Assembly (NCBI GenBank): GCA_964537555.1
Contig: CAZIAD010000001.1
Span: 5,732-69,731 of the forward strand
Reading direction: 5' to 3'
DNA length: 64,000 nucleotides
Source: an uncultured Brevinematales bacterium
Lineage (GTDB): Bacteria; Spirochaetota; Brevinematia; Brevinematales; CAYRWR01
In this document: positions 1 to 64,000 of the stretch, piece after piece
Layout: every line of letters begins with the position of its first letter
Numbering within the stretch: position 1 is the first letter of the stretch
Made by a program: the position numbers and the translations under genes
The notes under the pieces: generated by a model
What the model was told of the DNA's origin: nothing
The model's input: only the letters and a program-made list of their open reading frames with translations
Databases searched by the model: none

Positions 1-72
1 CTTTACCGCTGAGGACGCAAAGGGCGCTGAGTTTGTGGGGCCAGATTCAGGCCTGAGTTGGATTTCTTCGCC

Positions 73-106
73 GACTTTCGACTTTCAACTTTTGACTTTT
101 GACTTA
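73..106. repeat. short tandem repeat (GACTTTY)x5
   Basis: gactttc gactttc aactttt gactttt gactta at the window edge, 3' of the hydrolase gene. Confidence 0.5.
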
Positions 107-186
107 TTCTGCCCGGTGCCTCGGTCTTGGCCGGAAGGTACCAGATGACGGAGAGGCCTGTGATATAGGAGGGATTCAACTATCTC

Positions 187-1584
187 TTACTTCTTTTTAC
201 TGAATAAACACCTGTCTACTTTTAAAAATACATTCTCCTCATTTTCAAAGAACAATATTGTTTCTTTATCAGAAAAATTATATGTGTAGAAGTTCATGCA
301 TTCACTATCATTGTTTTCCGGAAATATAGGGAAATCAAAAGGGTTTTCTTCCCTTAAAATTTTCACAGAAAGATAACCCGACTTATCACTGACTTCAAAT
401 TGATATATATCTTTGTAAGTGGAGTATTTTCCTGTTAATTTTTTCCAGTGTTTTTCCTTTTTATAGGCATAATTATTTTTCATGGGATCCACTCCAAGGT
501 ATGCCTGTAGTAGAGCTGTAGTGTGCCTAAAATAGGGAGAGGAAGAAGCATTGGAAAGAAGAATGACACCTGCCTCTAATTCCGGCAACAAAATAATTTG
601 AGTTGTGTAATTTGCGGTAGCTCCCCCGTGCCTGACAACTTTTTTTCCGTGAAAATCTGACAATAAAACCCAACCCAGGCCATATCCCTCACTCTTTGCC
701 TCTGGCATTGATAAAGCAAAATCATCTGAATAACTGTGTTTAGCAGTAAGATCATCCCAAGATTTCTTATTTTGTAATAAACTTTTATCCTGAGTCATCA
801 CTGCCTGAACATATTTCGCCAGATCCGGTATATTGCTTGTGATACCACCTGCCGCATAAAGATTGTTATCTATAGTTCTCTGGATAGCTAATATTGCTTT
901 AGCCTTGTTTACATAGCCTTTGGCTAATTCCGGGTTTTCCAGAAAATCCTTTTCATCTATGAAACTGGAATTCTTCATTTCCAAAGGAGTAAAAATATTT
1001 TGTGTGATATAGTCTTTATATTTCATTCCGGACAAGTCCTCAATGATAAATCCTAATAGATCATACCCTCCATTAAAATAGAAAAATTGCTCCCCGGGTG
1101 CAAACTGTACCTCATCTTGTGCGTTATTTATAAATCGCATAATGTCATCTCTACTGCTCATTGGGATGATGGGAATGTCTTTTTCGTCATCAGTAAAATA
1201 ATTGATTTTTACTGCTGTATCCAGGGCAGGAATTCCACTGGAATGACTGAGGAGGTGTTTTATAGTGATGGGTTTATCTTTATCACCAAGGGTAAAATCA
1301 AGATGTCTGGAAACAGGGTCATTGATATCCAGCAGGCCTTTCTCTGATAACTGAAGTATAGCGATAGCTGTGAATGCCTTGGTACACGATCCAATTCCGA
1401 ATACACTGTTTATAGTTATCGGTTCATTGGTACTCCTGTCTTTTGTGCCAAAACATGCTTCATATTTGATTTCACCTTTTTCTATTAGAGCCACAACTGT
1501 TCCGGGTATTCTACTCGTTGCCATATTATCCGCGATTTTATCTTCAAAAATGGGTATAAATTTCTGCAATTCTGTCTGATTCAT
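187..1584 (-). CDS. serine hydrolase of the beta-lactamase/penicillin-binding-protein (class C-like) family
   Basis: 465-aa ORF; SxxK active-site motif (GSCTKAF) near the N-terminus, fold-level resemblance to AmpC/esterase family VIII. Confidence 0.75.
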   Translation of the reverse strand: MNQTELQKFIPIFEDKIADNMATSRIPGTVVALIEKGEIKYEACFGTKDRSTNEPITINSVFGIGSCTKAFTAIAILQLSEKGLLDINDPVSRHLDFTLGDKDKPITIKHLLSHSSGIPALDTAVKINYFTDDEKDIPIIPMSSRDDIMRFINNAQDEVQFAPGEQFFYFNGGYDLLGFIIEDLSGMKYKDYITQNIFTPLEMKNSSFIDEKDFLENPELAKGYVNKAKAILAIQRTIDNNLYAAGGITSNIPDLAKYVQAVMTQDKSLLQNKKSWDDLTAKHSYSDDFALSMPEAKSEGYGLGWVLLSDFHGKKVVRHGGATANYTTQIILLPELEAGVILLSNASSSPYFRHTTALLQAYLGVDPMKNNYAYKKEKHWKKLTGKYSTYKDIYQFEVSDKSGYLSVKILREENPFDFPIFPENNDSECMNFYTYNFSDKETILFFENEENVFLKVDRCLFSKKK

Positions 1585-1770
1585 AGATATCTCCTTCTAG
1601 TGAAAGTAAATTCTTTATATTTTATTTCATAAAACTCATTTTCCATGTAATAGATGCCGCTTTATGCACCTCCATTAAAGATAACAGATAGGGTGACAGT
1701 GATTGTTCCTTATCCATTTCTTCAAATCTAATCACCGAGAGGCCTGTGTTGTATTATGGGCATTTATTAT

Positions 1771-2508
1771 TCACTTTATCATTTTTCCAAAATAGATATA
1801 AGAACTTAGGCTATAGAAGTACTCTTCCTTCTCATCTAGATCTTTCATTTCCTTAATGATCTTCAGATGGTCTTCGGACCCTATGACCCCTTTTTCCACA
1901 AGGGCATTAAGGTCCATCATTCGGTCGAATCCGTACGAGCCTTCTTCAAATCTGGTTTCAATGAGGTTGAAGATCTCGGGCTGACCCTGAAATCTGCCTG
2001 AACTTTGGAAGAATCCCCACAGCTTACGGCCCATCATTCCGTCACAGGCATCCATCCAGCCTTGTTCCCAGTCTGCAAATCTGTGCACAAAGTCCCGGAT
2101 CAAATCCTTGTTTTCTGAATTCCAGACCTGTGTGTCCCAATCCCAGTGGGCAAACAGAACCCGGCCTCCCGGTTTAAGAATACGGCACAATTCTTCCAGC
2201 AGCACTGTCTTGTCAGGGATACACTCCAGTACATCTACAGAAAGGATAACATCGAAGCTGTTGTCCGGGAAATCAAAGGCATCAACAAATTTTTGGACTT
2301 TGAAGTCTATACCGGGAAAATGCTCAGAGGCATAATCCTGTGATTCAGGCAGAGAATTCGTTCCGATCAGGATGCTGTTGGGTGAAACATGTTTCTTTAC
2401 TTCTCCCAGGAGCTGGCCATTACCGCAGCCAAAGTCGAGGATGCTATAATCCATATCCTTATCCAGGTTCAAAAGTTCGATTATTCTTTGGCTGAGATGA
2501 TGTTTCAT
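1771..2508 (-). CDS. class I SAM-dependent methyltransferase
   Basis: 245-aa ORF with glycine-rich SAM motif I (LDFGCGNGQLL) followed by acidic motif II region. Confidence 0.75.
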   Translation of the reverse strand: MKHHLSQRIIELLNLDKDMDYSILDFGCGNGQLLGEVKKHVSPNSILIGTNSLPESQDYASEHFPGIDFKVQKFVDAFDFPDNSFDVILSVDVLECIPDKTVLLEELCRILKPGGRVLFAHWDWDTQVWNSENKDLIRDFVHRFADWEQGWMDACDGMMGRKLWGFFQSSGRFQGQPEIFNLIETRFEEGSYGFDRMMDLNALVEKGVIGSEDHLKIIKEMKDLDEKEEYFYSLSSYIYFGKMIK

Positions 2509-2645
2509 CTGACACTCCCTGAAGGCCTAAAAAGTATTAGCCTCTCTTTTTTATCTATTAAGACCAGATCCAACCAGCCTGGCAAATGAAGTGAGGACAT
2601 TGCGCGGCAATAGTAGCGTCTGTGTCCTGCATTGAATTTGCTCAA

Positions 2646-3203
2646 TCACATTTTAAAATCTTTTTTAATGATTGAATACATTTTATAATTATGAAAAGTA
2701 CCATTATTATCAGGAGCATAATGTCTTAAGTTCCCTTCATACTTCATTTCTACTTTTTCTAATACTTTTTCAGAAGCAGTATTACTCTCATTAACAGTTG
2801 CCTGGACCCTTTCAAATCCTACATCGATTAAAAGAAATCTTATGATTTCTTTCAGTGCTTCTGTCATTATACTTTTATTCCAATATTTTTTTGAAATGCA
2901 ATAGCCTATCTCACATCTTTTATCTCTATCAGAACAATCTATTACTCCCACTGAGCCTATAACCTGATTATCCTCTTTATATTTTATTGCCCATTGATAC
3001 GACTCGGCATTGTCATATTCTTTGACCCAGGTATTTATTACACTCTTAGTTAGCTCAATATTTTCATGCGCCTTCCAGGTTAAGTATTTTGCTACCTCAT
3101 CATCGGAGGCCCAATTATTGAACATATTTTCAGAATCTTCTACTTTGAATTTTCTCAATATTAATCTCTTCGTCTCAATTTCTTTTGTTCCTAAATGATT
3201 CAT
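2646..3203 (-). CDS. GNAT family N-acetyltransferase (RimJ/RimL-like)
   Basis: 185-aa ORF; N-terminal 'ETKRLILRKF...YLTW' pattern typical of RimL-type GNATs. Confidence 0.7.
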   Translation of the reverse strand: MNHLGTKEIETKRLILRKFKVEDSENMFNNWASDDEVAKYLTWKAHENIELTKSVINTWVKEYDNAESYQWAIKYKEDNQVIGSVGVIDCSDRDKRCEIGYCISKKYWNKSIMTEALKEIIRFLLIDVGFERVQATVNESNTASEKVLEKVEMKYEGNLRHYAPDNNGTFHNYKMYSIIKKDFKM

Positions 3204-3245
3204 AAATTACTCTCTCATTTAATATTCCGCTACGGAACAGTCAAA

Positions 3246-3776
3246 CTATTTAACTCTAGCGTAAACTTTACAATCTCGCGGAATCAAGGAGATATTAGGA
3301 TGTATTATCCATTTTCTCAAGGTCCCTTCAAGTTCCATACCCAGTTTTTTCATGACACGTCCTGATGCAGGGTTATCTATATCGTGAACTGCCCAAATTC
3401 TCTGGATCTCAGGAATATTATATATCCAATTAAATACAGGGATTAATGCTTCAGTCATCAAACCTTTGTTCCAGTATTTTTTTGCTAATGCGTATCCAAA
3501 ATCAGCTTTAAATCCGTCTACTCTAAAATCAAGCATGCCAATGATCTCTTCTGCTTCTTTTAAATGAATCACAAAAGGAAATGCTTTACCAGTATCCCAG
3601 CTAGCAATTGCCATTTTAAGAAACTCTTGAATGGTTGATATTTTTTCATGTGGAGTCCAGGTGAGATATTTTACAACATCTGAGTCCTGGGCATAGTTCT
3701 TAAATATATCTTTCGCATCATTAAGGTCCGGTTTTCTTAAAATCAGTCGCTCAGTTTCAAATATCATATTTCTCAC
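3246..3776 (-). CDS. GNAT family N-acetyltransferase (paralog of upstream gene)
   Basis: 176-aa ORF; 'ETERLILRKP...YLTWTPH' plus conserved 'KKYWNKG(L/I)MTEAL' motif shared with 2646..3203. Confidence 0.7.
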   Translation of the reverse strand: MRNMIFETERLILRKPDLNDAKDIFKNYAQDSDVVKYLTWTPHEKISTIQEFLKMAIASWDTGKAFPFVIHLKEAEEIIGMLDFRVDGFKADFGYALAKKYWNKGLMTEALIPVFNWIYNIPEIQRIWAVHDIDNPASGRVMKKLGMELEGTLRKWIIHPNISLIPRDCKVYARVK

Positions 3777-3898
3777 CTGTATCAGGAATAATTTATCTTA
3801 TTCTAACTATCCTCTCCAAAATAATCCAGCATCCCGGCGTTACAGCGCCTTAAGGCCGACTCCTGTCCTGAGTTTATCAGATGTAAACAAATAAAAAC

Positions 3899-3927
3899 TT
3901 GACACACTAACGAACGTTAGCTATTAT
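3899..3927 (+). promoter_or_regulatory. sigma70-like promoter (TTGACA-17-TATTAT) with embedded palindromic operator CTAACGAACGTTAG (3907..3920) upstream of the TetR gene
   Basis: -35 TTGACA 3899-3904, -10 TATTAT 3922-3927, inverted repeat ctaacg-aa-cgttag between them; SD aaagggg before ATG 3956. Confidence 0.55.
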
Positions 3928-3955
3928 TTATATAGATAAAGGCAAAGGGGAAAGT

Positions 3956-4573
3956 ATGTCACCTAAACAGGCAGATACCAAAGAGCGAATATTTGAGACC
4001 GCTGTGGAGCTGTTTGCCACCCGGGGCTACCATGCCACCAGCATCCGGGACCTGGCGAAGGCAGTGGGAATAAAAGAGAGCTCCATCTACAACCATTTTT
4101 CGGGTAAGAGCGCCATCCTGGATGCTATACTGGAGTACCAGATGGAGGGATTCCGCTCACTGGGGGAGAACATCCGGGTACCCGCACTGGAGGATCCATC
4201 CATCCATGACGCGCTGACTCTGTGGATGAGCGCGTCCCAGGCCTATGTCCAGTACCAGCCCCCCTTGTCGGAGAAGATCTCCCGCATCCTGCTCAATGAG
4301 ATGTTTCTGCATGAAAAGTGCCGGGAGTTTGTGCTGGAGATCATGTTTAATATTCAGAAGGACATTACGGAAAAACTCCTGGTGGAACTGCAGCGCAGGG
4401 GATTGATCCGGGATATTGATATCCATGAGACCGCCCTGGAGTATGTCTATATGATACACGGGATGGATGTGGAAAACCGTCTCTTACTACTGGAGGGCCA
4501 TGACCCCCTGGCGCTGAGGCAGAAGCTGTTTGATCATGTGCGTCACTTTATTCAGGGTATCAGTAAGGACTGA
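3956..4573 (+). CDS. TetR/AcrR family transcriptional regulator
   Basis: 205 aa; N-terminal HTH signature 'RGYHATSIRDLAKAVGIKESSIYNHF'. Confidence 0.85.
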   Translation: MSPKQADTKERIFETAVELFATRGYHATSIRDLAKAVGIKESSIYNHFSGKSAILDAILEYQMEGFRSLGENIRVPALEDPSIHDALTLWMSASQAYVQYQPPLSEKISRILLNEMFLHEKCREFVLEIMFNIQKDITEKLLVELQRRGLIRDIDIHETALEYVYMIHGMDVENRLLLLEGHDPLALRQKLFDHVRHFIQGISKD

Positions 4574-4606
4574 TACAGCGTGGTGTTAATATCACTGGAG
4601 GTGAAT

Positions 4607-5107
4607 ATGAGAGGCATTATTATTTATCAATCAAATTACGGGGCTACCCGCCAGTACGCGGAGTGGCTGAGTGCAGATACGAGATATCCCCTCAGGGAAT
4701 CCAAATCGGTCAGCAGGAAAGAACTTCTGAACTATGATCAGGTATTGATCGGATGCCCGGTGTTTGCCAACCAGCCCCTGCTTAAAAGCTGGATCAAAAA
4801 GCAGTGGAGTATTCTGGCGAAAAAGCAGGTGATCCTGTTTACCACCTCGGGCACTCCCGGTGATGATCCTGCACTGTTACAAGGATTTGATCAGTGTTTT
4901 ATCCCTGAGATCCATGATCATATACGGTACTTTCCCCTGGGCGGCAGGATCATTCTGGATCAATTGAAGCCCCTGCACCGTTTTCTGATGAGACTAGGCA
5001 TGAAAATGGAGAAAGATCCCCGTGTCAGAGCGGAAATGGCTAAAGATAAAGATAATGTGGACAGGGAAAGCCTGAAAGCTTTGCTGAGCTTTATCCAGGC
5101 GGCCTGA
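4607..5107 (+). CDS. flavodoxin-like domain protein
   Basis: ORF 4580..5107; SD ggagg 6 nt before the internal ATG at 4607 (MRGIIIYQSNYGATRQYAEW...), flavodoxin-like N-terminus. Confidence 0.6.
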   Translation: MRGIIIYQSNYGATRQYAEWLSADTRYPLRESKSVSRKELLNYDQVLIGCPVFANQPLLKSWIKKQWSILAKKQVILFTTSGTPGDDPALLQGFDQCFIPEIHDHIRYFPLGGRIILDQLKPLHRFLMRLGMKMEKDPRVRAEMAKDKDNVDRESLKALLSFIQAA

Positions 5108-5117
5108 GGAGGGAAAT

Positions 5118-5510
5118 GTGGGTAGATTACTAGTAATATTATCTCTGGGAATCCTGTTCACGGGTTTATCTGCCGGATGTATGGGCCTGATCCGGGAACA
5201 TAAACAAGCCCGGGACATCTCCATTAAGGATATCGACTTCAGCCGACTAGAATCCGGCATCTGGAATGGACATTATGATGGGGGGATGTACGGCTGGCGG
5301 GAAAACAGTGTCATGGTCACGGTAGGGGATGGAAGAGTGACCCAGATAGTCCTCCAGCATTCAGCTGAGTCTAATGACTATACCCTAATATACCGTCAAA
5401 TCATTGCGGCTCAATCCCTGCTGGTAGATGGCATCTCAGGGGCCACCCTGACTTCCCGGGCTTATATAAAAGGTGTAGAAAACGCCCTTCTGCAGGCGAA
5501 AAAGGAGTGA
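5118..5510 (+). CDS. FMN-binding domain lipoprotein (GTG start)
   Basis: 130 aa; lipobox LSAGC; C-terminal 'DGISGATLTSRAYIKGVENAL' FMN_bind-type motif with the Thr that is flavinylated in homologs. Confidence 0.6.
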   Translation: MGRLLVILSLGILFTGLSAGCMGLIREHKQARDISIKDIDFSRLESGIWNGHYDGGMYGWRENSVMVTVGDGRVTQIVLQHSAESNDYTLIYRQIIAAQSLLVDGISGATLTSRAYIKGVENALLQAKKE

Positions 5511-5513
5511 TTC

Positions 5514-6269
5514 ATGTTCAAGATAATAGCTATTTCGGGAAGCGCCCGCAAGAAACATACTTATCAGGCAGTAGAGCAATTCCTGACTTTTGTCAGTGAA
5601 CAGGAAGATGTGGAATACGAGATCATACGGCTCAGCGACCTGGATATCCGCACCTGTACAGGCTGCATCCAGTGCCTGGACAAGGGGGAAGAATACTGTC
5701 CTCTGAAAGATGAGCGGGATATTGTCATACAGAAGATGATGGAGGCGGACGGGGTGATCCTGGCCACTCCCAATTACAGTTTTCACGTATCGGGAATGAT
5801 GAAGGTCTTCCTGGACCGGCTGGGATTTGTGTTTCACCGGCCCCGTTTTTTCGGCAAGGCCTTTACCGCCATTGTGACCCAGGGTGTTTATGGGGGTGGC
5901 AGCATTATAAAATACTTCCAGTTTATCAGCAAAGCCCTCGGTTTTAACCCGGTCAAAGGGGCCATTGTCACTACCCGTGTACCTATTGCGGAGAAGACCC
6001 GGATCAGGAATGAACGCAATCTCCGCAAGCTGGCAGTGAGATTCGCCCGCACTCTGCGTAAGAAAGCCTTGCCTCTGCCTTCTGTATTCGAGCTTATGCT
6101 GTTCCGGATGTCCCGCAGCACCATTAAAAACGAACTTAACCCCGAGTTTAGAGACTACAGCTACTTTCAAGAACAGGGCTGGTTTGAATCGCAATACTAT
6201 TATCCCGTACGCCTGGGGCCGCTAAAGCGCCTGCTGGGCCGGATGTTTGACGGCTTGTCAGTAAAGTAG
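5514..6269 (+). CDS. NADPH-dependent FMN reductase-like iron-sulfur flavoprotein
   Basis: 251 aa; 'IIAISGSARKKHTY' flavodoxin-fold N-terminus, CxxCxxC...C cluster (CTGCIQCLDKGEEYC). Confidence 0.65.
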   Translation: MFKIIAISGSARKKHTYQAVEQFLTFVSEQEDVEYEIIRLSDLDIRTCTGCIQCLDKGEEYCPLKDERDIVIQKMMEADGVILATPNYSFHVSGMMKVFLDRLGFVFHRPRFFGKAFTAIVTQGVYGGGSIIKYFQFISKALGFNPVKGAIVTTRVPIAEKTRIRNERNLRKLAVRFARTLRKKALPLPSVFELMLFRMSRSTIKNELNPEFRDYSYFQEQGWFESQYYYPVRLGPLKRLLGRMFDGLSVK

Positions 6270-6395
6270 ATTACCTTATCAATATATGAGTATTTTCACC
6301 CATACTCCAAATTACTCGCGTGTATTCTTGATTTCTTACAGACCCTGATATGATATCTTTTCTGCATGCTCTTTCAACAGCTTAATACACCATAC

Positions 6396-6424
6396 TTGCC
6401 TTCCCCGGCAAAATTGTCTATAAT
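6396..6424 (+). promoter_or_regulatory. candidate sigma70 promoter for mrp (TTGCCT-17-TATAAT)
   Basis: -35 at 6396-6401, -10 TATAAT at 6419-6424, about 35 nt before the ATG at 6461. Confidence 0.4.
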
Positions 6425-6460
6425 ATTCCTACTATAATAGAGGATTAACAAGGAGTCTCC

Positions 6461-7765
6461 ATGATAGATAAAGATATGGTCCTGACTGCCCTGAGCGCCA
6501 TACAGGACCCCGACCTCCATAAGGACATCGTGAGCCTGGGATTTGTAAAAGACATCAACATAGCAGAGGACAGCGTGTCTCTGTCCATAGAACTCACTAC
6601 CCCGGCCTGCCCCATCAAGGACCAGTTTAAAAACACTGCTGAGCAGCTCCTCCTGGCCCTGCCCGGCATTAAAAAGGCCGTTATCAAAATGACCAGCCGG
6701 CCCGCGCCCGTGCGCCAGGCTGTAGAGAGCAGCCTCAAGGATGTAAAAAACATCATTGCCGTAGCCAGCTGTAAGGGCGGGGTGGGTAAGTCCACCGTAG
6801 CCGCTAACCTGGCCATGGAGCTGTCCCGCCGGGGCCACCAGGTAGGCCTCCTCGATACCGACCTGTTCGGGCCCTCGGTGCCCACCCTGTTTCACATACA
6901 CGACCCCAAGATAGAACAGCTGGATAAGGGCTGGGTCTCTCCGGTAGAGTACAACGGGCTCAAGATGATGAGCTTCGGCTTTTTGTTTCCGGATCAGCCA
7001 ATGGTGATGCGGGGACCTATGGTGTCGGGCTACATCCAGCAGATCCTGCATGCCGTGGACTGGGGCGAGCTGGACTACCTGGTACTGGACATGCCTCCCG
7101 GAACCGGCGACATACAGCTCACTATCACCCAGTCGGTACGTATCACGGGAGCCCTCATCGTGACTACCCCCCAGTCCCTGGCCATCGCCGATGTGATCAA
7201 GGGCATACAGATGTTCGAAAAGGTCAATGTACCAATGCTGGGCATAGTGGAAAACATGTCCTACTTTGTGTGCGATAACTGCGATAAGAAACACTATATC
7301 TTCGGTACTGCGGACCAGATCCCCCTGGAAAAACGTTTCGGACTGACTACCCTGGCCCACCTCCCTCTGGAGAGGGTACTGACCGAGGGCCTGGCGATCT
7401 ACGAATCACGTCCCGATGTGGCAGCTATGACCGACGCAGTGGCTATGGCCCTGGGCCGCCGCACAGCCGGACAGGACGCCATCCCTACGGTGGAAAAGGC
7501 GGGCCGGGACCTCATCGTGCACTGGACAGATGGGAGCAGCTCCGATATCGCCTCACGCGACCTCCGGGCCGCCTGCCAGTGTGCCAGCTGTGTAGACGAG
7601 TACAGCGGTAAGCAGATCCTGGAGGTAGACAGTATCCCCTCCGACATAGAAGCCCTGGAGATAGTACCCATAGGCAGCTACGCCGTATCCATCAAGTGGT
7701 CCGACGGCCACAACAGCGGCATCTACAGCTGGAAGATGTTTAAAGAAGTGCTGGGCATTTCCTGA
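6461..7765 (+). CDS. apbC: Mrp/NBP35 family Fe-S cluster carrier ATPase (ApbC) with N-terminal DUF59/MIP18-like and C-terminal DUF971-like domains
   Basis: 434 aa; P-loop 'CKGGVGKST', deviant Walker A, CxxC 'VCDNCDKKHY'; N-terminal 'DPDLHKDIVSLGFVKDI' segment. Confidence 0.85.
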   Translation: MIDKDMVLTALSAIQDPDLHKDIVSLGFVKDINIAEDSVSLSIELTTPACPIKDQFKNTAEQLLLALPGIKKAVIKMTSRPAPVRQAVESSLKDVKNIIAVASCKGGVGKSTVAANLAMELSRRGHQVGLLDTDLFGPSVPTLFHIHDPKIEQLDKGWVSPVEYNGLKMMSFGFLFPDQPMVMRGPMVSGYIQQILHAVDWGELDYLVLDMPPGTGDIQLTITQSVRITGALIVTTPQSLAIADVIKGIQMFEKVNVPMLGIVENMSYFVCDNCDKKHYIFGTADQIPLEKRFGLTTLAHLPLERVLTEGLAIYESRPDVAAMTDAVAMALGRRTAGQDAIPTVEKAGRDLIVHWTDGSSSDIASRDLRAACQCASCVDEYSGKQILEVDSIPSDIEALEIVPIGSYAVSIKWSDGHNSGIYSWKMFKEVLGIS

Positions 7766-7777
7766 GTAAGAGGATAA

Positions 7778-7925
7778 TCTCTCACAAAGACACAAAGGGC
7801 ACAAAGTTTTTTGGTTTAGGTTTGATTTAATTTTCAGAGCATATCAGGAAATATACTCCTAAATTCTTTCTGTCTTACTTTGTGGTCTTCGTGTCTTTGT
7901 GAGAGGCTCTTTCCCCGCTGCTGGG
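7778..7925. repeat. composite palindromic repeat element, copy 1 (inverted-repeat arms ctctcacaaagacacRaag / cttcgtgtctttgtgagag plus GC-rich tail ggctctttccccgctgctggg)
   Basis: arm 1 7778-7810, arm 2 7874-7909, about 60-nt AT-rich spacer; tail 7905-7925 lies inside the 3' end of CDS 7875..8723. Confidence 0.7.
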
Positions 7926-8723
7926 TAAGCCCGGATAATACTTTTGGGCACAATCAGGGCACATACTGTGGGTAAAGTCTGCTTCTGAATGCCGGGAGAT
8001 ATAGGTCTCTACACTGCTCCAGGTACCCTGTTCATCTCTGATCTTTTTACAGGAGGAACAGATGGGCAGGAGGCCGCTGAGCTGCCTGACCCGGTCCAGG
8101 CTGGCTTTGAGTTCCCGGTTGACCCTAAAGGTCTGCCGGGAGCTGCGTTCTACCAGATAGGCGGCATAGGTAAATATCAGTATCATTCCAATCAGGAAGA
8201 AATCATAGACCATGAGAAGACCGGGAGCCAGGGGCACCACAAAAATAAAGACCACATTAAACACCAGCAGGTCTGTCAGCATAGCCAGGATACTGAATCT
8301 CAAGCCCATACCAGCTGTGGAAAATATGGCGGCAAATCCCATGACCAGGCCCAGGGAATAGAGGCTGAACTGCTGGGTAGAATCCCGGGACACCAGGAAA
8401 ATACTGAACAGGCCTACCAGAAGAATATACATTCCTGAACTCAGTATAAGATAGCGCCTCATACCCGGTATAAATGTCAGAACGAAGATCAGTAAGCCTA
8501 CCAGAATAAGAGATAAGCGTACCACGCTCACCTGAACTGCCGCCTCCCCGAACACCAGCTGGTCCAGGAGGGCAAAAGTGCCGCCCAGTAGCGGGATAAT
8601 GAGCCAGGCTATACGGCAGAAGACCAAGGTGTTATTTGCGGTCTGCTCCCTGTAGGCTGACTCAGTATTTTTATCTTCAAAGGGTAATGCAAGAAGCTTC
8701 ATACGGTTTTTCTTTTGTTTCAT
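7875..8723 (-). CDS. polytopic membrane protein with C-terminal cytoplasmic C4 zinc-ribbon (CSSCKK...CPDC)
   Basis: 282 aa; about 6 predicted TM helices, then 'LPICSSCKKIRDEQGTWSSVETYISRHSEADFTHSMCPDCAQKYY'; last about 16 codons are encoded by the repeat element. Confidence 0.65.
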   Translation of the reverse strand: MKQKKNRMKLLALPFEDKNTESAYREQTANNTLVFCRIAWLIIPLLGGTFALLDQLVFGEAAVQVSVVRLSLILVGLLIFVLTFIPGMRRYLILSSGMYILLVGLFSIFLVSRDSTQQFSLYSLGLVMGFAAIFSTAGMGLRFSILAMLTDLLVFNVVFIFVVPLAPGLLMVYDFFLIGMILIFTYAAYLVERSSRQTFRVNRELKASLDRVRQLSGLLPICSSCKKIRDEQGTWSSVETYISRHSEADFTHSMCPDCAQKYYPGLPSSGERASHKDTKTTK

Positions 8724-8825
8724 AATGTGTCCTGATATACATTATTCTCACAATAATATAACATAAGATAACCTAATAACTAATATATTGCAAGAGGATT
8801 TTTCATTCAGGGCTGCAATGGACGA

Positions 8826-8970
8826 TCTCTCACAAAGACACCAAGGGCACAAAGTTTTTTTTGAGATTTTTTTGTGTAATCCTTCTACTCTACTTAGTGA
8901 TCTTCGTGTCTTTGTGAGAGGCCTTTATCCCGCCACGGGATGGGTCAGACGGAGGGGGCTGAAGAGGAAC
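8826..8970. repeat. composite palindromic repeat element, copy 2 (same orientation as copy 1) with extended GC-rich tail
   Basis: arm 1 8826-8856 (tctcacaaagacaccaagggcacaaagtttt), arm 2 8899-8922 (cttcgtgtctttgtgagaggcc), tail 8921-8970. Confidence 0.7.
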
Positions 8971-9184
8971 AGACAAAGATGCCGCGGAGCAGGGTCCCGC
9001 TGGGGCAGGGGATATGCGCAACCCTGCCCGTCCTGCTTAGGGCCTGATCCCTTTGTACCGGGAAAGCAGGGAGTGAGGATGCAGCCCCGGAATATACATG
9101 GGGCTATGTTATGATTTATCTGTTTTATATAAGCTCATGCTGAGGGCCTGGCTTTGATTTTTCCCAGGACAAGGGAATACTGGT

Positions 9185-9838
9185 CTATCCTTCCAGAGTG
9201 CGGTCTTTGCCGGCTCCTTCGATATTGATGCCATCCAGACGGAAGGTGTTCTCCATGAGCTGTATCTCGGTATCCAGGTCCATGATATCATCCTGGAGCA
9301 GCTTGGCCAGCTGTTTTTCAAAGGCTTCTTCTATAGTGTCCAGCAGTTTTTCCACCTTGGTCAGAGAGCTGCGCACCTGCTCTGACACTCCGGCCTGTTT
9401 CTGGAGCTCGGTGTAACGGTTGATGATCTGGAGGGTCGCTTCAAAGGAATAATTGAGGAACTGACGGGCCGCCTTGATATCCTTGGGGTCTTTCTGGAAG
9501 TCCTCATAGATCTTCTCGATAAGGACGGTGATGGCCTCCAGTTTGGCCTTGATCTCGGTCTTTTTTACCTTAGGGATATAACTCCGCATGATCTTGATAC
9601 GCTGCGCCCCTTCTTTCAGGGTCTTATCCAGCATCTCCGGGGTCACCCCGTTCATGTGCAGTTCCACATCCTTTTCCTTTTCCGGAGCCAGTACAAAATA
9701 AATGCCGAAATAAGCGGCGGCAGAGATCAGTATAGCTACAATAGGGTTAAGCTTAAGAATGAATAAAAACAGAAGAAAAATAGCTCCCCCGGCAATTCCG
9801 GCCCAGAGAGATGCGGCACCTTTGGATTTTTCAGGCAT
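9185..9838 (-). CDS. membrane-anchored coiled-coil protein, XpaC (5-bromo-4-chloroindolyl phosphate hydrolysis protein)-like
   Basis: 217 aa; two N-terminal TM helices then long helical domain; family assignment from overall architecture only. Confidence 0.45.
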   Translation of the reverse strand: MPEKSKGAASLWAGIAGGAIFLLFLFILKLNPIVAILISAAAYFGIYFVLAPEKEKDVELHMNGVTPEMLDKTLKEGAQRIKIMRSYIPKVKKTEIKAKLEAITVLIEKIYEDFQKDPKDIKAARQFLNYSFEATLQIINRYTELQKQAGVSEQVRSSLTKVEKLLDTIEEAFEKQLAKLLQDDIMDLDTEIQLMENTFRLDGINIEGAGKDRTLEG

Positions 9839-9924
9839 GGATCACTCCTTGGATCTATTTGATTCCTAATACATCTATTATAACAGATATGATTAAAAAA
9901 AAACAGATTTCACGTTTAGTGGAT

Positions 9925-9952
9925 TTGACAAATCACATGCGGGTGCTATAAT
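9925..9952 (+). promoter_or_regulatory. sigma70-like promoter (TTGACA-16-TATAAT) for the ABC transporter operon
   Basis: TTGACA 9925-9930, TATAAT 9947-9952; SD ggagga at 10005-10010 before the ATG at 10019. Confidence 0.55.
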
Positions 9953-10018
9953 AGCATGAGTTTTTTACTTTTCTCATAGAGATTTATGTAATACAAGAAA
10001 TATATTGGAGGATTTGTT

Positions 10019-11074
10019 ATGAAAAAATTAGTGGTATTGTTGTCCCTGGGACTGATGTTGTTTGTTTCAGCCTGTGGCGGAGAAAAAGAACTGGTGATCA
10101 AGATACCTCTCGTGACCTGGGGTGGCTATGCAGCCCTGTTTGCTGCCAATGGCGGTGCCCAGCCCAGCACAAATTCACTGTTTTATAAATATGGAAAGTT
10201 TAAAGTAGAACTGGTACAGGAAGAAAACCCTGCCAACCAGCTCCAGGGATTTGCCAAGGGTAGCTACCAGATCATCTGGTCTACTATGGACATGCTGCCC
10301 CTGCACTATGACTCTCTGAGTAAGGATACCCGGACCGTACCCCAGGTCCTGGGCCTGTTTGACTTTTCAGCCGGGGGTGACGGTATCATCGTACGGGGAG
10401 ACATCAAGTCTGCGGCTGACATGAAAGGAAAGAAGATCGTCACTGCCCAGTATACCCCCTCACACTACTTTATCATGTGGTACCTGGACCAGGCCGGACT
10501 CACTGAAAAAGACGTAAACATGATCTACGTATCCGACGCCATCCTGGCCAAAGATACCTACATCAATGATAAAGACATATCGGTCTGTGTGACCTGGTCA
10601 CCCTTTATCTATGACATTACCGATCCCACCAAAGACACCTATGTGTCAGGCTCCAAGCTGCTCACCACTACCGCTCCCGGCAATGACTCCTATGGACTCA
10701 TCGCTGATGTCTACCTGGCCCGCAAGGACCTGGTGCAGGAGCATCCTGAAGTGATCGATGCCTTTGCCCGGGCCATGATCGAAGGTTATGACATCTTTAT
10801 GAGGGACCAGGATGCGGTAGCCGAGATGATCGCCGGCTTCTTCGGCCTCAAAGGCGGAGCAGAAGAGGTCAAGCTGATGTTCGGCGATGTCACTATAGGT
10901 GGAAAAAAAGAAAACCTGCAGTTCTTTGATGCTAAAAATAAATTTTCAGCATACAATATTTTCAATATCTCTACTGAACTGTATAAGAAGAACGGTGCGG
11001 TACTGCCGGCAGACTTTGCGGTAGACCCTAATTCTGTGATCTACAACCGGCCTATCATCACAGCTGCTCAATAA
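10019..11074 (+). CDS. ABC transporter substrate-binding lipoprotein, NMT1/SsuA/TauA (aliphatic sulfonate/nitrate/taurine) family
   Basis: 351 aa; signal peptide + lipobox (LFVSAC); 'KGKKIVTAQYTPSHYFIMWYL' SsuA-like motif. Confidence 0.75.
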   Translation: MKKLVVLLSLGLMLFVSACGGEKELVIKIPLVTWGGYAALFAANGGAQPSTNSLFYKYGKFKVELVQEENPANQLQGFAKGSYQIIWSTMDMLPLHYDSLSKDTRTVPQVLGLFDFSAGGDGIIVRGDIKSAADMKGKKIVTAQYTPSHYFIMWYLDQAGLTEKDVNMIYVSDAILAKDTYINDKDISVCVTWSPFIYDITDPTKDTYVSGSKLLTTTAPGNDSYGLIADVYLARKDLVQEHPEVIDAFARAMIEGYDIFMRDQDAVAEMIAGFFGLKGGAEEVKLMFGDVTIGGKKENLQFFDAKNKFSAYNIFNISTELYKKNGAVLPADFAVDPNSVIYNRPIITAAQ

Positions 11075-11091
11075 GACTAAGGGAGTATTAA

Positions 11092-12747
11092 ATGTCTAAA
11101 AAACTAATCGGGATCATTATCCTGGCTGCCATCATCATCGTAGGGGTGGTAGTGTATATATCTCAGTCCAAAGGCAGTGGCGGCGGATTCAGCGGCCAGT
11201 ATCAGGCCAAGCCTACCCCTGCCAGTATCACCGGTGTATCCGGATACAATATCTCTACCGTCAAGATAGACGGTAAAGACATACCTCTGATCAAAGTACC
11301 CCTGGTGACCTGGGGAGGTTATGCCGCCCTGTTTGCCGCCAATAAAGGGATCAAACCCAATAAAAACTCTCTGTTCTATAAGAACGGAGGATTTGTAGTA
11401 GAGCTGGTGCAGGAGGAAAATCCTATCACCCAGCTCCAGGAATATGCCAAGGGTAACTACCCCATCATCTGGTCAACTATGGACATGCTGCCCCTGATGT
11501 ATGACGTACTCAAGCAGGATAAACGGGTCATTCCCCAGGTGTTCGGTATATTTGACTGGTCCTTCGGGGGAGATGGAATTATCGTAAGAGGTAATATCAA
11601 GACCCCTAAAGACCTCAAAGGCAAGCGTATCGTGACTGCGGGGCATACCCCTTCCCACTACTTCCTGCTGTGGCTGCTGGCCCAGTCTGACATACAGCCC
11701 GCTGATGTACAGATCGTATATGTGGATGACGCGATCCAGGCCAAAGATGCCTTTATCAAAGACAAGAACATCGATGCCTGTGTGACCTGGTCACCCTTTA
11801 TCTATGACATCACCGACCCCAAGAACCGCTCCTACGTGGACGGGTCCCGCCTGCTCATCACCTCCAAGGATGCCAACCAGCTTATCGCTGACTGTTACCT
11901 GACCCGCCTGGACTTTGCCAAGGAACATCCTGAGATGGTAGAAGCCTTTTCCAAATCCATGATGGAGGGATTCCAGGAGTATACTGCCAATCCCGGTCCG
12001 GTGTACCAGTGGATCGCCGACCTGTTTAAGCTGCCCGGAGGAGCCAGTGATGCCAAGCTCATGATCGGAGATGTACATATTGCTAATTTCCCCGAGAACC
12101 TCATGTTCTTTGATATCAGTAATCCTATCAGCGCCTACAAGGTATTCTTCCTGTCCCACGAGTATTACAAGATGATAGGCAGTCTGCCCCAGGACTCCAG
12201 CTATGATGCAGAGACGGTGATCAACAGCTCCTTCCTGCAGAAGTTTAAGTCCCAGAACCTGTTTGCCTCCCAGCAGAATACCATCAAGAACTCCTTTAAC
12301 CGCCAGAGCAGCTTTAACATCGCTGACCTGGAGTCTAAAAAAGTAGTGCTGGCCCAGGACATCGAGATCTACTTCGACGCCCAGAGTGTGGACTTTGACT
12401 TTACTTCCAGCCGTGAAGAGATCGCCAATAACAAGAAGCTGCTGTCCAAAGTAGCCCAGCAGATGGACGTACTGGGTACCACCATCGTAAAGCTGGTAGG
12501 GCACCTGGACACCACCAAGGTAGCTGATTTTAAAGCCATGGGCGCTCAGGCCTTTATCGAAGCTTCCGCCCAGGCCAAGCTCATCTCCAAGAGAAGAGCC
12601 GAGTTTATCAAGACCATACTGGTAGAGAAGTACGGCTGTGACCCTCAGCGTATCATCACCGAGGGTAAGGGCTGGGACCAGCCTATAGACAGCACTGACC
12701 AGACCAAAAACCGCAGGGTGGAAGTACGCTTCCTGTCCTTTGAATAA
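11092..12747 (+). CDS. TM-anchored SsuA-like substrate-binding domain fused to C-terminal OmpA-like peptidoglycan-binding domain
   Basis: 551 aa; N-terminal TM helix, SBP core paralogous to 10019..11074 (VTWGGYAALFAAN shared), C-terminus 'GHLDTT...NRRVEVRF' OmpA_C signature. Confidence 0.7.
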   Translation: MSKKLIGIIILAAIIIVGVVVYISQSKGSGGGFSGQYQAKPTPASITGVSGYNISTVKIDGKDIPLIKVPLVTWGGYAALFAANKGIKPNKNSLFYKNGGFVVELVQEENPITQLQEYAKGNYPIIWSTMDMLPLMYDVLKQDKRVIPQVFGIFDWSFGGDGIIVRGNIKTPKDLKGKRIVTAGHTPSHYFLLWLLAQSDIQPADVQIVYVDDAIQAKDAFIKDKNIDACVTWSPFIYDITDPKNRSYVDGSRLLITSKDANQLIADCYLTRLDFAKEHPEMVEAFSKSMMEGFQEYTANPGPVYQWIADLFKLPGGASDAKLMIGDVHIANFPENLMFFDISNPISAYKVFFLSHEYYKMIGSLPQDSSYDAETVINSSFLQKFKSQNLFASQQNTIKNSFNRQSSFNIADLESKKVVLAQDIEIYFDAQSVDFDFTSSREEIANNKKLLSKVAQQMDVLGTTIVKLVGHLDTTKVADFKAMGAQAFIEASAQAKLISKRRAEFIKTILVEKYGCDPQRIITEGKGWDQPIDSTDQTKNRRVEVRFLSFE

Positions 12748-12759
12748 CAGGGCTGGTCT

Positions 12760-13608
12760 ATGAATCCTAAGAAAAAGATATGGATACGTAAAGAGATCGA
12801 CCCCTGGCAGAAGATTCTGCTGGGGGCGGTTTTTGTAGTCTCATTTTTAATACTGTGGTTTATCCTCACCACTGCCCCCACGGTGGAGCAGCGCATCATC
12901 TCCCGTAATGTACTGCCTAACCCTGTGGATATAGTCAAGGCCTTTCCTCAGCTCATTATAGGCACACCGGAAGCCTTTGTGTGGAAAAAATCCCTGTTTT
13001 ATGCGATCTGGCTCAGTCTGAGCCGGGAACTGCTGGCCTTTACAGTAGTGTGCGGCCTTTCTATACCGCTGGGGATCTTTATGAGCACCAGCCATAAGGT
13101 CCGTTCTTTCTTTAATCCCATGCTCATTGTCGGGACGTTTATCCCCATTGCCGCCCTGATCCCTCTGACTCAGGCTATTTTCGGGATCGATGAACTTCAA
13201 AAAGTGGTGTTCCTGGCCCTGGGTATGTTCTTTGTCCTGCTGGCCCTGGTCATTAAAGAGATGGATGAAGTGGAAGGTACCCTGCTCAATACCGCCTACA
13301 CCCTGGGGTTCACCCAGTTACAGACGGTATTTCGGGTGATCTTTCCCACCGCCCTGCCCCGTATCTGGAAGCACCTCAGTGCGGTATTCGGCCTGGGATG
13401 GGGCTATATTATCTTTGCCGAAATGATCAATACGGGAGGGGGTGACCAGGTCAATGGTATAGGCTGGCTCTTTATAGCCCGGCAGCGCCGTTTCCAGGTA
13501 GCCGATATGTATGCCATATTTATCGTGATCATTCTGTTCGCCTTCCTTTTTTCCTGGTTATTCCAGCTCAGTGCCCGCATCCTGTTTAAACACGAAAGGG
13601 AGAATTAA
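12760..13608 (+). CDS. ABC transporter permease (SsuC/TauC-like)
   Basis: 282 aa; 6 TM helices; BPD-transporter inner-membrane component pattern. Confidence 0.75.
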   Translation: MNPKKKIWIRKEIDPWQKILLGAVFVVSFLILWFILTTAPTVEQRIISRNVLPNPVDIVKAFPQLIIGTPEAFVWKKSLFYAIWLSLSRELLAFTVVCGLSIPLGIFMSTSHKVRSFFNPMLIVGTFIPIAALIPLTQAIFGIDELQKVVFLALGMFFVLLALVIKEMDEVEGTLLNTAYTLGFTQLQTVFRVIFPTALPRIWKHLSAVFGLGWGYIIFAEMINTGGGDQVNGIGWLFIARQRRFQVADMYAIFIVIILFAFLFSWLFQLSARILFKHEREN

Positions 13609-14502
13609 ATGAAAACACCAGAAACATTGATAAATATCCCTCCACAGGTAGACCCCGATGTCTTTAAAAAACTTAAAGAGTATGAAGCGAGCCGCAAACA
13701 GGAAGTACTCCGGCCCGTACCGGTTCTGGAAGCCATCCACGCGGTAAAAAGTTTTGGTTCCAACCTGGTCATTCCCGATCTGGATTTCAGGATCGATGAC
13801 ATCCAGGACAAGTCTGAGATCATTTCAGTGATAGGCCCCTCGGGATGTGGAAAGTCCACTATTCTCAAACTCATAGCCGGACTGCTGGAACCTACCGACG
13901 GGGAAATACGGGTGTTTGGGAAAAAAGTGACCGGGCCCGGCATGGACCGGGGTATGATCTTCCAGAAATATTCCTCCTTTCCATTTCTCACTGTCCTGGA
14001 CAATGTAGCCTATCCCCTCATCCATATAAAGAAAATGAACCGCAGTGATGCTCTGGACATAGCCCGGGAATGGGTCATAAAGATGTACCTCAATGGCGCA
14101 GAGGACAAGTATCCCTATCAGCTCTCGGGCGGTATGCAGCAGAGAGTGGCCATAGCCCGTACCCTGGCCATGAATGCCAAGATCGTGCTCATGGATGAAC
14201 CTTTTGGAGCCCTGGACCGTAAAATCCGCTGGGAAATGCAGGATCTGATCGCTGAGCTGGCTTTTATCAAACCCACGACAGAATTTACCATACTCATAGT
14301 CACTCATGATATTCCTGAGGCCATCTATCTGGGTGACCGGATTTGGACTATATTTAACGGGGATATATATAAAAGTGACCATGTAGAGCGTCCCATAGAA
14401 CCGGCCCGGGTCGCCCAGAGCCGCAAGGAATTTCAGGATATGGTGTCCCACTTTAATGAGCTAATAGATAAGCTGGCCCTCAACAGCCCGGAATCAGAAT
14501 AG
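13609..14502 (+). CDS. ABC transporter ATP-binding protein
   Basis: Walker A GPSGCGKST, signature LSGGMQQRVAIARTL, Walker B VLMDEP; start overlaps the permease stop. Confidence 0.9.
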   Translation: MKTPETLINIPPQVDPDVFKKLKEYEASRKQEVLRPVPVLEAIHAVKSFGSNLVIPDLDFRIDDIQDKSEIISVIGPSGCGKSTILKLIAGLLEPTDGEIRVFGKKVTGPGMDRGMIFQKYSSFPFLTVLDNVAYPLIHIKKMNRSDALDIAREWVIKMYLNGAEDKYPYQLSGGMQQRVAIARTLAMNAKIVLMDEPFGALDRKIRWEMQDLIAELAFIKPTTEFTILIVTHDIPEAIYLGDRIWTIFNGDIYKSDHVERPIEPARVAQSRKEFQDMVSHFNELIDKLALNSPESE

Positions 14503-14530
14503 AATTTAAAAGAGTATTCAGGAGAATAAC

Positions 14531-15370
14531 ATGGCAAATAGTTCAAAGAAAAGTAATCCTATTGCTATTATAATCACCGCCGTCATATTTATCATCACCA
14601 TCAGGATCATACGAAATGCGGATAATCCCAAAACTAAGGATAATGTCAGTAGCCCCCGCTCCAAAGGCTATGAGATCACGTTTGGAGAAAACTTTAAAAA
14701 AGGCCTGGCCTCTCAGGATGACCTAGGCATATCTATCATAGTAGGAGTGGATACTTCCGGATCCATGGGTGAGACAGCCCGGGGAGACAATGCCCCTAAA
14801 TACCGTATAGCCTCCCAGTCCATGTCCGAGATAGTAGGCTTTCTGGAGAGTATCTATAACACTCAGTTTAAAAAAGAAAACCTCAAGTTAAAACTGGGAA
14901 TACTGAAATTCAGCTCCAGTGTGGATGTTTTGTACGATCTCACCGAGATGGATATGGAAAAATTTAAGGACCTGAAACGCATAGTAGGCAATCCCAATAC
15001 TTTCTCACCCGATGGAGGTACTGCCATCGGAGATACTATGGAAAAAGGGATAGAGATGCTGTCCCAGTCCGGTACTATCTTCCGCAGCCTCATCGTTATC
15101 ACTGACGGAGAGAATACCCAGGGGGTAGATCCGGCTAAAGTCATGAAAGCTATGGTGGAAAACCGGAATAATAAAAATACGGAAGATTATCCCGTACTCA
15201 CCTCTACCATACTGACCAGTTTTGTAGGCTTTGATATCAATGCCAGTGTCTTCCAGAACCTGAATGATCTGGGGGCCCGGGTCACTTCCGCCCAGAACCG
15301 TGAGCAGCTGAACCAGTCTCTGCGCACTATCTTTGTAGCTGACATCACCAAGCTGGAGTCTGGAAAGTAG
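14531..15370 (+). CDS. membrane-anchored von Willebrand factor A (VWA) domain protein
   Basis: 279 aa; N-terminal TM; MIDAS motif DTSGSMG and 'VITDGENT'. Confidence 0.7.
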   Translation: MANSSKKSNPIAIIITAVIFIITIRIIRNADNPKTKDNVSSPRSKGYEITFGENFKKGLASQDDLGISIIVGVDTSGSMGETARGDNAPKYRIASQSMSEIVGFLESIYNTQFKKENLKLKLGILKFSSSVDVLYDLTEMDMEKFKDLKRIVGNPNTFSPDGGTAIGDTMEKGIEMLSQSGTIFRSLIVITDGENTQGVDPAKVMKAMVENRNNKNTEDYPVLTSTILTSFVGFDINASVFQNLNDLGARVTSAQNREQLNQSLRTIFVADITKLESGK

Positions 15371-15384
15371 GATTAATAAAAAAC

Positions 15385-15420
15385 CAGAAAGGGCTGTCTT
15401 ATTGGCAGCCCTTTTTTTAT
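15385..15420. terminator. bidirectional rho-independent terminator
   Basis: hairpin aaagggctg-tcttattg-cagcccttt flanked by A-run and T-run, between convergent genes. Confidence 0.7.
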
Positions 15421-16643
15421 TTAATTGATATATTATTTATCTTTATCCATTCATCGACAGATCTGTCATCGATTTTGGTATTGCTATCCTTCAGGGCCTT
15501 ATAGGTTTTCCTGGAAATCGATACGACCGGATTCCCTTTGAGCCATAACTTTTTGAGATCTCTCTGATTTTCCAGGCCTTCTATATGAGAGATTCTGTTT
15601 TTTTCCAGGTCCAGTTCTTTAAGTCTGACCAGAGTACTGAGGCCTTCTATCTTCTCAATGTGGTTACCATGCAGGATCAGGACCTCCAGTTCAGTCAGAT
15701 TTTCCAGATTTTCTATTCTGCTGATCTGATTATCATAGATCTTGAGTAAGTTCAGTTTTTTCAGATTTTCCAGGCCTTCTATCCTGGTATATCGGCTCTG
15801 TGACAGCTTGAGCTCACGAAGATTGACGAGCTTATCCAGATTCTCAATTTTAGAAATAGGGTTTTCAGCTACATAGAGTTTTTTAAGGGTGACCAGCTTA
15901 TCCAGATTTTCCAGCCGGGAGATCCGGTTACTGGTTATGTTGAGATAAGTCAGTTGAGGCAGCTCATCCAGATTTTCTATTTTGCTGATCTGATTAAGAT
16001 ACAGAGAAAGGGTCTTTAGCTTTTTTAAGGCACTGACATTTTCTATCTTAGTGATACGGTTGTTATCCAGATTAATATATTTCAGATTTTTCAGAGAAGA
16101 GATATGGTCTATCTTCCCGATCTTATTCAGATAGATCTCAATATGCTCCAGTGAGGTGAGATCTTCCAGGCCCTGCAGACTCTGTATCTGATTATTATCC
16201 AGGAGTATCTTTTTTAGATGCTGTAGTTTGCTTAAACCTTCTATCTTCATTATCTTACAGCCATTCAGGGTAAGGGTACTGAGCTCAGTCAATGGATCCA
16301 GATTTTCGATCCTGGTGATGGGATTTCCGCCCAGATACAGATTTTGCAATCCGCGCAAGCTGTCCAGGTTCTCTATTTTACTGATCTGATTTTCACCCAG
16401 ATACAGATCTCTCAGCATAGTAAGGCTGGACAGATTTTCTATCCGAGTAATACGGTTTTTAGATAAATACAAAGATCTCAAGGCGTGAAATTCATCCAGG
16501 CCTTCGATCTTAGTGATTGCTTTGGACTGGAGACGCAGGATCGAGGTATCTGCAGGCCATTGCCTGCCCATAAATTCTATAGTATTACTAAAAGAAAAGG
16601 TGCTGCATAATAAAAGAATGCTGATCACAAGTGTTTTTTTCAT
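15417..16643 (-). CDS. secreted leucine-rich repeat (LRR) protein, internalin-like 22-residue repeats
   Basis: ORF 15417..16715; likely start at internal Met (MKKTLVISILLLCSTFSFS signal peptide); about 17 tandem 'LxxLxxLxLxxNxIxxIENL' units. Confidence 0.8.
   Translation of the reverse strand: MKKTLVISILLLCSTFSFSNTIEFMGRQWPADTSILRLQSKAITKIEGLDEFHALRSLYLSKNRITRIENLSSLTMLRDLYLGENQISKIENLDSLRGLQNLYLGGNPITRIENLDPLTELSTLTLNGCKIMKIEGLSKLQHLKKILLDNNQIQSLQGLEDLTSLEHIEIYLNKIGKIDHISSLKNLKYINLDNNRITKIENVSALKKLKTLSLYLNQISKIENLDELPQLTYLNITSNRISRLENLDKLVTLKKLYVAENPISKIENLDKLVNLRELKLSQSRYTRIEGLENLKKLNLLKIYDNQISRIENLENLTELEVLILHGNHIEKIEGLSTLVRLKELDLEKNRISHIEGLENQRDLKKLWLKGNPVVSISRKTYKALKDSNTKIDDRSVDEWIKINNISIK
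15520..16500. repeat. tandem 66-bp DNA repeats encoding the LRR units
   Basis: periodic recurrence of 'ccagattttc(t/c)a' style motifs every 66 nt along the CDS. Confidence 0.6.
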
Positions 16644-16767
16644 GTATTTGCGCCTCTTAGCTAAATTTTCATCTATTTTAGCCTGAAATCCCGTAAAAAG
16701 CGAAATTCCATACAAAAAGACCCGCCTTTAAAAAGACGGGACTTTTACTTATCTACATGAATGTTCT

Positions 16768-17562
16768 TTATCTCTCGAATTCCCTGATCTCCCCGGCGCA
16801 GATACTGGCTCCCCCGTCCACATAGAGGACCTGGCCGGTGATCTTTTTGGAATACTGTCCCAGGAGGTAGACCACCGCATTGGCTACTTCCTGCTTGTCA
16901 GCCTGGGTGTCCCAGGGCAGAGGGCTGATAGCCTGCCACATATCAGTGAGGCCGCCGAATCCGGGGATCTTGGATGCAGCTTTGGTGTGGAGAGGGCCGG
17001 CTGATACGGCATTGATACGCACCAGGTCTTTACCATGACGTCGGGCCAGGCCCCGTACCACCGCTTCCAGGGCGGCTTTATTGACACTCATCCAGTTGTA
17101 ATAGGGATAGGCCCTCTGGGAGTCAAAACTCATGGCTACCACGGCTCCGCCCTCTTTCATATTAGGCTGGGCATAGCGGGTCACCGGAGCCAGGGAGGCT
17201 GCGGATATGTAGTAACCCAGCTTGAGGTCATCTACGGCATCAGTATGGAACTCCTCACCGAGGCAGGTCTGGGGATTGGCAAAGGCTATAGAGTGCACTA
17301 CCCCCTTGATTGGCCCCAGTTCCTCAAACAGTTTTTTTATTTCTTCTGTTATGGTGATATCACAGTAGCGAATATCCAGGCTGTCCCTTTCATCCTTACT
17401 CAGTGCTTTACTGCGGTCAAAAAATATAGTTTTCATACGTTCATTTTGTACAGTATAGATCACTTTTCCACCCATGGCTTCTATAGTTTTGCCGGTCCAA
17501 TAGGCTATGGAATCACTATCCAGCAGCCCCATCACTACATAAGTCTCGCCTTTTTCGATCAT
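16768..17562 (-). CDS. fabI: enoyl-[acyl-carrier-protein] reductase (NADH), FabI
   Basis: 264 aa; 'GVVHSIAFA', Y-x6-K catalytic pair in 'YNWMSVNKAALEAVVR', 'VRINAVSAGPLHTKAAS' match FabI. Confidence 0.85.
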   Translation of the reverse strand: MIEKGETYVVMGLLDSDSIAYWTGKTIEAMGGKVIYTVQNERMKTIFFDRSKALSKDERDSLDIRYCDITITEEIKKLFEELGPIKGVVHSIAFANPQTCLGEEFHTDAVDDLKLGYYISAASLAPVTRYAQPNMKEGGAVVAMSFDSQRAYPYYNWMSVNKAALEAVVRGLARRHGKDLVRINAVSAGPLHTKAASKIPGFGGLTDMWQAISPLPWDTQADKQEVANAVVYLLGQYSKKITGQVLYVDGGASICAGEIREFER

Positions 17563-17785
17563 GATTTTCTCCTCTTCACTAATTCTTACTTTGTTAGTAT
17601 GAATTATACAATGAGACGGAAGAAAAAGCTAAAAAACTAATATAATGAAAGGCACAAATACCTCAAATTATTTCAAAGTACTTTAAAAACCGGGGTTTTG
17701 GATGTATCTTATAGTATCTTGATATTTTCTGGCTATTTTAACAGGCTCTGAATAAAATAAATGATTCAATATAGGAGGATTCTTT

Positions 17786-18412
17786 ATGATTAAGAAATAT
17801 GTAATAGCACTGTCTGCACTGGTATTGGCCGGCTCGATACTATCCTGTAACCAGCCCAAGGCGGATATGAAACCTGAAGCTATAGTCCTGTTAAGAAGCC
17901 CTGACCCGGCACCCAAGTGGGTTACAGATGAAAACTATAAAGTTATGCGAAAAAACGGGGTTAAACAGATCTTTTTTATTATTGAGACCATCCGGCCTAC
18001 CCTGGAGAAGGCCAAACAGGAGGCGGATATCAACAAAAATGCCTATGTGGCCAACATGATACAGCAGTTTACCTCTACTGAGATGGTAAAAGCCCTGGAG
18101 GGAATGCTCAATGAAACTGAAGACGCCGATGTCTACTTCTCCCAGATCAGTGCCTCTATTTCCCGCAATGTCAACACCGGTGGTATTATGCCTGCCGGAG
18201 AATATTATGAAAAGCTGTCCGAAGCAAAGGGAACGACCAATATCATCAGTTACCGCTATAACCTGAGAGTCTCCCTGGATTATGACACACTGCAGCAGAG
18301 AATACTGAATGCTACTCAGCTCGAAGAAGCAAAGATAAAGGCCAAACTTAAAGACCCTGAGATGGATATAAACGGAAAACTGAAAAAACAACTGGAGCAG
18401 ATCGGAGAATAA
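17786..18412 (+). CDS. lipoprotein of unknown function
   Basis: 208 aa; signal peptide with lipobox ILSC; SD aggagg before ATG. Confidence 0.55.
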   Translation: MIKKYVIALSALVLAGSILSCNQPKADMKPEAIVLLRSPDPAPKWVTDENYKVMRKNGVKQIFFIIETIRPTLEKAKQEADINKNAYVANMIQQFTSTEMVKALEGMLNETEDADVYFSQISASISRNVNTGGIMPAGEYYEKLSEAKGTTNIISYRYNLRVSLDYDTLQQRILNATQLEEAKIKAKLKDPEMDINGKLKKQLEQIGE

Positions 18413-18440
18413 TTTTAATGAAGCAATATCAATAAGAAAA

Positions 18441-18470
18441 ACCCGTCTCCAGAGGAGACGGGTTTGATTT
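18441..18470. terminator. bidirectional rho-independent terminator
   Basis: hairpin acccgtctcc-agag-gagacgggtt followed by T-rich run. Confidence 0.75.
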
Positions 18471-18484
18471 TGCAATAATAGAGC

Positions 18485-19483
18485 TTATTTCTTTTCGAAT
18501 AAAGCGCGGATCTTTTTTCCCACGATCTCGATCTCGTGATTACCCAGCTCTTCCCGTTTCTTGAGCAGGACTTTCTTTCCGCTGCGAGCTTCTTCCAGCC
18601 ATTCTTTAGCGAACTGGCCGCTTTCGATACGCTTCAGAGATTCTTTCATGCGTACTTTTACGGAAGGATCGATGATGCGGGGTCCATTGTAGTATTCGCC
18701 CCACTCAGCAGTGTTGGAGATGACTGCATTCATCTTCTGGATACCGCCTTCGAAGATCAGGTCTACGATGAGCTTAAGCTCGTGCAGTACTTCAAAGTAT
18801 GCCATTTCGGGGGGATAACCGCCCTCTACCAGTACTTCAAAACCGTACTTGATAAGGTCTACGGTACCGCCGCACAGGACGTTCTGCTCACCAAACAGGT
18901 CTTCATAGGTCTCCTGTTCAAAAGTACATTCCAGTACACCGGCTCTGGTGAATCCCATAGCTTTAGCCATAGCCATGACTACATCTTTAGCCTTTCCGGT
19001 TGCATCCTGATGGACAGAGATCAGTCCGGGAACACCGAAACCTTCCAGATAAGCTTTGCGCTCTTCTGTAGCAGGTGACTTGGGAGCGACCATGATCACG
19101 TCTACATCTTTGGGTGCGACGATCTCTTTATATACGATATTGAAACCATGAGAGCAGCTCAGGGCATTTCCGGGTTTCATGTGTTTTGCGATCTGTTCTT
19201 TATAGACAGGCCCGTGGAATTCATCGGGAAGCAGGATATGGACGATATCTGCTTTTTCAGCTGCTTCATCGATAGTCATTACATCGAAGCCGTCAGCTTT
19301 AGCTCTTTCCCATGAGGGATTTACTTCACCACCCAGTTTAGGGGTTTCTCCGATAATCACTTTTACACCTGAATCTTTCATACAAAGAGCCTGGGCACTA
19401 CCCTGGCTACCATATCCGATTACTGCAACTATTTTGCCGTTGAGGACGTTTATATCCGCGTCAGCATCATGATAGATCTTCAT
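18485..19483 (-). CDS. ilvC: ketol-acid reductoisomerase (class I)
   Basis: 332 aa; 'KIVAVIGYGSQGSAQALCMKDSG' NADP-binding N-terminus. Confidence 0.9.
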   Translation of the reverse strand: MKIYHDADADINVLNGKIVAVIGYGSQGSAQALCMKDSGVKVIIGETPKLGGEVNPSWERAKADGFDVMTIDEAAEKADIVHILLPDEFHGPVYKEQIAKHMKPGNALSCSHGFNIVYKEIVAPKDVDVIMVAPKSPATEERKAYLEGFGVPGLISVHQDATGKAKDVVMAMAKAMGFTRAGVLECTFEQETYEDLFGEQNVLCGGTVDLIKYGFEVLVEGGYPPEMAYFEVLHELKLIVDLIFEGGIQKMNAVISNTAEWGEYYNGPRIIDPSVKVRMKESLKRIESGQFAKEWLEEARSGKKVLLKKREELGNHEIEIVGKKIRALFEKK

Positions 19484-19676
19484 GTATTGCCTCCTGTTTG
19501 TTTAAAATGGACTAATTTTAGGGATAATTATAGCATAATAGCGAATTATTGTCCAGAACAGGGTGTGGAGTTGACTCATTTTTTAATGCTTAAATCCACT
19601 TAATTATAAGGCTATCCAGTAATTGACAGATACGGCCTTTGATAATATAGTATGGCTGAAATTCGGGAGGTGCACT

Positions 19677-20075
19677 ATGGCAGACAAGGAACTCAGTTTT
19701 AAAAAAGGGGAGAAGATCATACAGGCCGGCGAAAAAGAGCAGCGTATGTACATCATAAAAAGAGGGGATGTGGAAGTATCCATGACTGAGGATATGAAGA
19801 AAGTAGTCCTGGCTAAACTTAAAAGGGATGACTTTTTTGGAGAGATGTCCCTCTTTAACAAGACTCCGCGTAGTGCCGATGCTACTGCTTTAAGCGATAC
19901 TATCGTAGTATGTATTGAAAACCAGAGGGAACTGGATAAATACCTCAGTGAAAATCCCCGTTTTTCCAACCAGATGGTACAGATCCTGGTCTCCCGGCTG
20001 GCCAAGACCAATGAACTGTTAAAAAAAGAGATGATAGGTAAAAGCCAGGCTACCCTGACCGGATTTATGTGGTAG
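19677..20075 (+). CDS. stand-alone cyclic-nucleotide-binding (cNMP) domain protein
   Basis: ORF 19623..20075; SD gggagg before internal ATG 19677; 'FFGEMSLFNKTPRSADATAL' cNMP-binding signature; no HTH domain. Confidence 0.65.
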   Translation: MADKELSFKKGEKIIQAGEKEQRMYIIKRGDVEVSMTEDMKKVVLAKLKRDDFFGEMSLFNKTPRSADATALSDTIVVCIENQRELDKYLSENPRFSNQMVQILVSRLAKTNELLKKEMIGKSQATLTGFMW

Positions 20076-20097
20076 CCAGATATCTTATTACAAATTC

Positions 20098-20123
20098 AGG
20101 CTGTCTTTAGGGCAGCCTTTTTA
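20098..20123. terminator. bidirectional rho-independent terminator
   Basis: hairpin aggctgtc-tttag-ggcagcct followed by ttttt. Confidence 0.7.
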
Positions 20124-21047
20124 TTTACCCTCAGAAGCAATCGTCTGGTAAAACTCTTCCAGAAACAAAGGCACATACTGACTATTGACCGCGGAGGCGT
20201 GGGGGAGAATCAATACCCCGGGATGCTGCCATAAAAGAGAGGATTCCGGCAGAGGCTCTTCGGCAAATACATCCAGTCCCGCCCCGGCAATGATCCCCTC
20301 TTCCAGGGCCCACAGCAGATCTTTTTCAATATAGCAATTACCCCGCCCCAGGTTGTAGATATAGCATCCCCGCTTCAGGAGGGAAAAGTCTTCACGGGTA
20401 AATATTCCCTGGGTTTCTTCACCCCCCGGCAGGATAAAAACCAGGTGGTCTATTTGCCCCAGCCTCTCTCTCAGAGCTTCCAGGGACAGTATCTCCTGTG
20501 CATCCCGGTCCAGAGCCGTATCACGGGGAGAACGTTTTACTCCCCACACAGTGGTCCCGAATCCCTGTAATACCCGGGCACAGTGCCGTCCAATAGCCCC
20601 ATAGCCCAGTATTGCCACTGTCTGATCTCTTAAGGGGACAGTGTGGGAAAGATGGCCTGGTTCCCACTGCCGGGCAGCCTGGAACTGGACACAGGCATTG
20701 ATGCGGCGGTTCCAGTACAGCATCATGGCCAGAAGAGTCTCCGACATGAGCAGGCCGTGAAAATGGCCGTGATGGACCTGTACCTGCCCCCTGGGGTCAG
20801 ACTCCACCCAGTCCCGTCCTGCGGCCGGAGTATAGATAGCCTGCAGCCGGGGGGCCAGGGTGTACCAGTCCTGCTTCATGGTCCACAGGATACACATCTC
20901 TGCCTCGGGCAGGGCTGCCAGAAAATCCTGCTTGCTGGTGACATGGGTAATAGTCCAGTCCGGGAAGTGAGACTGGATGTCAGACACCTGGGCAGGAGTG
21001 ATGGTAAATGCCTGTACCCGGTTTTTCAGATAGATGAGCAGATGCAT
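20121..21047 (-). CDS. D-isomer-specific 2-hydroxyacid dehydrogenase family, NAD-binding
   Basis: 308 aa; GxGxxG 'ILGYGAIGRHCARVL', conserved catalytic His region 'LPHASAVN'. Confidence 0.8.
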   Translation of the reverse strand: MHLLIYLKNRVQAFTITPAQVSDIQSHFPDWTITHVTSKQDFLAALPEAEMCILWTMKQDWYTLAPRLQAIYTPAAGRDWVESDPRGQVQVHHGHFHGLLMSETLLAMMLYWNRRINACVQFQAARQWEPGHLSHTVPLRDQTVAILGYGAIGRHCARVLQGFGTTVWGVKRSPRDTALDRDAQEILSLEALRERLGQIDHLVFILPGGEETQGIFTREDFSLLKRGCYIYNLGRGNCYIEKDLLWALEEGIIAGAGLDVFAEEPLPESSLLWQHPGVLILPHASAVNSQYVPLFLEEFYQTIASEGK

Positions 21048-21229
21048 AAAGGCCTCCTGTTTATGCTATAATGTAACCTGATTTGCATTATTTGTCTATC
21101 CACAAGCTATATTGCAGTATTATCATAGACCTTTGTCTTAGGAATTGCATATTTCAGCCTCTTCCCGCTTATAATTGTTTTTAACTCCCAGTGATGTTAT
21201 ATTATTTCAATGAATAGGGAGGTTTTCTC

Positions 21230-22603
21230 ATGTTAGTATTATTAGTGATCACAATCCTGATCTCATCTTGTGCCAGTCCCGCTCCGGACTTATTTGTAAT
21301 AGAAGATTATCCCTGTGTGACCAATACCGGGACCCGTTATTATGTGGATGCCAGCCTGGGCAGCGATTCTAATGACGGGAGTATAAGCTCCCCCTGGAAG
21401 ACTGTGGCTAAGGTCAATAGTTTTACCTTCAGCCCGGGTGATAATATACTCTTTAAAAAAGGGGAGCAATGGCGGGAAAGAATAATCCCCCAGTCCGGAT
21501 ACAGGACGGGCTGGCTGTTCTACGGCAGCTATGGTGCCGGAAGTGCTCCCACCTTCATCGGCTCGGTCAACCGCAGCCAGGCCAGTGACTGGACCGACAC
21601 CGGGGGCAATATCTGGACCTGTAATACCCCCACTTCTGAAGATATTGGAAATATCATCTTTAATAACGAGGCATCTGTGGGCTATAAAAAGTTCAGTGCC
21701 GGGGCATTGGTATCACAGGGGGATTTCTATTACAACCCCGCCAATGGTGTGCTCAGTCTGTACTCGGGGGGCAATCCCGGCTCAGTGTACACCGACATAG
21801 AATGCGCCCTGGCCCAGCACATGGTCTATATCCCCCACGGCACCTATCCTCATATAGGGGCAGTCAGTGTCAGCAACATCGTGTTCAAGGGCCTGGCCTT
21901 TAAGTACGGCGGGGCTTATGCCTTTAAGTTTCAGAGTGTGCACCACATCTTTGTGCTGGACAACGAGATCAGCTGGATGGGGGGCGGTGAAGTCGACGGC
22001 CAGGCAGATGTACGCTACGGCAACGGGGTGGAGTTCTTTGACTACGCCTATTACTGTAAGGCCAATGGAAACCGGATCTGGGAGATCTATGACTCCGGCC
22101 TGTCGGTGCAGGGAATAGAAAATGCCACAGCCGCAGTAGGCATAGAATTTAAAGACAATATCATCTGGAACTGCGCCTATGCCAGCTACGAACTGTGGTA
22201 TAAATACGGCAGCGGTGGTGAAGAATCTGTACTGTCTAAGATCACCTTTATCAATAATATATGTTCCAATGCCGGGGGAGGCTGGGGTAGTCAGCGTCCG
22301 GGTAACGGGGGATTTCATGTCCTCATGGACCGCACCCTGGCCCAGAGTTCTCAAATCGTGATCAGCAATAACAGCTTTGTCAATACCGGGACGGTGATGC
22401 TGGCCGTAAATCAGGACTTCGACAATCTCTCTTCAGTACTGATGGATTACAACTCCTACAGTTCTCCCACCAATGCTTTATTGTACTATTACTTCAGCAC
22501 TGCAGGCGGGTCTCCGGTAGTAGTCCAGCAGTACCAGCTGTCCCAGTCCAACAGCTACCAGGCATTTAGCGGGAAGGATGCTCATTCCCGCTTTAGTTAT
22601 TAA
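21230..22603 (+). CDS. secreted/lipoprotein right-handed parallel beta-helix (pectate-lyase-fold) protein
   Basis: 457 aa; lipobox ILISSCAS; repeated 'N-x-I/V-x-N' beta-helix rungs (NNICSNAGGG, ISNNSFVNTG). Confidence 0.55.
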   Translation: MLVLLVITILISSCASPAPDLFVIEDYPCVTNTGTRYYVDASLGSDSNDGSISSPWKTVAKVNSFTFSPGDNILFKKGEQWRERIIPQSGYRTGWLFYGSYGAGSAPTFIGSVNRSQASDWTDTGGNIWTCNTPTSEDIGNIIFNNEASVGYKKFSAGALVSQGDFYYNPANGVLSLYSGGNPGSVYTDIECALAQHMVYIPHGTYPHIGAVSVSNIVFKGLAFKYGGAYAFKFQSVHHIFVLDNEISWMGGGEVDGQADVRYGNGVEFFDYAYYCKANGNRIWEIYDSGLSVQGIENATAAVGIEFKDNIIWNCAYASYELWYKYGSGGEESVLSKITFINNICSNAGGGWGSQRPGNGGFHVLMDRTLAQSSQIVISNNSFVNTGTVMLAVNQDFDNLSSVLMDYNSYSSPTNALLYYYFSTAGGSPVVVQQYQLSQSNSYQAFSGKDAHSRFSY

Positions 22604-22608
22604 ACAAT

Positions 22609-22638
22609 CAAGCCCGTCTGATAAAACAGACGGGCTTG
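22609..22638. terminator. bidirectional rho-independent terminator
   Basis: 12-bp stem caagcccgtctg-ataaaa-cagacgggcttg. Confidence 0.75.
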
Positions 22639-22660
22639 ATCTTAAACTGAATTGAGATCG

Positions 22661-23446
22661 TTATAGAGTCGCTGGAACAGGGAAATAATCTGTTTCCTGT
22701 ACAGGTGCAGACACATAAGGCTGTACATTAGAGATAAACATGCCTTCTGTCATATCAGACTGCCGGAACCGTATAAAAGTATCATCATCAAATACCAGTA
22801 CAAAATGGGTCTCATCCAGGATAGCGCCGTTGGGGGCAATATAATGGGACACCCGGTATACCGCCTTTACTTCATTATATTCCAGGTGTTTTTCCTTAAG
22901 CTGAAAATACGCATTCTGCCTCAATCCGGTTTTTTCAAATGAAGTATACTGATTCAGGCCCAGGATAATAAATACCAGCATCACAGGTACCAGTACATGA
23001 AATATCACTTTTACCACCTTCAGTACATCCAGGGGCATCCATGCTTCATCGACTGTTAAATACAATGCATAATATGCGGGATACACTAACTTTAAAGAAA
23101 GAAGTGCCAGGTAATAGGCAAAAGGAAAAGCCAGGAATATCCCTGCTACCATCCAGTAAGCCGGATCGACACGGATCATAAAAATACACTCCTTCCATGC
23201 GGGGTCATTTAAGGCTGCAATCCAGGCCAGGCCCCTGCTGAACAACAGGATCAGCAGTACCATAGCGATGATGGCAGTCAGGACGACCTGAACATTCATA
23301 CGGGACCTGACAGACTTTTCTATTGCCTTTTTATCCTCTTTATGTGGCCGTGGTCTCAGACTTACCAACAGGGGAAGGGCCCAGGCAGGATATAAGGCCA
23401 AAACAACAACAAAGATCCAGCAGTATTGATTCATACATTTCTCCAA
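22661..23446 (-). CDS. integral membrane protein of unknown function
   Basis: 261 aa; 4-5 predicted TM helices then soluble C-terminal domain. Confidence 0.5.
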   Translation of the reverse strand: MEKCMNQYCWIFVVVLALYPAWALPLLVSLRPRPHKEDKKAIEKSVRSRMNVQVVLTAIIAMVLLILLFSRGLAWIAALNDPAWKECIFMIRVDPAYWMVAGIFLAFPFAYYLALLSLKLVYPAYYALYLTVDEAWMPLDVLKVVKVIFHVLVPVMLVFIILGLNQYTSFEKTGLRQNAYFQLKEKHLEYNEVKAVYRVSHYIAPNGAILDETHFVLVFDDDTFIRFRQSDMTEGMFISNVQPYVSAPVQETDYFPVPATL

Positions 23447-23497
23447 AAAAATTAAGAATAAAACCCTGATTTTGTACTTAATAGGTCCATAAAATTT

Positions 23498-24562
23498 CTA
23501 TTTTCCCACTTTATCCATATTCAACAGTAAAAATCTTTGGCTTCTGATGTTTTTACTATTCCCATCCACTGTAATAGTGAGAGTGTCACTGAATAATGAC
23601 TCTGTTTTTTTAGTCTTTGAATCCGTCCATCCCCCATCCGAGGTATAGGCATTATGGGCTTCCCAGTACCTTTTGCTGCTTTCTGTGTGCAGGCCGTAGA
23701 TCTTCAGCACTATTTTATTTCCGGACTGGGAGGCTATACTCCAGTTCCCTTTGAATACATCCTCAAACACATCATATTCTACTTTGAATCCCCCATTGTT
23801 GTCGAGGTCTTTAAACAGCTCCCTGATCTCACTTTCGGGCTGAGTAGAGTTCCACTGGCTGATCTCTATCTTAAAGCTGCCCGTAGAGCTAAAGTAAGCT
23901 TTGTAGCTTTTTTTATTCTTAATGTCTGGGTGAGTTGATTTTTCCTCTTTCACTATATCGGTATCCAGGGCTGCTGTAAAGGGATGCTTAGCCAGCTGTT
24001 CCCTGAAGTACTGCCTCAGTTCATCCTCAAAAGAAGTCTGTAATTCCCGGTAGCTGCTGTCATCTCCCAACTTGATCTCAGATATACAGGTATCCTGATA
24101 CTGGGTCCCGGGGTAGACTGAGTCTATTCTGATCTCGATAGTCCTGACCCCTGCCTGAAATCCCAGAGGCACTGCCTGGTATTCCATATTATCCTTGAGG
24201 GTCTTTTTTATGATCTCGGTGCCATTTATAGTAACAGTAATGGCCCGGGGACGGCTGTTTTTAGTAAAATGGGAGGCTGACCTCTGGTAGCCATTGGCTA
24301 TGTAGAGCACCGAGATGTCCTGGCTCTGCTCCAGGGTGATCTTGATAGTACTGCCTATGCCCTGTCCCCGGTCCCCTTCTACCCAGGCCCGGAACAGACT
24401 GTCATCACACAGAAATCCTGCACCATAAGAGCTGAAAGGATCCAGGGTTGAGCTGGCTGTGATGGTAGCCCGGACAGAGCCGGTATACTCCAGGTTTTCC
24501 AGTGTCATTGGATAGACGCGGGAGATCATTAACACCGAAAGAATAAAGACGAACTGTTTCAT
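23498..24562 (-). CDS. secreted protein with N-terminal discoidin/galactose-binding-like domain
   Basis: 354 aa; signal peptide; 'DDSLFRAWVEG...GIGSTIKITL...YIANGY...ISEIKL' jelly-roll pattern. Confidence 0.5.
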   Translation of the reverse strand: MKQFVFILSVLMISRVYPMTLENLEYTGSVRATITASSTLDPFSSYGAGFLCDDSLFRAWVEGDRGQGIGSTIKITLEQSQDISVLYIANGYQRSASHFTKNSRPRAITVTINGTEIIKKTLKDNMEYQAVPLGFQAGVRTIEIRIDSVYPGTQYQDTCISEIKLGDDSSYRELQTSFEDELRQYFREQLAKHPFTAALDTDIVKEEKSTHPDIKNKKSYKAYFSSTGSFKIEISQWNSTQPESEIRELFKDLDNNGGFKVEYDVFEDVFKGNWSIASQSGNKIVLKIYGLHTESSKRYWEAHNAYTSDGGWTDSKTKKTESLFSDTLTITVDGNSKNIRSQRFLLLNMDKVGK

Positions 24563-24644
24563 GACTTCCTCCTGATTTTAAATATTTTAATGTGCAACTA
24601 TACGCTTGTCTAATATCAATACAGTCACTCGTGTTAGCATGATT

Positions 24645-24673
24645 AAAAAACCCGCCTCCACAGGGAGACGGGC
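24645..24673 (-). terminator. rho-independent terminator after ilvH
   Basis: hairpin cccgcctcc-acag-ggagacggg with T-run on the minus strand. Confidence 0.6.
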
Positions 24674-24700
24674 TAAAATCAGTCCATTATACTACGACAC

Positions 24701-25189
24701 TTAACCCCGCATGAGTGCTACTTTACCGGTGCGGGCCATTTCCTTGATCTCATAATCCTTGAGCAGGTTGACGATGGCATCGATCTTATTGGAATTTCCA
24801 GTGACCTCGATAGCAATAATATCCTGGGATATATCTACCACATGGCCTTTGAAAATATCCGCGATCTCGATGATCTCTTTCCGCTTCTGGGGATCTATGT
24901 TGACCTTGATCAGGGCCAGCTCCCGGGAGATATAGTCGGTATCCGTGAGGTCACGGACCTTGATGACCTCTATCAGCTTATTGAGCTGCTTTTTTACCTG
25001 GTCGATAATGCGGTCGTCTCCCTCTACTACGATAGTCATAATAGAAGCGGTGGGGTCCTCAGTCTCAGACACAGTCAGCGAAGCGATGTTATATCCCCGG
25101 GCTGAAAACAGTCCGGATATACGGGACAGGACTCCAAAGTGGTTTTCGACCAGAACGGATAGTGTGTGCCTGTTGGTATCTTTTATCAT
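24701..25189 (-). CDS. ilvH: acetolactate synthase small (regulatory) subunit
   Basis: ORF 24701..25267; functional start at the Met overlapping the ilvB stop (ATGA); ACT-domain 'HTLSVLVENHFGVLSRISGLFSARGYNI'. Confidence 0.85.
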   Translation of the reverse strand: MIKDTNRHTLSVLVENHFGVLSRISGLFSARGYNIASLTVSETEDPTASIMTIVVEGDDRIIDQVKKQLNKLIEVIKVRDLTDTDYISRELALIKVNIDPQKRKEIIEIADIFKGHVVDISQDIIAIEVTGNSNKIDAIVNLLKDYEIKEMARTGKVALMRG

Positions 25190-26916
25190 GCCATCCCTCC
25201 TATAACCTGAGTCAGACTGGCTCCGGCAGGAACCATGGGGAATACATTTTCTGTGGTATCGGTCCATACATCCATGAGGTAAGGGCCTTTGTGAGCCAGC
25301 ATCTCTTTGTAGGCATCTTCCAGTTCTTCGGGTTTAGTGACCCTGCGGGACTTGATGCCGTAGGCTTCACCCAGTTTTACAAAGTCGGGGTAATACTCCC
25401 CGGTCGGTGCGGTGTCCTTGCCTTTACCCAGCAGTACTCCGGAATAGCGGTTCTCATAGAACAGCTGCTGCCACTGCCGTACCATACCCAGATACTGGTT
25501 ATTCAGGATGATGATCTTGATATCAATATCATAAGTACTTACGGTTGCCAGCTCCTGAACATTCATCTGTATGGAACCGTCACCGGCTACACAGATGACT
25601 GTCTCTTTGGGCAGGGCTACCTTGGCCCCGATAGCCGCGGGCAGGGCGAATCCCATAGTCCCCAGTCCACCGGAGTTGATCCACTTATGGGTGTCTTTAA
25701 ACTGGTAGTACTGGGCTAGCCACATCTGGTGCTGTCCTACGTCACCGACTACGATTGCATCGGAGTGAGTGACCTTGTCCAGCAGCTCGACGGCATACTG
25801 GGGCTTTATGATCTCGGTGGAGTTTTTGTATCCCATGGGATGCTCTTTTTTCCAGTCTTTGATCTGGGCCTTCCAGTCGTCGATCTTCGCTTCTTTGACG
25901 ATCTTATTCAGTTCTTTGAGCACTTCTTTTACATCTCCGACTATGGGTATGTCTACCTTTACAGTCTTGGAGATAGAGGCAGGATCGATGTCGATATGGA
26001 TGATCTTGGCAAAGGGTGCGAATTCATCGATCTTACCGGTAACACGGTCGTCGAAACGACTGCCGATGGCTATGATAAGGTCTGAATGGGAGATAGCATA
26101 GTTAGCATAGACGGTACCATGCATACCCAGCATTCCCAGGTAGTGTTCATCATCATAGACATTAGGATAGGCTCCCAGCCCCATCAGGGTAGAAGTCACA
26201 GGGATCTTGGTCTTTTTGACCAGTTCCTTGAGCTCTTCCTGGGCACGGGACAGTACCACACCACCGCCATAGTAGATGATAGGCTTTTTAGCTTCGGCGA
26301 TCATATCCGCTGCTTTTTTGACCTGTCCGGCGTGGGGCTTGGTACTGGGTTTGTAGTTGCGCAGCTCGACGGTATCGGGCCATACGACTTCTACTTTTGC
26401 GTTCTGGACATCCTTGGGTATATCGATCAGTACAGGGCCGGGACGTCCGGTAGAGGCGATGTGAAAGGCCTCCTTGACGATGCGGGGAATGTCCGCCGCA
26501 TCCTTGATCAGGTAGTTGTGCTTGGTCACAGGGCGGGTGATGCCTGTGATGTCTGCTTCCTGAAATGCGTCGCTGCCGATGGCATAGGTAGGTACCTGTC
26601 CGGTGATAGCGACTATGGGAATGGAATCCATGTTGGCTGTGGCCAGTCCGGTAACGAGGTTGGTCGCTCCGGGCCCACTGGTGGCCAGACATACACCGAC
26701 TTTACCGGTGGCTCTGGCGAATCCTTCCGCATTATGAGCACTGCCCAGTTCGTGACGAACCAGGTAGAGATCGATGTCTTTGGCATCATAGAGTACATCA
26801 AAGATAGGTATGACTGACCCTCCGGGGTATCCGAAGATGGCAGTGACCTTTTCCCGTCTCAAGCTTTCGATGAGTAATTGTGCGCCTGTCATTTCCACTT
26901 TCTTTCTCCTTAACAT
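25186..26916 (-). CDS. ilvB: acetolactate synthase large (catalytic) subunit, biosynthetic type
   Basis: 576 aa; TPP-binding 'GDGSIQMNVQEL', FAD-binding region; the true start may be the internal Met (MTGAQLL, 26892). Confidence 0.9.
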   Translation of the reverse strand: MLRRKKVEMTGAQLLIESLRREKVTAIFGYPGGSVIPIFDVLYDAKDIDLYLVRHELGSAHNAEGFARATGKVGVCLATSGPGATNLVTGLATANMDSIPIVAITGQVPTYAIGSDAFQEADITGITRPVTKHNYLIKDAADIPRIVKEAFHIASTGRPGPVLIDIPKDVQNAKVEVVWPDTVELRNYKPSTKPHAGQVKKAADMIAEAKKPIIYYGGGVVLSRAQEELKELVKKTKIPVTSTLMGLGAYPNVYDDEHYLGMLGMHGTVYANYAISHSDLIIAIGSRFDDRVTGKIDEFAPFAKIIHIDIDPASISKTVKVDIPIVGDVKEVLKELNKIVKEAKIDDWKAQIKDWKKEHPMGYKNSTEIIKPQYAVELLDKVTHSDAIVVGDVGQHQMWLAQYYQFKDTHKWINSGGLGTMGFALPAAIGAKVALPKETVICVAGDGSIQMNVQELATVSTYDIDIKIIILNNQYLGMVRQWQQLFYENRYSGVLLGKGKDTAPTGEYYPDFVKLGEAYGIKSRRVTKPEELEDAYKEMLAHKGPYLMDVWTDTTENVFPMVPAGASLTQVIGGMA

Positions 26917-27060
26917 TAAAAAAGAAATGCCTTATATTTTCTAACACATTGGCTTACTTGTCAATTATTGGGCTGGTATAGGCCCCTAAATCTATGCGCT
27001 TCAGGCCTTTACCATGAATCTGAGGGCAGAATGGACTCCTTGCCTCATAATTTCCTCCTT

Positions 27061-27093
27061 AAAAAGAAAAACCCCGTCTTCTGTAAAGACGGG
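27061..27093 (-). terminator. attenuator (rho-independent) terminator between leader peptide and ilvB
   Basis: minus-strand hairpin ccccgtctt-tacag-aagacgggg followed by tttttcttttt. Confidence 0.75.
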
Positions 27094-27117
27094 GTCGAAA
27101 TTTTCCACTTATTGTTT

Positions 27118-27216
27118 TCTAAACAACACCCGCCAGGCCATTCACTACGACTACCACCACTACGACAACTACAAGAAGAACATCAGCGATGCAAAAGCGG
27201 GTTAATAATGCTTTCA
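27118..27216 (-). CDS. ivbL: ilvB leader peptide, Val-rich (MKALLTRFCIADVLLVVVVVVVVVVNGLAGVV)
   Basis: 32-codon ORF with 10 consecutive Val codons, SD aagga 7 nt upstream, followed by the terminator hairpin; resembles E. coli ivbL (…AAVVVVRVVVVVGNAP). Confidence 0.75.
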
Positions 27217-27241
27217 TTATTTTTCCTTGGTTTAGTAAATA

Positions 27242-27270
27242 ATAATAACATTCCTACAGATTTGTGTCAA
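27242..27270 (-). promoter_or_regulatory. sigma70-like promoter for the ilv leader (TTGACA-17-TATTAT)
   Basis: minus-strand TTGACA at 27265-27270 and TATTAT at 27242-27247, about 25 nt upstream of leader ATG. Confidence 0.55.
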
Positions 27271-27330
27271 CATTTAACTGAAACTATACGTGTACTGTTG
27301 CTTAGTAAATACAGTTAGACTTTTATTAAA

Positions 27331-27360
27331 TAAAAACTCCGGTGAGGTTTCACCGGAGTC
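27331..27360 (-). terminator. rho-independent terminator after the outer-membrane protein gene
   Basis: hairpin actccggtga-ggttt-caccggagt, T-run on minus strand. Confidence 0.65.
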
Positions 27361-27377
27361 TTTAGTTTACACTTAGA

Positions 27378-28715
27378 TTATTGCAGCCTAAAACCAAAGC
27401 CCATTTCAAAACCAAATTTGATTTCCTGCATAATGAATGCCTGTCTGTTTGCAGGAATGGACGCCGGATCATTCCAGAAAAACTGATTCTGATCGGTAGT
27501 CAGGACCATGCCATTATTCATAATCTGTGGAGAAGCATCCAGAGAGAGGAAGAATCCATACTGCCAGTAGGGCACTTTAAGATTATTTATAGTGAATTTA
27601 ATACCGGAGAAGCTCCATCTGCGTCTCTGTATCCAGCGGATAGCAAAATGAGAATTAAATACTAGTGCATTAAATTCATCAGAAACTGGTGTTATGTCTG
27701 AATCATTATATCCCAGGTAGAATGTTTTTAAACCCACTCCCGCCTCCAGGGAAAGCGTAGTAAAATGTTTCGAGTTTATCCGGGATCTGAGGTTAATGGC
27801 CAGACCGACATTACCGGAAATAGTATTGAACATAAAATTCCCTCGTGAGATATTGAGAAAATCAAGGTTTCCGACTATACCCCATAACCAGTGGGGATTA
27901 ATACTTTTATTCCATCGTACATCCACACCGAATACGGATGGATTACTGGCAATACCGGGATCATAATCATAAAAATCTATAATGCTCACTAAGGAATTCA
28001 TAGGATTGAAATTTGAAGTATAGGGACTAAATTCCAGTGATTTCATAGTGTAGGGAGCAGCCAGAAATTCCTGAAAGACAGATGTATATTTATTCACAGC
28101 AGCCAGTCTCGTTCCCATCATAAGATCCAGAAGAAATGCTTCCGGTTTCTTTCTATATACAGACTTTGTTGCGTAACTTACTGTAGTAAAGTTTTCTATC
28201 ATAAATGACGTTGATTTCCAGACCCTCAAGCCCTTGTCATTTATCAGGGACCATTGTCCCATCAGCCATACTTCACTCCAGGTATAACCCATACCACTTT
28301 GAGCAACATCTTTCAGGGATACATCCAGTATCATAATATTTTTACCAGGATATTGTTGCTTTAATTTCTTGGTACTGGTTTTTCTATAATTATTCGAGAC
28401 CACTTCCAGTTTTACAAATACTGGTTCTAAGCCTTTTGTGTCGTATAATTGATTTAGGCTTAGACTGTAATTGGACACCTGATGTAACAGAGTGACATAA
28501 TTTGATTCAATAAATGTCAGATATATGCCAGCCGCTTCTTTTTGATTCATATTAAATTTCAAAATCCGGAAAAAATAATCTTCATCGAAATTTATTCGTG
28601 TCAGCAGCACTACATCTTGAGAACTTTTTACCAGTTTTGAATGAGACGGGATAGCAAAAGAATGCGAAAAAGCAAACAAAAACACAATAATACACAATAT
28701 CTTAACTTTAACCAT
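27378..28715 (-). CDS. predicted outer-membrane beta-barrel protein of unknown function
   Basis: 445 aa; signal peptide; alternating amphipathic beta pattern; C-terminal ...FGFRLQ aromatic terminus. Confidence 0.55.
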   Translation of the reverse strand: MVKVKILCIIVFLFAFSHSFAIPSHSKLVKSSQDVVLLTRINFDEDYFFRILKFNMNQKEAAGIYLTFIESNYVTLLHQVSNYSLSLNQLYDTKGLEPVFVKLEVVSNNYRKTSTKKLKQQYPGKNIMILDVSLKDVAQSGMGYTWSEVWLMGQWSLINDKGLRVWKSTSFMIENFTTVSYATKSVYRKKPEAFLLDLMMGTRLAAVNKYTSVFQEFLAAPYTMKSLEFSPYTSNFNPMNSLVSIIDFYDYDPGIASNPSVFGVDVRWNKSINPHWLWGIVGNLDFLNISRGNFMFNTISGNVGLAINLRSRINSKHFTTLSLEAGVGLKTFYLGYNDSDITPVSDEFNALVFNSHFAIRWIQRRRWSFSGIKFTINNLKVPYWQYGFFLSLDASPQIMNNGMVLTTDQNQFFWNDPASIPANRQAFIMQEIKFGFEMGFGFRLQ

Positions 28716-28812
28716 AACAACCTCACAGATATTTTATATATTTTAACATTAATTCAGTTAAAAATCAAATCAATAGTCTCAGTATTTAAAAAAGCACGGA
28801 CAAGAAATAGCA

Positions 28813-28848
28813 AAAAGCCCCGGATGTTTTACCAGTCCGGGGCCTTTT
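28813..28848. terminator. bidirectional rho-independent terminator
   Basis: hairpin gccccgga-tgttttaccag-tccggggc followed by ctttt. Confidence 0.6.
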
Positions 28849-28956
28849 GCATGAGTGAAGAGGTGTTTTGGAGGGTTGTATGAAAAATTGTTGTTGTCCA
28901 ATTTAATAGATAAGAGACAAGGGGGCTGAAAACGGTTAGATACATACCAGTTTTAT

Positions 28957-29289
28957 TTAAATGAGTGTTTGAAGGTCTTTAATTAGGACAGGAATATTAT
29001 TGATAATAGTATCCCATACTATGTCATCACTTAGGGCATCATATCCATGAATGATAACATTTCTAAAACCAATAATTTCTTTCCAGGAATTCACAGAAAT
29101 CAGGATTTCTTCATTCATTTTAAATACTCTATTGAAAGCTTCGCCGATTATCTCAAATTGTCTTTCTACAGCAGATTGTGTTTTTAAATCATTTCGATAT
29201 TCTTCAAAACTCATATTTAAAGTAAATTCCTTTATTAAAAGAGCTGCATTTAGAGCATCTTCCAGGCAGACTTTTGGGTCATGCAGCAT
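28957..29289 (-). CDS. hepT: HepT-like (DUF86) toxin RNase of a HepT/MntA toxin-antitoxin pair
   Basis: 110 aa; Rx4HxY motif 'FRNVIIHGY'. Confidence 0.8.
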   Translation of the reverse strand: MLHDPKVCLEDALNAALLIKEFTLNMSFEEYRNDLKTQSAVERQFEIIGEAFNRVFKMNEEILISVNSWKEIIGFRNVIIHGYDALSDDIVWDTIINNIPVLIKDLQTLI

Positions 29290-29575
29290 AAAGTTCTCTG
29301 GTTTTATTATAAATATTTTGTTTCAGTCGTGCGTTTTTAATGGCATCTGGCATAAGAAGATCAACCGGTCTTTTCAGAATTAATTCCAGCTCACTTTTTA
29401 ATGCCATATATCTATGTAGACCATTAGTTGAATGGGATAATTCCAGTAGAAAATCCACATCGCTATTCTTTTGAAATTCTTTAGTTAATGCACTGCCGAA
29501 TAGAGTCAGTTTTTTTACTTCATACTTTTCGCACAGTGATTTAATTCTGTCCAGATAGGGTTCGATTTTCAACAT
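29279..29575 (-). CDS. mntA: MntA-like minimal nucleotidyltransferase antitoxin
   Basis: 98 aa; 'FGSALTKEFQKNSDVDFLLE' GSx(n)DxD nucleotidyltransferase motif; 11-nt overlap with hepT. Confidence 0.8.
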   Translation of the reverse strand: MLKIEPYLDRIKSLCEKYEVKKLTLFGSALTKEFQKNSDVDFLLELSHSTNGLHRYMALKSELELILKRPVDLLMPDAIKNARLKQNIYNKTRELYAA

Positions 29576-29632
29576 TCATTATTCCTTGATTAATGATACA
29601 GGATAATGAAATGGAGGTCAAGATTCTACTAA

Positions 29633-30478
29633 TTAATTATCCTGTGTCCTGGCCAGGCTGATGTGATCCTCTTCTATGACAATCAGGCGTTGTTTGTACA
29701 GCACCCCGATCGCTTTTTTAAAGGCCTTTTTACTGACCCCGAAGGCCCGGGAGATATCGTCAGGATCGCTCTTGTCCGACAGGGGGAGAGTGCCGCCCCG
29801 CTCCCGGAGACGTTCCAGGATGACCTGGGACAGGTCCTTGACCTGGCCGAAGCCCTGCTTCTGCAGAGCCAGGTCGATCTTTCCGTCCTCCCGGATATTC
29901 TTGATATAGCCGGTGAGACGATCTCCCACCTGGACCTTTTTGAAGATGTCGTTATAAAAGATGACCCCGGAGTGGGTGTTATTGATGATGGCCTTGTAGC
30001 CCAGGTCGGTAGCATAGGCGATCATGAGGTCCACCTCCTGGCCTACTTCATAGTCTCCCCCTGTTTTTTCCAGCTCAAAATCGATCTTGGAGCTGGCGGC
30101 CAGGCGGTCGCTCACTTCATCGTGGTAGATAAATACGACATAGTACTTTCCCACCTGCATTTTCTCTTTCTGCTCCTTGAAGGGCACAAAGAGATCCTGG
30201 GGCAGGCCCCAGTCCAGAAAGGCTCCTATTTCAGTAGCGGCCTTACACTGCAGGCAGGCAAATTCTCCTACCTGACCCTTGGGCATGTGTGGTGTGGCTA
30301 CCAGGCGCTCCAGGGGGTCCAGGTAGATAAAGACATCGATCTCATCACCCTCGCTTAGAGGCTTTTCCAGGAAGACCCGGGGTATAAGGACCTCACCCAG
30401 CTCACCGGCATCCACAAAGGGGCCGAAGTCAGTGACCTTGATGACGGGTAGTACCTGGCTCTTGCCCAGCTGTGCCAT
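29633..30478 (-). CDS. cvfB: CvfB/YitL-like S1-domain RNA-binding protein
   Basis: ORF 29633..30514; likely start at MAQLGK; tandem S1-like segments and C-terminal winged-helix-like region. Confidence 0.6.
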   Translation of the reverse strand: MAQLGKSQVLPVIKVTDFGPFVDAGELGEVLIPRVFLEKPLSEGDEIDVFIYLDPLERLVATPHMPKGQVGEFACLQCKAATEIGAFLDWGLPQDLFVPFKEQKEKMQVGKYYVVFIYHDEVSDRLAASSKIDFELEKTGGDYEVGQEVDLMIAYATDLGYKAIINNTHSGVIFYNDIFKKVQVGDRLTGYIKNIREDGKIDLALQKQGFGQVKDLSQVILERLRERGGTLPLSDKSDPDDISRAFGVSKKAFKKAIGVLYKQRLIVIEEDHISLARTQDN

Positions 30479-30563
30479 GTGATGCTCCTTGGAAGTATTA
30501 CTATAGTATAGCATGAAAGAGGGAATAGTACATAAAACATACTGATTCAGGGTATCCTTATGA

Positions 30564-30956
30564 TCAAATATATTCTACTCTCAGGCCTTTTATATATCCA
30601 AAATGCCGGTCATGTGTGATTACGATAGATGCGGTCTGCATAGCATGGGCAGCTATCCATATATCATTGAGAGGAATGGGACGTCCATCTTTTTTTAGCT
30701 GGTCTTTGATGAGGGCAAAATACTCTGCAGTGACCATCCCTGCTTCCAGAATATTCACCCCAGGCTTATCCAAAAAGACTGCCAGATATTGTTTATTTAA
30801 TTCTTCTTTGGTCCCGCCTCTAAATCCGGCCAGCAATTCTGCCATCACAAAAATGGAGAAATGGATCCATTCAGACTGACTTATAATATCGAGTACCTTT
30901 GGATGGCCGGATAAAAATTCATCGTAGGCATTGGTATCCAGCAATATATTCTTCAT
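30564..30956 (-). CDS. vapC: PIN-domain toxin (VapC/FitB-like)
   Basis: 130 aa; 'ILLDTNAY' N-terminal acidic PIN motif, further conserved D residues. Confidence 0.75.
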   Translation of the reverse strand: MKNILLDTNAYDEFLSGHPKVLDIISQSEWIHFSIFVMAELLAGFRGGTKEELNKQYLAVFLDKPGVNILEAGMVTAEYFALIKDQLKKDGRPIPLNDIWIAAHAMQTASIVITHDRHFGYIKGLRVEYI

Positions 30957-31204
30957 TTCCAGTCCTGGGGATCGATCTGCGCGAAATCCTTAGTGTTTTT
31001 TCTAAATTGCTCCTGATCTTCTTTTGTCCAGACTCCAAACAGATCCATAAACTGTTCTTTACGGTCTGCATACTTATCCAGGTTCAAAGCCCGTCTTAAG
31101 ATCTCCTGAATAGTTTTATTGAGGCTTTTATGCTGATTATGAGCTATTTCCGTGATTTTTTGTTCCAGATTATCATCCATATTATGCAGGGTTATCGACT
31201 TCAT
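30953..31204 (-). CDS. vapB: ribbon-helix-helix antitoxin (VapB/FitA/StbC-like)
   Basis: 83 aa; 'ITLHNMDDNLEQKITEIAHNQHKSLNKTIQEILRRAL' RHH pattern; 4-nt overlap with vapC. Confidence 0.65.
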   Translation of the reverse strand: MKSITLHNMDDNLEQKITEIAHNQHKSLNKTIQEILRRALNLDKYADRKEQFMDLFGVWTKEDQEQFRKNTKDFAQIDPQDWK

Positions 31205-31295
31205 AGATTCCTCCCCTAAAAATAATGAACCATTTTATAGTATGTGTGGTTCATTATACTTCCCAATAAAATATTATTCAAGTAAAAGCAGGCAT

Positions 31296-31325
31296 TAAAA
31301 AACGGCTCCCCTGCCGGGAGCCGTT
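31296..31325 (-). terminator. rho-independent terminator after the flotillin gene
   Basis: hairpin aacggctccc-ctgcc-gggagccgtt with T-run on minus strand. Confidence 0.65.
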
Positions 31326-31343
31326 CCTGTTTTATTATGCGAC

Positions 31344-32666
31344 TTATTCCACTATCTCACTATCTCCCTTTTTCCGGGATGATCCACTCTTCTGGGGTAC
31401 AATCGTGTCTATCACGCTCTTGAGCTGGGCCAGGGCTTCGGGATTAGTCTTTTTGAGACTGTCCAGCATGGCTCCCAGGTTGGCTCCCCCTTTGGCGGTA
31501 AAGAGGTCCACAAAGTTGGTGATCTCACCCGTGGATATGAGCTTGAGGTCTGCGGTAGACAGGGCATTCATCCCAGCCAGGCCTACTTTTTCCTCTTTTT
31601 CTATGCTGCGGATGATCTTGGCCGCTTCGTTAAACTTATTGAGCGCTTCAGCCATCTTTTCCTTGGCCATAGCTTCAGACAGTCCCTTGGCTTTGATGAC
31701 GTCGGCTTCGGCTTGTCCCACCCGGGCCAGACCTTCCGCTTCCCCTTCCTTGACCTTGATCTGGGCCATCTTCTTACCCTCAGCCTGCTCTACGATAGCT
31801 TCCTTTTCGATCTCAGCCAGGCGGACTTTCTGGATACGCTGTACTTTCATGGCCTCTTCCTGGGCCTTTTGCTCGGCTATGTAGATGGCTTCCTGCTTGG
31901 TCTGCTCGGCCTGTCCTACCTGCTGTTCCGCCTGTCTCTTACGTACTTCGGACTTTTCCATGGAGTCGGCTTCCACGATCTCTGCGTCTTTCTGCTTGAT
32001 AGCGATCTGCTTGCGGGACTCGGCATTGATCTCGGCTTCCATCTTGGCCGAGATATCCCGGATTACGGTAGTCTTGGCGTCATCGGGGTCGGAGATTCCC
32101 ACTACAGCTACGTTAGTGACGTCGAATCCATACACTCTCATATCTTCTTCCAGGGATTCCTGGATACCGCTGGCGATCTCCTGCTTCTTGGCGATCACAT
32201 CTTCCACGGGGAACTTAGTGGTAGTATTACGGATAGCCGCTACGATGATCTCCTTGATACCGTCACGGAACTCCTGTATGGAGTTGCCGGGCCAGCGCTG
32301 AGCGGCGATGGTGGGGTCATTGACCTTTCCATAGACCGACACATCACAGATAAAGCGGGCATTTCTCTGGGCGAAGGTCTCATAGTCCTTGACCCCGATC
32401 TCGATGACCTTGAGGGGGATACGCTTCACATACATACCTACCCAGGGCACCCAGCGGGGGATCTTGTAGTAGATGGACTTACGCTGAGGATTGATCTTTT
32501 CGTCTGAGCAGTAGACCTTGCGGTTTCGTCGGCGGATGATCACATCAGCATATTCCGGGGGAACGATGACACGGAATAAAAACGGGAATACAAAAAACAC
32601 CCCTACCAGGACCAGGACCACCCAGCCCCAGTTTACACTTAACCATTCGAAAATCATCTTACACAC
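31344..32666 (-). CDS. SPFH/band-7 flotillin-like protein (YqiK/FloA-type)
   Basis: 440 aa; N-terminal TM, SPFH domain, long Ala/Glu-rich coiled coil 'QAEQQVGQAEQTKQEA...'. Confidence 0.8.
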   Translation of the reverse strand: MCKMIFEWLSVNWGWVVLVLVGVFFVFPFLFRVIVPPEYADVIIRRRNRKVYCSDEKINPQRKSIYYKIPRWVPWVGMYVKRIPLKVIEIGVKDYETFAQRNARFICDVSVYGKVNDPTIAAQRWPGNSIQEFRDGIKEIIVAAIRNTTTKFPVEDVIAKKQEIASGIQESLEEDMRVYGFDVTNVAVVGISDPDDAKTTVIRDISAKMEAEINAESRKQIAIKQKDAEIVEADSMEKSEVRKRQAEQQVGQAEQTKQEAIYIAEQKAQEEAMKVQRIQKVRLAEIEKEAIVEQAEGKKMAQIKVKEGEAEGLARVGQAEADVIKAKGLSEAMAKEKMAEALNKFNEAAKIIRSIEKEEKVGLAGMNALSTADLKLISTGEITNFVDLFTAKGGANLGAMLDSLKKTNPEALAQLKSVIDTIVPQKSGSSRKKGDSEIVE

Positions 32667-32693
32667 TCCAATAATATTATTTACTTATGTTCA

Positions 32694-32812
32694 TCACTTT
32701 TTTTCTTGACCAGGTACAAGGCCAGGGCCAGGGTGACGACTGCCACCGACAGTATGACTCTCCAGTTTGATCTGAAAAAATCCAGAATCCCCCATCCGGG
32801 CAACATTTCCAT
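32694..32812 (-). CDS. 39-aa single-TM small protein immediately upstream of flotillin (below ORF-track size cutoff)
   Basis: ATG at 32812, MEMLPGWGILDFFRSNWRVILSVAVVTLALALYLVKKK; stop 28 nt before flotillin start. Confidence 0.4.
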
Positions 32813-32813
32813 A

Positions 32814-33030
32814 CTACACCTTCTCACTCGAAGTGAGCTTCACTTTTCCATCCATGATGTCGGAAAAGACCTTCCCGGGCAGTATCTCCGCATTTTTTTC
32901 ATCTCCCTCTTCTATATAGAGGATGATATCCCGTCCATCAGCCAGAAGATTGTAGGCGATCTCCATATCTGCAATAGAAGAAAAGGTGATCTCTTCCGCA
33001 GACTTTTCCACTACTTTAAACTTGTCCATT
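32814..33030 (-). CDS. 72-aa small soluble protein, first gene of the flotillin operon
   Basis: internal start of ORF 32814..33182 with SD gaggtgtgg; MDKFKVVEKSAEEITFSS...; beta-rich, possibly NfeD-like OB-fold fragment (speculative). Confidence 0.4.
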
Positions 33031-33228
33031 CCACACCTCGTATTGTTTGGTTTATTATAACTCATACCATCAAAAATGCCAGAAATCAATTTGTAATTGT
33101 CAGGACAGAGGATTTTCAGGATATTATTATTTTTGATATTTATGTCATCTCGCTTACTCATATACTGGACCAAATTACCCATTCTTATTATATTCTGCTA
33201 TAATACCTAAAAGAACTAAGAGGACCCC

Positions 33229-34944
33229 ATGCCTGAAAAAATACAAAAGAAAACCCGACGCTACTTCCCGGCTGACTTTGAGGTCACACAGTGGCCCGCA
33301 CTCCAGGCTGCCCTGGATGAGATCCTGGCCCGTGATATCACCGATACCGCCGCTCTGGAAGACTATCTGCTGCAGACCAGTGAGCTGGGTGAGATCATAG
33401 AGGAAGAGATGGCCTGGCGCTATATCGGCATGACCTGCCACGCCAGTGAAGAGCAGTACAGCCAGGCCTTTAACGACTTTTACCGGGACATCATCTCCCC
33501 CTATAAGGACTACTCCCATAAGCTCAGGAAAAAGTACTACGATAGCCCCCTCCGCCACCAGCTGTCCCCGGAGCGCTATGCCCAGCTGGACCGTCTGGTG
33601 TCCAATGACATCGAGCTCTTCCGCAGCGAGAACATCCCTCTGCAGAACCAGGAGCAGGAGCTGTCTAATAAATACGGGGCCCTTATGTCTGAGATGACTG
33701 TGACTTACAGGGGTGAGGAAAAGACCCTGCCTCAGCTGTCCATTTTTCTCAAAGACCCGGACCGCTCGGTCAGAGAGGAGGTGTGGAGACTCATCCAGGA
33801 CAGGCTGGCCCGGGATGCTGAGCAGCTTAATTCCCTGTTTGATGAATTGAAGGATCTGCGCCGTAGGGAAGCAAAAAATGCCGGGTATACTAATTACAGA
33901 GATTATAAACACCAGGAAATGGGCAGGTTCGCTTACAGCCCTCAGGACCTGGAGATCTTTCATACATCCGTAGAAAAGGTGGTAGTACCTTTTATCCGGG
34001 AACTGAACCAGGATCGAAAAGCCACACTGGGAGTAGACAGCCTCCGTCCCTGGGACCTCAACGTGGATACCGACGGCCGCTTACTCAAACCCTTCGGCAC
34101 CGGTGATGAGCTCTACCAGGGCTGCCGGGACATCCTGGGCCGGGTCCATCCCGACTTCGGCCGGCGCCTGGAGCTGATGCACCACAGCGGCTTTTTAGAC
34201 CTGGACAACCGCAAGGGCAAGGCCCCCGGCGGCTACAACTATCCCCTCCAGGAACACGGGGCCAGCTTTATCTTTATGAACGCGGTAGGACTGCACCGGG
34301 ATGTGATCACCCTCCTCCATGAGGCGGGCCACGCCCTGCATAGTGCCGCCATGGCTCCGGAACCTCTGGGTACCTATAAGTCTCCTCCCATGGAGGTAGC
34401 CGAGCTGGCCTCCATGAGCATGGAGCTCCTGTCCATGCCCTACTGGGATGTATTCTACAGTGATGATGCCGACCTGCGCAAGGCTCGGGTGGAGCAGCTG
34501 GAAGACACCATAAAGCTCCTGCCCTGGATCATGATCGTGGATGCTTTCCAGCACTGGATCTACACCCACCCGGAACACACTGTGGAGGAGCGTAATACCT
34601 GCTTTGTATCCCTCCTGGACCGTTATGACACCGGTGTGGACTATAGCGGCATCGAGCATACCCGGGCTAATTCCTGGCTGAGACAGCTCCATATCTTTGA
34701 GGTACCCTTCTACTACATAGAGTATGCTATGGCCCAGCTGGGGGCCCTGGCTGTCTATAAGAACTACCGGGAACAGGGGCCCCGGGCCCTGGAGCAGTAC
34801 CAGGCCTTTATGAACCTGGGATATTCACTGCCCATTCCCGACATCTACCGGGCTGCAGGCATACGTTTCGACTTCAGTGAAGAATACATCCGGGAGTTAC
34901 TGGAATTTGTAAAGACTGAGCTGGAGCTGGTGAAGGGAGCATAG
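33229..34944 (+). CDS. pepF: M3-family oligoendopeptidase (PepF-like)
   Basis: 571 aa; zinc motif HEAGHALH with downstream Glu. Confidence 0.85.
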   Translation: MPEKIQKKTRRYFPADFEVTQWPALQAALDEILARDITDTAALEDYLLQTSELGEIIEEEMAWRYIGMTCHASEEQYSQAFNDFYRDIISPYKDYSHKLRKKYYDSPLRHQLSPERYAQLDRLVSNDIELFRSENIPLQNQEQELSNKYGALMSEMTVTYRGEEKTLPQLSIFLKDPDRSVREEVWRLIQDRLARDAEQLNSLFDELKDLRRREAKNAGYTNYRDYKHQEMGRFAYSPQDLEIFHTSVEKVVVPFIRELNQDRKATLGVDSLRPWDLNVDTDGRLLKPFGTGDELYQGCRDILGRVHPDFGRRLELMHHSGFLDLDNRKGKAPGGYNYPLQEHGASFIFMNAVGLHRDVITLLHEAGHALHSAAMAPEPLGTYKSPPMEVAELASMSMELLSMPYWDVFYSDDADLRKARVEQLEDTIKLLPWIMIVDAFQHWIYTHPEHTVEERNTCFVSLLDRYDTGVDYSGIEHTRANSWLRQLHIFEVPFYYIEYAMAQLGALAVYKNYREQGPRALEQYQAFMNLGYSLPIPDIYRAAGIRFDFSEEYIRELLEFVKTELELVKGA

Positions 34945-34948
34945 AATA

Positions 34949-35761
34949 ATGAAAAAATGGATCTTTCTGGCTCTTTTCCTCAGTTTGAACACCTGTAGCC
35001 TGCAGTTAGGGGAAAACTATGAAGTATTCACATTATCCCGTAACGGCCTGGATTATTATCAGGTACAGGTCTATTCGGGCAGCATCCCCATAAAGGATCT
35101 GGATTCAGCATCAGCTGTCTTTACACTGGATGGTAATTTCCTGTTTTCCCAAGTATATCCTATAGTCGACAGACTGCATCAAAGTGGTGATATACTACCT
35201 CTGGTCGTAATATCTATAGGCTATGCAGAAGGGATCAACCCGGACATAGTACGCTTTAATGACTATACTCCCAGTTCTGACCCGCAATTAAGTCAGGTGA
35301 CCGGGGGTCTGGAATCTTTCCTGGATGACCTGGAAAATCTCATTCTACCTGCTGTTTACAGTCGATACTCTATATCTACCAATCGCTCAGAACACGCTCT
35401 GGTAGGATGGTCTCTCTCAGGACTGGCAGCTTTTTATCTGGCGCTGCAACGACCGGGTAACTTCGGTACAGTAATCGCATCCAGCCCCTCCCTTCAGTGG
35501 GATGGCGGTATGATCTTCAGCATAGAGACCAATTATGCTATATCCAATACCAATCTTTCCCTTAATCTTTTCCTGGGCAGCGGCAGCCTGGAAGCATATG
35601 GTATGAATGAGTACTGTACAGAGATGTTCCAGCGCCTCAGTAACCGCAATTATCAGGATCTGTCTGTGACAAGGGAAATAATGAGGGCCAGGAACCATAA
35701 TTCCGCAGTTCCAGAAGTAATAGAGAGAGGTCTGATATGGGCATATGGAGTAAATCCATGA
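34949..35761 (+). CDS. alpha/beta-hydrolase esterase (putative esterase/enterochelin-esterase-like)
   Basis: 270 aa; signal peptide; nucleophile elbow GWSLSG. Confidence 0.65.
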   Translation: MKKWIFLALFLSLNTCSLQLGENYEVFTLSRNGLDYYQVQVYSGSIPIKDLDSASAVFTLDGNFLFSQVYPIVDRLHQSGDILPLVVISIGYAEGINPDIVRFNDYTPSSDPQLSQVTGGLESFLDDLENLILPAVYSRYSISTNRSEHALVGWSLSGLAAFYLALQRPGNFGTVIASSPSLQWDGGMIFSIETNYAISNTNLSLNLFLGSGSLEAYGMNEYCTEMFQRLSNRNYQDLSVTREIMRARNHNSAVPEVIERGLIWAYGVNP

Positions 35762-36285
35762 AAAAATCTATATTCATCCTTCTGTTCACCAGTCTGGCAA
35801 TGTCTCCTGTATTTAGTACTTCATTATCTCTTAATTTAGGTATAGGTTTGAGAAACGGGGTGATAATCCAGATCGAGAAAGAGCTCTTACCGCATGTTAA
35901 TTTTCTCGCCTATACTCATCTCAACTCAATGAGTTATGAATCTACCGGTAACTATTCACTGAATGGAATCATACCGATTTATAATCTGAAAGTGGCTGCT
36001 ATGGCCGGATTAAATTACCGCCTGGGTAATCCTGACCGATTCTCTATAGGATTAAATGTTTTAGCCGGCCTGAACATTACTTTTCTGAAGGAAGGAGTCA
36101 GTCTCCCTGATTATAGTATCAGCCGGGAATATCAGACGACAGAAGCTGGTCTTTTAGGGCTGGGCCTTCTGGATTTTCGCTGGAATTTTACACCTCACTG
36201 GGGCATCCAACTACTGGCTGAAGTACCTTTACCTTTTTATTATGAAGAGATCATGCTGGGCATAGGTGTAGTATTCCGCTGGTAA
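35758..36285 (+). CDS. small outer-membrane beta-barrel protein (unknown function)
   Basis: ORF 35737..36285, start at MKKSIFILLFTSLAMSPVFS signal peptide; C-terminal ...GVVFRW. Confidence 0.5.
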   Translation: MKKSIFILLFTSLAMSPVFSTSLSLNLGIGLRNGVIIQIEKELLPHVNFLAYTHLNSMSYESTGNYSLNGIIPIYNLKVAAMAGLNYRLGNPDRFSIGLNVLAGLNITFLKEGVSLPDYSISREYQTTEAGLLGLGLLDFRWNFTPHWGIQLLAEVPLPFYYEEIMLGIGVVFRW

Positions 36286-36327
36286 ATAATAGTCTCTATT
36301 TAGATTTTAATGATCATTCATTAACAC

Positions 36328-36747
36328 TCAGACTGATCCTATTTGCTGACTGGCTGCATCATACTTATTTTTACTCATCTCCACAATAAGCGTGACTATA
36401 GCGCCTCCCATGGAGGAACCTTCTATAAATGCCTGTTGCGGTTTTCCATATTTAACATCTATATATTCCCTGAGATAGTCCAGGTCCTCTACCGCTTCCA
36501 GAAAAATCTGGCCGTTCCTGCGGTAGCTGGTGGATGCGATCATCCATCCTACATCCAGTAATTGTTTATACAGCTTTTTTGTCAGATTGATATCGGCTGT
36601 CAGCGGTAGATTTTCGGTACGCAGCCCATGGGCCACTACCAGAAATTTTTTATTCCAATCTTCAGGAACTGCGATCAGCACTTGTGTGTTGGTGACCACT
36701 GCCTTATTCAGGGTATAAGTAGTGTCGTTTCTATAAAAGATTAGCAA
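36328..36747 (-). CDS. short alpha/beta-hydrolase-like ORF (possibly truncated)
   Basis: 139 aa; 'FLVVAHG' oxyanion-region and 'EGSSMGGAI' GxSxG elbow but no downstream Asp/His region. Confidence 0.4.
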   Translation of the reverse strand: MLIFYRNDTTYTLNKAVVTNTQVLIAVPEDWNKKFLVVAHGLRTENLPLTADINLTKKLYKQLLDVGWMIASTSYRRNGQIFLEAVEDLDYLREYIDVKYGKPQQAFIEGSSMGGAIVTLIVEMSKNKYDAASQQIGSV

Positions 36748-36919
36748 AGGTGTAGTGATATGTAAATATTTAGTGTTTTCTCTCTGAAAACCCCATACTA
36801 TAGGCTATAGCTTTCTTTTTCTATAAAAAACCCATATTTCCAATGATTCCTTTTGCATTAAATAGCAGAGGGGTATATACTGGAAAATGGCCGTTAAAAA
36901 AATAATACGGGGGAATTTT

Positions 36920-38572
36920 ATGTTAAAACAAAATTTCGTAAAGACCATCGCTGATGCTTTAAATACTCACTGGAGCAGGCCTGCATTTTCAGACTACCAG
37001 GGAAAAGCCTATAGTTATGAAGCAGTCTCAAGGGAGATAGCCCGATACCATGTGACCTTCTCCCATCTGGGAATCAAAACGGATCAGAAGGTAGCTTTAT
37101 TAGGTAGAAATTCCGCGCACTGGGCTATTTCCTACCTGGCTATCATCACTTATGGTGCGGTGGTAGTCCCTATCCTGCCTGACTTTATGCCCGAGGACAT
37201 CCACCATATCGTAAACCACTCCGACTCTGCCCTGCTTATAGCGGTAGATGACCTCTATACTACTCTGGATATCAGCCAGATGTCCCGGCTCAAGGCGGTA
37301 TTCAGCCTGAATACTATGCGTATCACCTATAAAAAGTCCGGCACAGCCGATGCTTTCTACAAAAAGATCGATAAAGAGCTCATTAAAAAGTCCGGGCCCG
37401 ACTGTAAGCAGGGCAAGGTCAGCTTCCCCGCCCGGTCCAATAAAGAGCTGGAGTCCATAGTCTATACTTCCGGTACTACCGGGTTCTCCAAAGGCGTGAT
37501 GTTGTCCCACAACAGCCTTATGGCTAATGTGAAGTTCGGACATGAAAACATGCCCCTCAAAGCGGGTGACACCATATTATCCTTCCTCCCTATCTCTCAT
37601 GCTTTCGGCTGTGCCTTTGAGTACCTGTTTCCCTTTACGGTGGGATGTCATATTACCTTCCTGGGACGTATCCCCGCCCCGGCTGTACTGGTCAAGGCCT
37701 TTTCCGAGATCCGTCCGGGCCTCATCCTGTCGGTACCCCTGGTCATAGAAAAGATCTACTTTAAACGCATCCTTCCCAAACTGTCCGGCGCGGTCATGAA
37801 GGCCCTCCTGGCCCTGCCCGGTATCAATACACTTCTCTATAAAAAAGTGCGGGCCAGCCTTATGGAGACCTTCGGAGACAACTTCATCGAGATCATAGTA
37901 GGCGGTGCCGCCTTTAACCCGGAAGTGGAGTCCTTCCTGCGAAAAGTAGGCTTTCCCTTTACAGTAGGCTACGGCATGACAGAGTGCGGGCCTCTGATAT
38001 CCTATGCTCCCTGGGACAGCTATGCCCCCGGGTCGGTAGGCCGCATCGTGGACACCCTGGAGGTACGTATCGACTCCGATGATCCTCAAAACCATATCGG
38101 TGAGATACAGGTACGGGGGGATAATGTGATGGAGGGCTATTATAAGAATAAAGAAGCCACTCATGCTTCCTTTACCAAAGACAAATGGCTGCGTACCGGA
38201 GATCTGGGGATCATAGACCCCGAAGGTAATATCACTATCCGGGGGCGTTCCAAGACCATGCTCCTGGGATCAGGAGGGCAGAATATCTTTCCCGAAGAGA
38301 TAGAGGCCCGGCTCAACATCCTCCCCTATGTAGGTGAGTCCCTTATAGTAGACAAGGACAATACTCTGGTGGGACTGGTCTATCCGGATATGGAAAGGGT
38401 CGATAAAGAAAACCTGTCCGAATCCCATCTCAATAAGATCATGGAGGATAACCGTAAACACCTTAATGAAAAACTACCCGTCTATAGTAAGATAACAGAG
38501 ATACGTATTATGCCGGAGGAGTTTGAAAAAACTCCGAAAAAGAGCATAAAACGCTTTAAATACAGCCTATAA
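36920..38572 (+). CDS. AMP-dependent synthetase/ligase (long-chain fatty-acid--CoA ligase-like)
   Basis: ORF 36887..38572; AMP-binding motif 'YTSGTTGFSKGVMLSH'. Confidence 0.85.
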   Translation: MLKQNFVKTIADALNTHWSRPAFSDYQGKAYSYEAVSREIARYHVTFSHLGIKTDQKVALLGRNSAHWAISYLAIITYGAVVVPILPDFMPEDIHHIVNHSDSALLIAVDDLYTTLDISQMSRLKAVFSLNTMRITYKKSGTADAFYKKIDKELIKKSGPDCKQGKVSFPARSNKELESIVYTSGTTGFSKGVMLSHNSLMANVKFGHENMPLKAGDTILSFLPISHAFGCAFEYLFPFTVGCHITFLGRIPAPAVLVKAFSEIRPGLILSVPLVIEKIYFKRILPKLSGAVMKALLALPGINTLLYKKVRASLMETFGDNFIEIIVGGAAFNPEVESFLRKVGFPFTVGYGMTECGPLISYAPWDSYAPGSVGRIVDTLEVRIDSDDPQNHIGEIQVRGDNVMEGYYKNKEATHASFTKDKWLRTGDLGIIDPEGNITIRGRSKTMLLGSGGQNIFPEEIEARLNILPYVGESLIVDKDNTLVGLVYPDMERVDKENLSESHLNKIMEDNRKHLNEKLPVYSKITEIRIMPEEFEKTPKKSIKRFKYSL

Positions 38573-38631
38573 GACTTACATTTGCAATACCCTCCTTCTT
38601 AATATAGAATAAAATACCGGAAGGAGGAAAT

Positions 38632-39423
38632 ATGAATAGACTATGCTTAATGCTATTATTTTTAACCATTACTGCCACTGCCTTTTCCCAGGAAACGAAT
38701 CAGATCACAAACCAGATGACCAATACTGTCAGTTCATCTCCGGATGAAGTAGATACCCGGGTCAAGGGTGAGATCAAGTGGAACAACAAACTCACTGCCG
38801 GTTTTTCCCTCACCAGTGGTAACTCCGCTCTGATGAACCTCAGTGCCGGGCTTTCCTTGAACCGTAACCGTTTGTGGATCAATGAATATGACTTTAAAGC
38901 GATGATAGACTGGCGGACTGACGAAAATGTGAAGACCTATCTAAAGATCTCCTCTCTGTTTCGTTATGGACACAGTTTCACAAAAAAGTTTTATGGCTTT
39001 GTAGGAATAAGTGCCAAGTCGGATTATGCCGCCCTCATCGATTATAACCTCTATCCCAATCTGGGGGTGGGTTACTGGTTCTTTGATACCGGAAGGATCA
39101 AATTGATGAACGAACTGGGAACCGCCTATAATTACTACCTGTATCTGGACCAAACCACTTCTGAAAACCTGGGCTTGTATTATAAGCTCTTCCTGGAATG
39201 GAAGATATGGCCGGAAGTAATATGGAGTGAGACATTTAGTATTAAACCGGCCTGGGCGGATTTTTCTGACTTCGTTCTCAAAAACATCAGTCAGATCAAG
39301 ATAAAGATTAAAAAGGACCTGGACCTGACCCTGACCCACACCTATGATTTTGACAATATCCCCGCTGCCGGAGCCGAAAAATCCGACGTCAGCTTTGTGA
39401 CCGGCCTGGAATGGAAATTTTAA
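38632..39423 (+). CDS. outer-membrane protein, DUF481-like
   Basis: 263 aa; signal peptide; beta-barrel pattern; C-terminal ...GLEWKF. Confidence 0.5.
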   Translation: MNRLCLMLLFLTITATAFSQETNQITNQMTNTVSSSPDEVDTRVKGEIKWNNKLTAGFSLTSGNSALMNLSAGLSLNRNRLWINEYDFKAMIDWRTDENVKTYLKISSLFRYGHSFTKKFYGFVGISAKSDYAALIDYNLYPNLGVGYWFFDTGRIKLMNELGTAYNYYLYLDQTTSENLGLYYKLFLEWKIWPEVIWSETFSIKPAWADFSDFVLKNISQIKIKIKKDLDLTLTHTYDFDNIPAAGAEKSDVSFVTGLEWKF

Positions 39424-40247
39424 GATCAGTCCCCGGGCTGCTATTACTGTTTCTGTCCTTCACCAGCCTGGCCGCACAGTCCACCCTGCCCCCTGAGTAT
39501 ATGCGGGTACAGCAGAGCCCCCATTCTCCCCGTGCCCTGTTTGATCTGGGAGAATATTATTATCGCCAGGAGGACTATGCCCGGGCCCTCCCCCTCTATC
39601 TTCTGGCTCTCACCAATGGTAAAAAAGATGCCTGGCTTTTTATCAAGCTGGGCCGCTGCTATAATAAACTGGATCATCCAGAACAGGCTCTGCCGGTATT
39701 TAAACGGGGCATTCAGCTCTATCCTTCACACAGTACACTCTTGATCAGCCTGGCCCACTGTCACTATCTTCTGGGGCATTATAATACCTCGGTATCCCTT
39801 TGGAAGAAGAGTCTGGGCTCGGGAGCTAATAATCCCTCTCAGTATGGCTTTGTCTATGCAGGTATAGCCAAGGCCTATCGTGAGATGGGTCAGTACACCA
39901 ATAGTCAGAACTATTTTTTAAGATCCCTGTCTTATAAAAAGGACTTCTGGCTTTGTTATGAATATGCCAAACTGCTGGAAAACATGGATCTCCCCCTGGA
40001 GGCTGCGCATTACTATGGGGAGGCCAGGACACTGGAAAAAAAACAGGACTGGATGTATCAGGTTCTGATCCGTGAGAAAGAAGCAGGTATATATTACAGG
40101 CTGGCTATGCAATATAAAAAGCAGAAAGACTGGAAACAGGCACTATCCTCTCTTCAAAAGATCCTGGATGAGCCTGAATTGCACCAGACCAGTAGCCATG
40201 AAAAGGCCTTGTTCTGGATAAAGAGAATAAGTCTTAAACCTCAATAG
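39411..40247 (+). CDS. tetratricopeptide-repeat (TPR) protein, secreted
   Basis: 278 aa; signal peptide; multiple 34-aa TPR-like units (ALxxGxYxxA patterns). Confidence 0.65.
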   Translation: MEILRSVPGLLLLFLSFTSLAAQSTLPPEYMRVQQSPHSPRALFDLGEYYYRQEDYARALPLYLLALTNGKKDAWLFIKLGRCYNKLDHPEQALPVFKRGIQLYPSHSTLLISLAHCHYLLGHYNTSVSLWKKSLGSGANNPSQYGFVYAGIAKAYREMGQYTNSQNYFLRSLSYKKDFWLCYEYAKLLENMDLPLEAAHYYGEARTLEKKQDWMYQVLIREKEAGIYYRLAMQYKKQKDWKQALSSLQKILDEPELHQTSSHEKALFWIKRISLKPQ

Positions 40248-41611
40248 GTGTAGACTTTGATCTCCGTCCTTCGATTGAGTTTTTTCCCTGTCTCAGTCCT
40301 GTTGTCAGCAATCGGCTGGGAATCTCCATATCCATTGGCAGTGATATCTTCCCTGGAGATCCCGTTTTTAATCAGGTAGTAGCGAACCGAATCTGCTCTA
40401 TTTTTAGATAGCTTCAGATTCTCACTGAAATCACCTTCACTATCCGTATGTCCCTGGACTTCAATTTTTATTTTAGGACTTTGTTTATACAACAGGATCA
40501 ATTTATTCAATTCGGCTATACTGACTTCACTTAATCCCTCCTGACCGCTCTCAAAATTAATAGTAGAGACGGAGACTTTAGCATCGATCTTATTGAGCCT
40601 TTCCGGAGTGTTTATCTTATTCATTACCTCAGTGTATATTTCAGGATTTTCTATTTTCCTAATTTTTTCAGCCTCAGCTGACTGATACTGTTCAGTATAT
40701 TTTTTAGCCTGAGTAATGTCCTCTACATTTTGGAAATTTGAAGTAAGCTCCCGGGACAATTTGATATTATCCTCATTTTTTACAGAAAATATTTGATTAC
40801 TGCTGATTTTGATTTCCATGCCTTCTTCTAAAATACTCTTAATTTCCTCAGACGCTGAAAATTTCAGATTTCTTTTCAGATTAATAGTCCCTTCCAGCAG
40901 GACAGCATTTATACCATCTTCCTCTTTTTCTATAAAAAATCTGGTGCCCCTTACAGATGCGACCGCCACATCTGTCTCTACCATAAATATCTCATCCTTT
41001 TTAAGTTTCTTAGTCACATTCATAGCGATCTTTCCTTTCACCATCTTTAGATTTTCCAGATTCCCGCTTAATTGTCCGATATGTATTTCACTTTGCTCCA
41101 GTATTCTAAAAATCCCTCTCCCCGTCATTATGATATCGCAGTAGGAATCTTGTTTTGTCTTAATAATATCATTCTGATTTATGGTCATGCCCGGTTCTAC
41201 CGCTAACCAGTTAGTACGCTGATCATGGGATAAGTATACATCTCCCACAGAAATATCCAGAACATAGGAATGAGATATTTTTGGGGCCGGATTTCGTGTT
41301 TTCATCCTTAAAACCACAGCTGTTAGCGTAATCAGGCCGATTGCCACAACAGTACTTAAAAACCTTCCAACCCGGTTTTTGTCCCTGGGATCTGTGACCA
41401 GAGCTTGCTTCCGGTTTAGATGCCTGTTAACCCGGTTTCTTAATTCTGCTTCGGCGATGCGCCAGTCACTGTCATTATCTCCCTCTATGCCCTTCTTTTG
41501 TCTCTCAGTGTAGATCTCATAGGCTCTTTTTTGTATCTCATCTCTTGTGACAGTATTTTGAGTGTCAGTTGCCGTGATATTTTTTCCGGTGGCTTTTTGC
41601 GATTTTCCCAC
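40241..41611 (-). CDS. membrane protein with FecR-like periplasmic domain and C-terminal OmpA-like domain
   Basis: 456 aa; N-terminal cytoplasmic segment + TM; 'IIMTGRGIFRILEQSEIHIG' FecR-like; C-terminal 'GHTDSEGD...NRRTEIKV' OmpA_C. Confidence 0.65.
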   Translation of the reverse strand: MGKSQKATGKNITATDTQNTVTRDEIQKRAYEIYTERQKKGIEGDNDSDWRIAEAELRNRVNRHLNRKQALVTDPRDKNRVGRFLSTVVAIGLITLTAVVLRMKTRNPAPKISHSYVLDISVGDVYLSHDQRTNWLAVEPGMTINQNDIIKTKQDSYCDIIMTGRGIFRILEQSEIHIGQLSGNLENLKMVKGKIAMNVTKKLKKDEIFMVETDVAVASVRGTRFFIEKEEDGINAVLLEGTINLKRNLKFSASEEIKSILEEGMEIKISSNQIFSVKNEDNIKLSRELTSNFQNVEDITQAKKYTEQYQSAEAEKIRKIENPEIYTEVMNKINTPERLNKIDAKVSVSTINFESGQEGLSEVSIAELNKLILLYKQSPKIKIEVQGHTDSEGDFSENLKLSKNRADSVRYYLIKNGISREDITANGYGDSQPIADNRTETGKKLNRRTEIKVYTY

Positions 41612-41759
41612 ATTACACCTCTAATAGATATATTGGATCCTGATGTAAGTCTTTAAAAAACAAGGAAATACTATATAGAATATATTTGATATTTGTTTTT
41701 TTGTCCATTAAACCAGATCTTTATATAGTGTAACTTAAATTGAGGGGAGCAGCAGGTAG

Positions 41760-43133
41760 TCACTTCCCTATACAAAACTGGCTGAATATACGGTCCAGGA
41801 TAGCTTCATCATCGCTTTTTCCGGTGATCTCTTCTACAGCCCGGCGGAGCTGTCTGAGGTCACTGGCTACGAATTCTTCGGACATACCCTGGTCCAGAGC
41901 CGACAGGGCTTTATTCAGGTAATCCTGGGCATTACGCAACAGGTTTTCCTGGCGGACATTTGCTACCATTACTTCCTGTTCCGGGTCGTGGCCCAGAGAG
42001 AAATAATAGTCGTATACTGACTGTTCCAGCTCATGTATGCCTCTATTATCCTGTACTGAAAGAGAGAGGGCATTGATACCCCAGCGTTTATGGAGATCCT
42101 GCTGATCAGTCTTCCGGGGAAGGTCGGATTTGGTGAGCAGGTAGATATTATCCTGTTCGGGCAGTATCTTCATGAGTTCCTCATCTTCCTCATTCAGTTC
42201 CCGGCTGCTGTCAAACAGGACCAGGCGAAGGTGGGCCTTTTCCATGATATTGCGGCTCCGTTCCACCCCGTGCTGTTCTACTATGTCGGTGGACTCCCTC
42301 AACCCGGCCGTGTCGATAAGACGAACCGGTATTCCCTTAATGTTCAGCTCGTCCTCTACTACATCCCGGGTAGTGCCGGGTATGTCAGTGACAATGACCC
42401 TGTCCTCCCGCAGGAGGGCATTCATGAGGCTGGATTTACCCACATTAGGTGCACCTATGAGGGCCAGCCTGAGCCCACCCGACAGTATCTTACCGGCCCG
42501 GGCGCTGGACAGGAGGGCCTGTATCTGGTCCAGAATATCCAGGAGGCGCTGCCTGATCCGGTCGTGATGCTCCAGATCCAGCTCTTCGTCAGAATGATCG
42601 ATGGCCACCTCCACCTGGGCCAGGGCATCCAGGATAGACTCCTGTAATGTATGCACCCGCTGGGACAAAGCTCCCTCCAGGCGGCTCAGGGCTTGAATAC
42701 GGGCATATCGGGTATGGGCTTTGATGAGGTCATTGACTGCCTCAGCCCGGGCCAGGTCCATCTTGTCATTGAGATAAGCCCGCTGGGTGAATTCACCAGG
42801 CTGGGCCGGACGGGCGCCCAGTTCCAGAAAGAGCGTCATAATATCTTTAAGAATATGAATATTGCCATGTCCGGATATCTCTACCACATCCTCTCCGGTA
42901 TAAGATTTCGGCCCCTGAAAGTAGGTGGCCAGCACCTCATCCAGTATCTCGCCTTTCTGATTCTTTATGGTACCAAAATATTGTTTATGACTGGAAAATA
43001 ACCCCTTCTGTGCCGCAGGCCAAAAGGCCTTTTTCAAGATATCCAATGCCTTAGGCCCGGATATCCGGATGACTCCAATGGCGGACTCTCCCGGGGTGGT
43101 AGCCAGTGCGATGATGGTATCTTCTGTTATCAT
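41760..43133 (-). CDS. mnmE: tRNA modification GTPase MnmE
   Basis: 457 aa; G-domain 'GAPNVGKSSLMNAL', 'DTAGLR', C-terminal CIGK. Confidence 0.9.
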   Translation of the reverse strand: MITEDTIIALATTPGESAIGVIRISGPKALDILKKAFWPAAQKGLFSSHKQYFGTIKNQKGEILDEVLATYFQGPKSYTGEDVVEISGHGNIHILKDIMTLFLELGARPAQPGEFTQRAYLNDKMDLARAEAVNDLIKAHTRYARIQALSRLEGALSQRVHTLQESILDALAQVEVAIDHSDEELDLEHHDRIRQRLLDILDQIQALLSSARAGKILSGGLRLALIGAPNVGKSSLMNALLREDRVIVTDIPGTTRDVVEDELNIKGIPVRLIDTAGLRESTDIVEQHGVERSRNIMEKAHLRLVLFDSSRELNEEDEELMKILPEQDNIYLLTKSDLPRKTDQQDLHKRWGINALSLSVQDNRGIHELEQSVYDYYFSLGHDPEQEVMVANVRQENLLRNAQDYLNKALSALDQGMSEEFVASDLRQLRRAVEEITGKSDDEAILDRIFSQFCIGK

Positions 43134-43155
43134 GCTTTCCTCGCAGTATAAATAG

Positions 43156-43180
43156 TAAAGCCCCCTTTTACAGGGGGCTT
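43156..43180 (-). terminator. candidate terminator between yidC and mnmE
   Basis: hairpin aaagccccct-tttac-agggggcttt. Confidence 0.45.
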
Positions 43181-43213
43181 TAATGCTATATTAGTTACAG
43201 GACTATTTCAAGT

Positions 43214-44914
43214 TTAGATGAGCTTCACATACTTGTCTTTGTTGATGATGTACTGCTCGATGATGGTATAGACGTTCTGAATGGTCCAGTACAGTACCAG
43301 TCCGGCAGGCATATTCCAGAACAGGAACAGGAACATCACAGGCAGCATATAGGTCTGCAGCTTACTCTGCTGAGCCATAGTAGCATTGGTAGTGGACTGC
43401 AGCTTGGTCTGTACCAGCTGTATTCCAGTCATGAGAAGGGGCAAGAGGTTAAAATGGAAGGTACCTATCATGAACAGGGTATCTGGCTGAGTGAGGTCCT
43501 TGATCCACATAAAGGCTGCTCCGCGCAGCTCTACAGAGGTAGAGAGCACCCGGTACAGTGCGAAAAACACAGGGATCTGTAATATCATAGGCAGACATCC
43601 GCCTAAAGGATTGACCTTTTCCTTTTTGTAGAGCTCCATAGTCTTTGCCTGAAGCTTCTGCTGGTCGTCTTTGTATTTTTCCTGGAGGTTTTTAAGCTTG
43701 GGCTGCAGCATATTCATACGTTTGATAGAAATAGCGGCCTTGATGGACAGAGGGGAGAGCAGCAGTTTGATGACCAGGGCCATCAGGATGATGACCAGTC
43801 CCCAGCTCTTGATCACTTTACCCAGGAGGAAGATACCGCCATTGATAGCCCACTCGATGGGCTTCATAAGCCAGTTAAACAGACTTCCCCATCTGAATAC
43901 GACCTTCAGACTGTCATCCACAGCCTTGGCAATGTTTTCTTTACGTGGGCCAACAAAATATTTGATAGCAAAAGACTTAGTCTCTCCTGATTCCAGTACA
44001 AAAGGCTTCTGTTCTACACTCATAGAGATCTGTCTGTACTGCCCTTTCTTGGCGGTACTGACTTCTTTAAACTTACCATCCCAGTTACTGCCCAGAGGGA
44101 TCATGGCGGCCATGAAGTAGTTGTCATATAATACCATCCACTTAGGCCCTGCAATGAGGCTGTCCCCTACTTTTTTACCTTTGATCCGGTCAACCAGCCC
44201 GATATTAAGAGCCTTTTCCTTTTTACCATTGACATAATACTGGGTCTCGATACGGTTACGGGGACTGGCTTCATCAAATGGAACCAGTTCAAATAAGGTC
44301 CCTACCGAGAAACTCTTGCCATCCAGGTCCATATTCATGGTCTGGCCGGTAAGATTTCTAAAGGAGATCTCTTCATTGATCTGATAATTTGAAGAAAGAG
44401 TAAATGTGCGTTTTAGCTCTACTGCTTTTCCTTTCAGATTGACCCGGGCAGCCAGTACTATGGAGTTACTAGTCTGGGACTGGACTGTGTAGAGAGGGCG
44501 GGCTTTATAAAGGAGAAGCTTCTCAGTGTCCCCAAAAGCAAGGTCACCGTTCTGGTATGCCCTGTTAGTAGAAAGCAGTGACACGGAGTTGGAGTAACGG
44601 TTCCATTCTCCATCTATGTTCAGTTCATTGATGACAGCCCCTTTACTATTGATGACCAGGCTGATCTCTCCATCATAGCTGATGCTGTAGTCCTTGCCTT
44701 CACCTGAGGTGACAAACTTGACTGCATCAGGTGCTGTAGGCAGGCTCTGCTGTACCGGGGTCTGAGCAGTCTGGGGGGTTACAGCCGGTGCATTGGTCTG
44801 CTGTACTGCCATTTCGTTTTTTTGATTGTTGCGGGTATTCCACCACATGACGCCTATAAGTATAAAAGAGATAATAAATGCGAGTAGCATCCTCTTTTCA
44901 TAATCTTTATTCAT
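43214..44914 (-). CDS. yidC: membrane protein insertase YidC
   Basis: 566 aa; N-terminal TM, large periplasmic domain, conserved C-terminal 5-TM core. Confidence 0.9.
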   Translation of the reverse strand: MNKDYEKRMLLAFIISFILIGVMWWNTRNNQKNEMAVQQTNAPAVTPQTAQTPVQQSLPTAPDAVKFVTSGEGKDYSISYDGEISLVINSKGAVINELNIDGEWNRYSNSVSLLSTNRAYQNGDLAFGDTEKLLLYKARPLYTVQSQTSNSIVLAARVNLKGKAVELKRTFTLSSNYQINEEISFRNLTGQTMNMDLDGKSFSVGTLFELVPFDEASPRNRIETQYYVNGKKEKALNIGLVDRIKGKKVGDSLIAGPKWMVLYDNYFMAAMIPLGSNWDGKFKEVSTAKKGQYRQISMSVEQKPFVLESGETKSFAIKYFVGPRKENIAKAVDDSLKVVFRWGSLFNWLMKPIEWAINGGIFLLGKVIKSWGLVIILMALVIKLLLSPLSIKAAISIKRMNMLQPKLKNLQEKYKDDQQKLQAKTMELYKKEKVNPLGGCLPMILQIPVFFALYRVLSTSVELRGAAFMWIKDLTQPDTLFMIGTFHFNLLPLLMTGIQLVQTKLQSTTNATMAQQSKLQTYMLPVMFLFLFWNMPAGLVLYWTIQNVYTIIEQYIINKDKYVKLI

Positions 44915-45001
44915 GGTCTCTCCTGTGAATTTGTGTCCATAAGTATAATCACTTTAGCTTAAAAAATCAAACCGGGGTAGTAAATTAGACAGTTTTTGCA
45001 G

Positions 45002-45913
45002 CTATTTTCTTAATTTTTCCAGATAATCTCTGAAATGGGGGGGTAATTCACACTCAAAGCTCATTTCCCGGCCTGTCACCGGATGAGTAAAACTGAGCCT
45101 GCGGGCACAGAGGGCCAGGCCTTTTTTAGGTGAACGGGAGTATATGGGGTCCCCTAATACCGGGAAGCCGAGATGGGAGAAATGTACCCGGATCTGGTGG
45201 GTACGGCCGGTATGAAGCCGGATCTCAATATAAGCATAGTGCTCGAAATACTCCAGCACTTTCCATTCAGTATGGGCTTCCTTGCCGTCTTCCCGCACCG
45301 CCATCTTTTTACGGTCATGGCGGGAACGGGCTATGGGCTCACGGATCTCCCCTTCCTGTTCGGGGTGTCCCATGACAATGGCTTCATAGTGCTTTTCTAT
45401 GGTACGCTCTTTAAAATCCCGGACCAGCTGCCGGTGGGCCTGGTCGGACAGGGCGATGATCATGAGTCCGGCAGTGTCCTTGTCCAGGCGGTGTACTATA
45501 CCGGGACGTTCCACCCCCCCGATGCCGGATAGCTGCCCCCCCAGGTGAAACAGCAGGGCGTGTACCAGGGTGTGGTCCCAGTTTCCCTGGGCCGGATGTA
45601 CCGCAAGGCCAGCCTGTTTGTTGATGACAGCGATGTGTTCATCCTGATAAAGGATATCCAGAGGAATGTCCCGGGGGCTGAGATCCAGTTCCTGCATGGG
45701 GTGCAGCTTCAGACTGACTTCCTCACCTGTCCTGGCTTTATGTGATAGTTTGGAAGAAGTGCCATTGACATAGAGGGTTTTTATCCGGGTCTTGAGTGAA
45801 GAACGGCTCAGCTCCGGATAGAGTTCAGGAATGATGATATCCAGCCGTTTTCCCGCAAAATCCGGAGATACAACAAAGGCTTTAAGATTATTCTGCTCAT
45901 TCAATCTCGTCAT
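45002..45913 (-). CDS. RluA-family pseudouridine synthase (RluD-like)
   Basis: 303 aa; S4-like N-terminus, catalytic 'HRLDKDTAGLM'. Confidence 0.85.
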   Translation of the reverse strand: MTRLNEQNNLKAFVVSPDFAGKRLDIIIPELYPELSRSSLKTRIKTLYVNGTSSKLSHKARTGEEVSLKLHPMQELDLSPRDIPLDILYQDEHIAVINKQAGLAVHPAQGNWDHTLVHALLFHLGGQLSGIGGVERPGIVHRLDKDTAGLMIIALSDQAHRQLVRDFKERTIEKHYEAIVMGHPEQEGEIREPIARSRHDRKKMAVREDGKEAHTEWKVLEYFEHYAYIEIRLHTGRTHQIRVHFSHLGFPVLGDPIYSRSPKKGLALCARRLSFTHPVTGREMSFECELPPHFRDYLEKLRK

Positions 45914-46454
45914 CCTCTGTGAGCATCAGTGTTTTAGGGTCTTTGCTCCAGTCAAATTGGGCGTATTTTTGCAGGGCTGCACCCTTCACACAATAATAGG
46001 TCTGCCACTCCCAGGTATCATAATAAAAATGCCATTCAGACTCATCACCGTCCAGGTACACTTCTATAGTCTGCTGTATATACTTTTCAGAGAGATCTCC
46101 ATTGATATTAGCATCCGGAAGAAGCTGCTCGATTTCCAGGCGCCACAATCCATTGTCCTCACTGGCCTCCACTATCCTGTATCCTACATTAGATACTGCC
46201 CTGCCCTGGAACCGGGGCTGATAATGTATCTCCTGGATCCGGTATTGTCCAACCTCCAGCTGATGGATGTATTTTTCTGCTTTTGCGGATCCATCTGTCT
46301 CCAGACCATCCTGCCACTTTCCCTGGATCGGGATATGACTGAGGATGGCCCATGATCCAATAAGTTCAGCAGGGAGGGATACTTTGAGGAGGGACCCCTG
46401 ACCACAGGAAGAGATTAAAAAAAACATTGATAATAATATACTTTTGTTTAGCAT
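45897..46454 (-). CDS. lipoprotein of unknown function
   Basis: 185 aa; signal peptide + lipobox ISSCGQ. Confidence 0.5.
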   Translation of the reverse strand: MLNKSILLSMFFLISSCGQGSLLKVSLPAELIGSWAILSHIPIQGKWQDGLETDGSAKAEKYIHQLEVGQYRIQEIHYQPRFQGRAVSNVGYRIVEASEDNGLWRLEIEQLLPDANINGDLSEKYIQQTIEVYLDGDESEWHFYYDTWEWQTYYCVKGAALQKYAQFDWSKDPKTLMLTEDDEIE

Positions 46455-46517
46455 TCTGTGACCTCCCTAAAACTGGATATATAGCTTAAGGGAGGATTAA
46501 AAATATGACAAGCTAAC

Positions 46518-47285
46518 TTAAAGACCCCGGATTATATCCTTCAGTTTCACCGCTTTGTATTGCAGCCCATAATTCCCCAATGATAAGGCCTGTTCGGGGC
46601 AGTAGGAGACACAGCGGACGCAGAGCTCACATTTATTACCCGGAACCGGATAATCCGGGATGGTAAAATTCTGTACGGGACAGATCTTCACACAGATACC
46701 ACATTTTGTACATTTTAGCTGGTCCAGGCGGATAGGAGAGGCCCATCGATACAGTCTTTGAAACACCCTGGCCCGGGAAAACAGGCTCATTAGGTCTGAT
46801 AAGACCGGGATCCTTCTCCACCGGGCTGTCTGATCGATCAGATCACGGGCGTACTGACGGGCCTGGATCAGCCCTTTTTGCCGTTTCTGTTCATCTTTTT
46901 GATCCCGGATGGATCGGCGGTAGATATTTACAGGCATCATGATCTCTCTGGCCCCGATAGTATGATAACCTTTTCGGCGCAGTATTGTACGCAGGGGGCC
47001 CACTACACCCCCACTGTACAGCATCATAGTGTCTACCATAAAGACATCGTTTTTTCCCTGAGGCAGGCTTTTTACAAAGTCCCAGATAAATGGAAAAGTG
47101 CCCTGCATGGCTACCGGAAAGGCCAGGCCCAGGGTCACACCAGCTTCAATGCCCCTAACACTAGCCCCCTGAATGGGCCCTACTTCCACCTCTATCCCTT
47201 CTCCTTCAAACACTTCCTGCATAGCCCGCAGGACGAGCAGGGTATTGCCGGTACTGCTGAATTGATAGAATAGTATTTTTTTCAT
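46518..47285 (-). CDS. flavodoxin-like domain fused to 2x[4Fe-4S] ferredoxin (EFR1-family-like)
   Basis: 255 aa; 'ILFYQFSSTGNT' flavodoxin start; CTKCGICVKICP and CELCVRCVSYCP clusters. Confidence 0.75.
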   Translation of the reverse strand: MKKILFYQFSSTGNTLLVLRAMQEVFEGEGIEVEVGPIQGASVRGIEAGVTLGLAFPVAMQGTFPFIWDFVKSLPQGKNDVFMVDTMMLYSGGVVGPLRTILRRKGYHTIGAREIMMPVNIYRRSIRDQKDEQKRQKGLIQARQYARDLIDQTARWRRIPVLSDLMSLFSRARVFQRLYRWASPIRLDQLKCTKCGICVKICPVQNFTIPDYPVPGNKCELCVRCVSYCPEQALSLGNYGLQYKAVKLKDIIRGL

Positions 47286-47831
47286 CTATGGCTCCAGAAC
47301 TGGCCTTTTCACAGAAAATCCAATCAATAATTTAACCATAAATAAAGGGGCAAATGCATATAAGACCTGGACTTCGGCCTGCAGGTACAGGGACCCCAAT
47401 ACACCTAATACCAGCAGGGCAGCAGCCAGGACCTGCCTTTTTTCATTATCAGGAATGAAATGCAGAGCCACACCTCCCATCAGGGTAAGTGCCGCCACTC
47501 CTCCGATCAAAATCCAGGATGAAGGAAACACCCATATCACTACAGCAGGATGCAGAATGTGCAGTAACAGAAAGATTATCCTGATCCTTTCATTTTTCTG
47601 ATAATACTGATTAGTAGAACTGCTCAGATTGGCGATTACCCCTCCCGCAATATCGAAGAAAATAAATGAGACAATGATCCTTTTTATAAGAGATATACCG
47701 CTATTCTCCAGGGATAAAAATACCAGGAAAAATGCTATCAGCCCTATAAAATATACCAGTATTATATTAAACAGCGGACTATTCTCTCCATGCAGTTCCT
47801 GCAATGCTTTGGGGATCTTTATTGTCTTCAT
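47286..47831 (-). CDS. integral membrane protein of unknown function, translationally coupled to downstream ferredoxin
   Basis: 181 aa; 5-6 TM helices; stop/start abut at 47285/47286. Confidence 0.5.
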   Translation of the reverse strand: MKTIKIPKALQELHGENSPLFNIILVYFIGLIAFFLVFLSLENSGISLIKRIIVSFIFFDIAGGVIANLSSSTNQYYQKNERIRIIFLLLHILHPAVVIWVFPSSWILIGGVAALTLMGGVALHFIPDNEKRQVLAAALLVLGVLGSLYLQAEVQVLYAFAPLFMVKLLIGFSVKRPVLEP

Positions 47832-47997
47832 TAAATACTCCTGTATTGATGTCTAACCCACTTCTTACTATCATAACATACAAGGAATACTTTGTGAAAA
47901 TATTAAATATTTTTTCTCTGAATAGTACCTTCTTTCTATTGAGACTTTTCAGGGTATTGTCTATAATAAATAGGGGAAAAGAGATATTTTAAGGAAG

Positions 47998-50268
47998 ATG
48001 GTGTCTATGAAAAAAGAACCCGCCCAACAGTCATTCATCCGCAATGTAGTACTCAGCCTCAAGATGAAGATCACCGTGCTGGTAATGATTGTCCTGATAT
48101 TCACAACATATCTGGTAGTACGCTTCAATATCATTAATCAGTCAGCTGTGTTAAAACAACAGCAGCAGCAGACCATGAGTGGGTATTTGCTTCCCTTCAA
48201 ACAGAACATACTTAAACTATATCTCAATAAAAAAGAACAGGATTTTAAGACTCTGCAGACCTATGTCCGTTCATTCAAAGATATTCCTTCTTTTAAAATG
48301 GCAATGTTCGTAGATACTTATGGCACTATATTGTTCCATTCCGATTCCCGCAACATCGGCTTGAGGGTGCAGTCTTCTTCCCGCACCCTGTTTTATACCA
48401 ACTATTCTGAACAGATCCATTCCGATTTCCGTATTTACGAAGCAGAAATATCCACCTGGACCGACAAAAAAGGGAGAAAGCGGGCCTATACCAACGACCG
48501 TCCCGATAGTTATGATGGTTTTCTACCGGTTTATTCTGATTACGACAAACACCGCTGGTTTGGTGGCATCACTCAATATTATAATTATTTCAAAGAGGGT
48601 AATCTTTTTCACACTTCCAAACTCAATGAAGAAGTACTGAATAATTTCCGTTTTAGCAAGGCAATTGCTGATATTTACAATAGAATGTACACTGATGGAA
48701 AAATCTCGGAAACTGCCAAAAAACTCCTGGAAGAAAAAAAACTGGAGGAGACTGACCTTAAAAGGATAGAGTATTATTTCACCAAAGTGCAGGCTTATCA
48801 GGATCAGCTCTATAACCTCATCATCAGTGATAAATATTTTGAGGGACTGATGGAGACGCTATTTAAGGCAGGCATGCCCCTCAAGGAAACTGCCGACTAC
48901 ATCAAATGGAAAGAAAAGAAAAAGCTCTTTTCCAATAAAGACCTCATTAGCCCGGAACAAAAAAGAAATCTGAAATTTATTGTCTTCCTGGAACAGTTTA
49001 TTAAGCAGTATTATGATAAAAATGAGTTCACTCCCTCTTTTGAAGAATTTCAGACGCTGGTCAAAGAAAAAAATATCAATGTTCCCGCCGCTTATTATAA
49101 GGCCCGCATAAATAAACTGATCAAATCCCTGAGTTCTCTGGAAAAGTATCGCACGGATCTGAATGTCATACCTAAAGACCTGCTGGATTCCATATTCGCC
49201 GATATGTACGGATTCTACCGTTTAGGCACAGTGCGGGTTATTCTCAACCTGGAAGATATCGAACAGCAAAAACGCCATGTCTTTAATTCTACCATCGATA
49301 TAGCGGTCATGTTTATTCTGAGGATGCTGGTAGTAGTCTTCCTGATCGTAGCATTTATCATCGCTCCCCTCAATGACCTGGCTGCCGGAACAGATGAGAT
49401 AGCTCACGGCAATCTGGATAAAGCCATAGAGATACATACCCATGATGAGATCGGGCAGCTGGCGGATAAGTTTAATTATATGACCACCAGCCTTAAAAAA
49501 GCCTTTGATGAAGTCAAAGATAAGACCCGCATGGAAGAAGAACTGCGTATTGCCCAGGAGATACAGACGGCTATCCTGCCCCAGTCCTTACCGGAGCTGG
49601 ATGGCTATGACTTTGCCGTCTACTATGAGCCCCAGACCGAATCGGGAGGGGATTATTACGATTTTATCCCCCTGGATAATGACCTCTTTGCCATCGTGGT
49701 GGCAGATGTCACCAATCACGGAGTAGGGGCTGCCATGGTCATGTCTATCCTGCGATCGGCTCTGCGTACCTTCTCAGTCCGGGGTAAAAATGCAGCCCAG
49801 GTGATCAAAGATATCAATCCGGTGTTATTAAGAGATACTCCGGCTAACATGTTTGCCACTGTCTTCTATGGGGTGCTTAACCTGGAGACTAAAGAAATGT
49901 TTTATTCCATAGCAGGGCACAACCAGGGTATCGTGTTCGATGCCAAAAGTAAAAAGATCCGCCTCATGAAAGCGGGAGGTATGCCGGTAGGTATGCTCGC
50001 TTCTGAGATCTTTAACCCTCATATTGAACTCTATAAATCCCAGCTTAAATCAGGGGAATACTTTATCCAGTATTCAGACGGCATCACCGAGGCAAAATCA
50101 GCCAGTGACGAAGAATACGGGGAAGACCGCTTTTACCAGTCAATATTAAAGCATGTATCTGAAGACCTGGACGAGATGAAAAACAATATCATACAGGACG
50201 TAAAAGCCTTTACAGCCGGTGCATCACAAAGTGATGATATTACTCTCCTGATCATGAAACTACACTAA
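47998..50268 (+). CDS. membrane sensor with periplasmic domain, HAMP and PP2C/SpoIIE-type serine phosphatase (RsbU-like)
   Basis: 756 aa; two TM segments, HAMP 'IAPLNDLAAGTDEIAHGNLDKAIE', PP2C 'SGGDYYDF...VADVTNHGVGAAM'. Confidence 0.8.
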   Translation: MVSMKKEPAQQSFIRNVVLSLKMKITVLVMIVLIFTTYLVVRFNIINQSAVLKQQQQQTMSGYLLPFKQNILKLYLNKKEQDFKTLQTYVRSFKDIPSFKMAMFVDTYGTILFHSDSRNIGLRVQSSSRTLFYTNYSEQIHSDFRIYEAEISTWTDKKGRKRAYTNDRPDSYDGFLPVYSDYDKHRWFGGITQYYNYFKEGNLFHTSKLNEEVLNNFRFSKAIADIYNRMYTDGKISETAKKLLEEKKLEETDLKRIEYYFTKVQAYQDQLYNLIISDKYFEGLMETLFKAGMPLKETADYIKWKEKKKLFSNKDLISPEQKRNLKFIVFLEQFIKQYYDKNEFTPSFEEFQTLVKEKNINVPAAYYKARINKLIKSLSSLEKYRTDLNVIPKDLLDSIFADMYGFYRLGTVRVILNLEDIEQQKRHVFNSTIDIAVMFILRMLVVVFLIVAFIIAPLNDLAAGTDEIAHGNLDKAIEIHTHDEIGQLADKFNYMTTSLKKAFDEVKDKTRMEEELRIAQEIQTAILPQSLPELDGYDFAVYYEPQTESGGDYYDFIPLDNDLFAIVVADVTNHGVGAAMVMSILRSALRTFSVRGKNAAQVIKDINPVLLRDTPANMFATVFYGVLNLETKEMFYSIAGHNQGIVFDAKSKKIRLMKAGGMPVGMLASEIFNPHIELYKSQLKSGEYFIQYSDGITEAKSASDEEYGEDRFYQSILKHVSEDLDEMKNNIIQDVKAFTAGASQSDDITLLIMKLH

Positions 50269-50284
50269 ACAGGGAGTTTGAAAT

Positions 50285-51011
50285 ATGGCCAAAGTCAAAA
50301 TACTCCTTTATACCTGTGATCCGGATGTAGCCAAATCTTTTTCTCTGTCCCTCCCTCCTGAACAGTTTTCTCTTCAATGTGTAAGTGAGCTCCATGAAGT
50401 CATGGAAAAAGCTATGGAAGATATTCCCCAGTTCTGTATTTTTGATGAAAAAGAGACTAAAGGGGAGTGGGTGGATATCTCCCTATCTATGAGTGAGATC
50501 ATGGATCTCAGCCATGTGGAGAAACTACTGATCGCACGTAAAGAGATCACTCCAGGCCTGGTATCTCTGGCCGTCCAGGCGGGGATTTCAGAGATCATAC
50601 ACCGGGATATCGATCCTCTGATGCTGCTCCTTAAGATCGATGCCCTCCTGCTGAGACATGACCGATGCAAGTCCCTCATACAGACCCATCAGGACACAGC
50701 CGCTAAAAGGGTGGGTTATTCTGTAGAGCATTATGTAGGCCAGCCTCTCACTGCAGTCATGGGAGCTATACAGATGATCAATCTTATGAAAAACGAAGAT
50801 AAAAAAACTCAATGACCCGGAGATAGAGGAACTGGTTAAAATCGGACTCAAAGCTTCTGAGGAATTATCTAAGACTATTCATAAATTTGCCAGCCTCAAA
50901 AGTTTTAAGATCCAGGAACATATTAAGAACCACGACCTTATTGATCTGGAGCATCTGGATGAATCGGTCAATGAGGGTGATACAGAAATAGAAGACTTCG
51001 AGATGTTTTGA
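50285..51011 (+). pseudogene. receiver-like (REC) + HisKA/DHp-only phosphotransfer-type protein interrupted by a frameshift in an A7 tract (50801-50807)
   Basis: frame 1 (50285..50815) ends ...NLMKNEDKKTQ*; frame +1 continues LNDPEIEELVKIGLKASEELSKTIHKF...EDFEMF* to 51011; H-box-like 'VEHYVGQPLTAV'. Confidence 0.55.
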
Positions 51012-51078
51012 AGTAAAAGTATCATAAACAATAAAAAGCGCCCTCTTTTCAGAGAGCGCTTTTGTTTTTTTTGAGTTT

Positions 51079-52188
51079 TTATCTCCAGCTAATATCTGTA
51101 TGCCAGTCCTGTCCAAAATTATTTTCCCAGTCGCCGCTGTTATTTCTGAATGCAACATCAAATACGGAAGCATCTACACTGACAGTCACTGACTGGCTGT
51201 ATACCGCACTGACATAACCGTTATAGCGGAAGGGGTAGCACTGGGCTTCTGCCACATTCTGCCATCCGTTTACACCGTAGTGTGCCCAGACTGTATCACC
51301 CAGGTCGCCATTGGCGTAGCTGATACTGACAGTCTTGATGATATCACCGTTATAATTTTTGTAGGTGCTGTTAGGCTGCACTGTAACCAGGGGACGTACT
51401 GAGGTATGGAAGTCCTGTCCCTGGTTATTATCCCATATGCCGTTTCCGAAGATGGCAAAATCCAGGTATTCAGCATCTGTGGGGAGCTGGACTCTGGCGG
51501 TTGCATAGTCCGAAGCATAGCTGTAGGATGAATTAGTGATCCAGTCCATGGCTACGTCACTGACCTGGTTCCAGCTGTTCCAGCCGAAATGCAGCAGCAT
51601 ACCAGCTCCAGTAGAAGGCCCACTGTAGTTTATATAGATACCATCATTAATGCTGGTATGATAAGACTCAGAATATGAGTATGATACTATGGTGTCGTAC
51701 AAAAATGCGTTATATAACTGGCCTTCTTTGAGGTACTCTATACCATCACTGTCTACTACTTTCCAGAATATCTGTCCGGGAGCGTTGGCAGGAATACTGA
51801 TACGGGCATACCAGGAAGAATACACATTAGTGGCATTTACAGTCTGATTTACCGCATCAGCGCTAAAGCCGTATTTTACGACATAGCTCTTATTGGTATC
51901 TGAAGGGTAGATACTAAAAGAGTAGGTCTTTCCCTTTACTCCGCGATTATCAAACAGAGGGCCTCTTCCGGCTGAGTAGACGGTATTGGCTTCTACTACA
52001 GCATCACCTTCGGCCAGTCCCATGATCTGAAGTTCCTGTTCAGAAAAGAGGGGTATGGCAGCATTTACCGCAGGGTCATCGGTAGATATCACATTGATCA
52101 CTTTAACGTTATTTTCAGTATTATCCTGGTTCAGGCTACATGCACCTGCCAGAAGAGCAACCATCATCAACAACAAAACCTTTTTCAT
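51079..52188 (-). CDS. lipoprotein with CBM25/CBM26-like (starch-binding-type) repeats
   Basis: ORF 51079..52224; start at MKKVLLLMMVALLAGAC; repeated 'GNGIWDNNQGQDFHT' / 'NSGDWENNFGQDWHT' and 'HFGWNSWN' motifs. Confidence 0.5.
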   Translation of the reverse strand: MKKVLLLMMVALLAGACSLNQDNTENNVKVINVISTDDPAVNAAIPLFSEQELQIMGLAEGDAVVEANTVYSAGRGPLFDNRGVKGKTYSFSIYPSDTNKSYVVKYGFSADAVNQTVNATNVYSSWYARISIPANAPGQIFWKVVDSDGIEYLKEGQLYNAFLYDTIVSYSYSESYHTSINDGIYINYSGPSTGAGMLLHFGWNSWNQVSDVAMDWITNSSYSYASDYATARVQLPTDAEYLDFAIFGNGIWDNNQGQDFHTSVRPLVTVQPNSTYKNYNGDIIKTVSISYANGDLGDTVWAHYGVNGWQNVAEAQCYPFRYNGYVSAVYSQSVTVSVDASVFDVAFRNNSGDWENNFGQDWHTDISWR

Positions 52189-52389
52189 AATTTTCTCCTC
52201 GCATTTAATTAGTGCGCATTGCACTCATAATGTGCATTAGTATATTTTTTTTTGCGGATTAAGTCAAGAAAAATGAAATTTGTTTGTAAGCGCTTGCATC
52301 ATTAAATGCCTTTATCGAGAAGAAAGGGGCATACTTTCTTTTTTTCTGTTTTTAACTTAAAATATGGGACATTCCTGAAGGAGAGCAGT

Positions 52390-53925
52390 ATGACCGGACC
52401 AGTGATTATTTTAGACTTTGGATCCCAGTATACTCAGCTCATAGCGAGGCGGGTACGTGAGCTGGGAGTATATTCTATTGTATATGCCTACTCTCATGAC
52501 CTGGCAGAGCTCCGTTCCCTGAATCCTCAGGCTATCATCCTTTCAGGGGGCCCTTCCTCAGTACTGGAAGAGGATGCGCCTTTTATCGACCGGTCCATTT
52601 ATGAATGGGGCATCCCTGTATTGGGAATCTGCTATGGTATGCAGCTCACCGCCATCCTGATGGGGGGCAAAGTAGAACGGTCTCATCAGCGTGAATACGG
52701 CCGGGCTCACATCCAGTTTAAGATTAAAAACAGTCCCCTGTTCAAAGACGTCAAAGAAGACTCGGTGGTATGGATGAGCCATGGTGACACCGTGGTAGAA
52801 TTCCCGGCTGGATTTGAACTGGCAGCCACTACACGTGACGGAGCCTATGCAGGCATGCAGAACCTGGAAAAGTCCATTTATGCCGTCCAGTTCCACCCCG
52901 AAGTAGTACACAGCGAGTATGGTAAGCAGGTCCTGTCCAATTTTGTATTCGATATAGCCCACATAGAGCCCAACTGGTCCATGGAAAATTTCGTAGAAAA
53001 AGAGATCGCAGACCTTAAAAAGACCTGTGCCGGCAAGAAAGTAGTACTGGGAGTGTCCGGGGGGGTAGACTCTACCACCCTGGCCGTGCTGATGCACAAG
53101 GCCCTGGGAGACGATGTGACGGCCGTATTTGTCAATAATGGACTACTGCGGGGCAATGAAGAGAATGAAGTCCAGCATGCCCTCCGGGAACGCCTGGGCC
53201 TCAAAGTAGAATATGTGGATGCCTCAGACCGTTTTCTGGATGCTCTGGCCGGCGTGGATGACCCTGAGCAGAAGCGTAAGATCATCGGTAAAGAATTTAT
53301 CGATGTGTTCTTCCACTCCCTGCCTGATTTTGACTACCTGGTGCAGGGTACCCTCTACCCCGATGTCATAGAAAGTGCTCCCGTCAAAGGGCCCAGCCAG
53401 ACCATCAAGACCCACCATAATAGGGTCAAGGAAGTAGAGACCCTGGAAAAACAGGGGCGTATCCTCGAACCCTTTAAGTTCCTGTTTAAGGACGAAGTCA
53501 GGGAAGTAGCCCGTATCCTAGGCATGCCCGAAGATATACTGAACCGCCACCCCTTCCCCGGGCCGGGACTGGCTGTACGGGTACTGGGTGATATCACCCG
53601 GGAAAAGCTGAACATCCTCAAACAGGCCGATACCATCTTTATCAAAGCCCTTAAGGACAGCGGCTGGTACGACAAGACCTGGCAGAGCTTCTGTGTCTTT
53701 CTACCCGTAAAAAGTGTGGGTGTGATGGGAGATGAGAGAGCCTATGGCTACGTCATCGCGCTGAGGGCTATCACCTCGGTGGACGCCATGACTGCCACCT
53801 GGGCCCACCTGCCCTATGAGCTCCTGGATGAAGTGGCCAATAAGATCGTGCGCCAGATCAAAGAGGTAAACCGGGTAGTCTATGACGTGACATCCAAGCC
53901 TCCCGCCACTATTGAGTGGGAATAG
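52390..53925 (+). CDS. guaA: GMP synthase (glutamine-hydrolysing)
   Basis: ORF 52306..53925; start at MTGPVIILDFGSQYTQ; PP-loop 'GVSGGVDSTT'; class-I amidotransferase Cys in 'GICYGMQ'. Confidence 0.9.
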   Translation: MTGPVIILDFGSQYTQLIARRVRELGVYSIVYAYSHDLAELRSLNPQAIILSGGPSSVLEEDAPFIDRSIYEWGIPVLGICYGMQLTAILMGGKVERSHQREYGRAHIQFKIKNSPLFKDVKEDSVVWMSHGDTVVEFPAGFELAATTRDGAYAGMQNLEKSIYAVQFHPEVVHSEYGKQVLSNFVFDIAHIEPNWSMENFVEKEIADLKKTCAGKKVVLGVSGGVDSTTLAVLMHKALGDDVTAVFVNNGLLRGNEENEVQHALRERLGLKVEYVDASDRFLDALAGVDDPEQKRKIIGKEFIDVFFHSLPDFDYLVQGTLYPDVIESAPVKGPSQTIKTHHNRVKEVETLEKQGRILEPFKFLFKDEVREVARILGMPEDILNRHPFPGPGLAVRVLGDITREKLNILKQADTIFIKALKDSGWYDKTWQSFCVFLPVKSVGVMGDERAYGYVIALRAITSVDAMTATWAHLPYELLDEVANKIVRQIKEVNRVVYDVTSKPPATIEWE

Positions 53926-53928
53926 GCC

Positions 53929-54165
53929 TTAAGGCAAGCCCGGAAAGCTATCCACATATTTGATCTTGAAATCACCGAAAGAATCCACGATCTGTATCTT
54001 GTAATCAGGAAAACTGTCTACTATCTCCCACTTCCCTACACTATCTGCAAATGCAGACACCTTTTGGACATGCAGGTCCGCAAAACTGTCTACTACCTCG
54101 ACTTTATAATCGGGAAAAGAATCTACAAATTGTATCTTTCCGTATATCCGGGATACATCCGCCAT
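53929..54165 (-). CDS. 78-aa protein made of six tandem 11-residue 'VDSF(P/A/G)D(Y/F)K(I/V)x(I/V)' repeats
   Basis: ORF 53929..54264, likely start at MADVSRIYGK just after the GGDEF stop; repeats VDSFPDYKVEV / VDSFADLHVQK / ... / VDSFGDFKIKY. Confidence 0.5.
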   Translation of the reverse strand: MADVSRIYGKIQFVDSFPDYKVEVVDSFADLHVQKVSAFADSVGKWEIVDSFPDYKIQIVDSFGDFKIKYVDSFPGLP

Positions 54166-54175
54166 CACATCCTCC

Positions 54176-55435
54176 TCAATTGACCTTAAATTCTCCGGTA
54201 TTGAGTACAAAGCGGTCCTTACCCAGGCGCTTGGCCTCATAGACCGCGTTATCGGCCAGCACAAGAATATCCTCGGTGCTCATCATCTCTTCAATCACTT
54301 TGTTATCCAGGTAGGCTCCCCCGAAGCTGCAGCTCACCTGTATGACTTCACCATTAAACACAAATTCCCGCCCATGGATGGCTTCCAGTATACGTTCCAT
54401 CATCCGGTATATATCCATATCGGGCGGACTGTATTCCACCAGGAGGAGAAATTCATCTCCCCCGAATCGGGCCAGGATATCACTTTTACGCAGCTGGTCC
54501 CGCACTGTCTTAATGAGCTCCTTGAGTATAAAATCCCCACAGACATGGCCATGTTCATCATTTATCTTTTTAAAATCATCTATATCAAATACCACCAGGT
54601 AGTGCCTCCCCGGCTCCCGGCGCAGCTTGGCCATCACTTTATTAAGCTCTATATCGAAATAGGACTTGGAAAAGGCCCCGGTGAGGGCATCATGGATGAG
54701 CTCATCATAGAGGCGGTGTACCGTATTATCCAGGTGCTCATAGCTGTTTAACAGCAGGATAGCCGCAGTGATGACAATACTCATACTGCCTATCCAGCTG
54801 ACCGGGGGCAGATCCAGTATTTTCATAGAGGTCAGGGCATCGATGCCCCCGCTGATCACCCAGAATATCGAAAAGATCAGAAGAATAAACACTGAGTTTT
54901 TATATTTTTTCTGTTTCCCGGGAATCCTCACATAGGTCACATAGAGGAAAAAGGCAGAATAGACCAGCAGGAAGAGCATAAAAATACCCCAGATCTTATG
55001 TACTATCCCTCTTTGCAGCGCCTTATAAAAGCTGGAGGTCTGCTCCAGAGGAGTGGTCAATATAAGAGGGTGGTCTATACATAGGATAATAGTAAACACG
55101 GTAGCAATGCTAAAAAATACCCTTATTGCGACTTTCTGTTTCAGGTCAAACATACTGTTCAAAAGCATAAAAAAGAAGACCACTACAAACATAGAAGCTA
55201 TCAATGTGGCCCGGTTCAGAATGTTGATAGCCCCTTCATTATCTCCCATATTAAGCAGGAGGCCAAACAAGACCATATAGATGGAATTACCGATCGTAAG
55301 GACGACGAACTTTCTAAAATGCTGCCTGGTATGTGAATCTTTCATGAATATAGTAAAAAAGACTATGGAGAATATTAAAAAGGTAAGCCCCACCACTCCG
55401 GCAATAAACATGGGAAGCGACACTAATGTAATCAA
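54176..55435 (-). CDS. diguanylate cyclase (GGDEF) with N-terminal multi-TM sensor domain
   Basis: 419 aa; about 7 TM helices; 'RFGGDEFLLL' GGDEF motif. Confidence 0.85.
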   Translation of the reverse strand: MITLVSLPMFIAGVVGLTFLIFSIVFFTIFMKDSHTRQHFRKFVVLTIGNSIYMVLFGLLLNMGDNEGAINILNRATLIASMFVVVFFFMLLNSMFDLKQKVAIRVFFSIATVFTIILCIDHPLILTTPLEQTSSFYKALQRGIVHKIWGIFMLFLLVYSAFFLYVTYVRIPGKQKKYKNSVFILLIFSIFWVISGGIDALTSMKILDLPPVSWIGSMSIVITAAILLLNSYEHLDNTVHRLYDELIHDALTGAFSKSYFDIELNKVMAKLRREPGRHYLVVFDIDDFKKINDEHGHVCGDFILKELIKTVRDQLRKSDILARFGGDEFLLLVEYSPPDMDIYRMMERILEAIHGREFVFNGEVIQVSCSFGGAYLDNKVIEEMMSTEDILVLADNAVYEAKRLGKDRFVLNTGEFKVN

Positions 55436-55501
55436 TAATCTTCCTTAACTTTATTGATTCCCCTCACGCTTATATTAACTTCAAACTGATAATTGTCAAG
55501 A

Positions 55502-56395
55502 TTATTTATTTTTCAAAGCGTCATTCCCGAGATATTTTGTAAAATGCTGATAGTACCCCGAGAGTTCTTGCAGCTCCTGGAGTTTAGACTTTTTCAACTG
55601 GTGAGCCAGGTCATATCCTTCCTTTAAGACCAGGAACTTCAAACCCCAACGGGGTAAAATAGCCTTACGCGGACATATATAGACACAGCGCATACAAAAC
55701 TCACAGGACCATTTCCAGCGGGGCTTATTACTTGTCCATGATATGTTTTGTGCCGGGCAAGTGCTAACACAGACTCGACACAGATTGCATTCAGGGCCTG
55801 CATGCAGGCTTTTTCCAAAAAATCTACGTCCCGGGCCTGCCTCCAGGAGACTGGAGATCCAGCTTATAAAGCGAAGCATGAGGCCATTCCTCTGTAGGCT
55901 GGTTTTTACACTGATCAGATCTTCAGCCCATGAGGGTACTTTTTTCAGAATATTTTCAAATAGTCTTTTCTGAAAATGCAAAGGGTAAGACACAAAAACA
56001 TTGGAAGGCATTATAGCCAATATCTCATAAAACACCTGATATCCCTGTTTTCTGAGCAGACGCCGTATAGGGCTGGTGCTTCCTCCGTTACCCAGACTGT
56101 CAGCAGCGCACTTTATCAAAAAAACCTTCCTGTTTTCATAGCGGGGAAGACTGCGGATAAAGCGGTACACCAGTGCCGGGGCATCAAATGAATGCACAGG
56201 ATAGGCTATGCCCAGCATGGCCTTTTTATCGATTGATATGAGATCCTGGATTCCAGCCTGGTTTTCCATGGCCCTCATTTCTAGCTCACAGCCTCTGGAC
56301 TGGAGCTCATTTTTAAGCTGGGTACAGACCCACTTAGTATTTCCTGTTCCGCTGAAATAAAATAGGATGATCTTTTTCACACCCACCCCTGTCAT
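55502..56395 (-). CDS. flavodoxin-like domain fused to 2x[4Fe-4S] ferredoxin (EFR1-family-like), paralog of 46518..47285
   Basis: 297 aa; 'IILFYFSGTGNT'; CRVCVSTCP and CEFCMRCVYICP. Confidence 0.75.
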   Translation of the reverse strand: MTGVGVKKIILFYFSGTGNTKWVCTQLKNELQSRGCELEMRAMENQAGIQDLISIDKKAMLGIAYPVHSFDAPALVYRFIRSLPRYENRKVFLIKCAADSLGNGGSTSPIRRLLRKQGYQVFYEILAIMPSNVFVSYPLHFQKRLFENILKKVPSWAEDLISVKTSLQRNGLMLRFISWISSLLEAGPGRRFFGKSLHAGPECNLCRVCVSTCPAQNISWTSNKPRWKWSCEFCMRCVYICPRKAILPRWGLKFLVLKEGYDLAHQLKKSKLQELQELSGYYQHFTKYLGNDALKNK

Positions 56396-56562
56396 TTAGA
56401 ATCATATAGCTTACTCAGTTTATAAATAGAATAATTATTCTGCAAATTCTGTATTCTTTGCCCAAATAAACCTTAAAAATGGAGGCTTTTTATGTAAAAT
56501 TGAATTTTCCCCCCTTCTCCTTTAAAATATACTCCACTATTCTAAACCCTATGGAGGACTCT

Positions 56563-58212
56563 ATGTTAAAAGCCATTGACCCCACCCGCACTGACGCCTG
56601 GAAAAAACTGGAAAAACATTATGCAGCTATGAAGAATGTAAAAATGACAGATCTCTTTAAAAAAGACTCTAAACGCTTTGATAGATTTTCACTGTATTTC
56701 GAGGACATCCTGTTTGATTATTCCAAAAACCGTATCACTGAGGAGACTGTGTCTCTTCTCACTGATCTGGCTAAACAGGCCGGCCTCTCTGATGCCATCA
56801 GGGACATTTTCGCCGGAGAAAAGATCAATGTGACCGAAGGCCGCTCGGTCCTCCATGTAGCCCTGCGCAATCGGGCCAATACCCCTATCCTGGTGGATGG
56901 AGAAGACGTGATGCCGGGAGTCAATGCCGTTCTGGATAAAATGAAAGCATTTGCTCATCGCCTCCACTCCGGCGAGATGAAGGGCTACACCGGTAAAAAG
57001 ATCACCCAGATCGTCAATATCGGTATCGGCGGTTCCGACCTGGGCCCGGTGATGGTCACCGAAGCTCTCAAGCCCTACTGGGTCAAGGGCATCGAGACCT
57101 ATTTCGTATCCAACGTAGACGGCAGCCATATCGCTGAGACTGTAAAAAAGGTCAATCCCGAGACTACCCTGTTCATCGTGGCATCCAAGACCTTTACCAC
57201 CCAGGAGACTATGACCAATGCCTTATCGGCCCGCTCCTGGTTTCTGGAACAGACAAAAGATGAGTCCGCTATCGCCAAACACTTTGTGGCTGTATCCACT
57301 AATGCGGAAGCGGTATCCAAATTCGGTATCGATACCGCTAATATGTTCGAATTCTGGGACTGGGTAGGGGGACGTTATTCCCTGTGGTCCGCTATCGGGC
57401 TGTCCATAGTATGTACTCTGGGTTACGATAACTATATACAGATCCTGGAAGGGGGGCATGCCGTAGACCAGCACTTTAAGAGCGCTGACTTCAGCAAAAA
57501 CATCCCTGTACTGATGGCCCTCTTAGGCATCTGGTACAATAACTTTTTCGGAGCTGAGACTCAGGCCATCCTCCCCTATGACCAGTATATGCACCGCTTT
57601 GCGGCTTACTTCCAGCAGGGGGATATGGAGTCCAATGGTAAGCTGGTAGCCCGTGACGGAAAGACCGTGACTTATGAGACAGGCCCCATTATCTGGGGAG
57701 AACCCGGTACCAACGGACAGCATGCCTTCTACCAGCTCATACACCAGGGTACCAAGCTCATCCCCTGTGACTTTATCGCCCCGGCCCAGACCCATAATCC
57801 CCTGTCAGACCACCACCCTAAGCTCCTGGCCAATTACTTTGCCCAGCCCGAAGCCCTGATGGAAGGAAAGTCTGAAGCAGAAGTAAGGGCTGAGCACAAA
57901 GCCGCCGGCCTCAGTAAAGAGGAAGATGACCTGCTGACCCCCTTCAAAGTATTCGAAGGTAACCGCCCCACCAACTCATTCTTATTGAAGAAAGTGACCC
58001 CCCGCAGCCTGGGCAGCCTGATCGCCATGTACGAGCACAAGATATTTACCCAGGGTGTGATCTGGAATATCTACTCCTTTGACCAGTGGGGAGTACAGCT
58101 GGGTAAGCTCCTGGCCAACCGTATCCTGCCCGAGCTGTCAGGAAATGAAGAAGTAAAGAGCCATGATTCCTCCACCAATGGCCTCATCAATGCCTACAAA
58201 AAGATGCGTTAA
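56563..58212 (+). CDS. pgi: glucose-6-phosphate isomerase
   Basis: ORF 56479..58212; start at [10 protein letters not shown]; '[10 protein letters not shown]', '[11 protein letters not shown]' PGI signatures. Confidence 0.9.
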
Positions 58213-58226
58213 TACTGTGAAAATAA

Positions 58227-58262
58227 AAAAACGGCTCCTGAAATATAGGAGCCGTTTTCTGT
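58227..58262. terminator. bidirectional rho-independent terminator
   Basis: hairpin aaaacggctcct-gaaatat-aggagccgtttt. Confidence 0.75.
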
Positions 58263-58308
58263 TTAAATTCTTTTATTTAATTCACTATCTAATCAAATCT
58301 TAGGACAC

Positions 58309-59472
58309 TTAACGGGGATAGACTTCTCCATCCACAGGATAGTTATACCAGTCCATATCCATTTTACCATTTGATTCATACCAGGACTTAAACTTAGGAT
58401 AAGCATTGGTGATAAAGTTGCGCTCATAGGGCCACAGGAAGTCCATGGGCACGACCATTGCCCAGGGGAATCCATCCTCATCGATCACAATGCCGCTATA
58501 ATCTGTATTCACAAAAGGAAGGTGTACTTCCTGCCTGTTGCCATTGGTATCCACGGGCACGGCTTGATTGCCATTCGGGACAAGGAAGGGGTCATAAGGC
58601 ATAGGCTGAATAGTATGGCGCATCACCGGGACATCCAGGAGTATCTGGTTGGTCCTGATAATAGCCGCAGGAATATACTGTGCGTCAGCAGGGTCTTCCT
58701 TGGAGTTAAACTTGGAAGCCAGATCGGCCTTGTAACTCAGGATCAGGGGATATTCCTGTCCCATAATGTTGATAAAGAGCTGGTTATCATAGCCGGCTCC
58801 ACTGGCAAGGGCCTGAGCAGTCACTATCACGGCTGCCACTTCATTTGAGACATTGATGCGCTCTTCAAAAGTCATAGTGGTGACAGCATCATTAAAGTCA
58901 GCATCCCCCTTTACGGGATAAAGGTCTTCATAGACCAGGGTATACTGGCCCCGGATAGCTTTGGCATAGCGGGCATCATCCGGGAAATCATCCTGGTCAT
59001 CCGGTACTCCGTCCTGATCAGTATCTATGATCACAGGAGGAGCTATCCCTTTGACCACTGTCAGAGAACGGTCTATGGTCTGATACTGAGCCAGATTATC
59101 GACCTGGGATGTATAAGCAGTGATCTGAGGATGTGTCACTACTATAGTAGCATCCCCTTCATCATTGGGTGTAGTCACTGAGAACAGGGCCAGTCCTTTT
59201 GAATCAGAAAAAGCATAGGATATGGCCTGCCCCTCTGCATTGTATACAGTGACCAGAGCACCCTGTAGTGGCGAATGAGCCGTGGACTGAATACCCATAC
59301 GGATCTCTACTACGGATACAGTATCAAAGTTAAAGTCCTGCTCTGACTTTAACACATCATTGATCACTTCAGTGGCACCAGGAACGACAGAGACATCTTC
59401 GGAAACGGCTGAACAGGCAGCCAGGAGTGAGATGCAGACTATAAGGCCTGCACCCAGGATTCTATTTTTCAT
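58309..59472 (-). CDS. LruC-domain lipoprotein
   Basis: ORF 58309..59517; start at MKNRILGAGLIVCISLLAAC; 'DTDQDGVPDDQDDFPDD' acidic repeat typical of LruC-like proteins. Confidence 0.6.
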   Translation of the reverse strand: MKNRILGAGLIVCISLLAACSAVSEDVSVVPGATEVINDVLKSEQDFNFDTVSVVEIRMGIQSTAHSPLQGALVTVYNAEGQAISYAFSDSKGLALFSVTTPNDEGDATIVVTHPQITAYTSQVDNLAQYQTIDRSLTVVKGIAPPVIIDTDQDGVPDDQDDFPDDARYAKAIRGQYTLVYEDLYPVKGDADFNDAVTTMTFEERINVSNEVAAVIVTAQALASGAGYDNQLFINIMGQEYPLILSYKADLASKFNSKEDPADAQYIPAAIIRTNQILLDVPVMRHTIQPMPYDPFLVPNGNQAVPVDTNGNRQEVHLPFVNTDYSGIVIDEDGFPWAMVVPMDFLWPYERNFITNAYPKFKSWYESNGKMDMDWYNYPVDGEVYPR

Positions 59473-59734
59473 TTGTACCCCCCGATACGGAATGGGGGTA
59501 TGCACCATAACCCCCATATAACATTACTAATAAAATATGTTAATGCTTAAGAAATATTATGTCAAGAAACGAATGTGTTTACAGATAATTACCGGTGCCC
59601 ATGTCATTATTATAGATAAAGATGTCATCTAATTTCTTAGTTTTGATGAGGCCAATTCTACTGAAAAGGGGCTCCATGTTTTGATTTTAATTATAGGCTA
59701 ATTTACAATTAACCCTGAACAGAAGGAGAAAATA

Positions 59735-60982
59735 ATGTCACACAAAGAGTATATAGAGAAAATCGCCCAACAGGCCCGCAAAGTGTCCTACCAGGTGGCC
59801 TCCAAAAGCACCCGGGAAAAGAATGCGGCCCTAGAGGCCATAGCAGGACAGATCAGTGCTGCCAGGCAGGCCATACAGAAGGAAAATGCCAAAGATATAG
59901 AGTATGCCCGTAATAATAATATCAGTGAAGCGGTAATAGACCGGCTCTTACTCACTGATGCCCGTATCGACACTATGGTACAGGCTATCCGGGATATTAT
60001 TCAGCTGGACGACCCGGTGGGATCAGGAGACCTGATTCGCACCCTGCCTAACGGCCTCCAGCTCAACAAGATAAAAGTACCCCTGGGGGTGGTGGCCATG
60101 ATCTATGAGTCCCGCCCTAACGTGACCAGCGATGCCGCCAGCCTCACCCTCAAATCAGGAAATACCGTGATCCTCCGGGGGGGCAAGGAATCACTTCACT
60201 CCAATAAGATCATTGCTGACCTGATACGTAAAGGCCTGGAATCGGTAGCTTTTCCTGTGGACGCGGTGCAGTTTATCGATCAGACGGACAGGGAAATAGT
60301 AGACGAGATGCTCAGGCTGAACCAGTACATCGATGTCGTCATACCCCGGGGTGGTGAGGGCCTGATCCGGGCTGTGTCTGAAAAGTCCAGTATCCCTGTG
60401 ATTAAACACGATAAAGGGGTGTGCCATGTATTTGTCGATGCCAGCGCAGACCGGGCCAAAGCTGAAGCCATAGCGGTCAATGCCAAAGTACAGAGGCCCA
60501 GCGTGTGTAATGCCGCCGAGACCCTGCTTATCCATAAAGACTATCCTTATAAAAAAGAGATTATTGCCGCCCTGCTTAAGGAAAACGTGGAAGTGCGGGC
60601 TGATAAAGCCCTGCGCCATGTAGTAAATGGCCTGCCTGCCGCTACCGAAGAGGACTGGACTACCGAGTACCTCGACCTCATCATCTCTGCCAAAGAAGTA
60701 GAGTCAGTACAGGCAGCAGTGGACCATATAAATACCTACGGCTCCCATCATTCTGACGCCATAGTCAGTGAGCATTATGGCTCTACTCAGCTCTTTTTAC
60801 AGCAGGTAGACTCCGCTGCAGTGTACGCCAATGCCTCCACCCGCTTCACCGACGGGAGTGAGTTCGGGCTGGGAGCGGAGATCGGCATCTCCACCCAGAA
60901 GCTGCATGTCCGGGGCCCCATGGGGCTGGAGGGGCTGTGTTCCGAGAAGTGGGTGATCTACGGCCAGGGGCAGGTCCGCTGA
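59735..60982 (+). CDS. proA: glutamate-5-semialdehyde dehydrogenase (gamma-glutamyl phosphate reductase)
   Basis: 415 aa; ALDH-superfamily; catalytic Cys in 'RPSVCNAAETLL'. Confidence 0.9.
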   Translation: MSHKEYIEKIAQQARKVSYQVASKSTREKNAALEAIAGQISAARQAIQKENAKDIEYARNNNISEAVIDRLLLTDARIDTMVQAIRDIIQLDDPVGSGDLIRTLPNGLQLNKIKVPLGVVAMIYESRPNVTSDAASLTLKSGNTVILRGGKESLHSNKIIADLIRKGLESVAFPVDAVQFIDQTDREIVDEMLRLNQYIDVVIPRGGEGLIRAVSEKSSIPVIKHDKGVCHVFVDASADRAKAEAIAVNAKVQRPSVCNAAETLLIHKDYPYKKEIIAALLKENVEVRADKALRHVVNGLPAATEEDWTTEYLDLIISAKEVESVQAAVDHINTYGSHHSDAIVSEHYGSTQLFLQQVDSAAVYANASTRFTDGSEFGLGAEIGISTQKLHVRGPMGLEGLCSEKWVIYGQGQVR

Positions 60983-61034
60983 TAGAACAGGGGCATCCTG
61001 AGTATATACCTTATACTGTACCGCCCTACCGGGG

Positions 61035-61071
61035 CTCTTTCCCTGTCGGTGGGCGACAGGGCAGGGGCTGG
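61035..61071 (+). repeat. GC-rich hairpin-forming repeat A (ctctttccctgtcggtgggcgacagggcaggggctgg)
   Basis: near-identical copy at 61503-61539; related to the tail of the palindromic element at 7905-7925 / 8921-8970. Confidence 0.6.
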
Positions 61072-61404
61072 CATAAGGTGCCTATGCCGGAGACAACCGG
61101 AGGGCTTTCCGCTTTCTTTTCGGGAAGAAAAGAAAGCTTGGCAAAGAAAATTCCTTTTTTGGCTGGTGGAACTATAGGGCATCACCCCGCGAATTGGTGG
61201 CTGATAGATTAGCAGACAATGTGCCGGGCGGGCTGAATGTCCTGGCGGAGAGGCGCAGACTAGGGTATTTCAGCCCTTAGTAGCGTAGGGTGGGGTGCAC
61301 ATTGAGGAGCGGGACAGCCCCCTTCGGCGGGGAATTGGAGCCTGGTTTAGTTGAAGTTTTTTAGTCGGTTTGAGGGTTAGGGCTCGGACTTAAAAGATTT
61401 GTCC

Positions 61405-61450
61405 ACTATAGACTATAAGCTAATGACTAGTGACTCATTTTGACTCTACC
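61405..61450. repeat. island-associated imperfect palindrome R1 (ccactatagactataagctaatgactagtgactcattttgactc)
   Basis: shares 'ccactatag' and 'gagtcat/gactcat' blocks with R2/R3. Confidence 0.4.
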
Positions 61451-61502
61451 TGTTACTGTCTTCCTGAGTCTCTACCCTTTACTTTACCCCACTATCGAAG
61501 GA

Positions 61503-61539
61503 TTTTTCCCTGTCGTTGGGAGACCTGGCAGGGGGCTGA
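61503..61539 (+). repeat. GC-rich hairpin-forming repeat B (tttttccctgtcgttgggagacctggcagggggctga)
   Basis: 29/34 identity with repeat A, direct orientation, 468 bp apart. Confidence 0.6.
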
Positions 61540-61569
61540 TGGTAAACAGTAGTTAGGTGCAATTCAGCA

Positions 61570-62427
61570 TTGATAAAAGTAGGAGCAATTATTATAAAAT
61601 ATCACTCTTTCTTACTGATAATAGTCTTATTTCTAACATCTTGTAGTCCTCGTATACTAGAAAGAAAAGAAATTCCAAGTCCTAGAGATGGAATAAAGAG
61701 AGAATCTATACAGTATGTAAGTCAAGGCATATCTGTTCGAGGGTATATACTTCAACCTGAATCCGATACTAAAAGTCTACCTGTAATTATTTATATTCGT
61801 GGTGGACATTCAAAATTGGGATTTATATCTGAAGAGTTTTTTGATTATCTTGCATTCATATCTAGTCTAGGATATGCAGTATTTATAAATGAACAACGTG
61901 GAGCTACTTTTACAGATGGAAAAGATGAATATGGTGGCAAAGAAATAAATGATGTGAAAGCACTTATTCGTATTGCTCTCAAAGAAAAAAATATTGATAA
62001 GAATAAAATATATATGTGGGGTAATTCTAGGGGTGGAATGATGGCATATCTCTTCCAGAAATATCAGCTACCAATAAAGGCAATGGCAGTAACCGGAGGA
62101 ATCTCTGATTTGTCTTTTTCATATAGCAATCGTGAAAAGAGTTTCCAAGATGTGCTTGATGATGCAATCGGTGGACCTCCTGCAAAATACCCTAAAGATT
62201 ATCAGTCTCGATCAGCAGTATGTTGGCCAGAAAAGTTTCACATTCCAGTAATTATTATACATGGAGAAGATGACTGGAGAGTTCCTGTTTCTCAGGTTTC
62301 AAATTTGGTTACAAAATTAGAGAACCTCAGCAAAGAGTTCGAGGTTCATATTCTACCTGACCAACCACATTTTACAGATACAAATATTTCAATTCCTTTA
62401 ATTAAAGGTTGGTTTGAGAAATATTAG
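61570..62427 (+). CDS. alpha/beta-hydrolase lipoprotein (S9 peptidase/dienelactone-hydrolase-like) in AT-rich island
   Basis: 285 aa; lipobox LTSCS; GxSxG 'WGNSRGGMMA'; 'IIHGEDDWRVP'; GC about 33%. Confidence 0.7.
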   Translation: MIKVGAIIIKYHSFLLIIVLFLTSCSPRILERKEIPSPRDGIKRESIQYVSQGISVRGYILQPESDTKSLPVIIYIRGGHSKLGFISEEFFDYLAFISSLGYAVFINEQRGATFTDGKDEYGGKEINDVKALIRIALKEKNIDKNKIYMWGNSRGGMMAYLFQKYQLPIKAMAVTGGISDLSFSYSNREKSFQDVLDDAIGGPPAKYPKDYQSRSAVCWPEKFHIPVIIIHGEDDWRVPVSQVSNLVTKLENLSKEFEVHILPDQPHFTDTNISIPLIKGWFEKY

Positions 62428-62475
62428 GTTTTTGAAATTAGAATAATATGATATTAAAATATAACACAGTACCTA

Positions 62476-62520
62476 ACTAGGACTCTGCAGCCACTATAGC
62501 GGCGCTGAGTCATGTACGTT
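62476..62520. repeat. island-associated GC-rich imperfect palindrome R2 (aactaggactctgcagccactatagcggcgctgagtcatgtacg)
   Basis: dyad gactctgc...gctgagtc; about 80% identical to R3; between genes. Confidence 0.6.
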
Positions 62521-62549
62521 ATCTACCATTTAAATAGGAAGAGAAAAAT

Positions 62550-63044
62550 ATGGATAGAATTTTTGAATTAGTTTCTAAAGCTTATACAACTAATGAGTTA
62601 GATGCACTAGTAAATGGTCAAAAAAACTATGGTTTACAAACACCTTATATGTGTCCTGTAAAAGAACTTCCAACAGACTGGCAAAAATTATTAATAGAAG
62701 GGATTTATCCCTTCTATATGAATAGTGATAAGCAGATAAAAAATAAAATGGAAAAAATGTTACTCAGCAATATGGATTCAATATTGGGATTGTATTGCAC
62801 AATAAATTTGTTTTTCAGACAAATAATGAATGAGTCTTTTGGCAATTCCCCATTCATAATGGATAAAGAAGCTATCATACATGATATACCAATAAAAATA
62901 AAAATGTTTAAAAGTGACTTGAAAAAAGATTTTCGATGGATGGGCGAGCATTTAGCCCAAGGACTTTATGATGAAATTCAAAGGATGATTTCAATTCTTA
63001 ATACTGATTTTAAAGTTAAATTAAGTAATACGCTAGATAACTAG
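62550..63044 (+). CDS. hypothetical protein (helical, no recognisable motif) in AT-rich island
   Basis: 164 aa; GC about 28%; SD ggaagag before ATG. Confidence 0.6.
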   Translation: MDRIFELVSKAYTTNELDALVNGQKNYGLQTPYMCPVKELPTDWQKLLIEGIYPFYMNSDKQIKNKMEKMLLSNMDSILGLYCTINLFFRQIMNESFGNSPFIMDKEAIIHDIPIKIKMFKSDLKKDFRWMGEHLAQGLYDEIQRMISILNTDFKVKLSNTLDN

Positions 63045-63085
63045 GACTCCGCCGCCACTAGCCCAGTGCAGAGTCATTTCATCAT
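63043..63085. repeat. island-associated GC-rich imperfect palindrome R3 (aactaggactccgccgccactagcccagtgcagagtcatttcat)
   Basis: dyad gactccgc...gcagagtc; overlaps the TAG stop of 62550..63044. Confidence 0.6.
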
Positions 63086-63114
63086 ACACCTTAAAAAAAC
63101 AGAGAGGACACCTT

Positions 63115-63741
63115 ATGAAAAAAACACTCTTCAGCACCCTTTGTCTTTTGACCCTCTTATCCTGTCAGACACAGTCTGAGCCTAAAAAGGATTACCTTAA
63201 TGCCTATAAGACAAAAAATTACATTTGGTATAAGAATAAGATCTTGAGTAAAAAAATTTATCTGGGAGAGCATCTGGATACTGTGCTCCCAAAAGTCAAA
63301 GATAAAGACTTAGAGGTCAAACTTCAGGATAATATGCCTGAAGTGAAATACTTCGTAAGCAGTACCAGACTGTTTGGATATGACAGCGATGCATTATTCA
63401 GGTTTGGTTTTGACTATCTGGTATATGTAAAATATATGATAGTAGTACATGATGAGGCATATAATTCTGTCTACTCTAAAATAGAGCGTATTTTGAGCAA
63501 AAAATACGGCCCTTACAGATTAGATGCTTCCCATGAAAAACAATGGGTCATAGCTGAAACCTATTCTGTCACTTTAGGTAAATTTATCCATACTGGTAAT
63601 GAGCCCTATGATGCCATTACAGTTACCTACCGAGAGCACCGTGTCACTTCCAAAATCATTGAAAGGGCGAGGCAGGATCTGGAAAAAAAGGAAGAAATCG
63701 ACACCGTTCTGGATCTGGCCTATAATCCTCATAATCAATAA
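63115..63741 (+). CDS. lipoprotein of unknown function in AT-rich island
   Basis: 208 aa; signal peptide + lipobox LLSCQ; SD gagagga. Confidence 0.6.
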   Translation: MKKTLFSTLCLLTLLSCQTQSEPKKDYLNAYKTKNYIWYKNKILSKKIYLGEHLDTVLPKVKDKDLEVKLQDNMPEVKYFVSSTRLFGYDSDALFRFGFDYLVYVKYMIVVHDEAYNSVYSKIERILSKKYGPYRLDASHEKQWVIAETYSVTLGKFIHTGNEPYDAITVTYREHRVTSKIIERARQDLEKKEEIDTVLDLAYNPHNQ

Positions 63742-63753
63742 GGATCTTTAAAA

Positions 63754-64000
63754 ATGGAAAGACTACATATCAGGAAAATCGGAAAAGAAAACATCAAGCT
63801 TCATATCCAGTGTCGCATGACATATTGCCTCAGGGACTCTAAAGATGTGGCTCAAAAAGAGTATGAAGCCTTTTTTAAGGATGTAGAGGAATGGACCCTG
63901 GAGCAGCTGAAATCAGATTCCTATTATACCTATGCGGGTTATTTAGGTGATGAATTAATTTGCTTTGCCGGGGTTCTGATATATGAGCTGCCTCCCATTC
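63754..64000 (+). CDS. GNAT-family acetyltransferase-like, 5' part (runs off window)
   Basis: MERLHIRKIGKENI... 'YAGYLGDELICFAGVLIYE'; GC returns to about 45%. Confidence 0.45.
   Translation, partial: MERLHIRKIGKENIKLHIQCRMTYCLRDSKDVAQKEYEAFFKDVEEWTLEQLKSDSYYTYAGYLGDELICFAGVLIYELPPI

Follow-up and report, generated by a model that had tools for sequence, protein, structure and literature searches.

The 64,000-nucleotide stretch of Brevinematales DNA analyzed here (the window) carries two short palindromic repeats, one on either side of a membrane-protein gene. These repeats are probably gene-less, MITE/REPIN-like members of a mobile family of palindromes associated with GxxExxY genes (PF13366/TIGR04256), and one of them appears to have remodeled a dispensable tail of the bracketed gene.

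Four 29-nt arms were found in the window, where they form two inverted-repeat pairs with complementarities of 90 and 86%. Each arm is built from CTCTCAC and three CAC-N-R-AG heptads. The earlier, sequence-only reading had described two same-orientation inverted-repeat copies bracketing the coding sequence, and this arrangement was confirmed both by the arm pairs and by the arm-specific sequence that the copies share. The features are as follows, with E values referring to the GxxExxY-arm profile described below.

7766-7770, no strand: candidate target-site duplication GTAAG, abutting copy A on its left
7771-7924, + strand: hairpin copy A (~154 nt), comprising 5' AGGATAAT, left arm, 69-nt AT-rich loop, right arm and 19-nt tail GCTCTTTCCCCGCTGCTGG
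7779-7807, + strand: copy A left arm, CTCT CACAAAG A CACAAAG GG CACAAAG T; profile E = 0.084
7875-8723, - strand: bracketed gene for a 282-aa polytopic membrane protein, whose C-terminal CxxC...CxxC module is conserved (LLPICSSCKKIRDEQGTW...HSMCPDC...YYP)
7875-7924, - strand: element-derived 3' end of this coding sequence, comprising the TAA stop (7875-7877), nine arm codons and up to six tail codons (PSSGERA)
7877-7905, - strand: copy A right arm, CTCT CACAAAG A CACGAAG AC CACAAAG T, coding for SHKDTKTTK of the coding sequence; profile E = 0.67
7925-7929, no strand: candidate target-site duplication GTAAG, abutting copy A on its right
8818-8821 with partner 8940-8943, no strand: weak candidate 4-bp duplication ATGG at copy B
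8822-8939, + strand: hairpin copy B (~118 nt), comprising ACGAT, left arm, 36-nt loop, right arm and tail GCCTTTATCCCGCCACGGG
8827-8855, + strand: copy B left arm, CTCT CACAAAG A CACCAAG GG CACAAAG T; profile E = 0.08
8892-8920, - strand: copy B right arm, CTCT CACAAAG A CACGAAG AT CACTAAG T; profile E = 2.2

The outer limits of copy A were placed by comparison with copy B and by means of the GTAAG repeats on either side, and are to be read as probable limits. Both copies are under ~300 bp, have terminal inverted repeats and contain neither an ORF nor a transposase, which is the size and structure of a MITE. Apart from these two complete copies, the 64 kb contain one truncated arm of another dialect.

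The 15-mer CTCTCACAAAGACAC occurs four times in the window, compared with 0.09 occurrences expected by chance. Copies A and B lie in the same orientation, with a GGG spacer common to the left arms and CACGAAGA[CT]C common to the right arms. Certain diagnostic differences are common to the two left arms and others to the two right arms, which makes it likely that both copies derive from one asymmetric master. The sequence that is securely common to both comprises 7772-7812 and 7865-7918 in copy A, equivalent to 8820-8860 and 8880-8933 in copy B. From the extent of this robustly shared sequence, copy B would measure ~114-118 nt and end near 8933-8939. The previously proposed unit of ~145 bp does not hold for copy B, which does not reach 8970. 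Nor was the proposed spacer of 55-60 nt recovered: the measured loops differ in length by 33 nt and show no significant likeness (p = 0.82), and conservation between the copies is well above this level in the arms. The GC-rich tail that had been noted survives as ~13-19 nt, for which the likeness is not significant alone (p = 0.27), and its longer extent was not upheld, as nothing is common to the copies beyond this point (p = 0.995). Given that the loops and the outer flanks of the two copies are unrelated, the pair is not a segmental duplication.

Both hairpins are predicted to fold stably. Values of -48.9 kcal/mol (+ strand) and -51.4 kcal/mol (- strand) were obtained for copy A (z -6.6 and -7.5), and -35.5 and -37.7 kcal/mol for copy B (z -4.6 and -5.0); for both strands of both copies, none of 200 shuffles folded as well. 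The earlier suggestion that the hairpins act as terminators was not borne out. No intrinsic terminator or promoter was called at the hairpins in a scan, and U-tracts are lacking after both stems on both strands, the stem-following sequences being GCTCTTTCCCC, GCCTTTATCCC, ATTATCC and ATCGTCC. Rfam was searched over the whole window and, in E-value mode, over 7650-9100 and eight related loci. Nothing relevant to the repeats reached the gathering threshold in the whole window, and generic long-hairpin matches scored 20-28 bits against thresholds of 48-211. A weak match to the NiCo riboswitch at 8990-9061 was rejected, as the spacer is unconserved in a relative and the structure is not significant (z -0.8).

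Copy A lies between the membrane-protein gene and a convergent Mrp gene. Copy B lies between tandem genes, 104 nt upstream of the start of the bracketed coding sequence and 265 nt downstream of a PF10112 gene. No Pfam or NCBIfam family was matched by the bracketed 282-aa protein. Its stop codon TAA and the codons for SHKDTKTTK are carried by the right arm of copy A, and SGERA falls within the 13-19-nt tail. Ten repeat-encoded codons are therefore secure (nine plus the stop), rising to ~16-19 if the tail is part of the element; the original proposal that the last ~16 codons and the stop came from the repeat stands for the stop and nine codons and otherwise depends on membership of the tail. The corresponding frame of copy B yields ...ASHKDTKITK and then TAG. 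The sequence-only reading had suggested asking whether orthologous C termini end before the repeat-encoded tail, and none of 15 homologs of the bracketed protein carries the SHKDTK tail; their own tails vary after ...CPxC..YP. In silico removal of 7771-7929 leaves an intact ORF ending ...YYPGLLRKCPALL and a stop codon. The odd C terminus ...SHKDTKTTK is thereby explained as repeat-derived, and such tails, together with many spurious "hypothetical proteins" read through arms, would be annotation artifacts.

Beyond the window, the arms belong to a widespread type of palindrome. Each of its arms consists of a CTCTCAC end and then two to five C-R-C-N-R-A-G heptads at a spacing of 8-9 nt, and the arms occur as inverted pairs. 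The arm core (19 nt, of which 18 bases are specified and one is N) was detected on >118 contigs from approximately ten phyla; its carriers include Chromatiaceae, Geobacter, Planctomycetota, Verrucomicrobiota, Kiritimatiellia, Spirochaetota, Bacteroidota and Chloroflexota. In 61 short hairpins, the loop ranged from 5 to ~150 nt and the outer ends CTCTCAC/GTGAGAG were conserved. Across the family as a whole, the loop may be as short as a few nucleotides or contain a whole gene, and it is not conserved even within one genome. Other genomes show the same layout of hairpin, gene and hairpin, the enclosed gene being GxxExxY in some cases and an ordinary gene in others. The proposal of a dispersed, mobile-type element is thus supported by the scatter of the arm family. 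Neither of the two observations that had been named as pointing instead to plain coding sequence with fortuitous symmetry, namely the lack of further copies and the sharing of the C-terminal residues by relatives, was made, given the wide dispersal and the 15 homologs without the tail. The assignment as MITE/REPIN-type requires qualification. A small, gene-less inverted-repeat element does occur twice around a gene, but a genome- or lineage-specific MITE was rejected, given that the arm motif is conserved across approximately ten phyla, and so was a strict REPIN, as both a RAYT gene and a GTAG/CGTC-tagged REP are lacking, and the sole recurrent neighboring gene is GxxExxY.

The association with GxxExxY was observed from both directions. 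In a set of loci chosen by the GxxExxY protein alone, heptad arrays were found ≤130 nt from 68 of 69 GxxExxY genes, compared with 0 of 69 in shuffled flanks. The density of arrays was 7.24 per kb beside GxxExxY and 0.38 per kb elsewhere on the same contigs. In loci selected by their arms, all eight GxxExxY genes abut arms (family assignment E = 1.5e-40). GxxExxY was the only protein cluster to recur beside arms in the sampled loci, and no other recurrent gene, S23p for example, was seen among the sampled arm-flanked ORFs. A profile derived solely from GxxExxY-adjacent arms picked out the four window arms alone across the 64 kb. Judged by arm sequence, the window arms are therefore assigned to the GxxExxY-associated heptad-arm palindromes, a group without a previous name that is defined here. 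No GxxExxY gene is present in the 64-kb window, and gene-less hairpins far outnumber GxxExxY-bearing ones in general. No description of the association between heptad arms and GxxExxY, or of the motif itself, was found in the literature.

The gene-carrying relatives of the window hairpins code for GxxExxY, a putative PD-(D/E)XK nuclease, and not for a known transposase. The predicted structure of GxxExxY (pLDDT 85) gave only non-significant PD-(D/E)XK matches when compared with the PDB by Foldseek (E ≥0.09); no sequence relative was found in the PDB, and PADLOC returned weak Cas4 matches only. The protein retains 60-70% identity across phyla, in agreement with the "multiple transfers" noted for it previously (PMC3424549). 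No GxxExxY was found in ~72,000 plasmid records, so that no vehicle for horizontal transfer is evident. As for the arms, one match lies on a Thiodictyon megaplasmid and one viral contig carries an arm. PF13366/TIGR04256 is a very large family (at least 8000 matches) with no known function, and its embedding in palindromes, together with gene-less copies in many phyla, suggests a testable role for GxxExxY, that of a nuclease working together with a mobile hairpin.

Signs of insertion were sought at the boundaries of the copies. The GTAAG and ATGG duplications in the window are suggestive at most: at 5 and 4 bp they are short, and the limits of the copies were picked with hindsight. For copy A, the predicted empty-site junction reads ...CCTGAGTAAGCCCGGATAAT.... 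In a multi-copy family of Thiodictyon, the one genome from which these statistics come, six of nine copies have copy-specific direct repeats of ≥5 nt, in the manner of target-site duplications, compared with 5.6% of mismatched flanks. Copies of a Lamprocystis family lie within composite arrays made up of other repeats, and their boundaries are blurred. In the closest relative, a metagenome-assembled genome of Brevinematales, arms are absent from the corresponding intergenic site. Synteny is lost exactly at this point, at hairpin B, and the comparison is therefore one of hairpin absence rather than of a clean empty site. The closest homolog of the bracketed gene sits in another gene context. 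Independent assemblies, including a Logan contig, break off at heptad arms, a behavior typical of multi-copy sequence, and this fragmentation of metagenome assemblies is of practical interest.

The combined data are best accommodated by a model in which short hairpins would spread as DNA in the manner of MITEs and REPINs, leaving short target duplications. Mobilization would most likely occur in trans, through a GxxExxY-type nuclease that recognizes heptad arrays or the cruciform or hairpin that they form. Copy A would have landed in the last codons of the membrane-protein gene, beside the convergent Mrp gene, so that a non-conserved tail was exchanged for element codons (...[PSSGERA]SHKDTKTTK) and a new stop, with the CxxC...CxxC domain left intact. 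Copy B, which occupies the intergenic region upstream of the gene, would belong to the same sub-lineage. When transcribed, a copy may form a 29-bp stem and serve as an RNase III substrate, with possible effects on mRNA processing, by analogy with rRNA intervening sequences (IVS) and with the Correia elements of Neisseria. It should be noted that selection for a function in RNA or in protein binding could explain the conservation of arms over loops equally well.

That last observation leads to the main alternative, in which the hairpins are domesticated cis-acting RNA elements, no longer mobile, of the PF10112 and membrane-protein transcripts, where they could serve as RNase III sites or as 3' stabilizers, or could block transcription that reads through from the convergent Mrp gene. 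We regard this as unlikely, although several observations fit it. The folds are very stable on both strands, conserved arms with free loops are the pattern expected of a structural stem, and both locations are suitable, copy A lying between convergent genes and copy B on the transcribed strand between tandem genes. A precedent exists in rRNA IVS, in which heptamer-built 28-bp stems are cut by RNase III (PMC4990558). The arms that flank GxxExxY genes show a weak sense-strand excess of G·U over A·C pairs (57 versus 36, p = 0.04), but these arms are only ~84% complementary. What is conserved across phyla is the primary sequence of the heptads, which a plain double-stranded RNA stem would not need. 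The lack of a U-tract, a terminator call or an Rfam family also argues against an RNA element, and, given that the relative has no hairpin at the corresponding position, the hairpin is not conserved with these genes as part of their regulation.

Alternatively, the hairpins might be recombination sites similar to attC, with the membrane-protein gene as a captured or moved cassette. Like integron attC sites, they are imperfect palindromes with constant outer ends and a variable center (here, CTCTCAC/GTGAGAG around loops of 5-150 nt) and occur as same-orientation copies around single genes. The recurrence of the hairpin-gene-hairpin layout around GxxExxY and unrelated genes, the break in synteny at hairpin B and the different context of the closest homolog of the bracketed gene could be read in the same way. 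Unlike integrons, however, the locus has no IntI and no R''/R' core sites (RYYYAAC/GTTRRRY), no integrase or recombinase gene lies within ~14 kb, and there are two sites rather than an array. Copy A, moreover, overlaps the coding sequence, unlike a clean cassette boundary. The genes bracketed elsewhere are diverse and lie in hairpin-dense genomes, so that bracketing can arise by chance, and a cassette is accordingly considered improbable. A local duplication or gene conversion that copied one hairpin across the gene without transposition would account for two copies 1 kb apart, in the same orientation and with arm-specific differences in common. It is highly improbable, given that the flanks beyond the element are unrelated (p = 0.995 and 0.12), that the loops are unrelated and of different length, and that a different short direct repeat abuts each copy. 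Chance symmetry or an assembly artifact can be practically discounted. The recurrence of the 15-mer and fold z scores of up to -7.5 speak against chance, as do hundreds of homologous arms elsewhere. The region was recovered at 100% identity in two Logan assemblies of other sequencing runs; three independent assemblies thus agree, and an artifact of assembly is ruled out.

The preferred reading, that of mobile gene-less palindromes, can be placed among known repeat systems. Like REPs and REPINs, the hairpins are short, dispersed intergenic palindromes that form hairpin doublets, and, as in REPIN/RAYT systems, one small "domesticated" nuclease gene characteristically has these repeats on both sides and gene-less copies are far commoner. 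The GxxExxY partner is not, however, an HUH/Y1 transposase, there is no GTAG/CGTC tag and the arms are heptad arrays; furthermore, the heptad motif is conserved across phyla, whereas REPs are specific to each RAYT lineage. The Correia elements of Neisseria, ERIC, RUP and BOX are similar in size (~100-160 bp), in having terminal inverted repeats, no transposase and short target duplications, and also in inserting at gene ends, where they may be co-transcribed and may add or replace terminal codons. The inverted repeats of classical MITEs are also those of a known IS transposase family, and such MITEs are confined to one lineage, in contrast to the heptad-arm family, in which the loop is unconserved and GxxExxY is the sole associated gene. 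Heptamer repeats of another motif, TAACTGA, form intergenic arrays of two to six in Beggiatoaceae, Cyanobacteria and Bacteroidetes, with a patchy distribution across phyla and "no mechanism evident" (PMC4679880). Those repeats are direct and have no link to a nuclease, whereas the heptad arms are inverted and occur with GxxExxY.

A broader proposal, which we advance tentatively as a possibility, is that the hairpins and GxxExxY together constitute an undescribed, horizontally spreading selfish system of many bacterial phyla, analogous to REPIN/RAYT on another nuclease fold and perhaps a free-living relative of rRNA IVS, with the gene-less hairpins as non-autonomous progeny. If so, gene-less hairpins would remodel gene ends and introduce RNase III-sensitive stems into host transcripts. 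The origin of rRNA IVS is a question of some 30 years' standing, for which the heptad-arm family offers a candidate relative. The 23S rRNA IVS of Coxiella, Leptospira and Salmonella are selfish stem-loops with ~28-bp terminal inverted repeats; their loop contains a small ORF (S23p) or is short and ORF-less, and their origin and mobility are unresolved (PMC4990558). The window copies differ in that they lie between protein-coding genes, with no rRNA gene in the window, and the partner ORF of the family is GxxExxY, a putative PD-(D/E)XK protein, and not the four-helix-bundle S23p. By comparison with the published description (PMC4990558), the window stems are nonetheless similar at 29 bp with three heptads, and loops in the family are likewise either empty or occupied by an ORF of ~125 aa. 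The Coxiella IVS stem contains tandem heptamers that vary in number between strains (PMC4990558), and the heptamer GACAGAT fits C-R-C-N-R-A-G at five of seven positions.

The two copies bracketing the membrane-protein gene (CDS 7875..8723, reverse strand) are each built from a pair of inverted 29-nt arms, 90 and 86% complementary and separated by intervals of 69 and 36 nt, not by the 55-60-nt spacer of the sequence-only reading.

Arms of the two hairpin elements (window positions)
7779-7807, copy A, left arm, 29 nt
7877-7905, copy A, right arm, 29 nt
8827-8855, copy B, left arm, 29 nt
8892-8920, copy B, right arm, 29 nt

Each arm consists of CTCT followed by three heptads (CACAAAG A CACAAAG GG CACAAAG) at a spacing of 8-9 nt. 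Within the 64 kb, the core 15-mer CTCTCACAAAGACAC is present at four sites, all of them in arms, against 0.09 occurrences expected, and each copy folds on either strand into a long hairpin (-35.5 to -51.4 kcal/mol, z -4.6 to -7.5). Given that a GGG spacer is common to both left arms and CACGAAGA[CT]C to both right arms, copies A and B lie in the same orientation and derive from one asymmetric master. Robust similarity between them is restricted to the arms plus a few bases next to them (7772-7812 and 7865-7918 against 8820-8860 and 8880-8933). The paired arms proposed earlier were recovered but the extents of the copies were not: copy B is therefore an element of ~115 nt that stops short of 8970. 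No significant similarity was detected between the loops (p = 0.82). As for the proposed shared GC-rich tail, a 19-nt tail is present; its similarity taken by itself is not significant (p = 0.27), nor is that of the sequence outside it (p = 0.995 and 0.12). Logan assemblies from two other sequencing runs matched 6533-9973 and 7308-8985 at 100% identity, which rules out an assembly artefact.

A 19-nt arm-core pattern (one N, 18 specified bases) was used to scan a collection of species-representative genomes. Among the matches listed, the core was present in more than 118 contigs, so that the repeat family is widely dispersed and not confined to a single locus. Its hosts include Chromatiaceae (with many copies in Thiodictyon and Lamprocystis), Geobacter, Desulfobacterales, Planctomycetota, Verrucomicrobiota, Kiritimatiellia, Lentisphaerae, Spirochaetota, Bacteroidota and Chloroflexota. 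Arms elsewhere carry a (C)TCTCAC end and 2-5 heptads of the form C-R-C-N-R-A-G, and mainly pair into short hairpins (loop, 5 to ~150 nt), which, as judged by crude ORF models, are mainly intergenic. An arrayed, rather than hairpin, arrangement of the motif was observed in one genome (loci L083, 1629-7149, and L091), where a ~60-nt single-arm unit (...AATCTCTCACAAAGACACAAAGC.TTAGCGATTCTTCC...) recurs in one orientation at least nine times, at intervals of ~260 nt to >3 kb. Reading frames running through heptad arms (window 8890-9021, reverse strand; loci L002, L010, L084 and many others) yield recurrent peptides, SHKDTK... and LCLCVFVR..., that cluster like protein families and are probably spurious database "hypothetical proteins".

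Four loci had loops of 400-700 nt, and two of these enclosed an ORF of ~127 aa encoding a GxxExxY protein (TIGR04256, E = 1.5e-40; PF13366, PD-(D/E)XK nuclease superfamily). All eight GxxExxY genes among 118 arm-selected loci adjoin arms, and no other protein cluster recurred beside arms in these loci. An independent sample of 80 metagenome loci, picked by the GxxExxY protein alone, provided 69 genes with sufficient flanks. At least two consecutive heptads were found within 130 nt of 68 of the 69, compared with 0/69 for shuffled flanks, and heptad-array density was 7.24 per kb beside the gene versus 0.38 per kb elsewhere on the same contigs. The prevailing heptad variant in these loci was CGCAAAG/CGCCAAG. 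At the level of genome sequence, the association of the arm family with GxxExxY genes is thus shown to be near-obligate. Two topologies were seen: 30 genes are placed between GTGAGA-type and TCTCAC-type ends, the layout of the membrane-protein gene in the window, and 14 are enclosed by the loop. Complete hairpins also occur on either side of a GxxExxY gene, and two hairpins may bracket ordinary genes.

A profile built from 145 GxxExxY-adjacent arms only was run on both strands of the window, with E values of 10 or less retained. It returned exactly four matches, the four arms (E = 0.08, 0.084, 0.67 and 2.2), which, judged by arm similarity, makes the window hairpins members of the GxxExxY-associated family. 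No GxxExxY gene lies within the 64-kb window. The proteins are 60-70% identical across phyla, with at least 8000 matches; a 2012 survey of the superfamily listed the family as of unknown function, with multiple inter-division transfers (PMC3424549). The structure model is confident (pLDDT 85), its likeness to solved nucleases (Cas4, Bax1, DrdV, VRR-NUC) is non-significant, and no related sequence was found in the PDB.

Evidence for mobility was obtained from a Thiodictyon MAG, in which a ~160-nt sub-family has defined ends. Copy-specific flanking direct repeats of at least 5 nt (GTTAAC, TTGAAC, TGACC, TAAGC, GAGCC, CTCAT) were present at six of nine copies, versus 5.6% of mismatched left/right flank pairs, a sequence signature of transposition with target duplication in this one genome. 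The target-duplication evidence is from Thiodictyon only; Lamprocystis copies are embedded in composite repeat arrays. In the window, GTAAG is flush with copy A at its left (7766-7770) and right (7925-7929) boundary, and ATGG with copy B on either side. As candidate target duplications these repeats are no more than suggestive, given that the boundaries were picked post hoc. Separate assemblies terminate at heptad arms. In a Brevinematales relative, the equivalent intergenic position is free of arms and is precisely where synteny is lost: locus L204 of this relative has in common with window 9185-11074 the NMT1/ABC transporter genes and, after them, the PF10112 gene, the match stopping directly after the latter at the position of hairpin B, and the relative's membrane-protein homologue lies elsewhere in its genome (L121). 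This break suggests that the DNA was rearranged at the repeat or close to it.

The bracketed ORF encodes a 282-aa polytopic membrane protein without a Pfam or NCBIfam family but with >2900 relatives sharing a conserved C-terminal module, LLPICxxCKKIRDDxGYW...FSHxxCPxC..YP. The copy A right arm holds the stop codon and the nine codons before it, as the sequence-only reading proposed in outline, and copy B in the equivalent frame reads ...ASHKDTKITK and then stop. Aligned with 15 full-length homologues, the protein is conserved as far as ...YP; the tails beyond it vary, and ...SHKDTKTTK occurs in none of the 15. The closest homologue (60% identity, Brevinematales MAG) terminates in ...YYPNLPDSSAKK and has no hairpin downstream. 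The C-terminal tail is therefore repeat-derived; in silico deletion of 7771-7929 restores an ORF ending ...YYPGLLRKCPALL*. Taken locally, this is a MITE-type insertion of ordinary appearance, by which a dispensable protein tail was remodelled. The module itself (LLPICxxCKKIRDDxGYW..E.Y...HS...FSHxxCPxC..YP; C-terminal ~50 aa, window 7875-8040) has no Pfam/NCBIfam model, is fused to PAS, receiver, DUF4118 and assorted membrane N-termini in >2900 proteins, and looks like an unannotated signalling output domain, probably metal-binding.

The heptad-arm element works like a MITE or REPIN, and the earlier MITE/REPIN assignment is partly supported; the element does not fit the REPIN/RAYT definition, since there is neither a RAYT gene nor a GTAG/CGTC tag. 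An integron cassette was rejected because no integrase lies within ~14 kb and attC core sites are missing. Rfam contained no family matched by the hairpins. TAACTGA heptamer arrays are likewise cross-phylum, with a transfer mechanism that is not known (PMC4679880), but are direct repeats of a different motif with no nuclease link. The closest known design is the 23S-rRNA intervening sequence. In Coxiella its terminal inverted repeats pair into a 28-bp stem, it contains a variable number of tandem GACAGAT heptamers and a small ORF in the loop, and it is excised by RNase III; its origin is debated (PMC4990558). The window elements are located outside rRNA, and identity with the intervening sequence was rejected.

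The short hairpins would most likely be non-autonomous copies moved in trans by a GxxExxY nuclease, which would recognise the heptad arrays or a hairpin or cruciform formed by them. By analogy with the intervening sequence, transcribed 29-bp stems would be cut by RNase III. Sense-strand G·U pairs outnumber A·C (57 vs 36, p = 0.04), gene-flanking arms are ~84% complementary, and the evidence for RNA-level selection is weak. A terminator role, also raised earlier, gains no support: no U-tract follows either window stem and no terminator was called at the window hairpins. No description of the arm-GxxExxY association was found in literature of incomplete coverage, an absence of evidence only; at the family level, the partnership of palindromic repeat and nuclease gene is apparently undescribed.

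A truncated arm in a different heptad variant (..ACCGCTGAG GA CGCAAAG GG CGCTGAG) occupies window 1-30, cut at the window start, and this variant also occurs in the Brevinematales relative (L030, 7860-7890). A separate Logan contig (L208) stops near position 26, which suggests a multi-copy, assembly-breaking repeat. At 70-105, just beyond the 3' end of a serine-hydrolase gene (187..1584, reverse strand), lies a tandem 7-nt array, GACTTTC GACTTTC AACTTTT GACTTTT GACTT. It resembles heptanucleotide tandem repeats of cyanobacteria and Beggiatoaceae, and the relative has the same array beside the end of its ManC gene (L204, ~7028-7052). Segments 1-4000 and 62000-64000 are low in GC (~36-38% vs ~47% elsewhere). 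The former, which encodes a beta-lactamase-like hydrolase, a methyltransferase and two GNAT acetyltransferases, may be acquired DNA adjoining the truncated arm.

What the first reader, a model, noticed from the sequence alone, without database searches (positions are those of the whole stretch)
27001..27270. Unannotated poly-Val leader peptide, attenuator and promoter upstream of ilvB-ilvH
On the minus strand a TTGACA-17-TATTAT promoter (27242-27270) drives a 32-codon ORF at 27118-27216 (MKALLTRFCIADVLLVVVVVVVVVVNGLAGVV) with a good SD. It is followed by a perfect intrinsic terminator (ccccgtctt-tacag-aagacgggg + U-run, 27061-27093) ahead of ilvB. Ten consecutive Val codons preceded by Leu/Ile codons is the hallmark of branched-chain amino-acid transcription attenuation (compare E. 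coli ivbL ...AAVVVVRVVVVVGNAP). The peptide falls below the ORF-track cutoff.
Basis: partly seen in the sequence, partly recalled or inferred. Interest (0 to 1): 0.55.

Follow-up and report, generated by a model that had tools for sequence, protein, structure and literature searches.

The report
Valine leader-peptide attenuator before ilvB
A 32-codon mini-gene with ten valine codons in a row, followed by a terminator hairpin that can be disabled by an alternative RNA pairing, sits upstream of the acetolactate synthase genes of an uncultured spirochaete; it is a well-supported but ordinary example of classical amino-acid-sensing transcription attenuation, plus an unexplained second mini-ORF and a second promoter.

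Summary
On the minus strand there is a TTGACA-17-TATTAT promoter (27270..27242). It precedes an SD plus a 32-codon ORF (27217..27119, MKALLTRFCIADVLLVVVVVVVVVVNGLAGVV). A 12-bp terminator with a U-tract follows (27096..27061), then ilvB (26898..25186) and the ALS small subunit gene.

The Val run is unique in the window (expected 7.5e-9). An antiterminator can be drawn: GGCGGG (27134..27129, last codons of the ORF) pairs with CCCGUC in the terminator 5' arm.

Five related loci carry V/I/L-rich leaders ahead of an ALS gene. Four are full length and show the same geometry: stop codon 21-23 nt before the terminator arm, and segment 2 at or near the stop. One uses entirely different sequences.

A ribosome-position folding model shows the terminator arm is sequestered while the ribosome sits in the V/I/L run. 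It is freed once the ribosome reaches the stop.

This is a new member of a known kind. It has no Rfam match and no similarity to E. coli or Leptospira leaders. The host is a Brevinematia-like spirochaete.

Attenuation therefore probably controls only part of ilvB transcription.

The parts
27336..27359 (-). Hairpin plus T-run that ends the upstream 445-aa gene (27378..28715). It insulates the leader promoter from upstream transcription.
   Evidence: One search found the inverted repeat ACTCCGGTGAGGTTTCACCGGAGT. One search shows it on the minus strand followed by TTTTTATTT, directly after the stop of the upstream ORF.
27242..27270 (-). Promoter P1: TTGACA-17-TATTAT with a TG extended -10. The inferred start site is near 27235.
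   Evidence: 11 of 12 matches, TG present. Equivalent promoters precede the orthologous leaders: TTGACA-17-TACAAT in L082, TTGACT-17-TATACT in L085, TTGACA-17-TAATAT in L091 and a TTGACA promoter in L033 (alignment A1). The start site is inferred, not mapped.
27224..27228 (-). Shine-Dalgarno AAGGA of the leader ORF, 6 nt before the ATG.
   Evidence: Read. AAGGA is conserved in alignment A1.
27119..27217 (-). Leader peptide ORF: 32 codons plus stop, MKALLTRFCIADVLLVVVVVVVVVVNGLAGVV*.
   Evidence: V/I/L-rich ORFs of about 30 codons occur at the same place in L082, L085, L090, L091 and L033.
27143..27181 (-). Regulatory codon run: Val-Leu-Leu followed by ten Val codons (codons 13-25).
   Evidence: the only such run in the window, with 7.5e-9 expected by chance.
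27196..27202 (-). Segment 1 (ACCCGCU, codons 6-8), which can pair with segment 2. Its role is uncertain.
   Evidence: Minimum-free-energy folds. The 1:2 duplex is reached by 60 of 2000 shuffles. Analogous CCCGC/CCGCG segments occur in L082 and L085.
27129..27134 (-). Segment 2 (GGCGGG, codons 28-30), the 5' strand of the antiterminator. It ends 7 nt before the stop codon, so a ribosome at the stop covers it.
   Evidence: folds with a ribosome mask; duplex -16.0 kcal/mol; ribosome-position scan.
27061..27096 (-). Intrinsic terminator. Segment 3 is the 5' arm (27096..27085), the loop is 27084..27082, segment 4 is the 3' arm (27081..27070), and the U-tract runs to 27061. Bases 27093..27088 (CCCGUC) are the 3' strand of the antiterminator.
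   Evidence: 12 pairs, 6 G-C; -18.3 kcal/mol.
27001..27060 (-). Strong SD AAGGAGG (27060..27054) plus a 15-codon mini-ORF (27048..27001, MRQGVHSALRFMVKA*) directly after the terminator. It is conserved in the four closest loci. Function unknown.
   Evidence: Sequence. The SD is invariant and the ORF is 13-15 codons in L082, L085 and L090 (alignments A1 and A2). In L091 this slot starts a truncated ALS paralog.
26930..26969 (-). Invariant promoter-like block 'P2': AATAATTGACA-N8-AATGTG-N2-AGAAAATATAAGG, with TTGACA 66 nt before the ilvB start codon.
   Evidence: TTGACA-17-GAAAAT, 10 of 12 matches. It is the most conserved non-coding block in alignment A1. In alignment A4 it aligns with the only promoter of leaderless relatives. 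Promoter activity is inferred.
25186..26898 (-). ilvB, acetolactate synthase large subunit. GTG start, with SD AAGGAG at 26911..26906.
   Evidence: TIGR00118, 836 bits. The 570-aa product from the GTG start exists as an exact gene call.
24701..25189 (-). ilvN/ilvH, acetolactate synthase small subunit. The start probably overlaps the ilvB stop.
   Evidence: NF008864, 224 bits. The start is inferred from the 4-nt overlap seen in L082.

Best explanation
This is a ribosome-mediated (leader-peptide) transcription attenuator that senses charged tRNA-Val, and to a lesser degree tRNA-Leu and tRNA-Ile. It controls read-through from promoter P1 into ilvB-ilvN.

Proposed sequence of events:
1. RNA polymerase starts near 27235.
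2. A ribosome loads at AAGGA and translates the 32-codon leader.
3. When Val-tRNA is plentiful, the ribosome runs through the 13-codon V/L run to the stop codon (27121..27119). There its footprint covers segment 2 (GGCGGG, 27134..27129).
4. Segment 3 (27096..27085) is then free to pair with segment 4 (27081..27070). The hairpin plus U-tract releases the polymerase near 27061-27070.
5. When Val-tRNA is scarce, the ribosome stalls in the Val run. Segment 2 emerges uncovered and pairs with CCCGUC of segment 3 before segment 4 is made.
6. The terminator cannot form, and transcription continues through the mini-ORF and the P2 block into ilvB-ilvN.

Shown here: every sequence element, the alternative pairings, their conservation and their geometry.

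Inferred: the transcription start, translation of the leader, stalling, and the regulatory outcome.

A second, conserved promoter-like block (P2) lies downstream of the terminator. The most likely design is therefore basal ilvB transcription from P2 plus a starvation-induced boost from P1.
For: The elements are present and the Val run is not chance.

Folding with a 30-nt ribosome mask, on transcripts cut before the terminator 3' arm:
- Mask on codon 13 or 15 (the start of the V/L run): the minimum-free-energy structure contains the 2:3 antiterminator.
- Mask on the stop codon: segment 2 is blocked and only the terminator forms in the full transcript.

Ribosome-position scan, in which only RNA 3' of the footprint may fold. 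The table gives the probability that the terminator 5' arm is sequestered.

| Locus | A site in the V/I/L run | After the run |
|---|---|---|
| window | 99-100% up to V24, 46% at V25 | 35-62% at codons 26-32, 7% at the stop |
| L082 | 100% (59% and 18% at its last two codons) | 9% at the stop |
| L085 | 100% (45% at its last codon) | 26-33% |
| L091 | 100% | 4% |

In these four leaders the switch point falls at or just after the end of the codon run.

2:3 duplexes against 2000 shuffles of segment 2's neighbourhood:

| Locus | Energy (kcal/mol) | Shuffles reaching it |
|---|---|---|
| window | -16.0 | 85 |
| L082 | -16.1 | 5 |
| L085 | -12.6 | 40 |
| L091 | -13.4 | 8 |
| L033 | -17.2 | 2 |
| L090 | -12.5 | 58 |

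L091 pairs UUGCGAGUAG with CUGCUUGCAA, an en-bloc compensatory replacement. L085, L090 and L033 extend the GCGGG:CCCGC core with UU:GG, UU:AG and AU:AU.

The distance from the stop codon to the terminator arm is 22, 21, 23, 21 and 23 nt in the five full leaders.

The hydrophobic runs consist only of V, I and L. These are the three amino acids whose synthesis needs ALS.

The leader is always linked to an ALS gene even though the other neighbours differ.

No terminator-like site lies between 27061 and ilvB on the minus strand.

An upstream-gene terminator insulates P1.
Against: There is no transcript or reporter evidence.

In the window itself the antiterminator core is only 6 bp, one of them G-U. 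It closes a multiloop, and its shuffle count is modest (85 of 2000).

A stall at the last Val codon or two would already cover segment 2.

When pairing across the ribosome is allowed, a mask at codon 19 gives 1:2 rather than 2:3 as the minimum-free-energy structure.

The regulatory codons lie in the loop between segments 1 and 2, not inside segment 1 as in the textbook trp case. Without any ribosome the truncated window transcript still favours 2:3 (0.92), so a default-off 1:2 state is not supported for the window.

In L033 the drop after the run is weak (99% to 71%).

The conserved P2 block between terminator and ilvB could make the attenuator quantitatively minor, or a relic.
Confidence: 0.78

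Rival explanations
1. Relic attenuator. The P1-leader-terminator module once controlled a second ALS paralog that has decayed; the mini-ORF would be its remnant. ilvB-ilvN is now expressed essentially from its own promoter P2, and the leader has no meaningful effect on it.
For: In L091 the same module is followed, after an SD and ATG, by a 204-aa ALS N-terminal fragment that is only 53% identical to that genome's own ilvB. The full ilvB comes after it.

In the window clade the same slot holds a 13-15-codon ORF with an invariant strong SD.

P2 is invariant and homologous to the sole promoter of leaderless relatives.

Most relatives at 67-68% ilvB identity have no leader at all.
Against: The leader ORF, its promoter, the V/I/L run and the 2:3 / 3:4 pairings are all maintained across genomes whose ilvB proteins are only 75-83% identical to the window's, while the surrounding non-coding DNA has diverged. 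That implies continuing selection in the present context.

In L033 the module directly precedes ilvB with nothing in between.

No terminator separates the attenuator from ilvB, so read-through must reach ilvB.

DNA similarity between the mini-ORF region and the ALS fragment is not significant, apart from the SD/start region of L085.
Confidence: 0.12
2. An independent small hydrophobic membrane peptide gene, for example a type I toxin-like or regulatory micro-protein, with its own promoter and terminator. Under this reading it merely happens to neighbour ilvB.
For: The product has a charged N-terminus followed by a 13-16-residue hydrophobic stretch. The unit has its own promoter, SD and terminator. 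It has been picked up as a gene by automatic callers.
Against: The hydrophobic run uses only Val, Ile and Leu, with no Phe, Ala, Gly or Met, in all six loci.

The peptide sequence is otherwise poorly conserved.

Linkage to an ALS gene is kept while the other neighbours change.

The 3' end of the ORF is complementary to the terminator arm in every locus, with compensatory changes and a fixed 21-23-nt spacing.

A 13-residue run is short for a membrane span.
Confidence: 0.05
3. A translation-independent RNA switch upstream of ilvB, such as a ppGpp or other riboswitch, a T-box, or a protein-mediated attenuator. Under this reading the ORF is incidental.
For: ilvB is controlled by ppGpp riboswitches or T-boxes in some other lineages (stated in PMC10272879). 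A terminator with an alternative pairing is common to all such switches.
Against: No Rfam family matches at its gathering score in the window or in four orthologous loci. Nothing relevant appears at E up to 10 in the 2-kb region.

There is no conserved aptamer-like structure. What is conserved is an ORF with a start codon, an SD and a V/I/L codon run whose nucleotide sequence varies freely.
Confidence: 0.03

Closest known systems
E. coli ivbL / ilvBN attenuator (and ilvL of ilvGMEDA): classical leader-peptide attenuation of acetolactate synthase operons
   Same: Both have a short leader ORF of about 32 codons with a long run of Val codons near its 3' part. Both have an intrinsic terminator between the leader and the ALS large-subunit gene, and mutually exclusive terminator and antiterminator pairings read out by ribosome position. 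The regulated genes are the same (ALS large plus small subunit).
   Different: There is no detectable sequence similarity: blastn of the leader against 5,426 E. coli genomes found only chance plasmid hits at E = 7. The phylum is different. Here about 165 nt follow the terminator, and they hold a conserved mini-ORF and a second promoter-like block. The regulatory codons lie between segments 1 and 2.
Leptospira 'ilvB motif' (WRC-14-1; Brewer et al. 2021, PMC8632094; reinterpreted as a BCAA-rich uORF by Narunsky et al. 2023, PMC10272879)
   Same: Same phylum (Spirochaetota) and same downstream gene (ilvB). It is a uORF with at least three consecutive Val codons, proposed but not tested as an attenuator.
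   Different: Only 7 representatives are known, all in Leptospira. Its uORF is shorter: the L. biflexa example reads MPSYTLTTVVLVVVSSTILSFLS. It lies about 70 nt from ilvB. It has a different long-hairpin structure, and I saw no hairpin-plus-U-tract terminator in the example I read. Its local similarity to the window leader is not significant, reached by 93 of 1000 shuffles. No ilvB-named Rfam family appeared among the matches at E up to 10.
ilvB-II motif / ilvBNC uORF attenuator of Corynebacterium, and the ilvB-OMG motif (PMC10272879, PMC11857589)
   Same: These are BCAA-rich uORFs upstream of ilvB acting by transcription attenuation. The Corynebacterium uORF lies about 150 nt upstream of ilvB, a long spacer comparable to the one here.
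   Different: The Corynebacterium uORFs are 15-17 codons with four scattered I/L/V positions, not a homopolymeric Val run. They are in Actinobacteria. There is no Rfam-level match.
Leucine-rich attenuator peptide of Staphylococcus aureus ilv-leu (PMC5794164) and other Firmicute leader peptides (PMC2965389)
   Same: They show that leader-peptide attenuation of BCAA genes occurs outside Proteobacteria and Actinobacteria and arises repeatedly.
   Different: Different lineage and different peptide. In S. aureus it is combined with CodY control. I did not compare it at the sequence level here.

Membership tests
Ribosome-mediated (leader-peptide) transcription attenuators of amino-acid biosynthesis operons | A short translatable ORF (start codon plus SD) in the 5' leader of a biosynthetic operon, with its own promoter | tested here: met
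   ATG 27217 with AAGGA 6 nt upstream. Promoter matches 11 of 12 positions. ALS genes lie downstream.
Ribosome-mediated (leader-peptide) transcription attenuators of amino-acid biosynthesis operons | Tandem codons for the amino acid(s) made by the regulated pathway, beyond chance | tested here: met
   Ten consecutive Val codons inside a 13-codon V/L run. It is unique in the window, with 7.5e-9 expected. Orthologous leaders carry runs made only of V, I and L.
Ribosome-mediated (leader-peptide) transcription attenuators of amino-acid biosynthesis operons | An intrinsic terminator between the leader ORF and the first structural gene | tested here: met
   12-bp stem plus U-tract, 27096..27061, folding at -18.3 kcal/mol.
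Ribosome-mediated (leader-peptide) transcription attenuators of amino-acid biosynthesis operons | An alternative pairing that sequesters the terminator 5' arm and is itself blocked by a ribosome at the leader stop codon | tested here: met
   27134..27129 pairs with 27093..27088. The terminator arm is 99-100% sequestered with the ribosome in the run and 7% with it at the stop. The shuffle count for the window alone is modest, 85 of 2000.
Ribosome-mediated (leader-peptide) transcription attenuators of amino-acid biosynthesis operons | Conservation of the ORF and the alternative structures in relatives, with compensatory change | tested here: met
   Five further loci. L091 has wholly different segment 2 and terminator sequences that still pair. 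L085, L090 and L033 extend the core with UU:GG, UU:AG and AU:AU. Stop-to-arm spacing is 21-23 nt. A formal column-wise covariation count was not possible, because MAFFT misaligned segment 2.
Ribosome-mediated (leader-peptide) transcription attenuators of amino-acid biosynthesis operons | Read-through increases in vivo when the cognate aminoacyl-tRNA is limiting, and depends on leader translation | not testable with these tools
   The organism is uncultured and no transcript data were available.
Curated Rfam leader / ilvB-associated RNA families (e.g. Leu_leader, Thr_leader, His_leader, Trp_leader, Phe_leader, ilvB-associated motifs) | A covariance-model score at or above the family's gathering threshold | tested here: not met
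   No match at gathering score in the window or in L033, L082, L085 and L091. The best leader-type match is Phe_leader at 18 bits against a threshold of 55, E = 7.7.
Leptospira ilvB motif (WRC-14-1) | Sequence and structure similarity to the published alignment; uORF about 70 nt upstream of ilvB | tested here: not met
   Local alignment to the L. biflexa representative is reached by 93 of 1000 shuffles. Here the uORF stop lies 220 nt upstream of the ilvB start. Only one representative was compared.
E. coli ivbL/ilvL leaders (homology) | Detectable nucleotide similarity | tested here: not met
   blastn (word size 11) against all complete E. coli genomes found no chromosomal hit.

The most novel reading that the evidence does not exclude
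The locus may be a composite, re-targeted control region rather than a plain attenuator.

Under this reading, an attenuator that originally served a second ALS paralog was captured by ilvB after that paralog decayed. The paralog is still visible as a 204-aa fragment in L091.

The capture would have left a selectively maintained, translated mini-ORF (27048..27001) that acts as a relay. It might, for example, keep ribosomes on the read-through RNA to prevent Rho-dependent termination or decay.

The attenuator would also sit in series with the ancestral promoter P2. The clade-specific invariant AATGTG in the P2 spacer might be a regulator site.

If so, this would be a documented case of attenuator exaptation and of a two-promoter design: basal expression plus a starvation boost.
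Probability: 0.2. Interest if true: 0.5.

Novelty: new member of a known kind. Interest (0 to 1): 0.35.

Why it matters
It adds a clearly structured, terminator-based leader-peptide attenuator to a deep-branching, uncultured spirochaete lineage (Brevinematia-like). For this phylum only a weakly characterised Leptospira uORF motif had been proposed, and no Rfam model covers the element.

It gives annotators a concrete small ORF and cis-regulatory element to label.

It also supports the view of Naville & Gautheret (2010) and Narunsky et al. (2023) that BCAA leader peptides arise repeatedly upstream of ilvB.

The patchy distribution among close relatives is useful for studying how attenuators are gained, lost or re-targeted. 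Some relatives have the leader, others have only the plain promoter, and one carries a truncated ALS paralog in the slot.

This is incremental. It does not open a long-standing question.

Tried and rejected
- **Genome scan with the ilvB protein.** It did not identify the source genome. Scanning those 80 loci did later turn up the L033 leader.
- **Metagenome scan with the P2 block.** No hits.
- **Metagenome scan with the L085/L090 leader 3' end.** None is a V/I/L leader followed by a terminator.
- **Homolog search with the L091 ALS fragment.** The aim was to find a full-length paralog carrying the leader. It returned only partial ALS sequences of up to about 64% identity from other phyla, so it was uninformative.
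- **Test of the mini-ORF as a relic of the ALS fragment's 5' end.** Local DNA alignment against shuffles was not significant for the window, L082 or L090. Only the SD/start region of L085 stood out (1 of 1000).
- **Consensus fold of the terminator-to-ilvB region.** Only a weak 5-bp hairpin over the mini-ORF start (-5.6 kcal/mol). I did not pursue it.
- **MAFFT alignment of the six leader 3' regions, intended for the column-wise pair counter.** Segment 2 sits at different offsets from the stop codon in different clades and was misaligned. I compared pairings per sequence instead.
- **Automatic terminator picking.** It over-extended A-U stems and mis-picked L091. I used only its L090 value; the other values come.
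- **Rfam, tRNA scan, blastn against E. coli, comparison with the Leptospira motif.** All negative.
- **CodY-box reading of the P2 block.** About 9 of 15 matches by eye and the wrong phylum. Dropped.
Full report
**1. The observation**

- The promoter scan finds TTGACA (27270..27265), a 17-nt spacer and TATTAT (27247..27242). That is 11 of 12 consensus positions, with TG one base upstream of the -10 hexamer.
- AAGGA (27228..27224) lies 6 nt before an ATG at 27217.
- The ORF 27119..27217 translates to MKALLTRFCIADVLLVVVVVVVVVVNGLAGVV*.
- A 12-bp hairpin with 6 G-C pairs and a 3-nt loop spans 27096..27070, followed by UUUUUCUUUUU to 27061. It folds at -18.3 kcal/mol.
- The run VLLVVVVVVVVVV is the only run of at least 5 Val or at least 7 V/I/L in the six-frame translation of the whole window. 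The expected number of V10 runs is 7.5e-9.
- Downstream, 25186..26898 is the biosynthetic acetolactate synthase large subunit (TIGR00118, 836 bits). 24701..~25189 is the small subunit (NF008864, 224 bits).
- The next gene, 23498..24562, is not ilvC. It carries an NADase-type F5/8 glycan-binding domain.
- The upstream 445-aa gene ends with its own hairpin and T-run at 27359..27336. P1 is therefore an insulated start point.

**2. Whose genome**

The ilvB product exists as an exact gene call on a 176-kb NCBI contig. The closest named ilvB homologs (65-67% identity) and the closest named MnmE homologs (45-51%) come from Brevinematia, Brevinematales and 'Spirochaetes bacterium' MAGs, and from Thermospira aquatica. 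Brevinematia is a class of Spirochaetota. The window is a normal chromosomal stretch carrying yidC, mnmE, guaA, pgi and proA. The host is an uncultured, deep-branching Brevinematia-like spirochaete. This placement rests on two proteins only.

**3. Relatives**

I fetched the DNA around the closest ilvB homologs.

| Locus | ilvB identity to window | Leader peptide | After the terminator |
|---|---|---|---|
| L082 | 83% | MKDFFKNLLPAVVLVVVVVIVVVVVVPSGGIFL* (a called 33-aa gene) | mini-ORF, P2, ilvB |
| L085 | 76% | MKLSLNRVLSSQIFSIVVLVVVIIVQNIAG* (TTG start) | mini-ORF, P2, ilvB |
| L090 | 75% | ...VVIIVQKIAG* (contig cut at the 5' end) | mini-ORF, P2, ilvB |
| L091 | 68% | MNFQNAKIRLFSVVLIVVVVIMNKECFCE* | truncated ALS paralog, then ilvB |
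| L033 | 56% | MKSVINSRNFLSLSNLVVLLVLVVLLCLNKNAG* | ilvB directly |

L033 is a 'Spirochaetes bacterium' MAG. It was the only locus among 80 phylogenetically scattered ilvB loci with a V/I/L ORF followed by a terminator.

Five other relatives at 67-68% identity (L086, L092, L094, L095, L096) have no leader, only a plain promoter. The leader is therefore real, conserved and patchily distributed. The hydrophobic runs contain only Val, Ile and Leu.

**4. The alternative structure**

With a 30-nt ribosome mask on codon 13 or 15 (the start of the V/L run), and the transcript ending before the terminator 3' arm, the minimum-free-energy fold pairs GGCGGG (27134..27129) with CCCGUC (27093..27088). That helix encloses a small hairpin over the stop codon. 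With the mask on the stop codon, segment 2 is blocked and the terminator forms in the full transcript.

The same holds for L082 (CGGCGGG:CCCGCCG), L085 (GCGGGUU:GGCCCGC), L091 (UUGCGAGUAG:CUGCUUGCAA) and L033 (UGCGGGAU:AUCCCGCA).

Counts of 2000 shuffles of the segment-2 neighbourhood that reach the observed duplex energy:
- window: 85
- L082: 5
- L085: 40
- L091: 8
- L033: 2
- L090: 58

L091 keeps the pairing with unrelated sequences. L085, L090 and L033 extend the common core with UU:GG, UU:AG and AU:AU. The distance from stop codon to terminator arm is 22, 21, 23, 21 and 23 nt in the five full leaders.

A scan of ribosome positions, in which only RNA 3' of the footprint may fold, gives the probability that the terminator 5' arm is sequestered.
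- Window: 99-100% for every A-site position up to Val-24, 46% at Val-25, and 7% at the stop.
- L082: 100% through most of the run (59% and 18% at its last two codons), falling to 9% at the stop.
- L085: 100% (45% at its last run codon), falling to 26-33%.
- L091: 100% falling to 4%.
- L033: a weaker drop, 99% to 71%.

In four of five leaders the switch point sits at or just after the end of the V/I/L run. A starvation sensor needs exactly this arrangement.

**5. Weak points of the mechanism**

- The window's antiterminator core is short (6 bp), and its individual shuffle statistic is modest.
- A segment 1 (ACCCGCU, 27202..27196) can pair with segment 2 in full-length folds (60 of 2000 shuffles). 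The regulatory codons lie in the loop between segments 1 and 2, not inside segment 1.
- Without a ribosome the truncated window transcript still prefers 2:3. I do not claim a default-off 1:2 state.
- When pairing across the ribosome is allowed, a mask at codon 19 gives 1:2. Whether such a helix can form around a ribosome is a matter of sterics that the folding program cannot judge.

**6.

About 165 nt separate the terminator from ilvB, and they are not empty.

Directly after the U-tract comes an invariant strong SD (AAGGAGG, 27060..27054) and a 15-codon ORF (27048..27001, MRQGVHSALRFMVKA*). L082, L085 and L090 have the same arrangement, with 13-15 codons ending in [MT]VK. Frame, SD and stop are kept, but the peptide changes freely: by my count, L085 and L090 differ by six non-synonymous and two synonymous changes.

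Next comes the most conserved non-coding block of the whole region, AATAATTGACA-N8-AATGTG-N2-AGAAAATATAAGG (26969..26930). Its TTGACA lies 66 nt before the ilvB start. In alignment A4 it lines up with the TTGACA...AATAT promoter that is the only upstream signal in the leaderless relatives.

The simplest reading is that this block is the ancestral ilvB promoter (P2) and is still in use. The attenuator would then modulate only the transcripts that start at P1. No terminator-like site lies between 27061 and ilvB on the minus strand, so read-through transcripts do reach ilvB.

**7. Origin**

In L091 the slot after the terminator holds an SD and ATG that open a 204-aa ORF. That ORF is an ALS N-terminal (TPP_enzyme_N) fragment, 53% identical to that genome's own ilvB and 54% to the window's. 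This suggests the module once served a second ALS gene, and that the mini-ORF may be what is left of it.

The DNA-level test is not significant except around the SD/start region of L085. A homolog search with the fragment was uninformative. I keep this as a hypothesis. In L033 the module sits directly before ilvB, so the opposite history is equally possible.

**8. Comparison with what is known**

The mechanism is the classical one known from E. coli ivbL/ilvL.

Leader-peptide control of ilvB has also been shown or proposed in:
- Corynebacterium (the ilvB-II motif);
- Mycobacterium;
- Staphylococcus;
- the multi-phylum ilvB-OMG motif;
- within Spirochaetota, a 7-member Leptospira 'ilvB motif' with at least three consecutive Val codons.

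(PMC10272879, PMC8632094, PMC5794164)

Naville & Gautheret (PMC2965389) already argued that such leaders arise repeatedly.

The element here is not a sequence member of any described family.
- Rfam gives nothing at gathering score in the window or in four orthologous loci. Phe_leader at 18 bits is noise.
- blastn against all complete E. coli genomes finds no chromosomal hit.
- The L. biflexa motif shows no significant similarity and a different architecture.

**9. Verdict**

It is a new member of a known kind, and interest is moderate to low. What is not routine is the conserved mini-ORF and the promoter-like block between attenuator and gene, together with the patchy presence or absence among close relatives.

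Noticed in passing
window 27001..27060 (-): An invariant strong SD (AAGGAGG) plus a 15-codon mini-ORF (MRQGVHSALRFMVKA*) lies directly after the attenuator terminator. It is conserved in position, frame and length in L082, L085 and L090, but the peptide sequence is poorly conserved. Its function is unknown.
   Followed up: partly
window 26930..26969 (-): A 40-nt block (AATAATTGACA-N8-AATGTG-N2-AGAAAATATAAGG) in which all but the N positions are invariant lies between the attenuator and ilvB. It is homologous to the sole promoter of leaderless relatives. The invariant AATGTG in its spacer is found only in the four window-clade loci that carry the block, and might be a regulator site.
   Followed up: partly
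L091 715..1329 (+): A 204-aa ORF consisting only of the ALS N-terminal TPP-binding domain, 53% identical to the same genome's ilvB. It sits between a V/I/L leader-attenuator and the full ilvB, so it is a truncated ALS paralog or pseudogene.
   Followed up: partly
window 28957..29575 (-): A HepT-like RNase plus nucleotidyltransferase (MNT) toxin-antitoxin pair. The same kind of pair lies directly upstream of ilvB in the leaderless relative L086. Relative to that arrangement, the window has the 445-aa gene and the leader module in between.
   Followed up: no
window 27378..28715 (-), 22661..23446 (-), 21230..22603 (+): Three sizeable ORFs (445, 261 and 457 aa) around the ilv genes have no convincing Pfam or NCBIfam match. 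The only hit is a sub-threshold one of the 457-aa ORF to a Leptospira surface-protein family.
   Followed up: no
window 23498..24562 (-): The gene after ilvN is not ilvC, although ilvC follows ilvN in L085, L086 and L096. It encodes a protein with an NADase-type F5/8 (discoidin-like) glycan-binding domain. ilvC is missing from this operon in the window and in L082.
   Followed up: no
window 1..4000 and 62001..64000: G+C is 36-38% at both ends of the window, against 44-53% over most of it. 28001..30000, which holds the toxin-antitoxin pair, is also low at 37%.
   Followed up: no
whole window: The 64 kb contain no tRNA gene and no Rfam family at gathering score.
   Followed up: yes

What the first reader, a model, noticed from the sequence alone, without database searches (positions are those of the whole stretch)
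47998..51011. HAMP-PP2C sensor phosphatase followed by a REC-DHp gene split by a +1 frameshift in an A7 homopolymer
Downstream of an RsbU-like membrane phosphatase, a gene encodes a degenerate receiver domain followed by a HisKA/DHp-like helix (VEHYVGQPLTAV with the phosphorylatable His). It has no ATPase domain, giving a phosphotransfer-protein-like or anti-kinase-like architecture. The reading frame breaks inside the DHp domain at aaaaaaa (50801-50807); removing one A restores a 241-aa ORF (…NEDKKT|LNDPEIEELVKIGLK…EDFEMF). The break could be a sequencing error, a recent pseudogenisation or slipped-strand phase variation of a signalling component. Pairing a PP2C phosphatase with a kinase-less REC-DHp protein is not a textbook partner-switching arrangement.
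Basis: seen in the sequence. Interest (0 to 1): 0.6.

Follow-up and report, generated by a model that had tools for sequence, protein, structure and literature searches.

The report
Frameshifted receiver-DHp gene beside sensor phosphatase
A small signalling gene next to a membrane sensor phosphatase in an uncultured spirochaete (Brevinematales) is cut short by one extra A in a run of seven; this is most likely an ordinary, very recent gene-inactivating mutation, in a little-studied but conserved gene pairing.

Summary
A HAMP-PP2C (SpoIIE-type) membrane phosphatase gene is followed 17 bp later by a gene that stops at TGA 50813-15, just after A7 (50801-50807). Deleting one A gives a 241-aa protein.

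- Orthologs: two Brevinematales orthologs (66% and 57% identity, 238 aa) are intact and colinear across the break. They have A5 or no A-run there, so the window carries a 1-bp insertion.
- Not an obvious assembly error: three independent single-run assemblies match the window exactly, including A7. An A8 and an A7 in the neighbouring PP2C gene are in frame. No other gene in the 64 kb looks broken.
- Recent: the out-of-frame tail has no further lesions and no excess amino-acid divergence. It keeps a C-terminal F that is invariant in the clade.
- Architecture: the protein belongs to a family of about 30 clusters, REC + HisKA/DHp without an ATPase domain. Its closest solved fold is Leptospira LvrB minus the catalytic domain.
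- Context: a PP2C gene lies directly upstream in 7 of the 9 REC-DHp loci whose upstream DNA is held, and a hybrid histidine kinase precedes the PP2C in 4. Four other PP2C loci lack the gene.
- Recoding: there is no evidence for programmed recoding or phase variation.

Verdict: a recent pseudogenising indel in an uncharacterised accessory signalling partner. Interest is modest.

The parts
47939..47967 (+). Sigma-70-like promoter candidate (TTGAGA-17-TATAAT, 11/12) upstream of the two-gene operon
   Evidence: Consensus scan. A pattern match only.
48007..50268 (+). Sensor PP2C phosphatase gene (753 aa from ATG 48007; the ORF is also open from ATG 47998). It has two TM helices flanking a ~380-aa extracytoplasmic domain, then HAMP (49345-49497), then a SpoIIE/PP2C domain (49684-50262). 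The gene is intact.
   Evidence: Pfam HAMP 6e-13 and SpoIIE 2.9e-44. Full-length orthologs at 58-66% and 45% identity. The motifs GDYYD, DVTNHG, DGITE and DDITLL are visible in the translation. The SD sequence AAGGAAG lies at 47991-97.
50285..50815 (+). 5' part of the REC-DHp gene in frame 0 (176 aa, ending at TGA 50813-15). It comprises a divergent receiver (codons 1-110; D54 = 50444-46), a signalling helix running into DHp helix 1 (codons 111-170; H149 = 50729-31), and the start of the hairpin loop.
   Evidence: The identical 176-aa product is called on three independent Logan contigs.
50801..50807 (+). A7 homopolymer carrying the 1-bp insertion relative to orthologs. The likely ancestral sequence is GAT AAA AAA CTC (A6).
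   Evidence: DNA alignment A1: the ortholog reads GGTAAAAATA-TCAAT. No ortholog has a run longer than A5 at this position.
50808..51011 (+). 3' remainder of the gene in the +1 frame (67 codons plus TGA). It encodes DHp helix 2, a small beta-hairpin (YI.NHDLIDL), and an acidic tail ending in the clade-invariant ...FEMF. It has no in-frame start codon of its own except the penultimate ATG.
   Evidence: dN is not elevated.
51034..51063 (.). GC-rich hairpin flanked by A-run and T-run: a likely bidirectional terminator shared with the convergent CBM53-like gene (51079-52224, -)
   Evidence: Terminator scan and the sequence itself.

Best explanation
The locus is a two-gene operon in an uncultured Brevinematales (Spirochaetota) bacterium.

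Gene 1 is an intact membrane sensor phosphatase. It has a periplasmic domain, a HAMP domain and a PP2C/SpoIIE domain.

Gene 2 belongs to a small family of ~220-250-aa cytoplasmic proteins built from three parts:
- a receiver (REC) domain;
- a 42-residue (six-heptad) signalling helix continuous with REC alpha5;
- a HisKA-type DHp helical hairpin bearing the conserved phospho-acceptor His.
The family has no catalytic ATPase domain. It is in effect a Rec-controlled histidine kinase of the LvrB type without its kinase domain.

In this genome gene 2 carries a genuine and evolutionarily very recent 1-bp insertion (A6 to A7) in the loop of the DHp hairpin. Translation stops two codons later. The 176-aa product keeps REC, D54 and H149. 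It lacks DHp helix 2, the C-terminal beta-hairpin and the conserved hydrophobic C-terminal tail, so the four-helix bundle cannot form. The gene is therefore most likely a nascent pseudogene.

Inferred function of the intact protein (not shown): it is a dimeric phospho-relay or adaptor subunit. It would take a phosphoryl group from the receiver of a hybrid histidine kinase onto H149, as Spo0B and ChpT do, and/or it would be switched through its own D54. It would then regulate or dock onto the neighbouring PP2C. This would be the trans equivalent of the REC domains fused to PP2C in RsbY and HsbR.

Its loss here fits a pattern. The kinase and binding-protein genes are already absent from this locus, and several related lineages have lost the REC-DHp gene between the PP2C gene and guaA altogether.
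For: Shown:
1. The insertion is real relative to orthologs. P0002 and P0003 (238 aa) align colinearly over all 241 residues, and the DNA alignment places a single extra base in the A-run.
2. The A7 sequence is reproducible. Logan contigs from three separate runs (SRR13617028, SRR13617032, SRR13617041) are 100% identical to the window over 2.1-3.4 kb, including A7. The related MAG carries SPAdes-style NODE_ contig names, which suggests short-read data (inference).
3. Homopolymers are not generally miscalled. The A8 at 48734 and the A7 at 49067 in the adjacent PP2C gene are in frame. The other overlapping same-strand ORF pairs in the window are separate genes.
4. No intact allele exists in the databases.
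5. The event is recent. The +1-frame tail has no further stops or indels. Its dN to the orthologs (0.27 and 0.31) does not exceed the dN between the two intact orthologs (0.34). The gene's branch-length ratio (1.73) lies within the range of neighbouring genes (1.1-2.5). The clade-invariant terminal F is retained.
6. The architecture is supported. 25 of 28 family members hit HisKA and 24 of 28 hit Response_reg, and none hits HATPase_c. The AF2 model has pLDDT 89, with the break in loop 171-177. The Foldseek top hit is LvrB, 8vc9. The distance from the K109-equivalent residue to the His is 42 residues in 20 of 28 members, and 49 or 63 in two more. This matches the heptad rule reported for Rec-HKs (PMC13269768).
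7. Genomic context. The PP2C gene lies immediately upstream in the window and in L004, L009, L013, L015, L019 and L020. A hybrid HK precedes the PP2C in L013, L015, L019 and L020.
8. The gene is dispensable over evolution. PP2C-guaA loci L022, L023 and L025 lack any REC-DHp gene or remnant, and so does the PP2C locus L024, where guaA is not adjacent.
Against: - Raw reads could not be inspected, so minority A6 alleles or a systematic platform error cannot be excluded.
- The perfect preservation of the downstream frame is also what a sequencing error, or an expressed recoded gene, would produce.
- The three runs come from one project and may sample one clonal population.
- The functional model (phospho-relay to or regulation of the PP2C) rests only on gene order and domain logic.
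- The receiver in this clade lacks the conserved T/S (A84), has R in place of K109, and keeps only one of the acidic pair. It may not be phosphorylatable.
- PP2C orthologs clearly work without this partner in some lineages.
Confidence: 0.65

Rival explanations
1. Sequencing or assembly error: the true genome has A6 and the gene is intact.
For: The downstream frame is perfectly preserved. Homopolymers are the commonest site of indel miscalls.
Against: Four assemblies (the MAG plus three single-run Logan assemblies) all give A7 with 100% identity. The A8 and A7 runs in the adjacent gene are in frame. No other gene in the 64 kb looks broken. SPAdes-style contig naming in the project suggests Illumina data (inference).
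Confidence: 0.12
2. Slipped-strand phase variation: the A-tract toggles A6/A7 in the population and switches the signalling partner ON and OFF.
For: The mutation lies in a homopolymer, and the gene downstream of it is otherwise intact. A/T runs of 7 or more are over-represented in this window (48 observed against 14.7 expected).
Against: The tract is only 7 nt and sits in the last third of the gene. It is lineage-specific, with orthologs having A5 or less. All three samples show A7, and no A6-derived 241-aa protein exists in the collection. The contigs run through the site without breaking there.
Confidence: 0.08
3. Functional recoding: full-length protein is made from the A7 template. The route would be either transcriptional slippage (loss of one A in the mRNA) or +1 ribosomal slippage of tRNA-Lys on AAA-AAA-A. 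The result would be two products, of 176 and 241 aa.
For: tRNA-Lys can re-pair perfectly after a +1 shift on A7, and the product would be exactly colinear with the orthologs. Rescue of frameshifted genes at A-runs is documented, for example at A11 in Citrobacter tssM (PMC4256274). Such genes need not be dead (PMC1088944).
Against: Selection against slippage-prone runs usually becomes evident at 9 A/T, and at 8 in some genomes (PMC1088944); this run is 7. The site is not conserved in any ortholog. The 0-frame A-site codon is an ordinary ACU, the stop lies two codons away, and no SD-like element precedes the site. The downstream RNA folds no better than shuffled sequence (z = +0.97).
Confidence: 0.05
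4. The truncated 176-aa protein (REC plus a single long helix with H149) is itself the selected, functional form. It might act, for example, as a coiled-coil dimeric single-domain regulator or as a dominant-negative partner.
For: The N-terminal ORF, its RBS and both conserved phospho-sites (D54 and H149) are intact.
Against: All of the 28 aligned full-length family members are 215-257 aa and carry helix 2. The untranslated tail shows no decay, which implies it was under selection until very recently. A DHp helix 1 without helix 2 exposes the hydrophobic bundle core (inference from the model).
Confidence: 0.05

Closest known systems
LvrB of Leptospira (Rec-controlled histidine kinase, REC-DHp-CA; PDB 8vc9; PMC13269768)
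   Same: - It has an N-terminal receiver whose alpha5 continues as a coiled-coil signalling helix into a HisKA-type DHp hairpin with the phospho-acceptor His.
- The linker length is a multiple of seven (42 residues here).
- It is the best Foldseek match over ~230 aligned columns.
- NCBIfam LvrA/Lvr-type models give partial hits to family members.
   Different: - The present family has no CA/HATPase_c domain, so it cannot autophosphorylate.
- The receiver in this clade lacks the conserved T/S and K.
- The H-box reads H-Y-x-G-Q-P-L-T rather than H-E-x-x-T/N-P.
- The family carries an extra beta-hairpin and a hydrophobic C-terminal tail.
- Sequence identity is only ~14%.
Spo0B (Bacillus) and ChpT (Caulobacter): DHp-type histidine phosphotransferases without kinase activity
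   Same: Each is a kinase-less protein whose His lies on helix 1 of a DHp-like helical hairpin and relays phosphoryl groups between receiver domains. In four related loci the gene lies one gene beyond a hybrid HK (the PP2C gene lies between them); a hybrid HK needs such a relay. This comparison rests on established knowledge of those proteins plus gene context.
   Different: Spo0B and ChpT carry a C-terminal pseudo-CA alpha/beta domain and have no N-terminal receiver. No sequence similarity to them was detected here. Phosphotransfer is untested.
REC-HisKA response regulators lacking HATPase (for example Archaeoglobus AF_1472), noted by Galperin et al. 2018 (PMC5847659)
   Same: They share the domain logic: REC plus a dimerising HisKA domain with a conserved His and no ATPase. 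They are explicitly described as experimentally unstudied, with unknown partners.
   Different: The archaeal examples usually include PAS or GAF domains. The present bacterial family is a minimal REC-helix-DHp. In the Brevinematales clade it is genetically linked to a PP2C phosphatase.
REC-regulated PP2C phosphatases in partner-switching pathways (B. cereus RsbK-RsbY; P. aeruginosa HptB-HsbR-HsbA; RssB-type)
   Same: They link a hybrid histidine kinase, a receiver domain and a PP2C phosphatase in one pathway. The conserved gene order hybrid HK - PP2C - REC-DHp suggests the same logic. The comparison is from established knowledge.
   Different: In those systems the REC is fused to the PP2C, and the substrate is a STAS anti-anti-sigma protein encoded nearby. 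Here the REC is on a separate DHp protein, the PP2C is a membrane HAMP sensor, and no STAS or anti-sigma gene lies within ~10 kb.
SiaA (HAMP-PP2C biofilm regulator of Pseudomonas)
   Same: It has the same membrane-HAMP-PP2C architecture and is the best NCBIfam hit for the phosphatase.
   Different: The score is 74 bits against a 700-bit cutoff and covers only the HAMP and PP2C parts. No SiaB/C/D-like neighbours are present. The phosphatase is not an ortholog of SiaA.

Membership tests
Receiver domain (REC, PF00072) | (beta-alpha)5 CheY-like fold | tested here: met
   The AF2 model of ortholog P0002 (pLDDT 89) shows five strand-helix units over residues 4-110. Foldseek matches receiver domains with probability 1.0, for example DivK (target-normalised TM 0.86, rmsd 2.2 A).
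Receiver domain (REC, PF00072) | Phospho-acceptor Asp at the end of beta3 | tested here: met
   D54 (50444-46) is present in 26 of the 28 family members aligned.
Receiver domain (REC, PF00072) | Acidic pair after beta1, conserved T/S (T87) and K (K109) | tested here: not met
   Only D12 remains of the acidic pair. T/S is replaced by A84 and K by R107 in the window protein and in P0002; P0003 has V at the T/S position. Canonical residues are present in distant members.
Receiver domain (REC, PF00072) | Pfam score above the gathering threshold | tested here: not met
   There is no Response_reg hit for the window protein or for P0002. 24 of 28 relatives match at E<=0.01 (best 7e-32); L019's copy (38.3 bits) passes the 30.2-bit cutoff and L020's (24.4 bits) does not.
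HisKA / DHp domain (PF00512) | Conserved His in an H-box on helix 1 of a helical hairpin | tested here: met
   H149 in SVEHYVGQPLTAV is present in 27 of the 28 aligned members. The model shows helices 111-170 and 178-202 joined by loop 171-177.
HisKA / DHp domain (PF00512) | Pfam score above the gathering threshold (26.9 bits) | tested here: not met
   The repaired window protein scores 18.4 bits and P0002 scores 22.4 bits. 25 of 28 family members hit HisKA, the best at E 9.7e-12.
HisKA / DHp domain (PF00512) | Homodimeric four-helix bundle | not testable with these tools
   Only monomer prediction is available.
Histidine kinase (Rec-controlled HK, LvrB type) | CA / HATPase_c ATP-binding domain after the DHp | tested here: not met
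   No HATPase_c hit in any of the 28 members. All proteins end 60-90 residues after the His.
Histidine kinase (Rec-controlled HK, LvrB type) | REC-to-H-box linker in multiples of seven residues | tested here: met
   The linker is 42 residues in 20 of 28 members, and 49 and 63 in two more. The rule is as stated in PMC13269768.
Spo0B/ChpT-type histidine phosphotransferase | Phosphoryl relay between two receiver domains via the DHp His | not testable with these tools
   Only context supports this: a hybrid HK lies upstream in L013, L015, L019 and L020.
Spo0B/ChpT-type histidine phosphotransferase | C-terminal pseudo-CA alpha/beta domain | tested here: not met
   After helix 2 the model shows only a two-strand hairpin and a disordered tail.
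PP2C / SpoIIE phosphatase (PF07228), RsbU type | Pfam domain above threshold with metal-binding Asp motifs | tested here: met
   SpoIIE scores 151.8 bits against a cutoff of 25. The motifs GDYYD, DVTNHG, DGITE and DDITLL are visible in the translation.
PP2C / SpoIIE phosphatase (PF07228), RsbU type | STAS (RsbV/SpoIIAA-like) substrate and anti-sigma kinase encoded nearby | tested here: not met
   No STAS or RsbW-like genes lie within ~10 kb in the window, L004, L009, L013 or L015. ORFs under ~100 aa in the window were not all scanned.
Programmed frameshift / transcriptional slippage site | Slippery tract conserved in orthologs, together with the split-ORF arrangement | tested here: not met
   Orthologs are single ORFs with A5 or less at the site.
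Programmed frameshift / transcriptional slippage site | Tract length of 8-9 or more, or stimulatory elements (a pause/stop codon at the A-site, an upstream SD, downstream structure) | tested here: not met
   The tract is only A7. The A-site codon is ACU. No SD-like element is present. The RNA fold gives z = +0.97. The length criterion comes from PMC1088944.
Phase-variable contingency locus | Tract-length polymorphism between or within samples | tested here: inconclusive
   Three run-level assemblies and the MAG all show A7, and no A6 product is in the collection.

The most novel reading that the evidence does not exclude
The hybrid HK - HAMP-PP2C - REC-DHp gene set of Brevinematales and relatives could be a previously undescribed signalling circuit.

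In this reading, a kinase-less Rec-DHp protein bridges His-Asp phosphorelay and Ser/Thr-phosphatase signalling. It would accept phosphate on H149 like Spo0B or ChpT, and it would use its clade-specific C-terminal hydrophobic tail (phi-x-phi-F) to dock onto and gate the membrane PP2C. The PP2C would act without any STAS or anti-sigma partner.

In the window strain the A7 tract would then not be a dead end. It would act as a leaky or reversible valve, through slippage or phase variation, that sets the stoichiometry of this partner.
Probability: 0.1. Interest if true: 0.55.

Novelty: new variant of a known kind. Interest (0 to 1): 0.3.

Why it matters
The frameshift by itself is an ordinary early-stage pseudogene and matters little beyond annotation. 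The two pieces should be annotated as one disrupted gene, not as a 176-aa hypothetical protein.

The family it exposed is of more use. CA-less REC-DHp proteins are recognised in domain censuses, but none has been studied (PMC5847659). Here a clade of them shows three features:
- reproducible linkage to a sensor PP2C and a hybrid histidine kinase;
- the heptad-register linker of Rec-controlled kinases;
- a conserved C-terminal tail.

That gives a concrete and testable candidate for how His-Asp phosphorelays are wired to PP2C phosphatases without the usual STAS/anti-sigma partner-switching proteins. The natural presence/absence series also offers comparative material. It runs from intact genes, through this frameshifted copy, to replacement by an unrelated 90-aa protein and complete deletion.

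Tried and rejected
- Programmed +1 frameshift or slippage. Rejected as the main reading. The tract is not conserved and is only A7 (criterion from PMC1088944). There is no pause codon or SD, and no downstream structure (z +0.97).
- General homopolymer miscalling in the assembly. I checked all same-strand overlapping or adjacent ORF pairs in the window. The suspicious ones are distinct genes: ilvB/ilvN, CvfB/PIN, and GGDEF/unknown.
- Long-standing relaxed selection on the gene. The three-taxon dN branch ratio is 1.73, against 1.1-2.5 for five neighbouring genes, so there is no gene-specific acceleration. dS is saturated, so dN/dS is uninformative.
- Independent translation of the C-terminal piece. 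There is no ATG, GTG or TTG in that frame before the penultimate codon.
- A STAS, anti-sigma or RsbW partner. None was found in the window or in orthologous loci.
- A hybrid HK or binding protein elsewhere in the 64 kb. tblastn was negative.
- The 90-aa gene that replaces REC-DHp in L022 and L023 as a remnant of it. hhalign gives a probability of 0.3%, and tblastn finds no remnant.
- SiaA orthology of the PP2C. It scores 74 bits against a 700-bit cutoff.
- The first AF2 run, with 3 sequences, gave pLDDT 50 and was not used for fold search.
- A paper search for the SRA project returned nothing, so the habitat and sequencing platform remain unknown.
- The GTDB representative and JGI scans added only 1 and 3 loci.


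Full report
OBSERVATION. The sequence is as described.

An ORF at 47998-50268 (+) encodes a protein with Pfam HAMP (residues 450-500) and SpoIIE/PP2C (563-755, E 2.9e-44). Two hydrophobic segments flank a ~380-residue N-terminal domain, so it is a membrane sensor phosphatase. The real start is probably ATG 48007: an AAGGAAG sequence lies 9 nt upstream, and the independent gene calls give 753 aa.

Seventeen bases after its stop, and behind an AGGGAG ribosome-binding site, a second ORF (50285-50815) encodes 176 aa and ends ...NEDKKTQ*. The A7 run is at 50801-50807. The frame reached by skipping one base is open from 50790 and runs to TGA at 51009-11. Removing one A gives a 241-aa protein. Pfam finds a weak HisKA match on it at residues 149-201, across the break, whereas the 176-aa product matches nothing. 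A promoter-like site (47939-67) and a bidirectional terminator hairpin (51034-63) bracket the two genes.

IS THE BREAK REAL?

- the identical 176-aa truncated form (P0001);
- an intact 238-aa ortholog at 66% identity (P0002);
- an intact 238-aa ortholog at 57% identity (P0003).

Both orthologs align over the whole repaired protein with no gap at the break. In DNA the window has exactly one base more than they do, inside the A-run: window GATAAAAAAACTCAAT against ortholog GGTAAAAATA-TCAAT.

The truncated form is encoded on three Logan contigs assembled separately from three sequencing runs (SRR13617028, SRR13617032, SRR13617041). All three are 100% identical to the window over 2.1-3.4 kb, A7 included. 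The exact repaired protein is absent from the ~15-billion-sequence collection.

The adjacent PP2C gene contains an A8 and an A7 that are in frame. The other overlapping same-strand ORF pairs in the 64 kb turned out to be separate genes. A sister species in the same project carries SPAdes-style contig names, which suggests short-read data; this is an inference.

I therefore put assembly error at about 0.12. Read pile-ups, which I could not access, would settle it.

HOW OLD IS IT?

The out-of-frame tail has no further stop or indel. Its nonsynonymous distance to the orthologs (0.27 and 0.31) is no greater than the distance between the two intact orthologs (0.34). It also keeps the terminal Phe, which is invariant in the clade.

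In a three-taxon comparison the window lineage has a long branch for every gene tested, with window/L004 ratios of 1.1-2.5. The REC-DHp gene, at 1.73, is not exceptional. So there is no sign of prolonged relaxed selection, and the insertion is recent.

WHAT IS THE PROTEIN?

An exhaustive HMMER search of 1.8 billion representatives with the ortholog profile found about 30 clusters. All but one multidomain protein (1031 aa) and two truncated entries (P0001 itself and a 140-aa fragment) are 215-257 aa and align end to end. Of 28 members, 24 match Response_reg, 25 match HisKA and none matches HATPase_c.

With this alignment AlphaFold2 gave a confident model (pLDDT 89):
- a (beta-alpha)5 receiver over residues 4-110;
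- alpha5 continuing as one long helix, 111-170, that carries H149;
- a loop at 171-177;
- a second helix, 178-202;
- a small beta-hairpin, 209-219;
- a disordered acidic tail.

The frameshift (codon 174/175) falls in the hairpin loop. The truncated product therefore lacks helix 2 and everything after it.

The best structural match in the PDB is Leptospira LvrB, the prototype Rec-controlled histidine kinase with a REC-DHp-CA architecture (PMC13269768). The distance from the K109-equivalent residue to the His is 42 residues in 20 of 28 members, and 49 or 63 in two more. This agrees with the heptad rule that paper reports for Rec-DHp linkers.

The family is thus a Rec-controlled kinase without the kinase domain. 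No NCBIfam model names it. Galperin et al. noted REC-HisKA proteins without HATPase in archaea and stated that none has been studied (PMC5847659).

In the window's clade the receiver is degenerate. D54 is kept, but the conserved T/S is A84, K109 is R107, and only one residue of the acidic pair remains. The H-box reads H-Y-x-G-Q-P-L-T.

CONTEXT.

A PP2C gene lies immediately upstream of the REC-DHp gene in the window and in L004, L009, L013, L015, L019 and L020. The phosphatases are orthologous over their full length, sensor domain included: 45% identity to L015, and 58-66% to L009 and L004.

In L013, L015, L019 and L020 a hybrid histidine kinase (PAS-HisKA-HATPase-REC) precedes the phosphatase. 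In L013 and L015 a periplasmic binding protein precedes the kinase. The window, L004 and L009 lack these two genes at the locus, and the window has no homolog of them anywhere in its 64 kb.

No STAS or anti-sigma gene lies within about 10 kb in the loci whose neighbours were annotated (window, L004, L009, L013, L015).

A C-terminal phi-x-phi-F tail is found only in the P0002-P0008 clade, which contains all the PP2C-linked members.

Conversely, about 18 clusters of PP2C orthologs exist, and not all have the partner:
- in L022 and L023 an unrelated 90-aa helical protein sits between the PP2C gene and guaA;
- in L025 guaA follows the PP2C gene directly;
- in L024 a different gene follows the PP2C gene.
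None of these loci holds any REC-DHp remnant.

More distant REC-DHp members (L017, L018) have no PP2C neighbour. The REC-DHp gene is therefore an accessory partner of this phosphatase that has been lost repeatedly.

MECHANISM.

Shown: the domain architecture, the position of the break, its recency, and the conserved gene order.

Inferred: the intact protein is a dimeric relay or adaptor.
- It would take phosphate from the receiver of a hybrid kinase onto H149, as the DHp-type phosphotransferases Spo0B and ChpT do, and/or be switched through D54 and the coiled-coil linker as in LvrB.
- It would act on the neighbouring PP2C, possibly through the C-terminal tail. This would parallel the cis REC-PP2C fusions RsbY and HsbR.
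- In the window strain the 1-bp insertion removes half of the four-helix bundle and the tail. The gene is most likely non-functional, a first step toward the loss already seen in related lineages.

RIVALS.

- Phase variation (0.08). The tract is short, lies in the last third of the gene and is lineage-specific. No A6 allele is seen.
- Functional recoding (0.05). tRNA-Lys could re-pair after a +1 shift on A7, and A-run slippage can rescue genes (PMC4256274). However, selection against slippage-prone runs is typically evident at 9 nt, or 8 in some genomes (PMC1088944). There is also no pause codon, no SD-like element and no downstream structure (z +0.97).
- A selected truncated form (0.05). No family member of that shape exists.
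- Assembly error (0.12), as discussed above.

VERDICT.

The most likely cause is a recent genuine inactivating insertion, which is an ordinary event.

The mildly novel part is the family and its linkage: a CA-less Rec-DHp protein genetically coupled to a sensor PP2C, often with a hybrid kinase, and without STAS or anti-sigma partners. I rate this a new variant of known two-component and PP2C signalling, interest about 0.3.

Noticed in passing
window 53929-54264 (-): A 111-aa ORF consists largely of tandem VDSF(P/A/G)D(Y/F/L)K-type repeats (...VDSFPDYKVEVVDSFADLHVQKV...VDSFPDYKIQIVDSFGDFKIKYVDSFPG). It has no Pfam hit. Its 5' end overlaps the 3' end of the GGDEF gene upstream of it on the minus strand (54176-55435) by 89 nt.
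   Followed up: no
window 45897-46454 (-) versus L004 4455-6110 and L009 5167-6891: Between the RluD-like pseudouridine synthase gene and the neighbouring genes, the window has a 185-aa lipoprotein-like ORF with no Pfam hit. Both orthologous loci carry a 551-574-aa GGDEF diguanylate cyclase gene in that position. This is a second signalling-gene difference at the same locus.
   Followed up: partly
L022 4153-4683 and L023 4245-4772 (-), upstream of the PP2C orthologs: In two Mb-scale Brevinematales contigs the PP2C ortholog is preceded by a divergently transcribed H-NOX (HNOB) gene and followed by a conserved 90-aa helical protein of unknown function. At the corresponding upstream position the window has a 181-aa multi-TM protein with no Pfam hit (47286-47831), which is conserved in L004 and L009.
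   Followed up: partly
whole window; A9 runs at 9895-9903 (+) and 52245-52253 (-): Runs of 7 or more A/T are about three times more frequent than in dinucleotide shuffles (48 observed against 14.7 expected). The two 9-nt runs both fall between the long ORFs; several 8-nt runs lie inside them.
   Followed up: partly
window 30564-30989 (-) and 62550-63044 (+): A PIN-domain (toxin-like) gene lies next to the CvfB-like gene. An ORF matching the 'Immunity factor for SPN' family (IFS, E 2e-7) lies near the window end. Either could be part of a toxin/immunity pair.
   Followed up: no
L001-L003 versus L005-L006 (the same SRA runs): The window species (frameshifted gene) and a sister Brevinematales species (66% aa identity for the REC-DHp protein, intact gene) co-occur in the same samples, SRR13617028 and SRR13617032. 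Both loci have the same gene order from the PP2C gene through REC-DHp and the convergent CBM53-like gene to guaA.
   Followed up: partly
L025 3732-4602 (-): An amino-acid kinase gene is split into 218-aa and 88-aa calls on a 743-kb contig. This is probably a frameshift artefact or pseudogene in that long-contig assembly. It is unrelated to the window.
   Followed up: no
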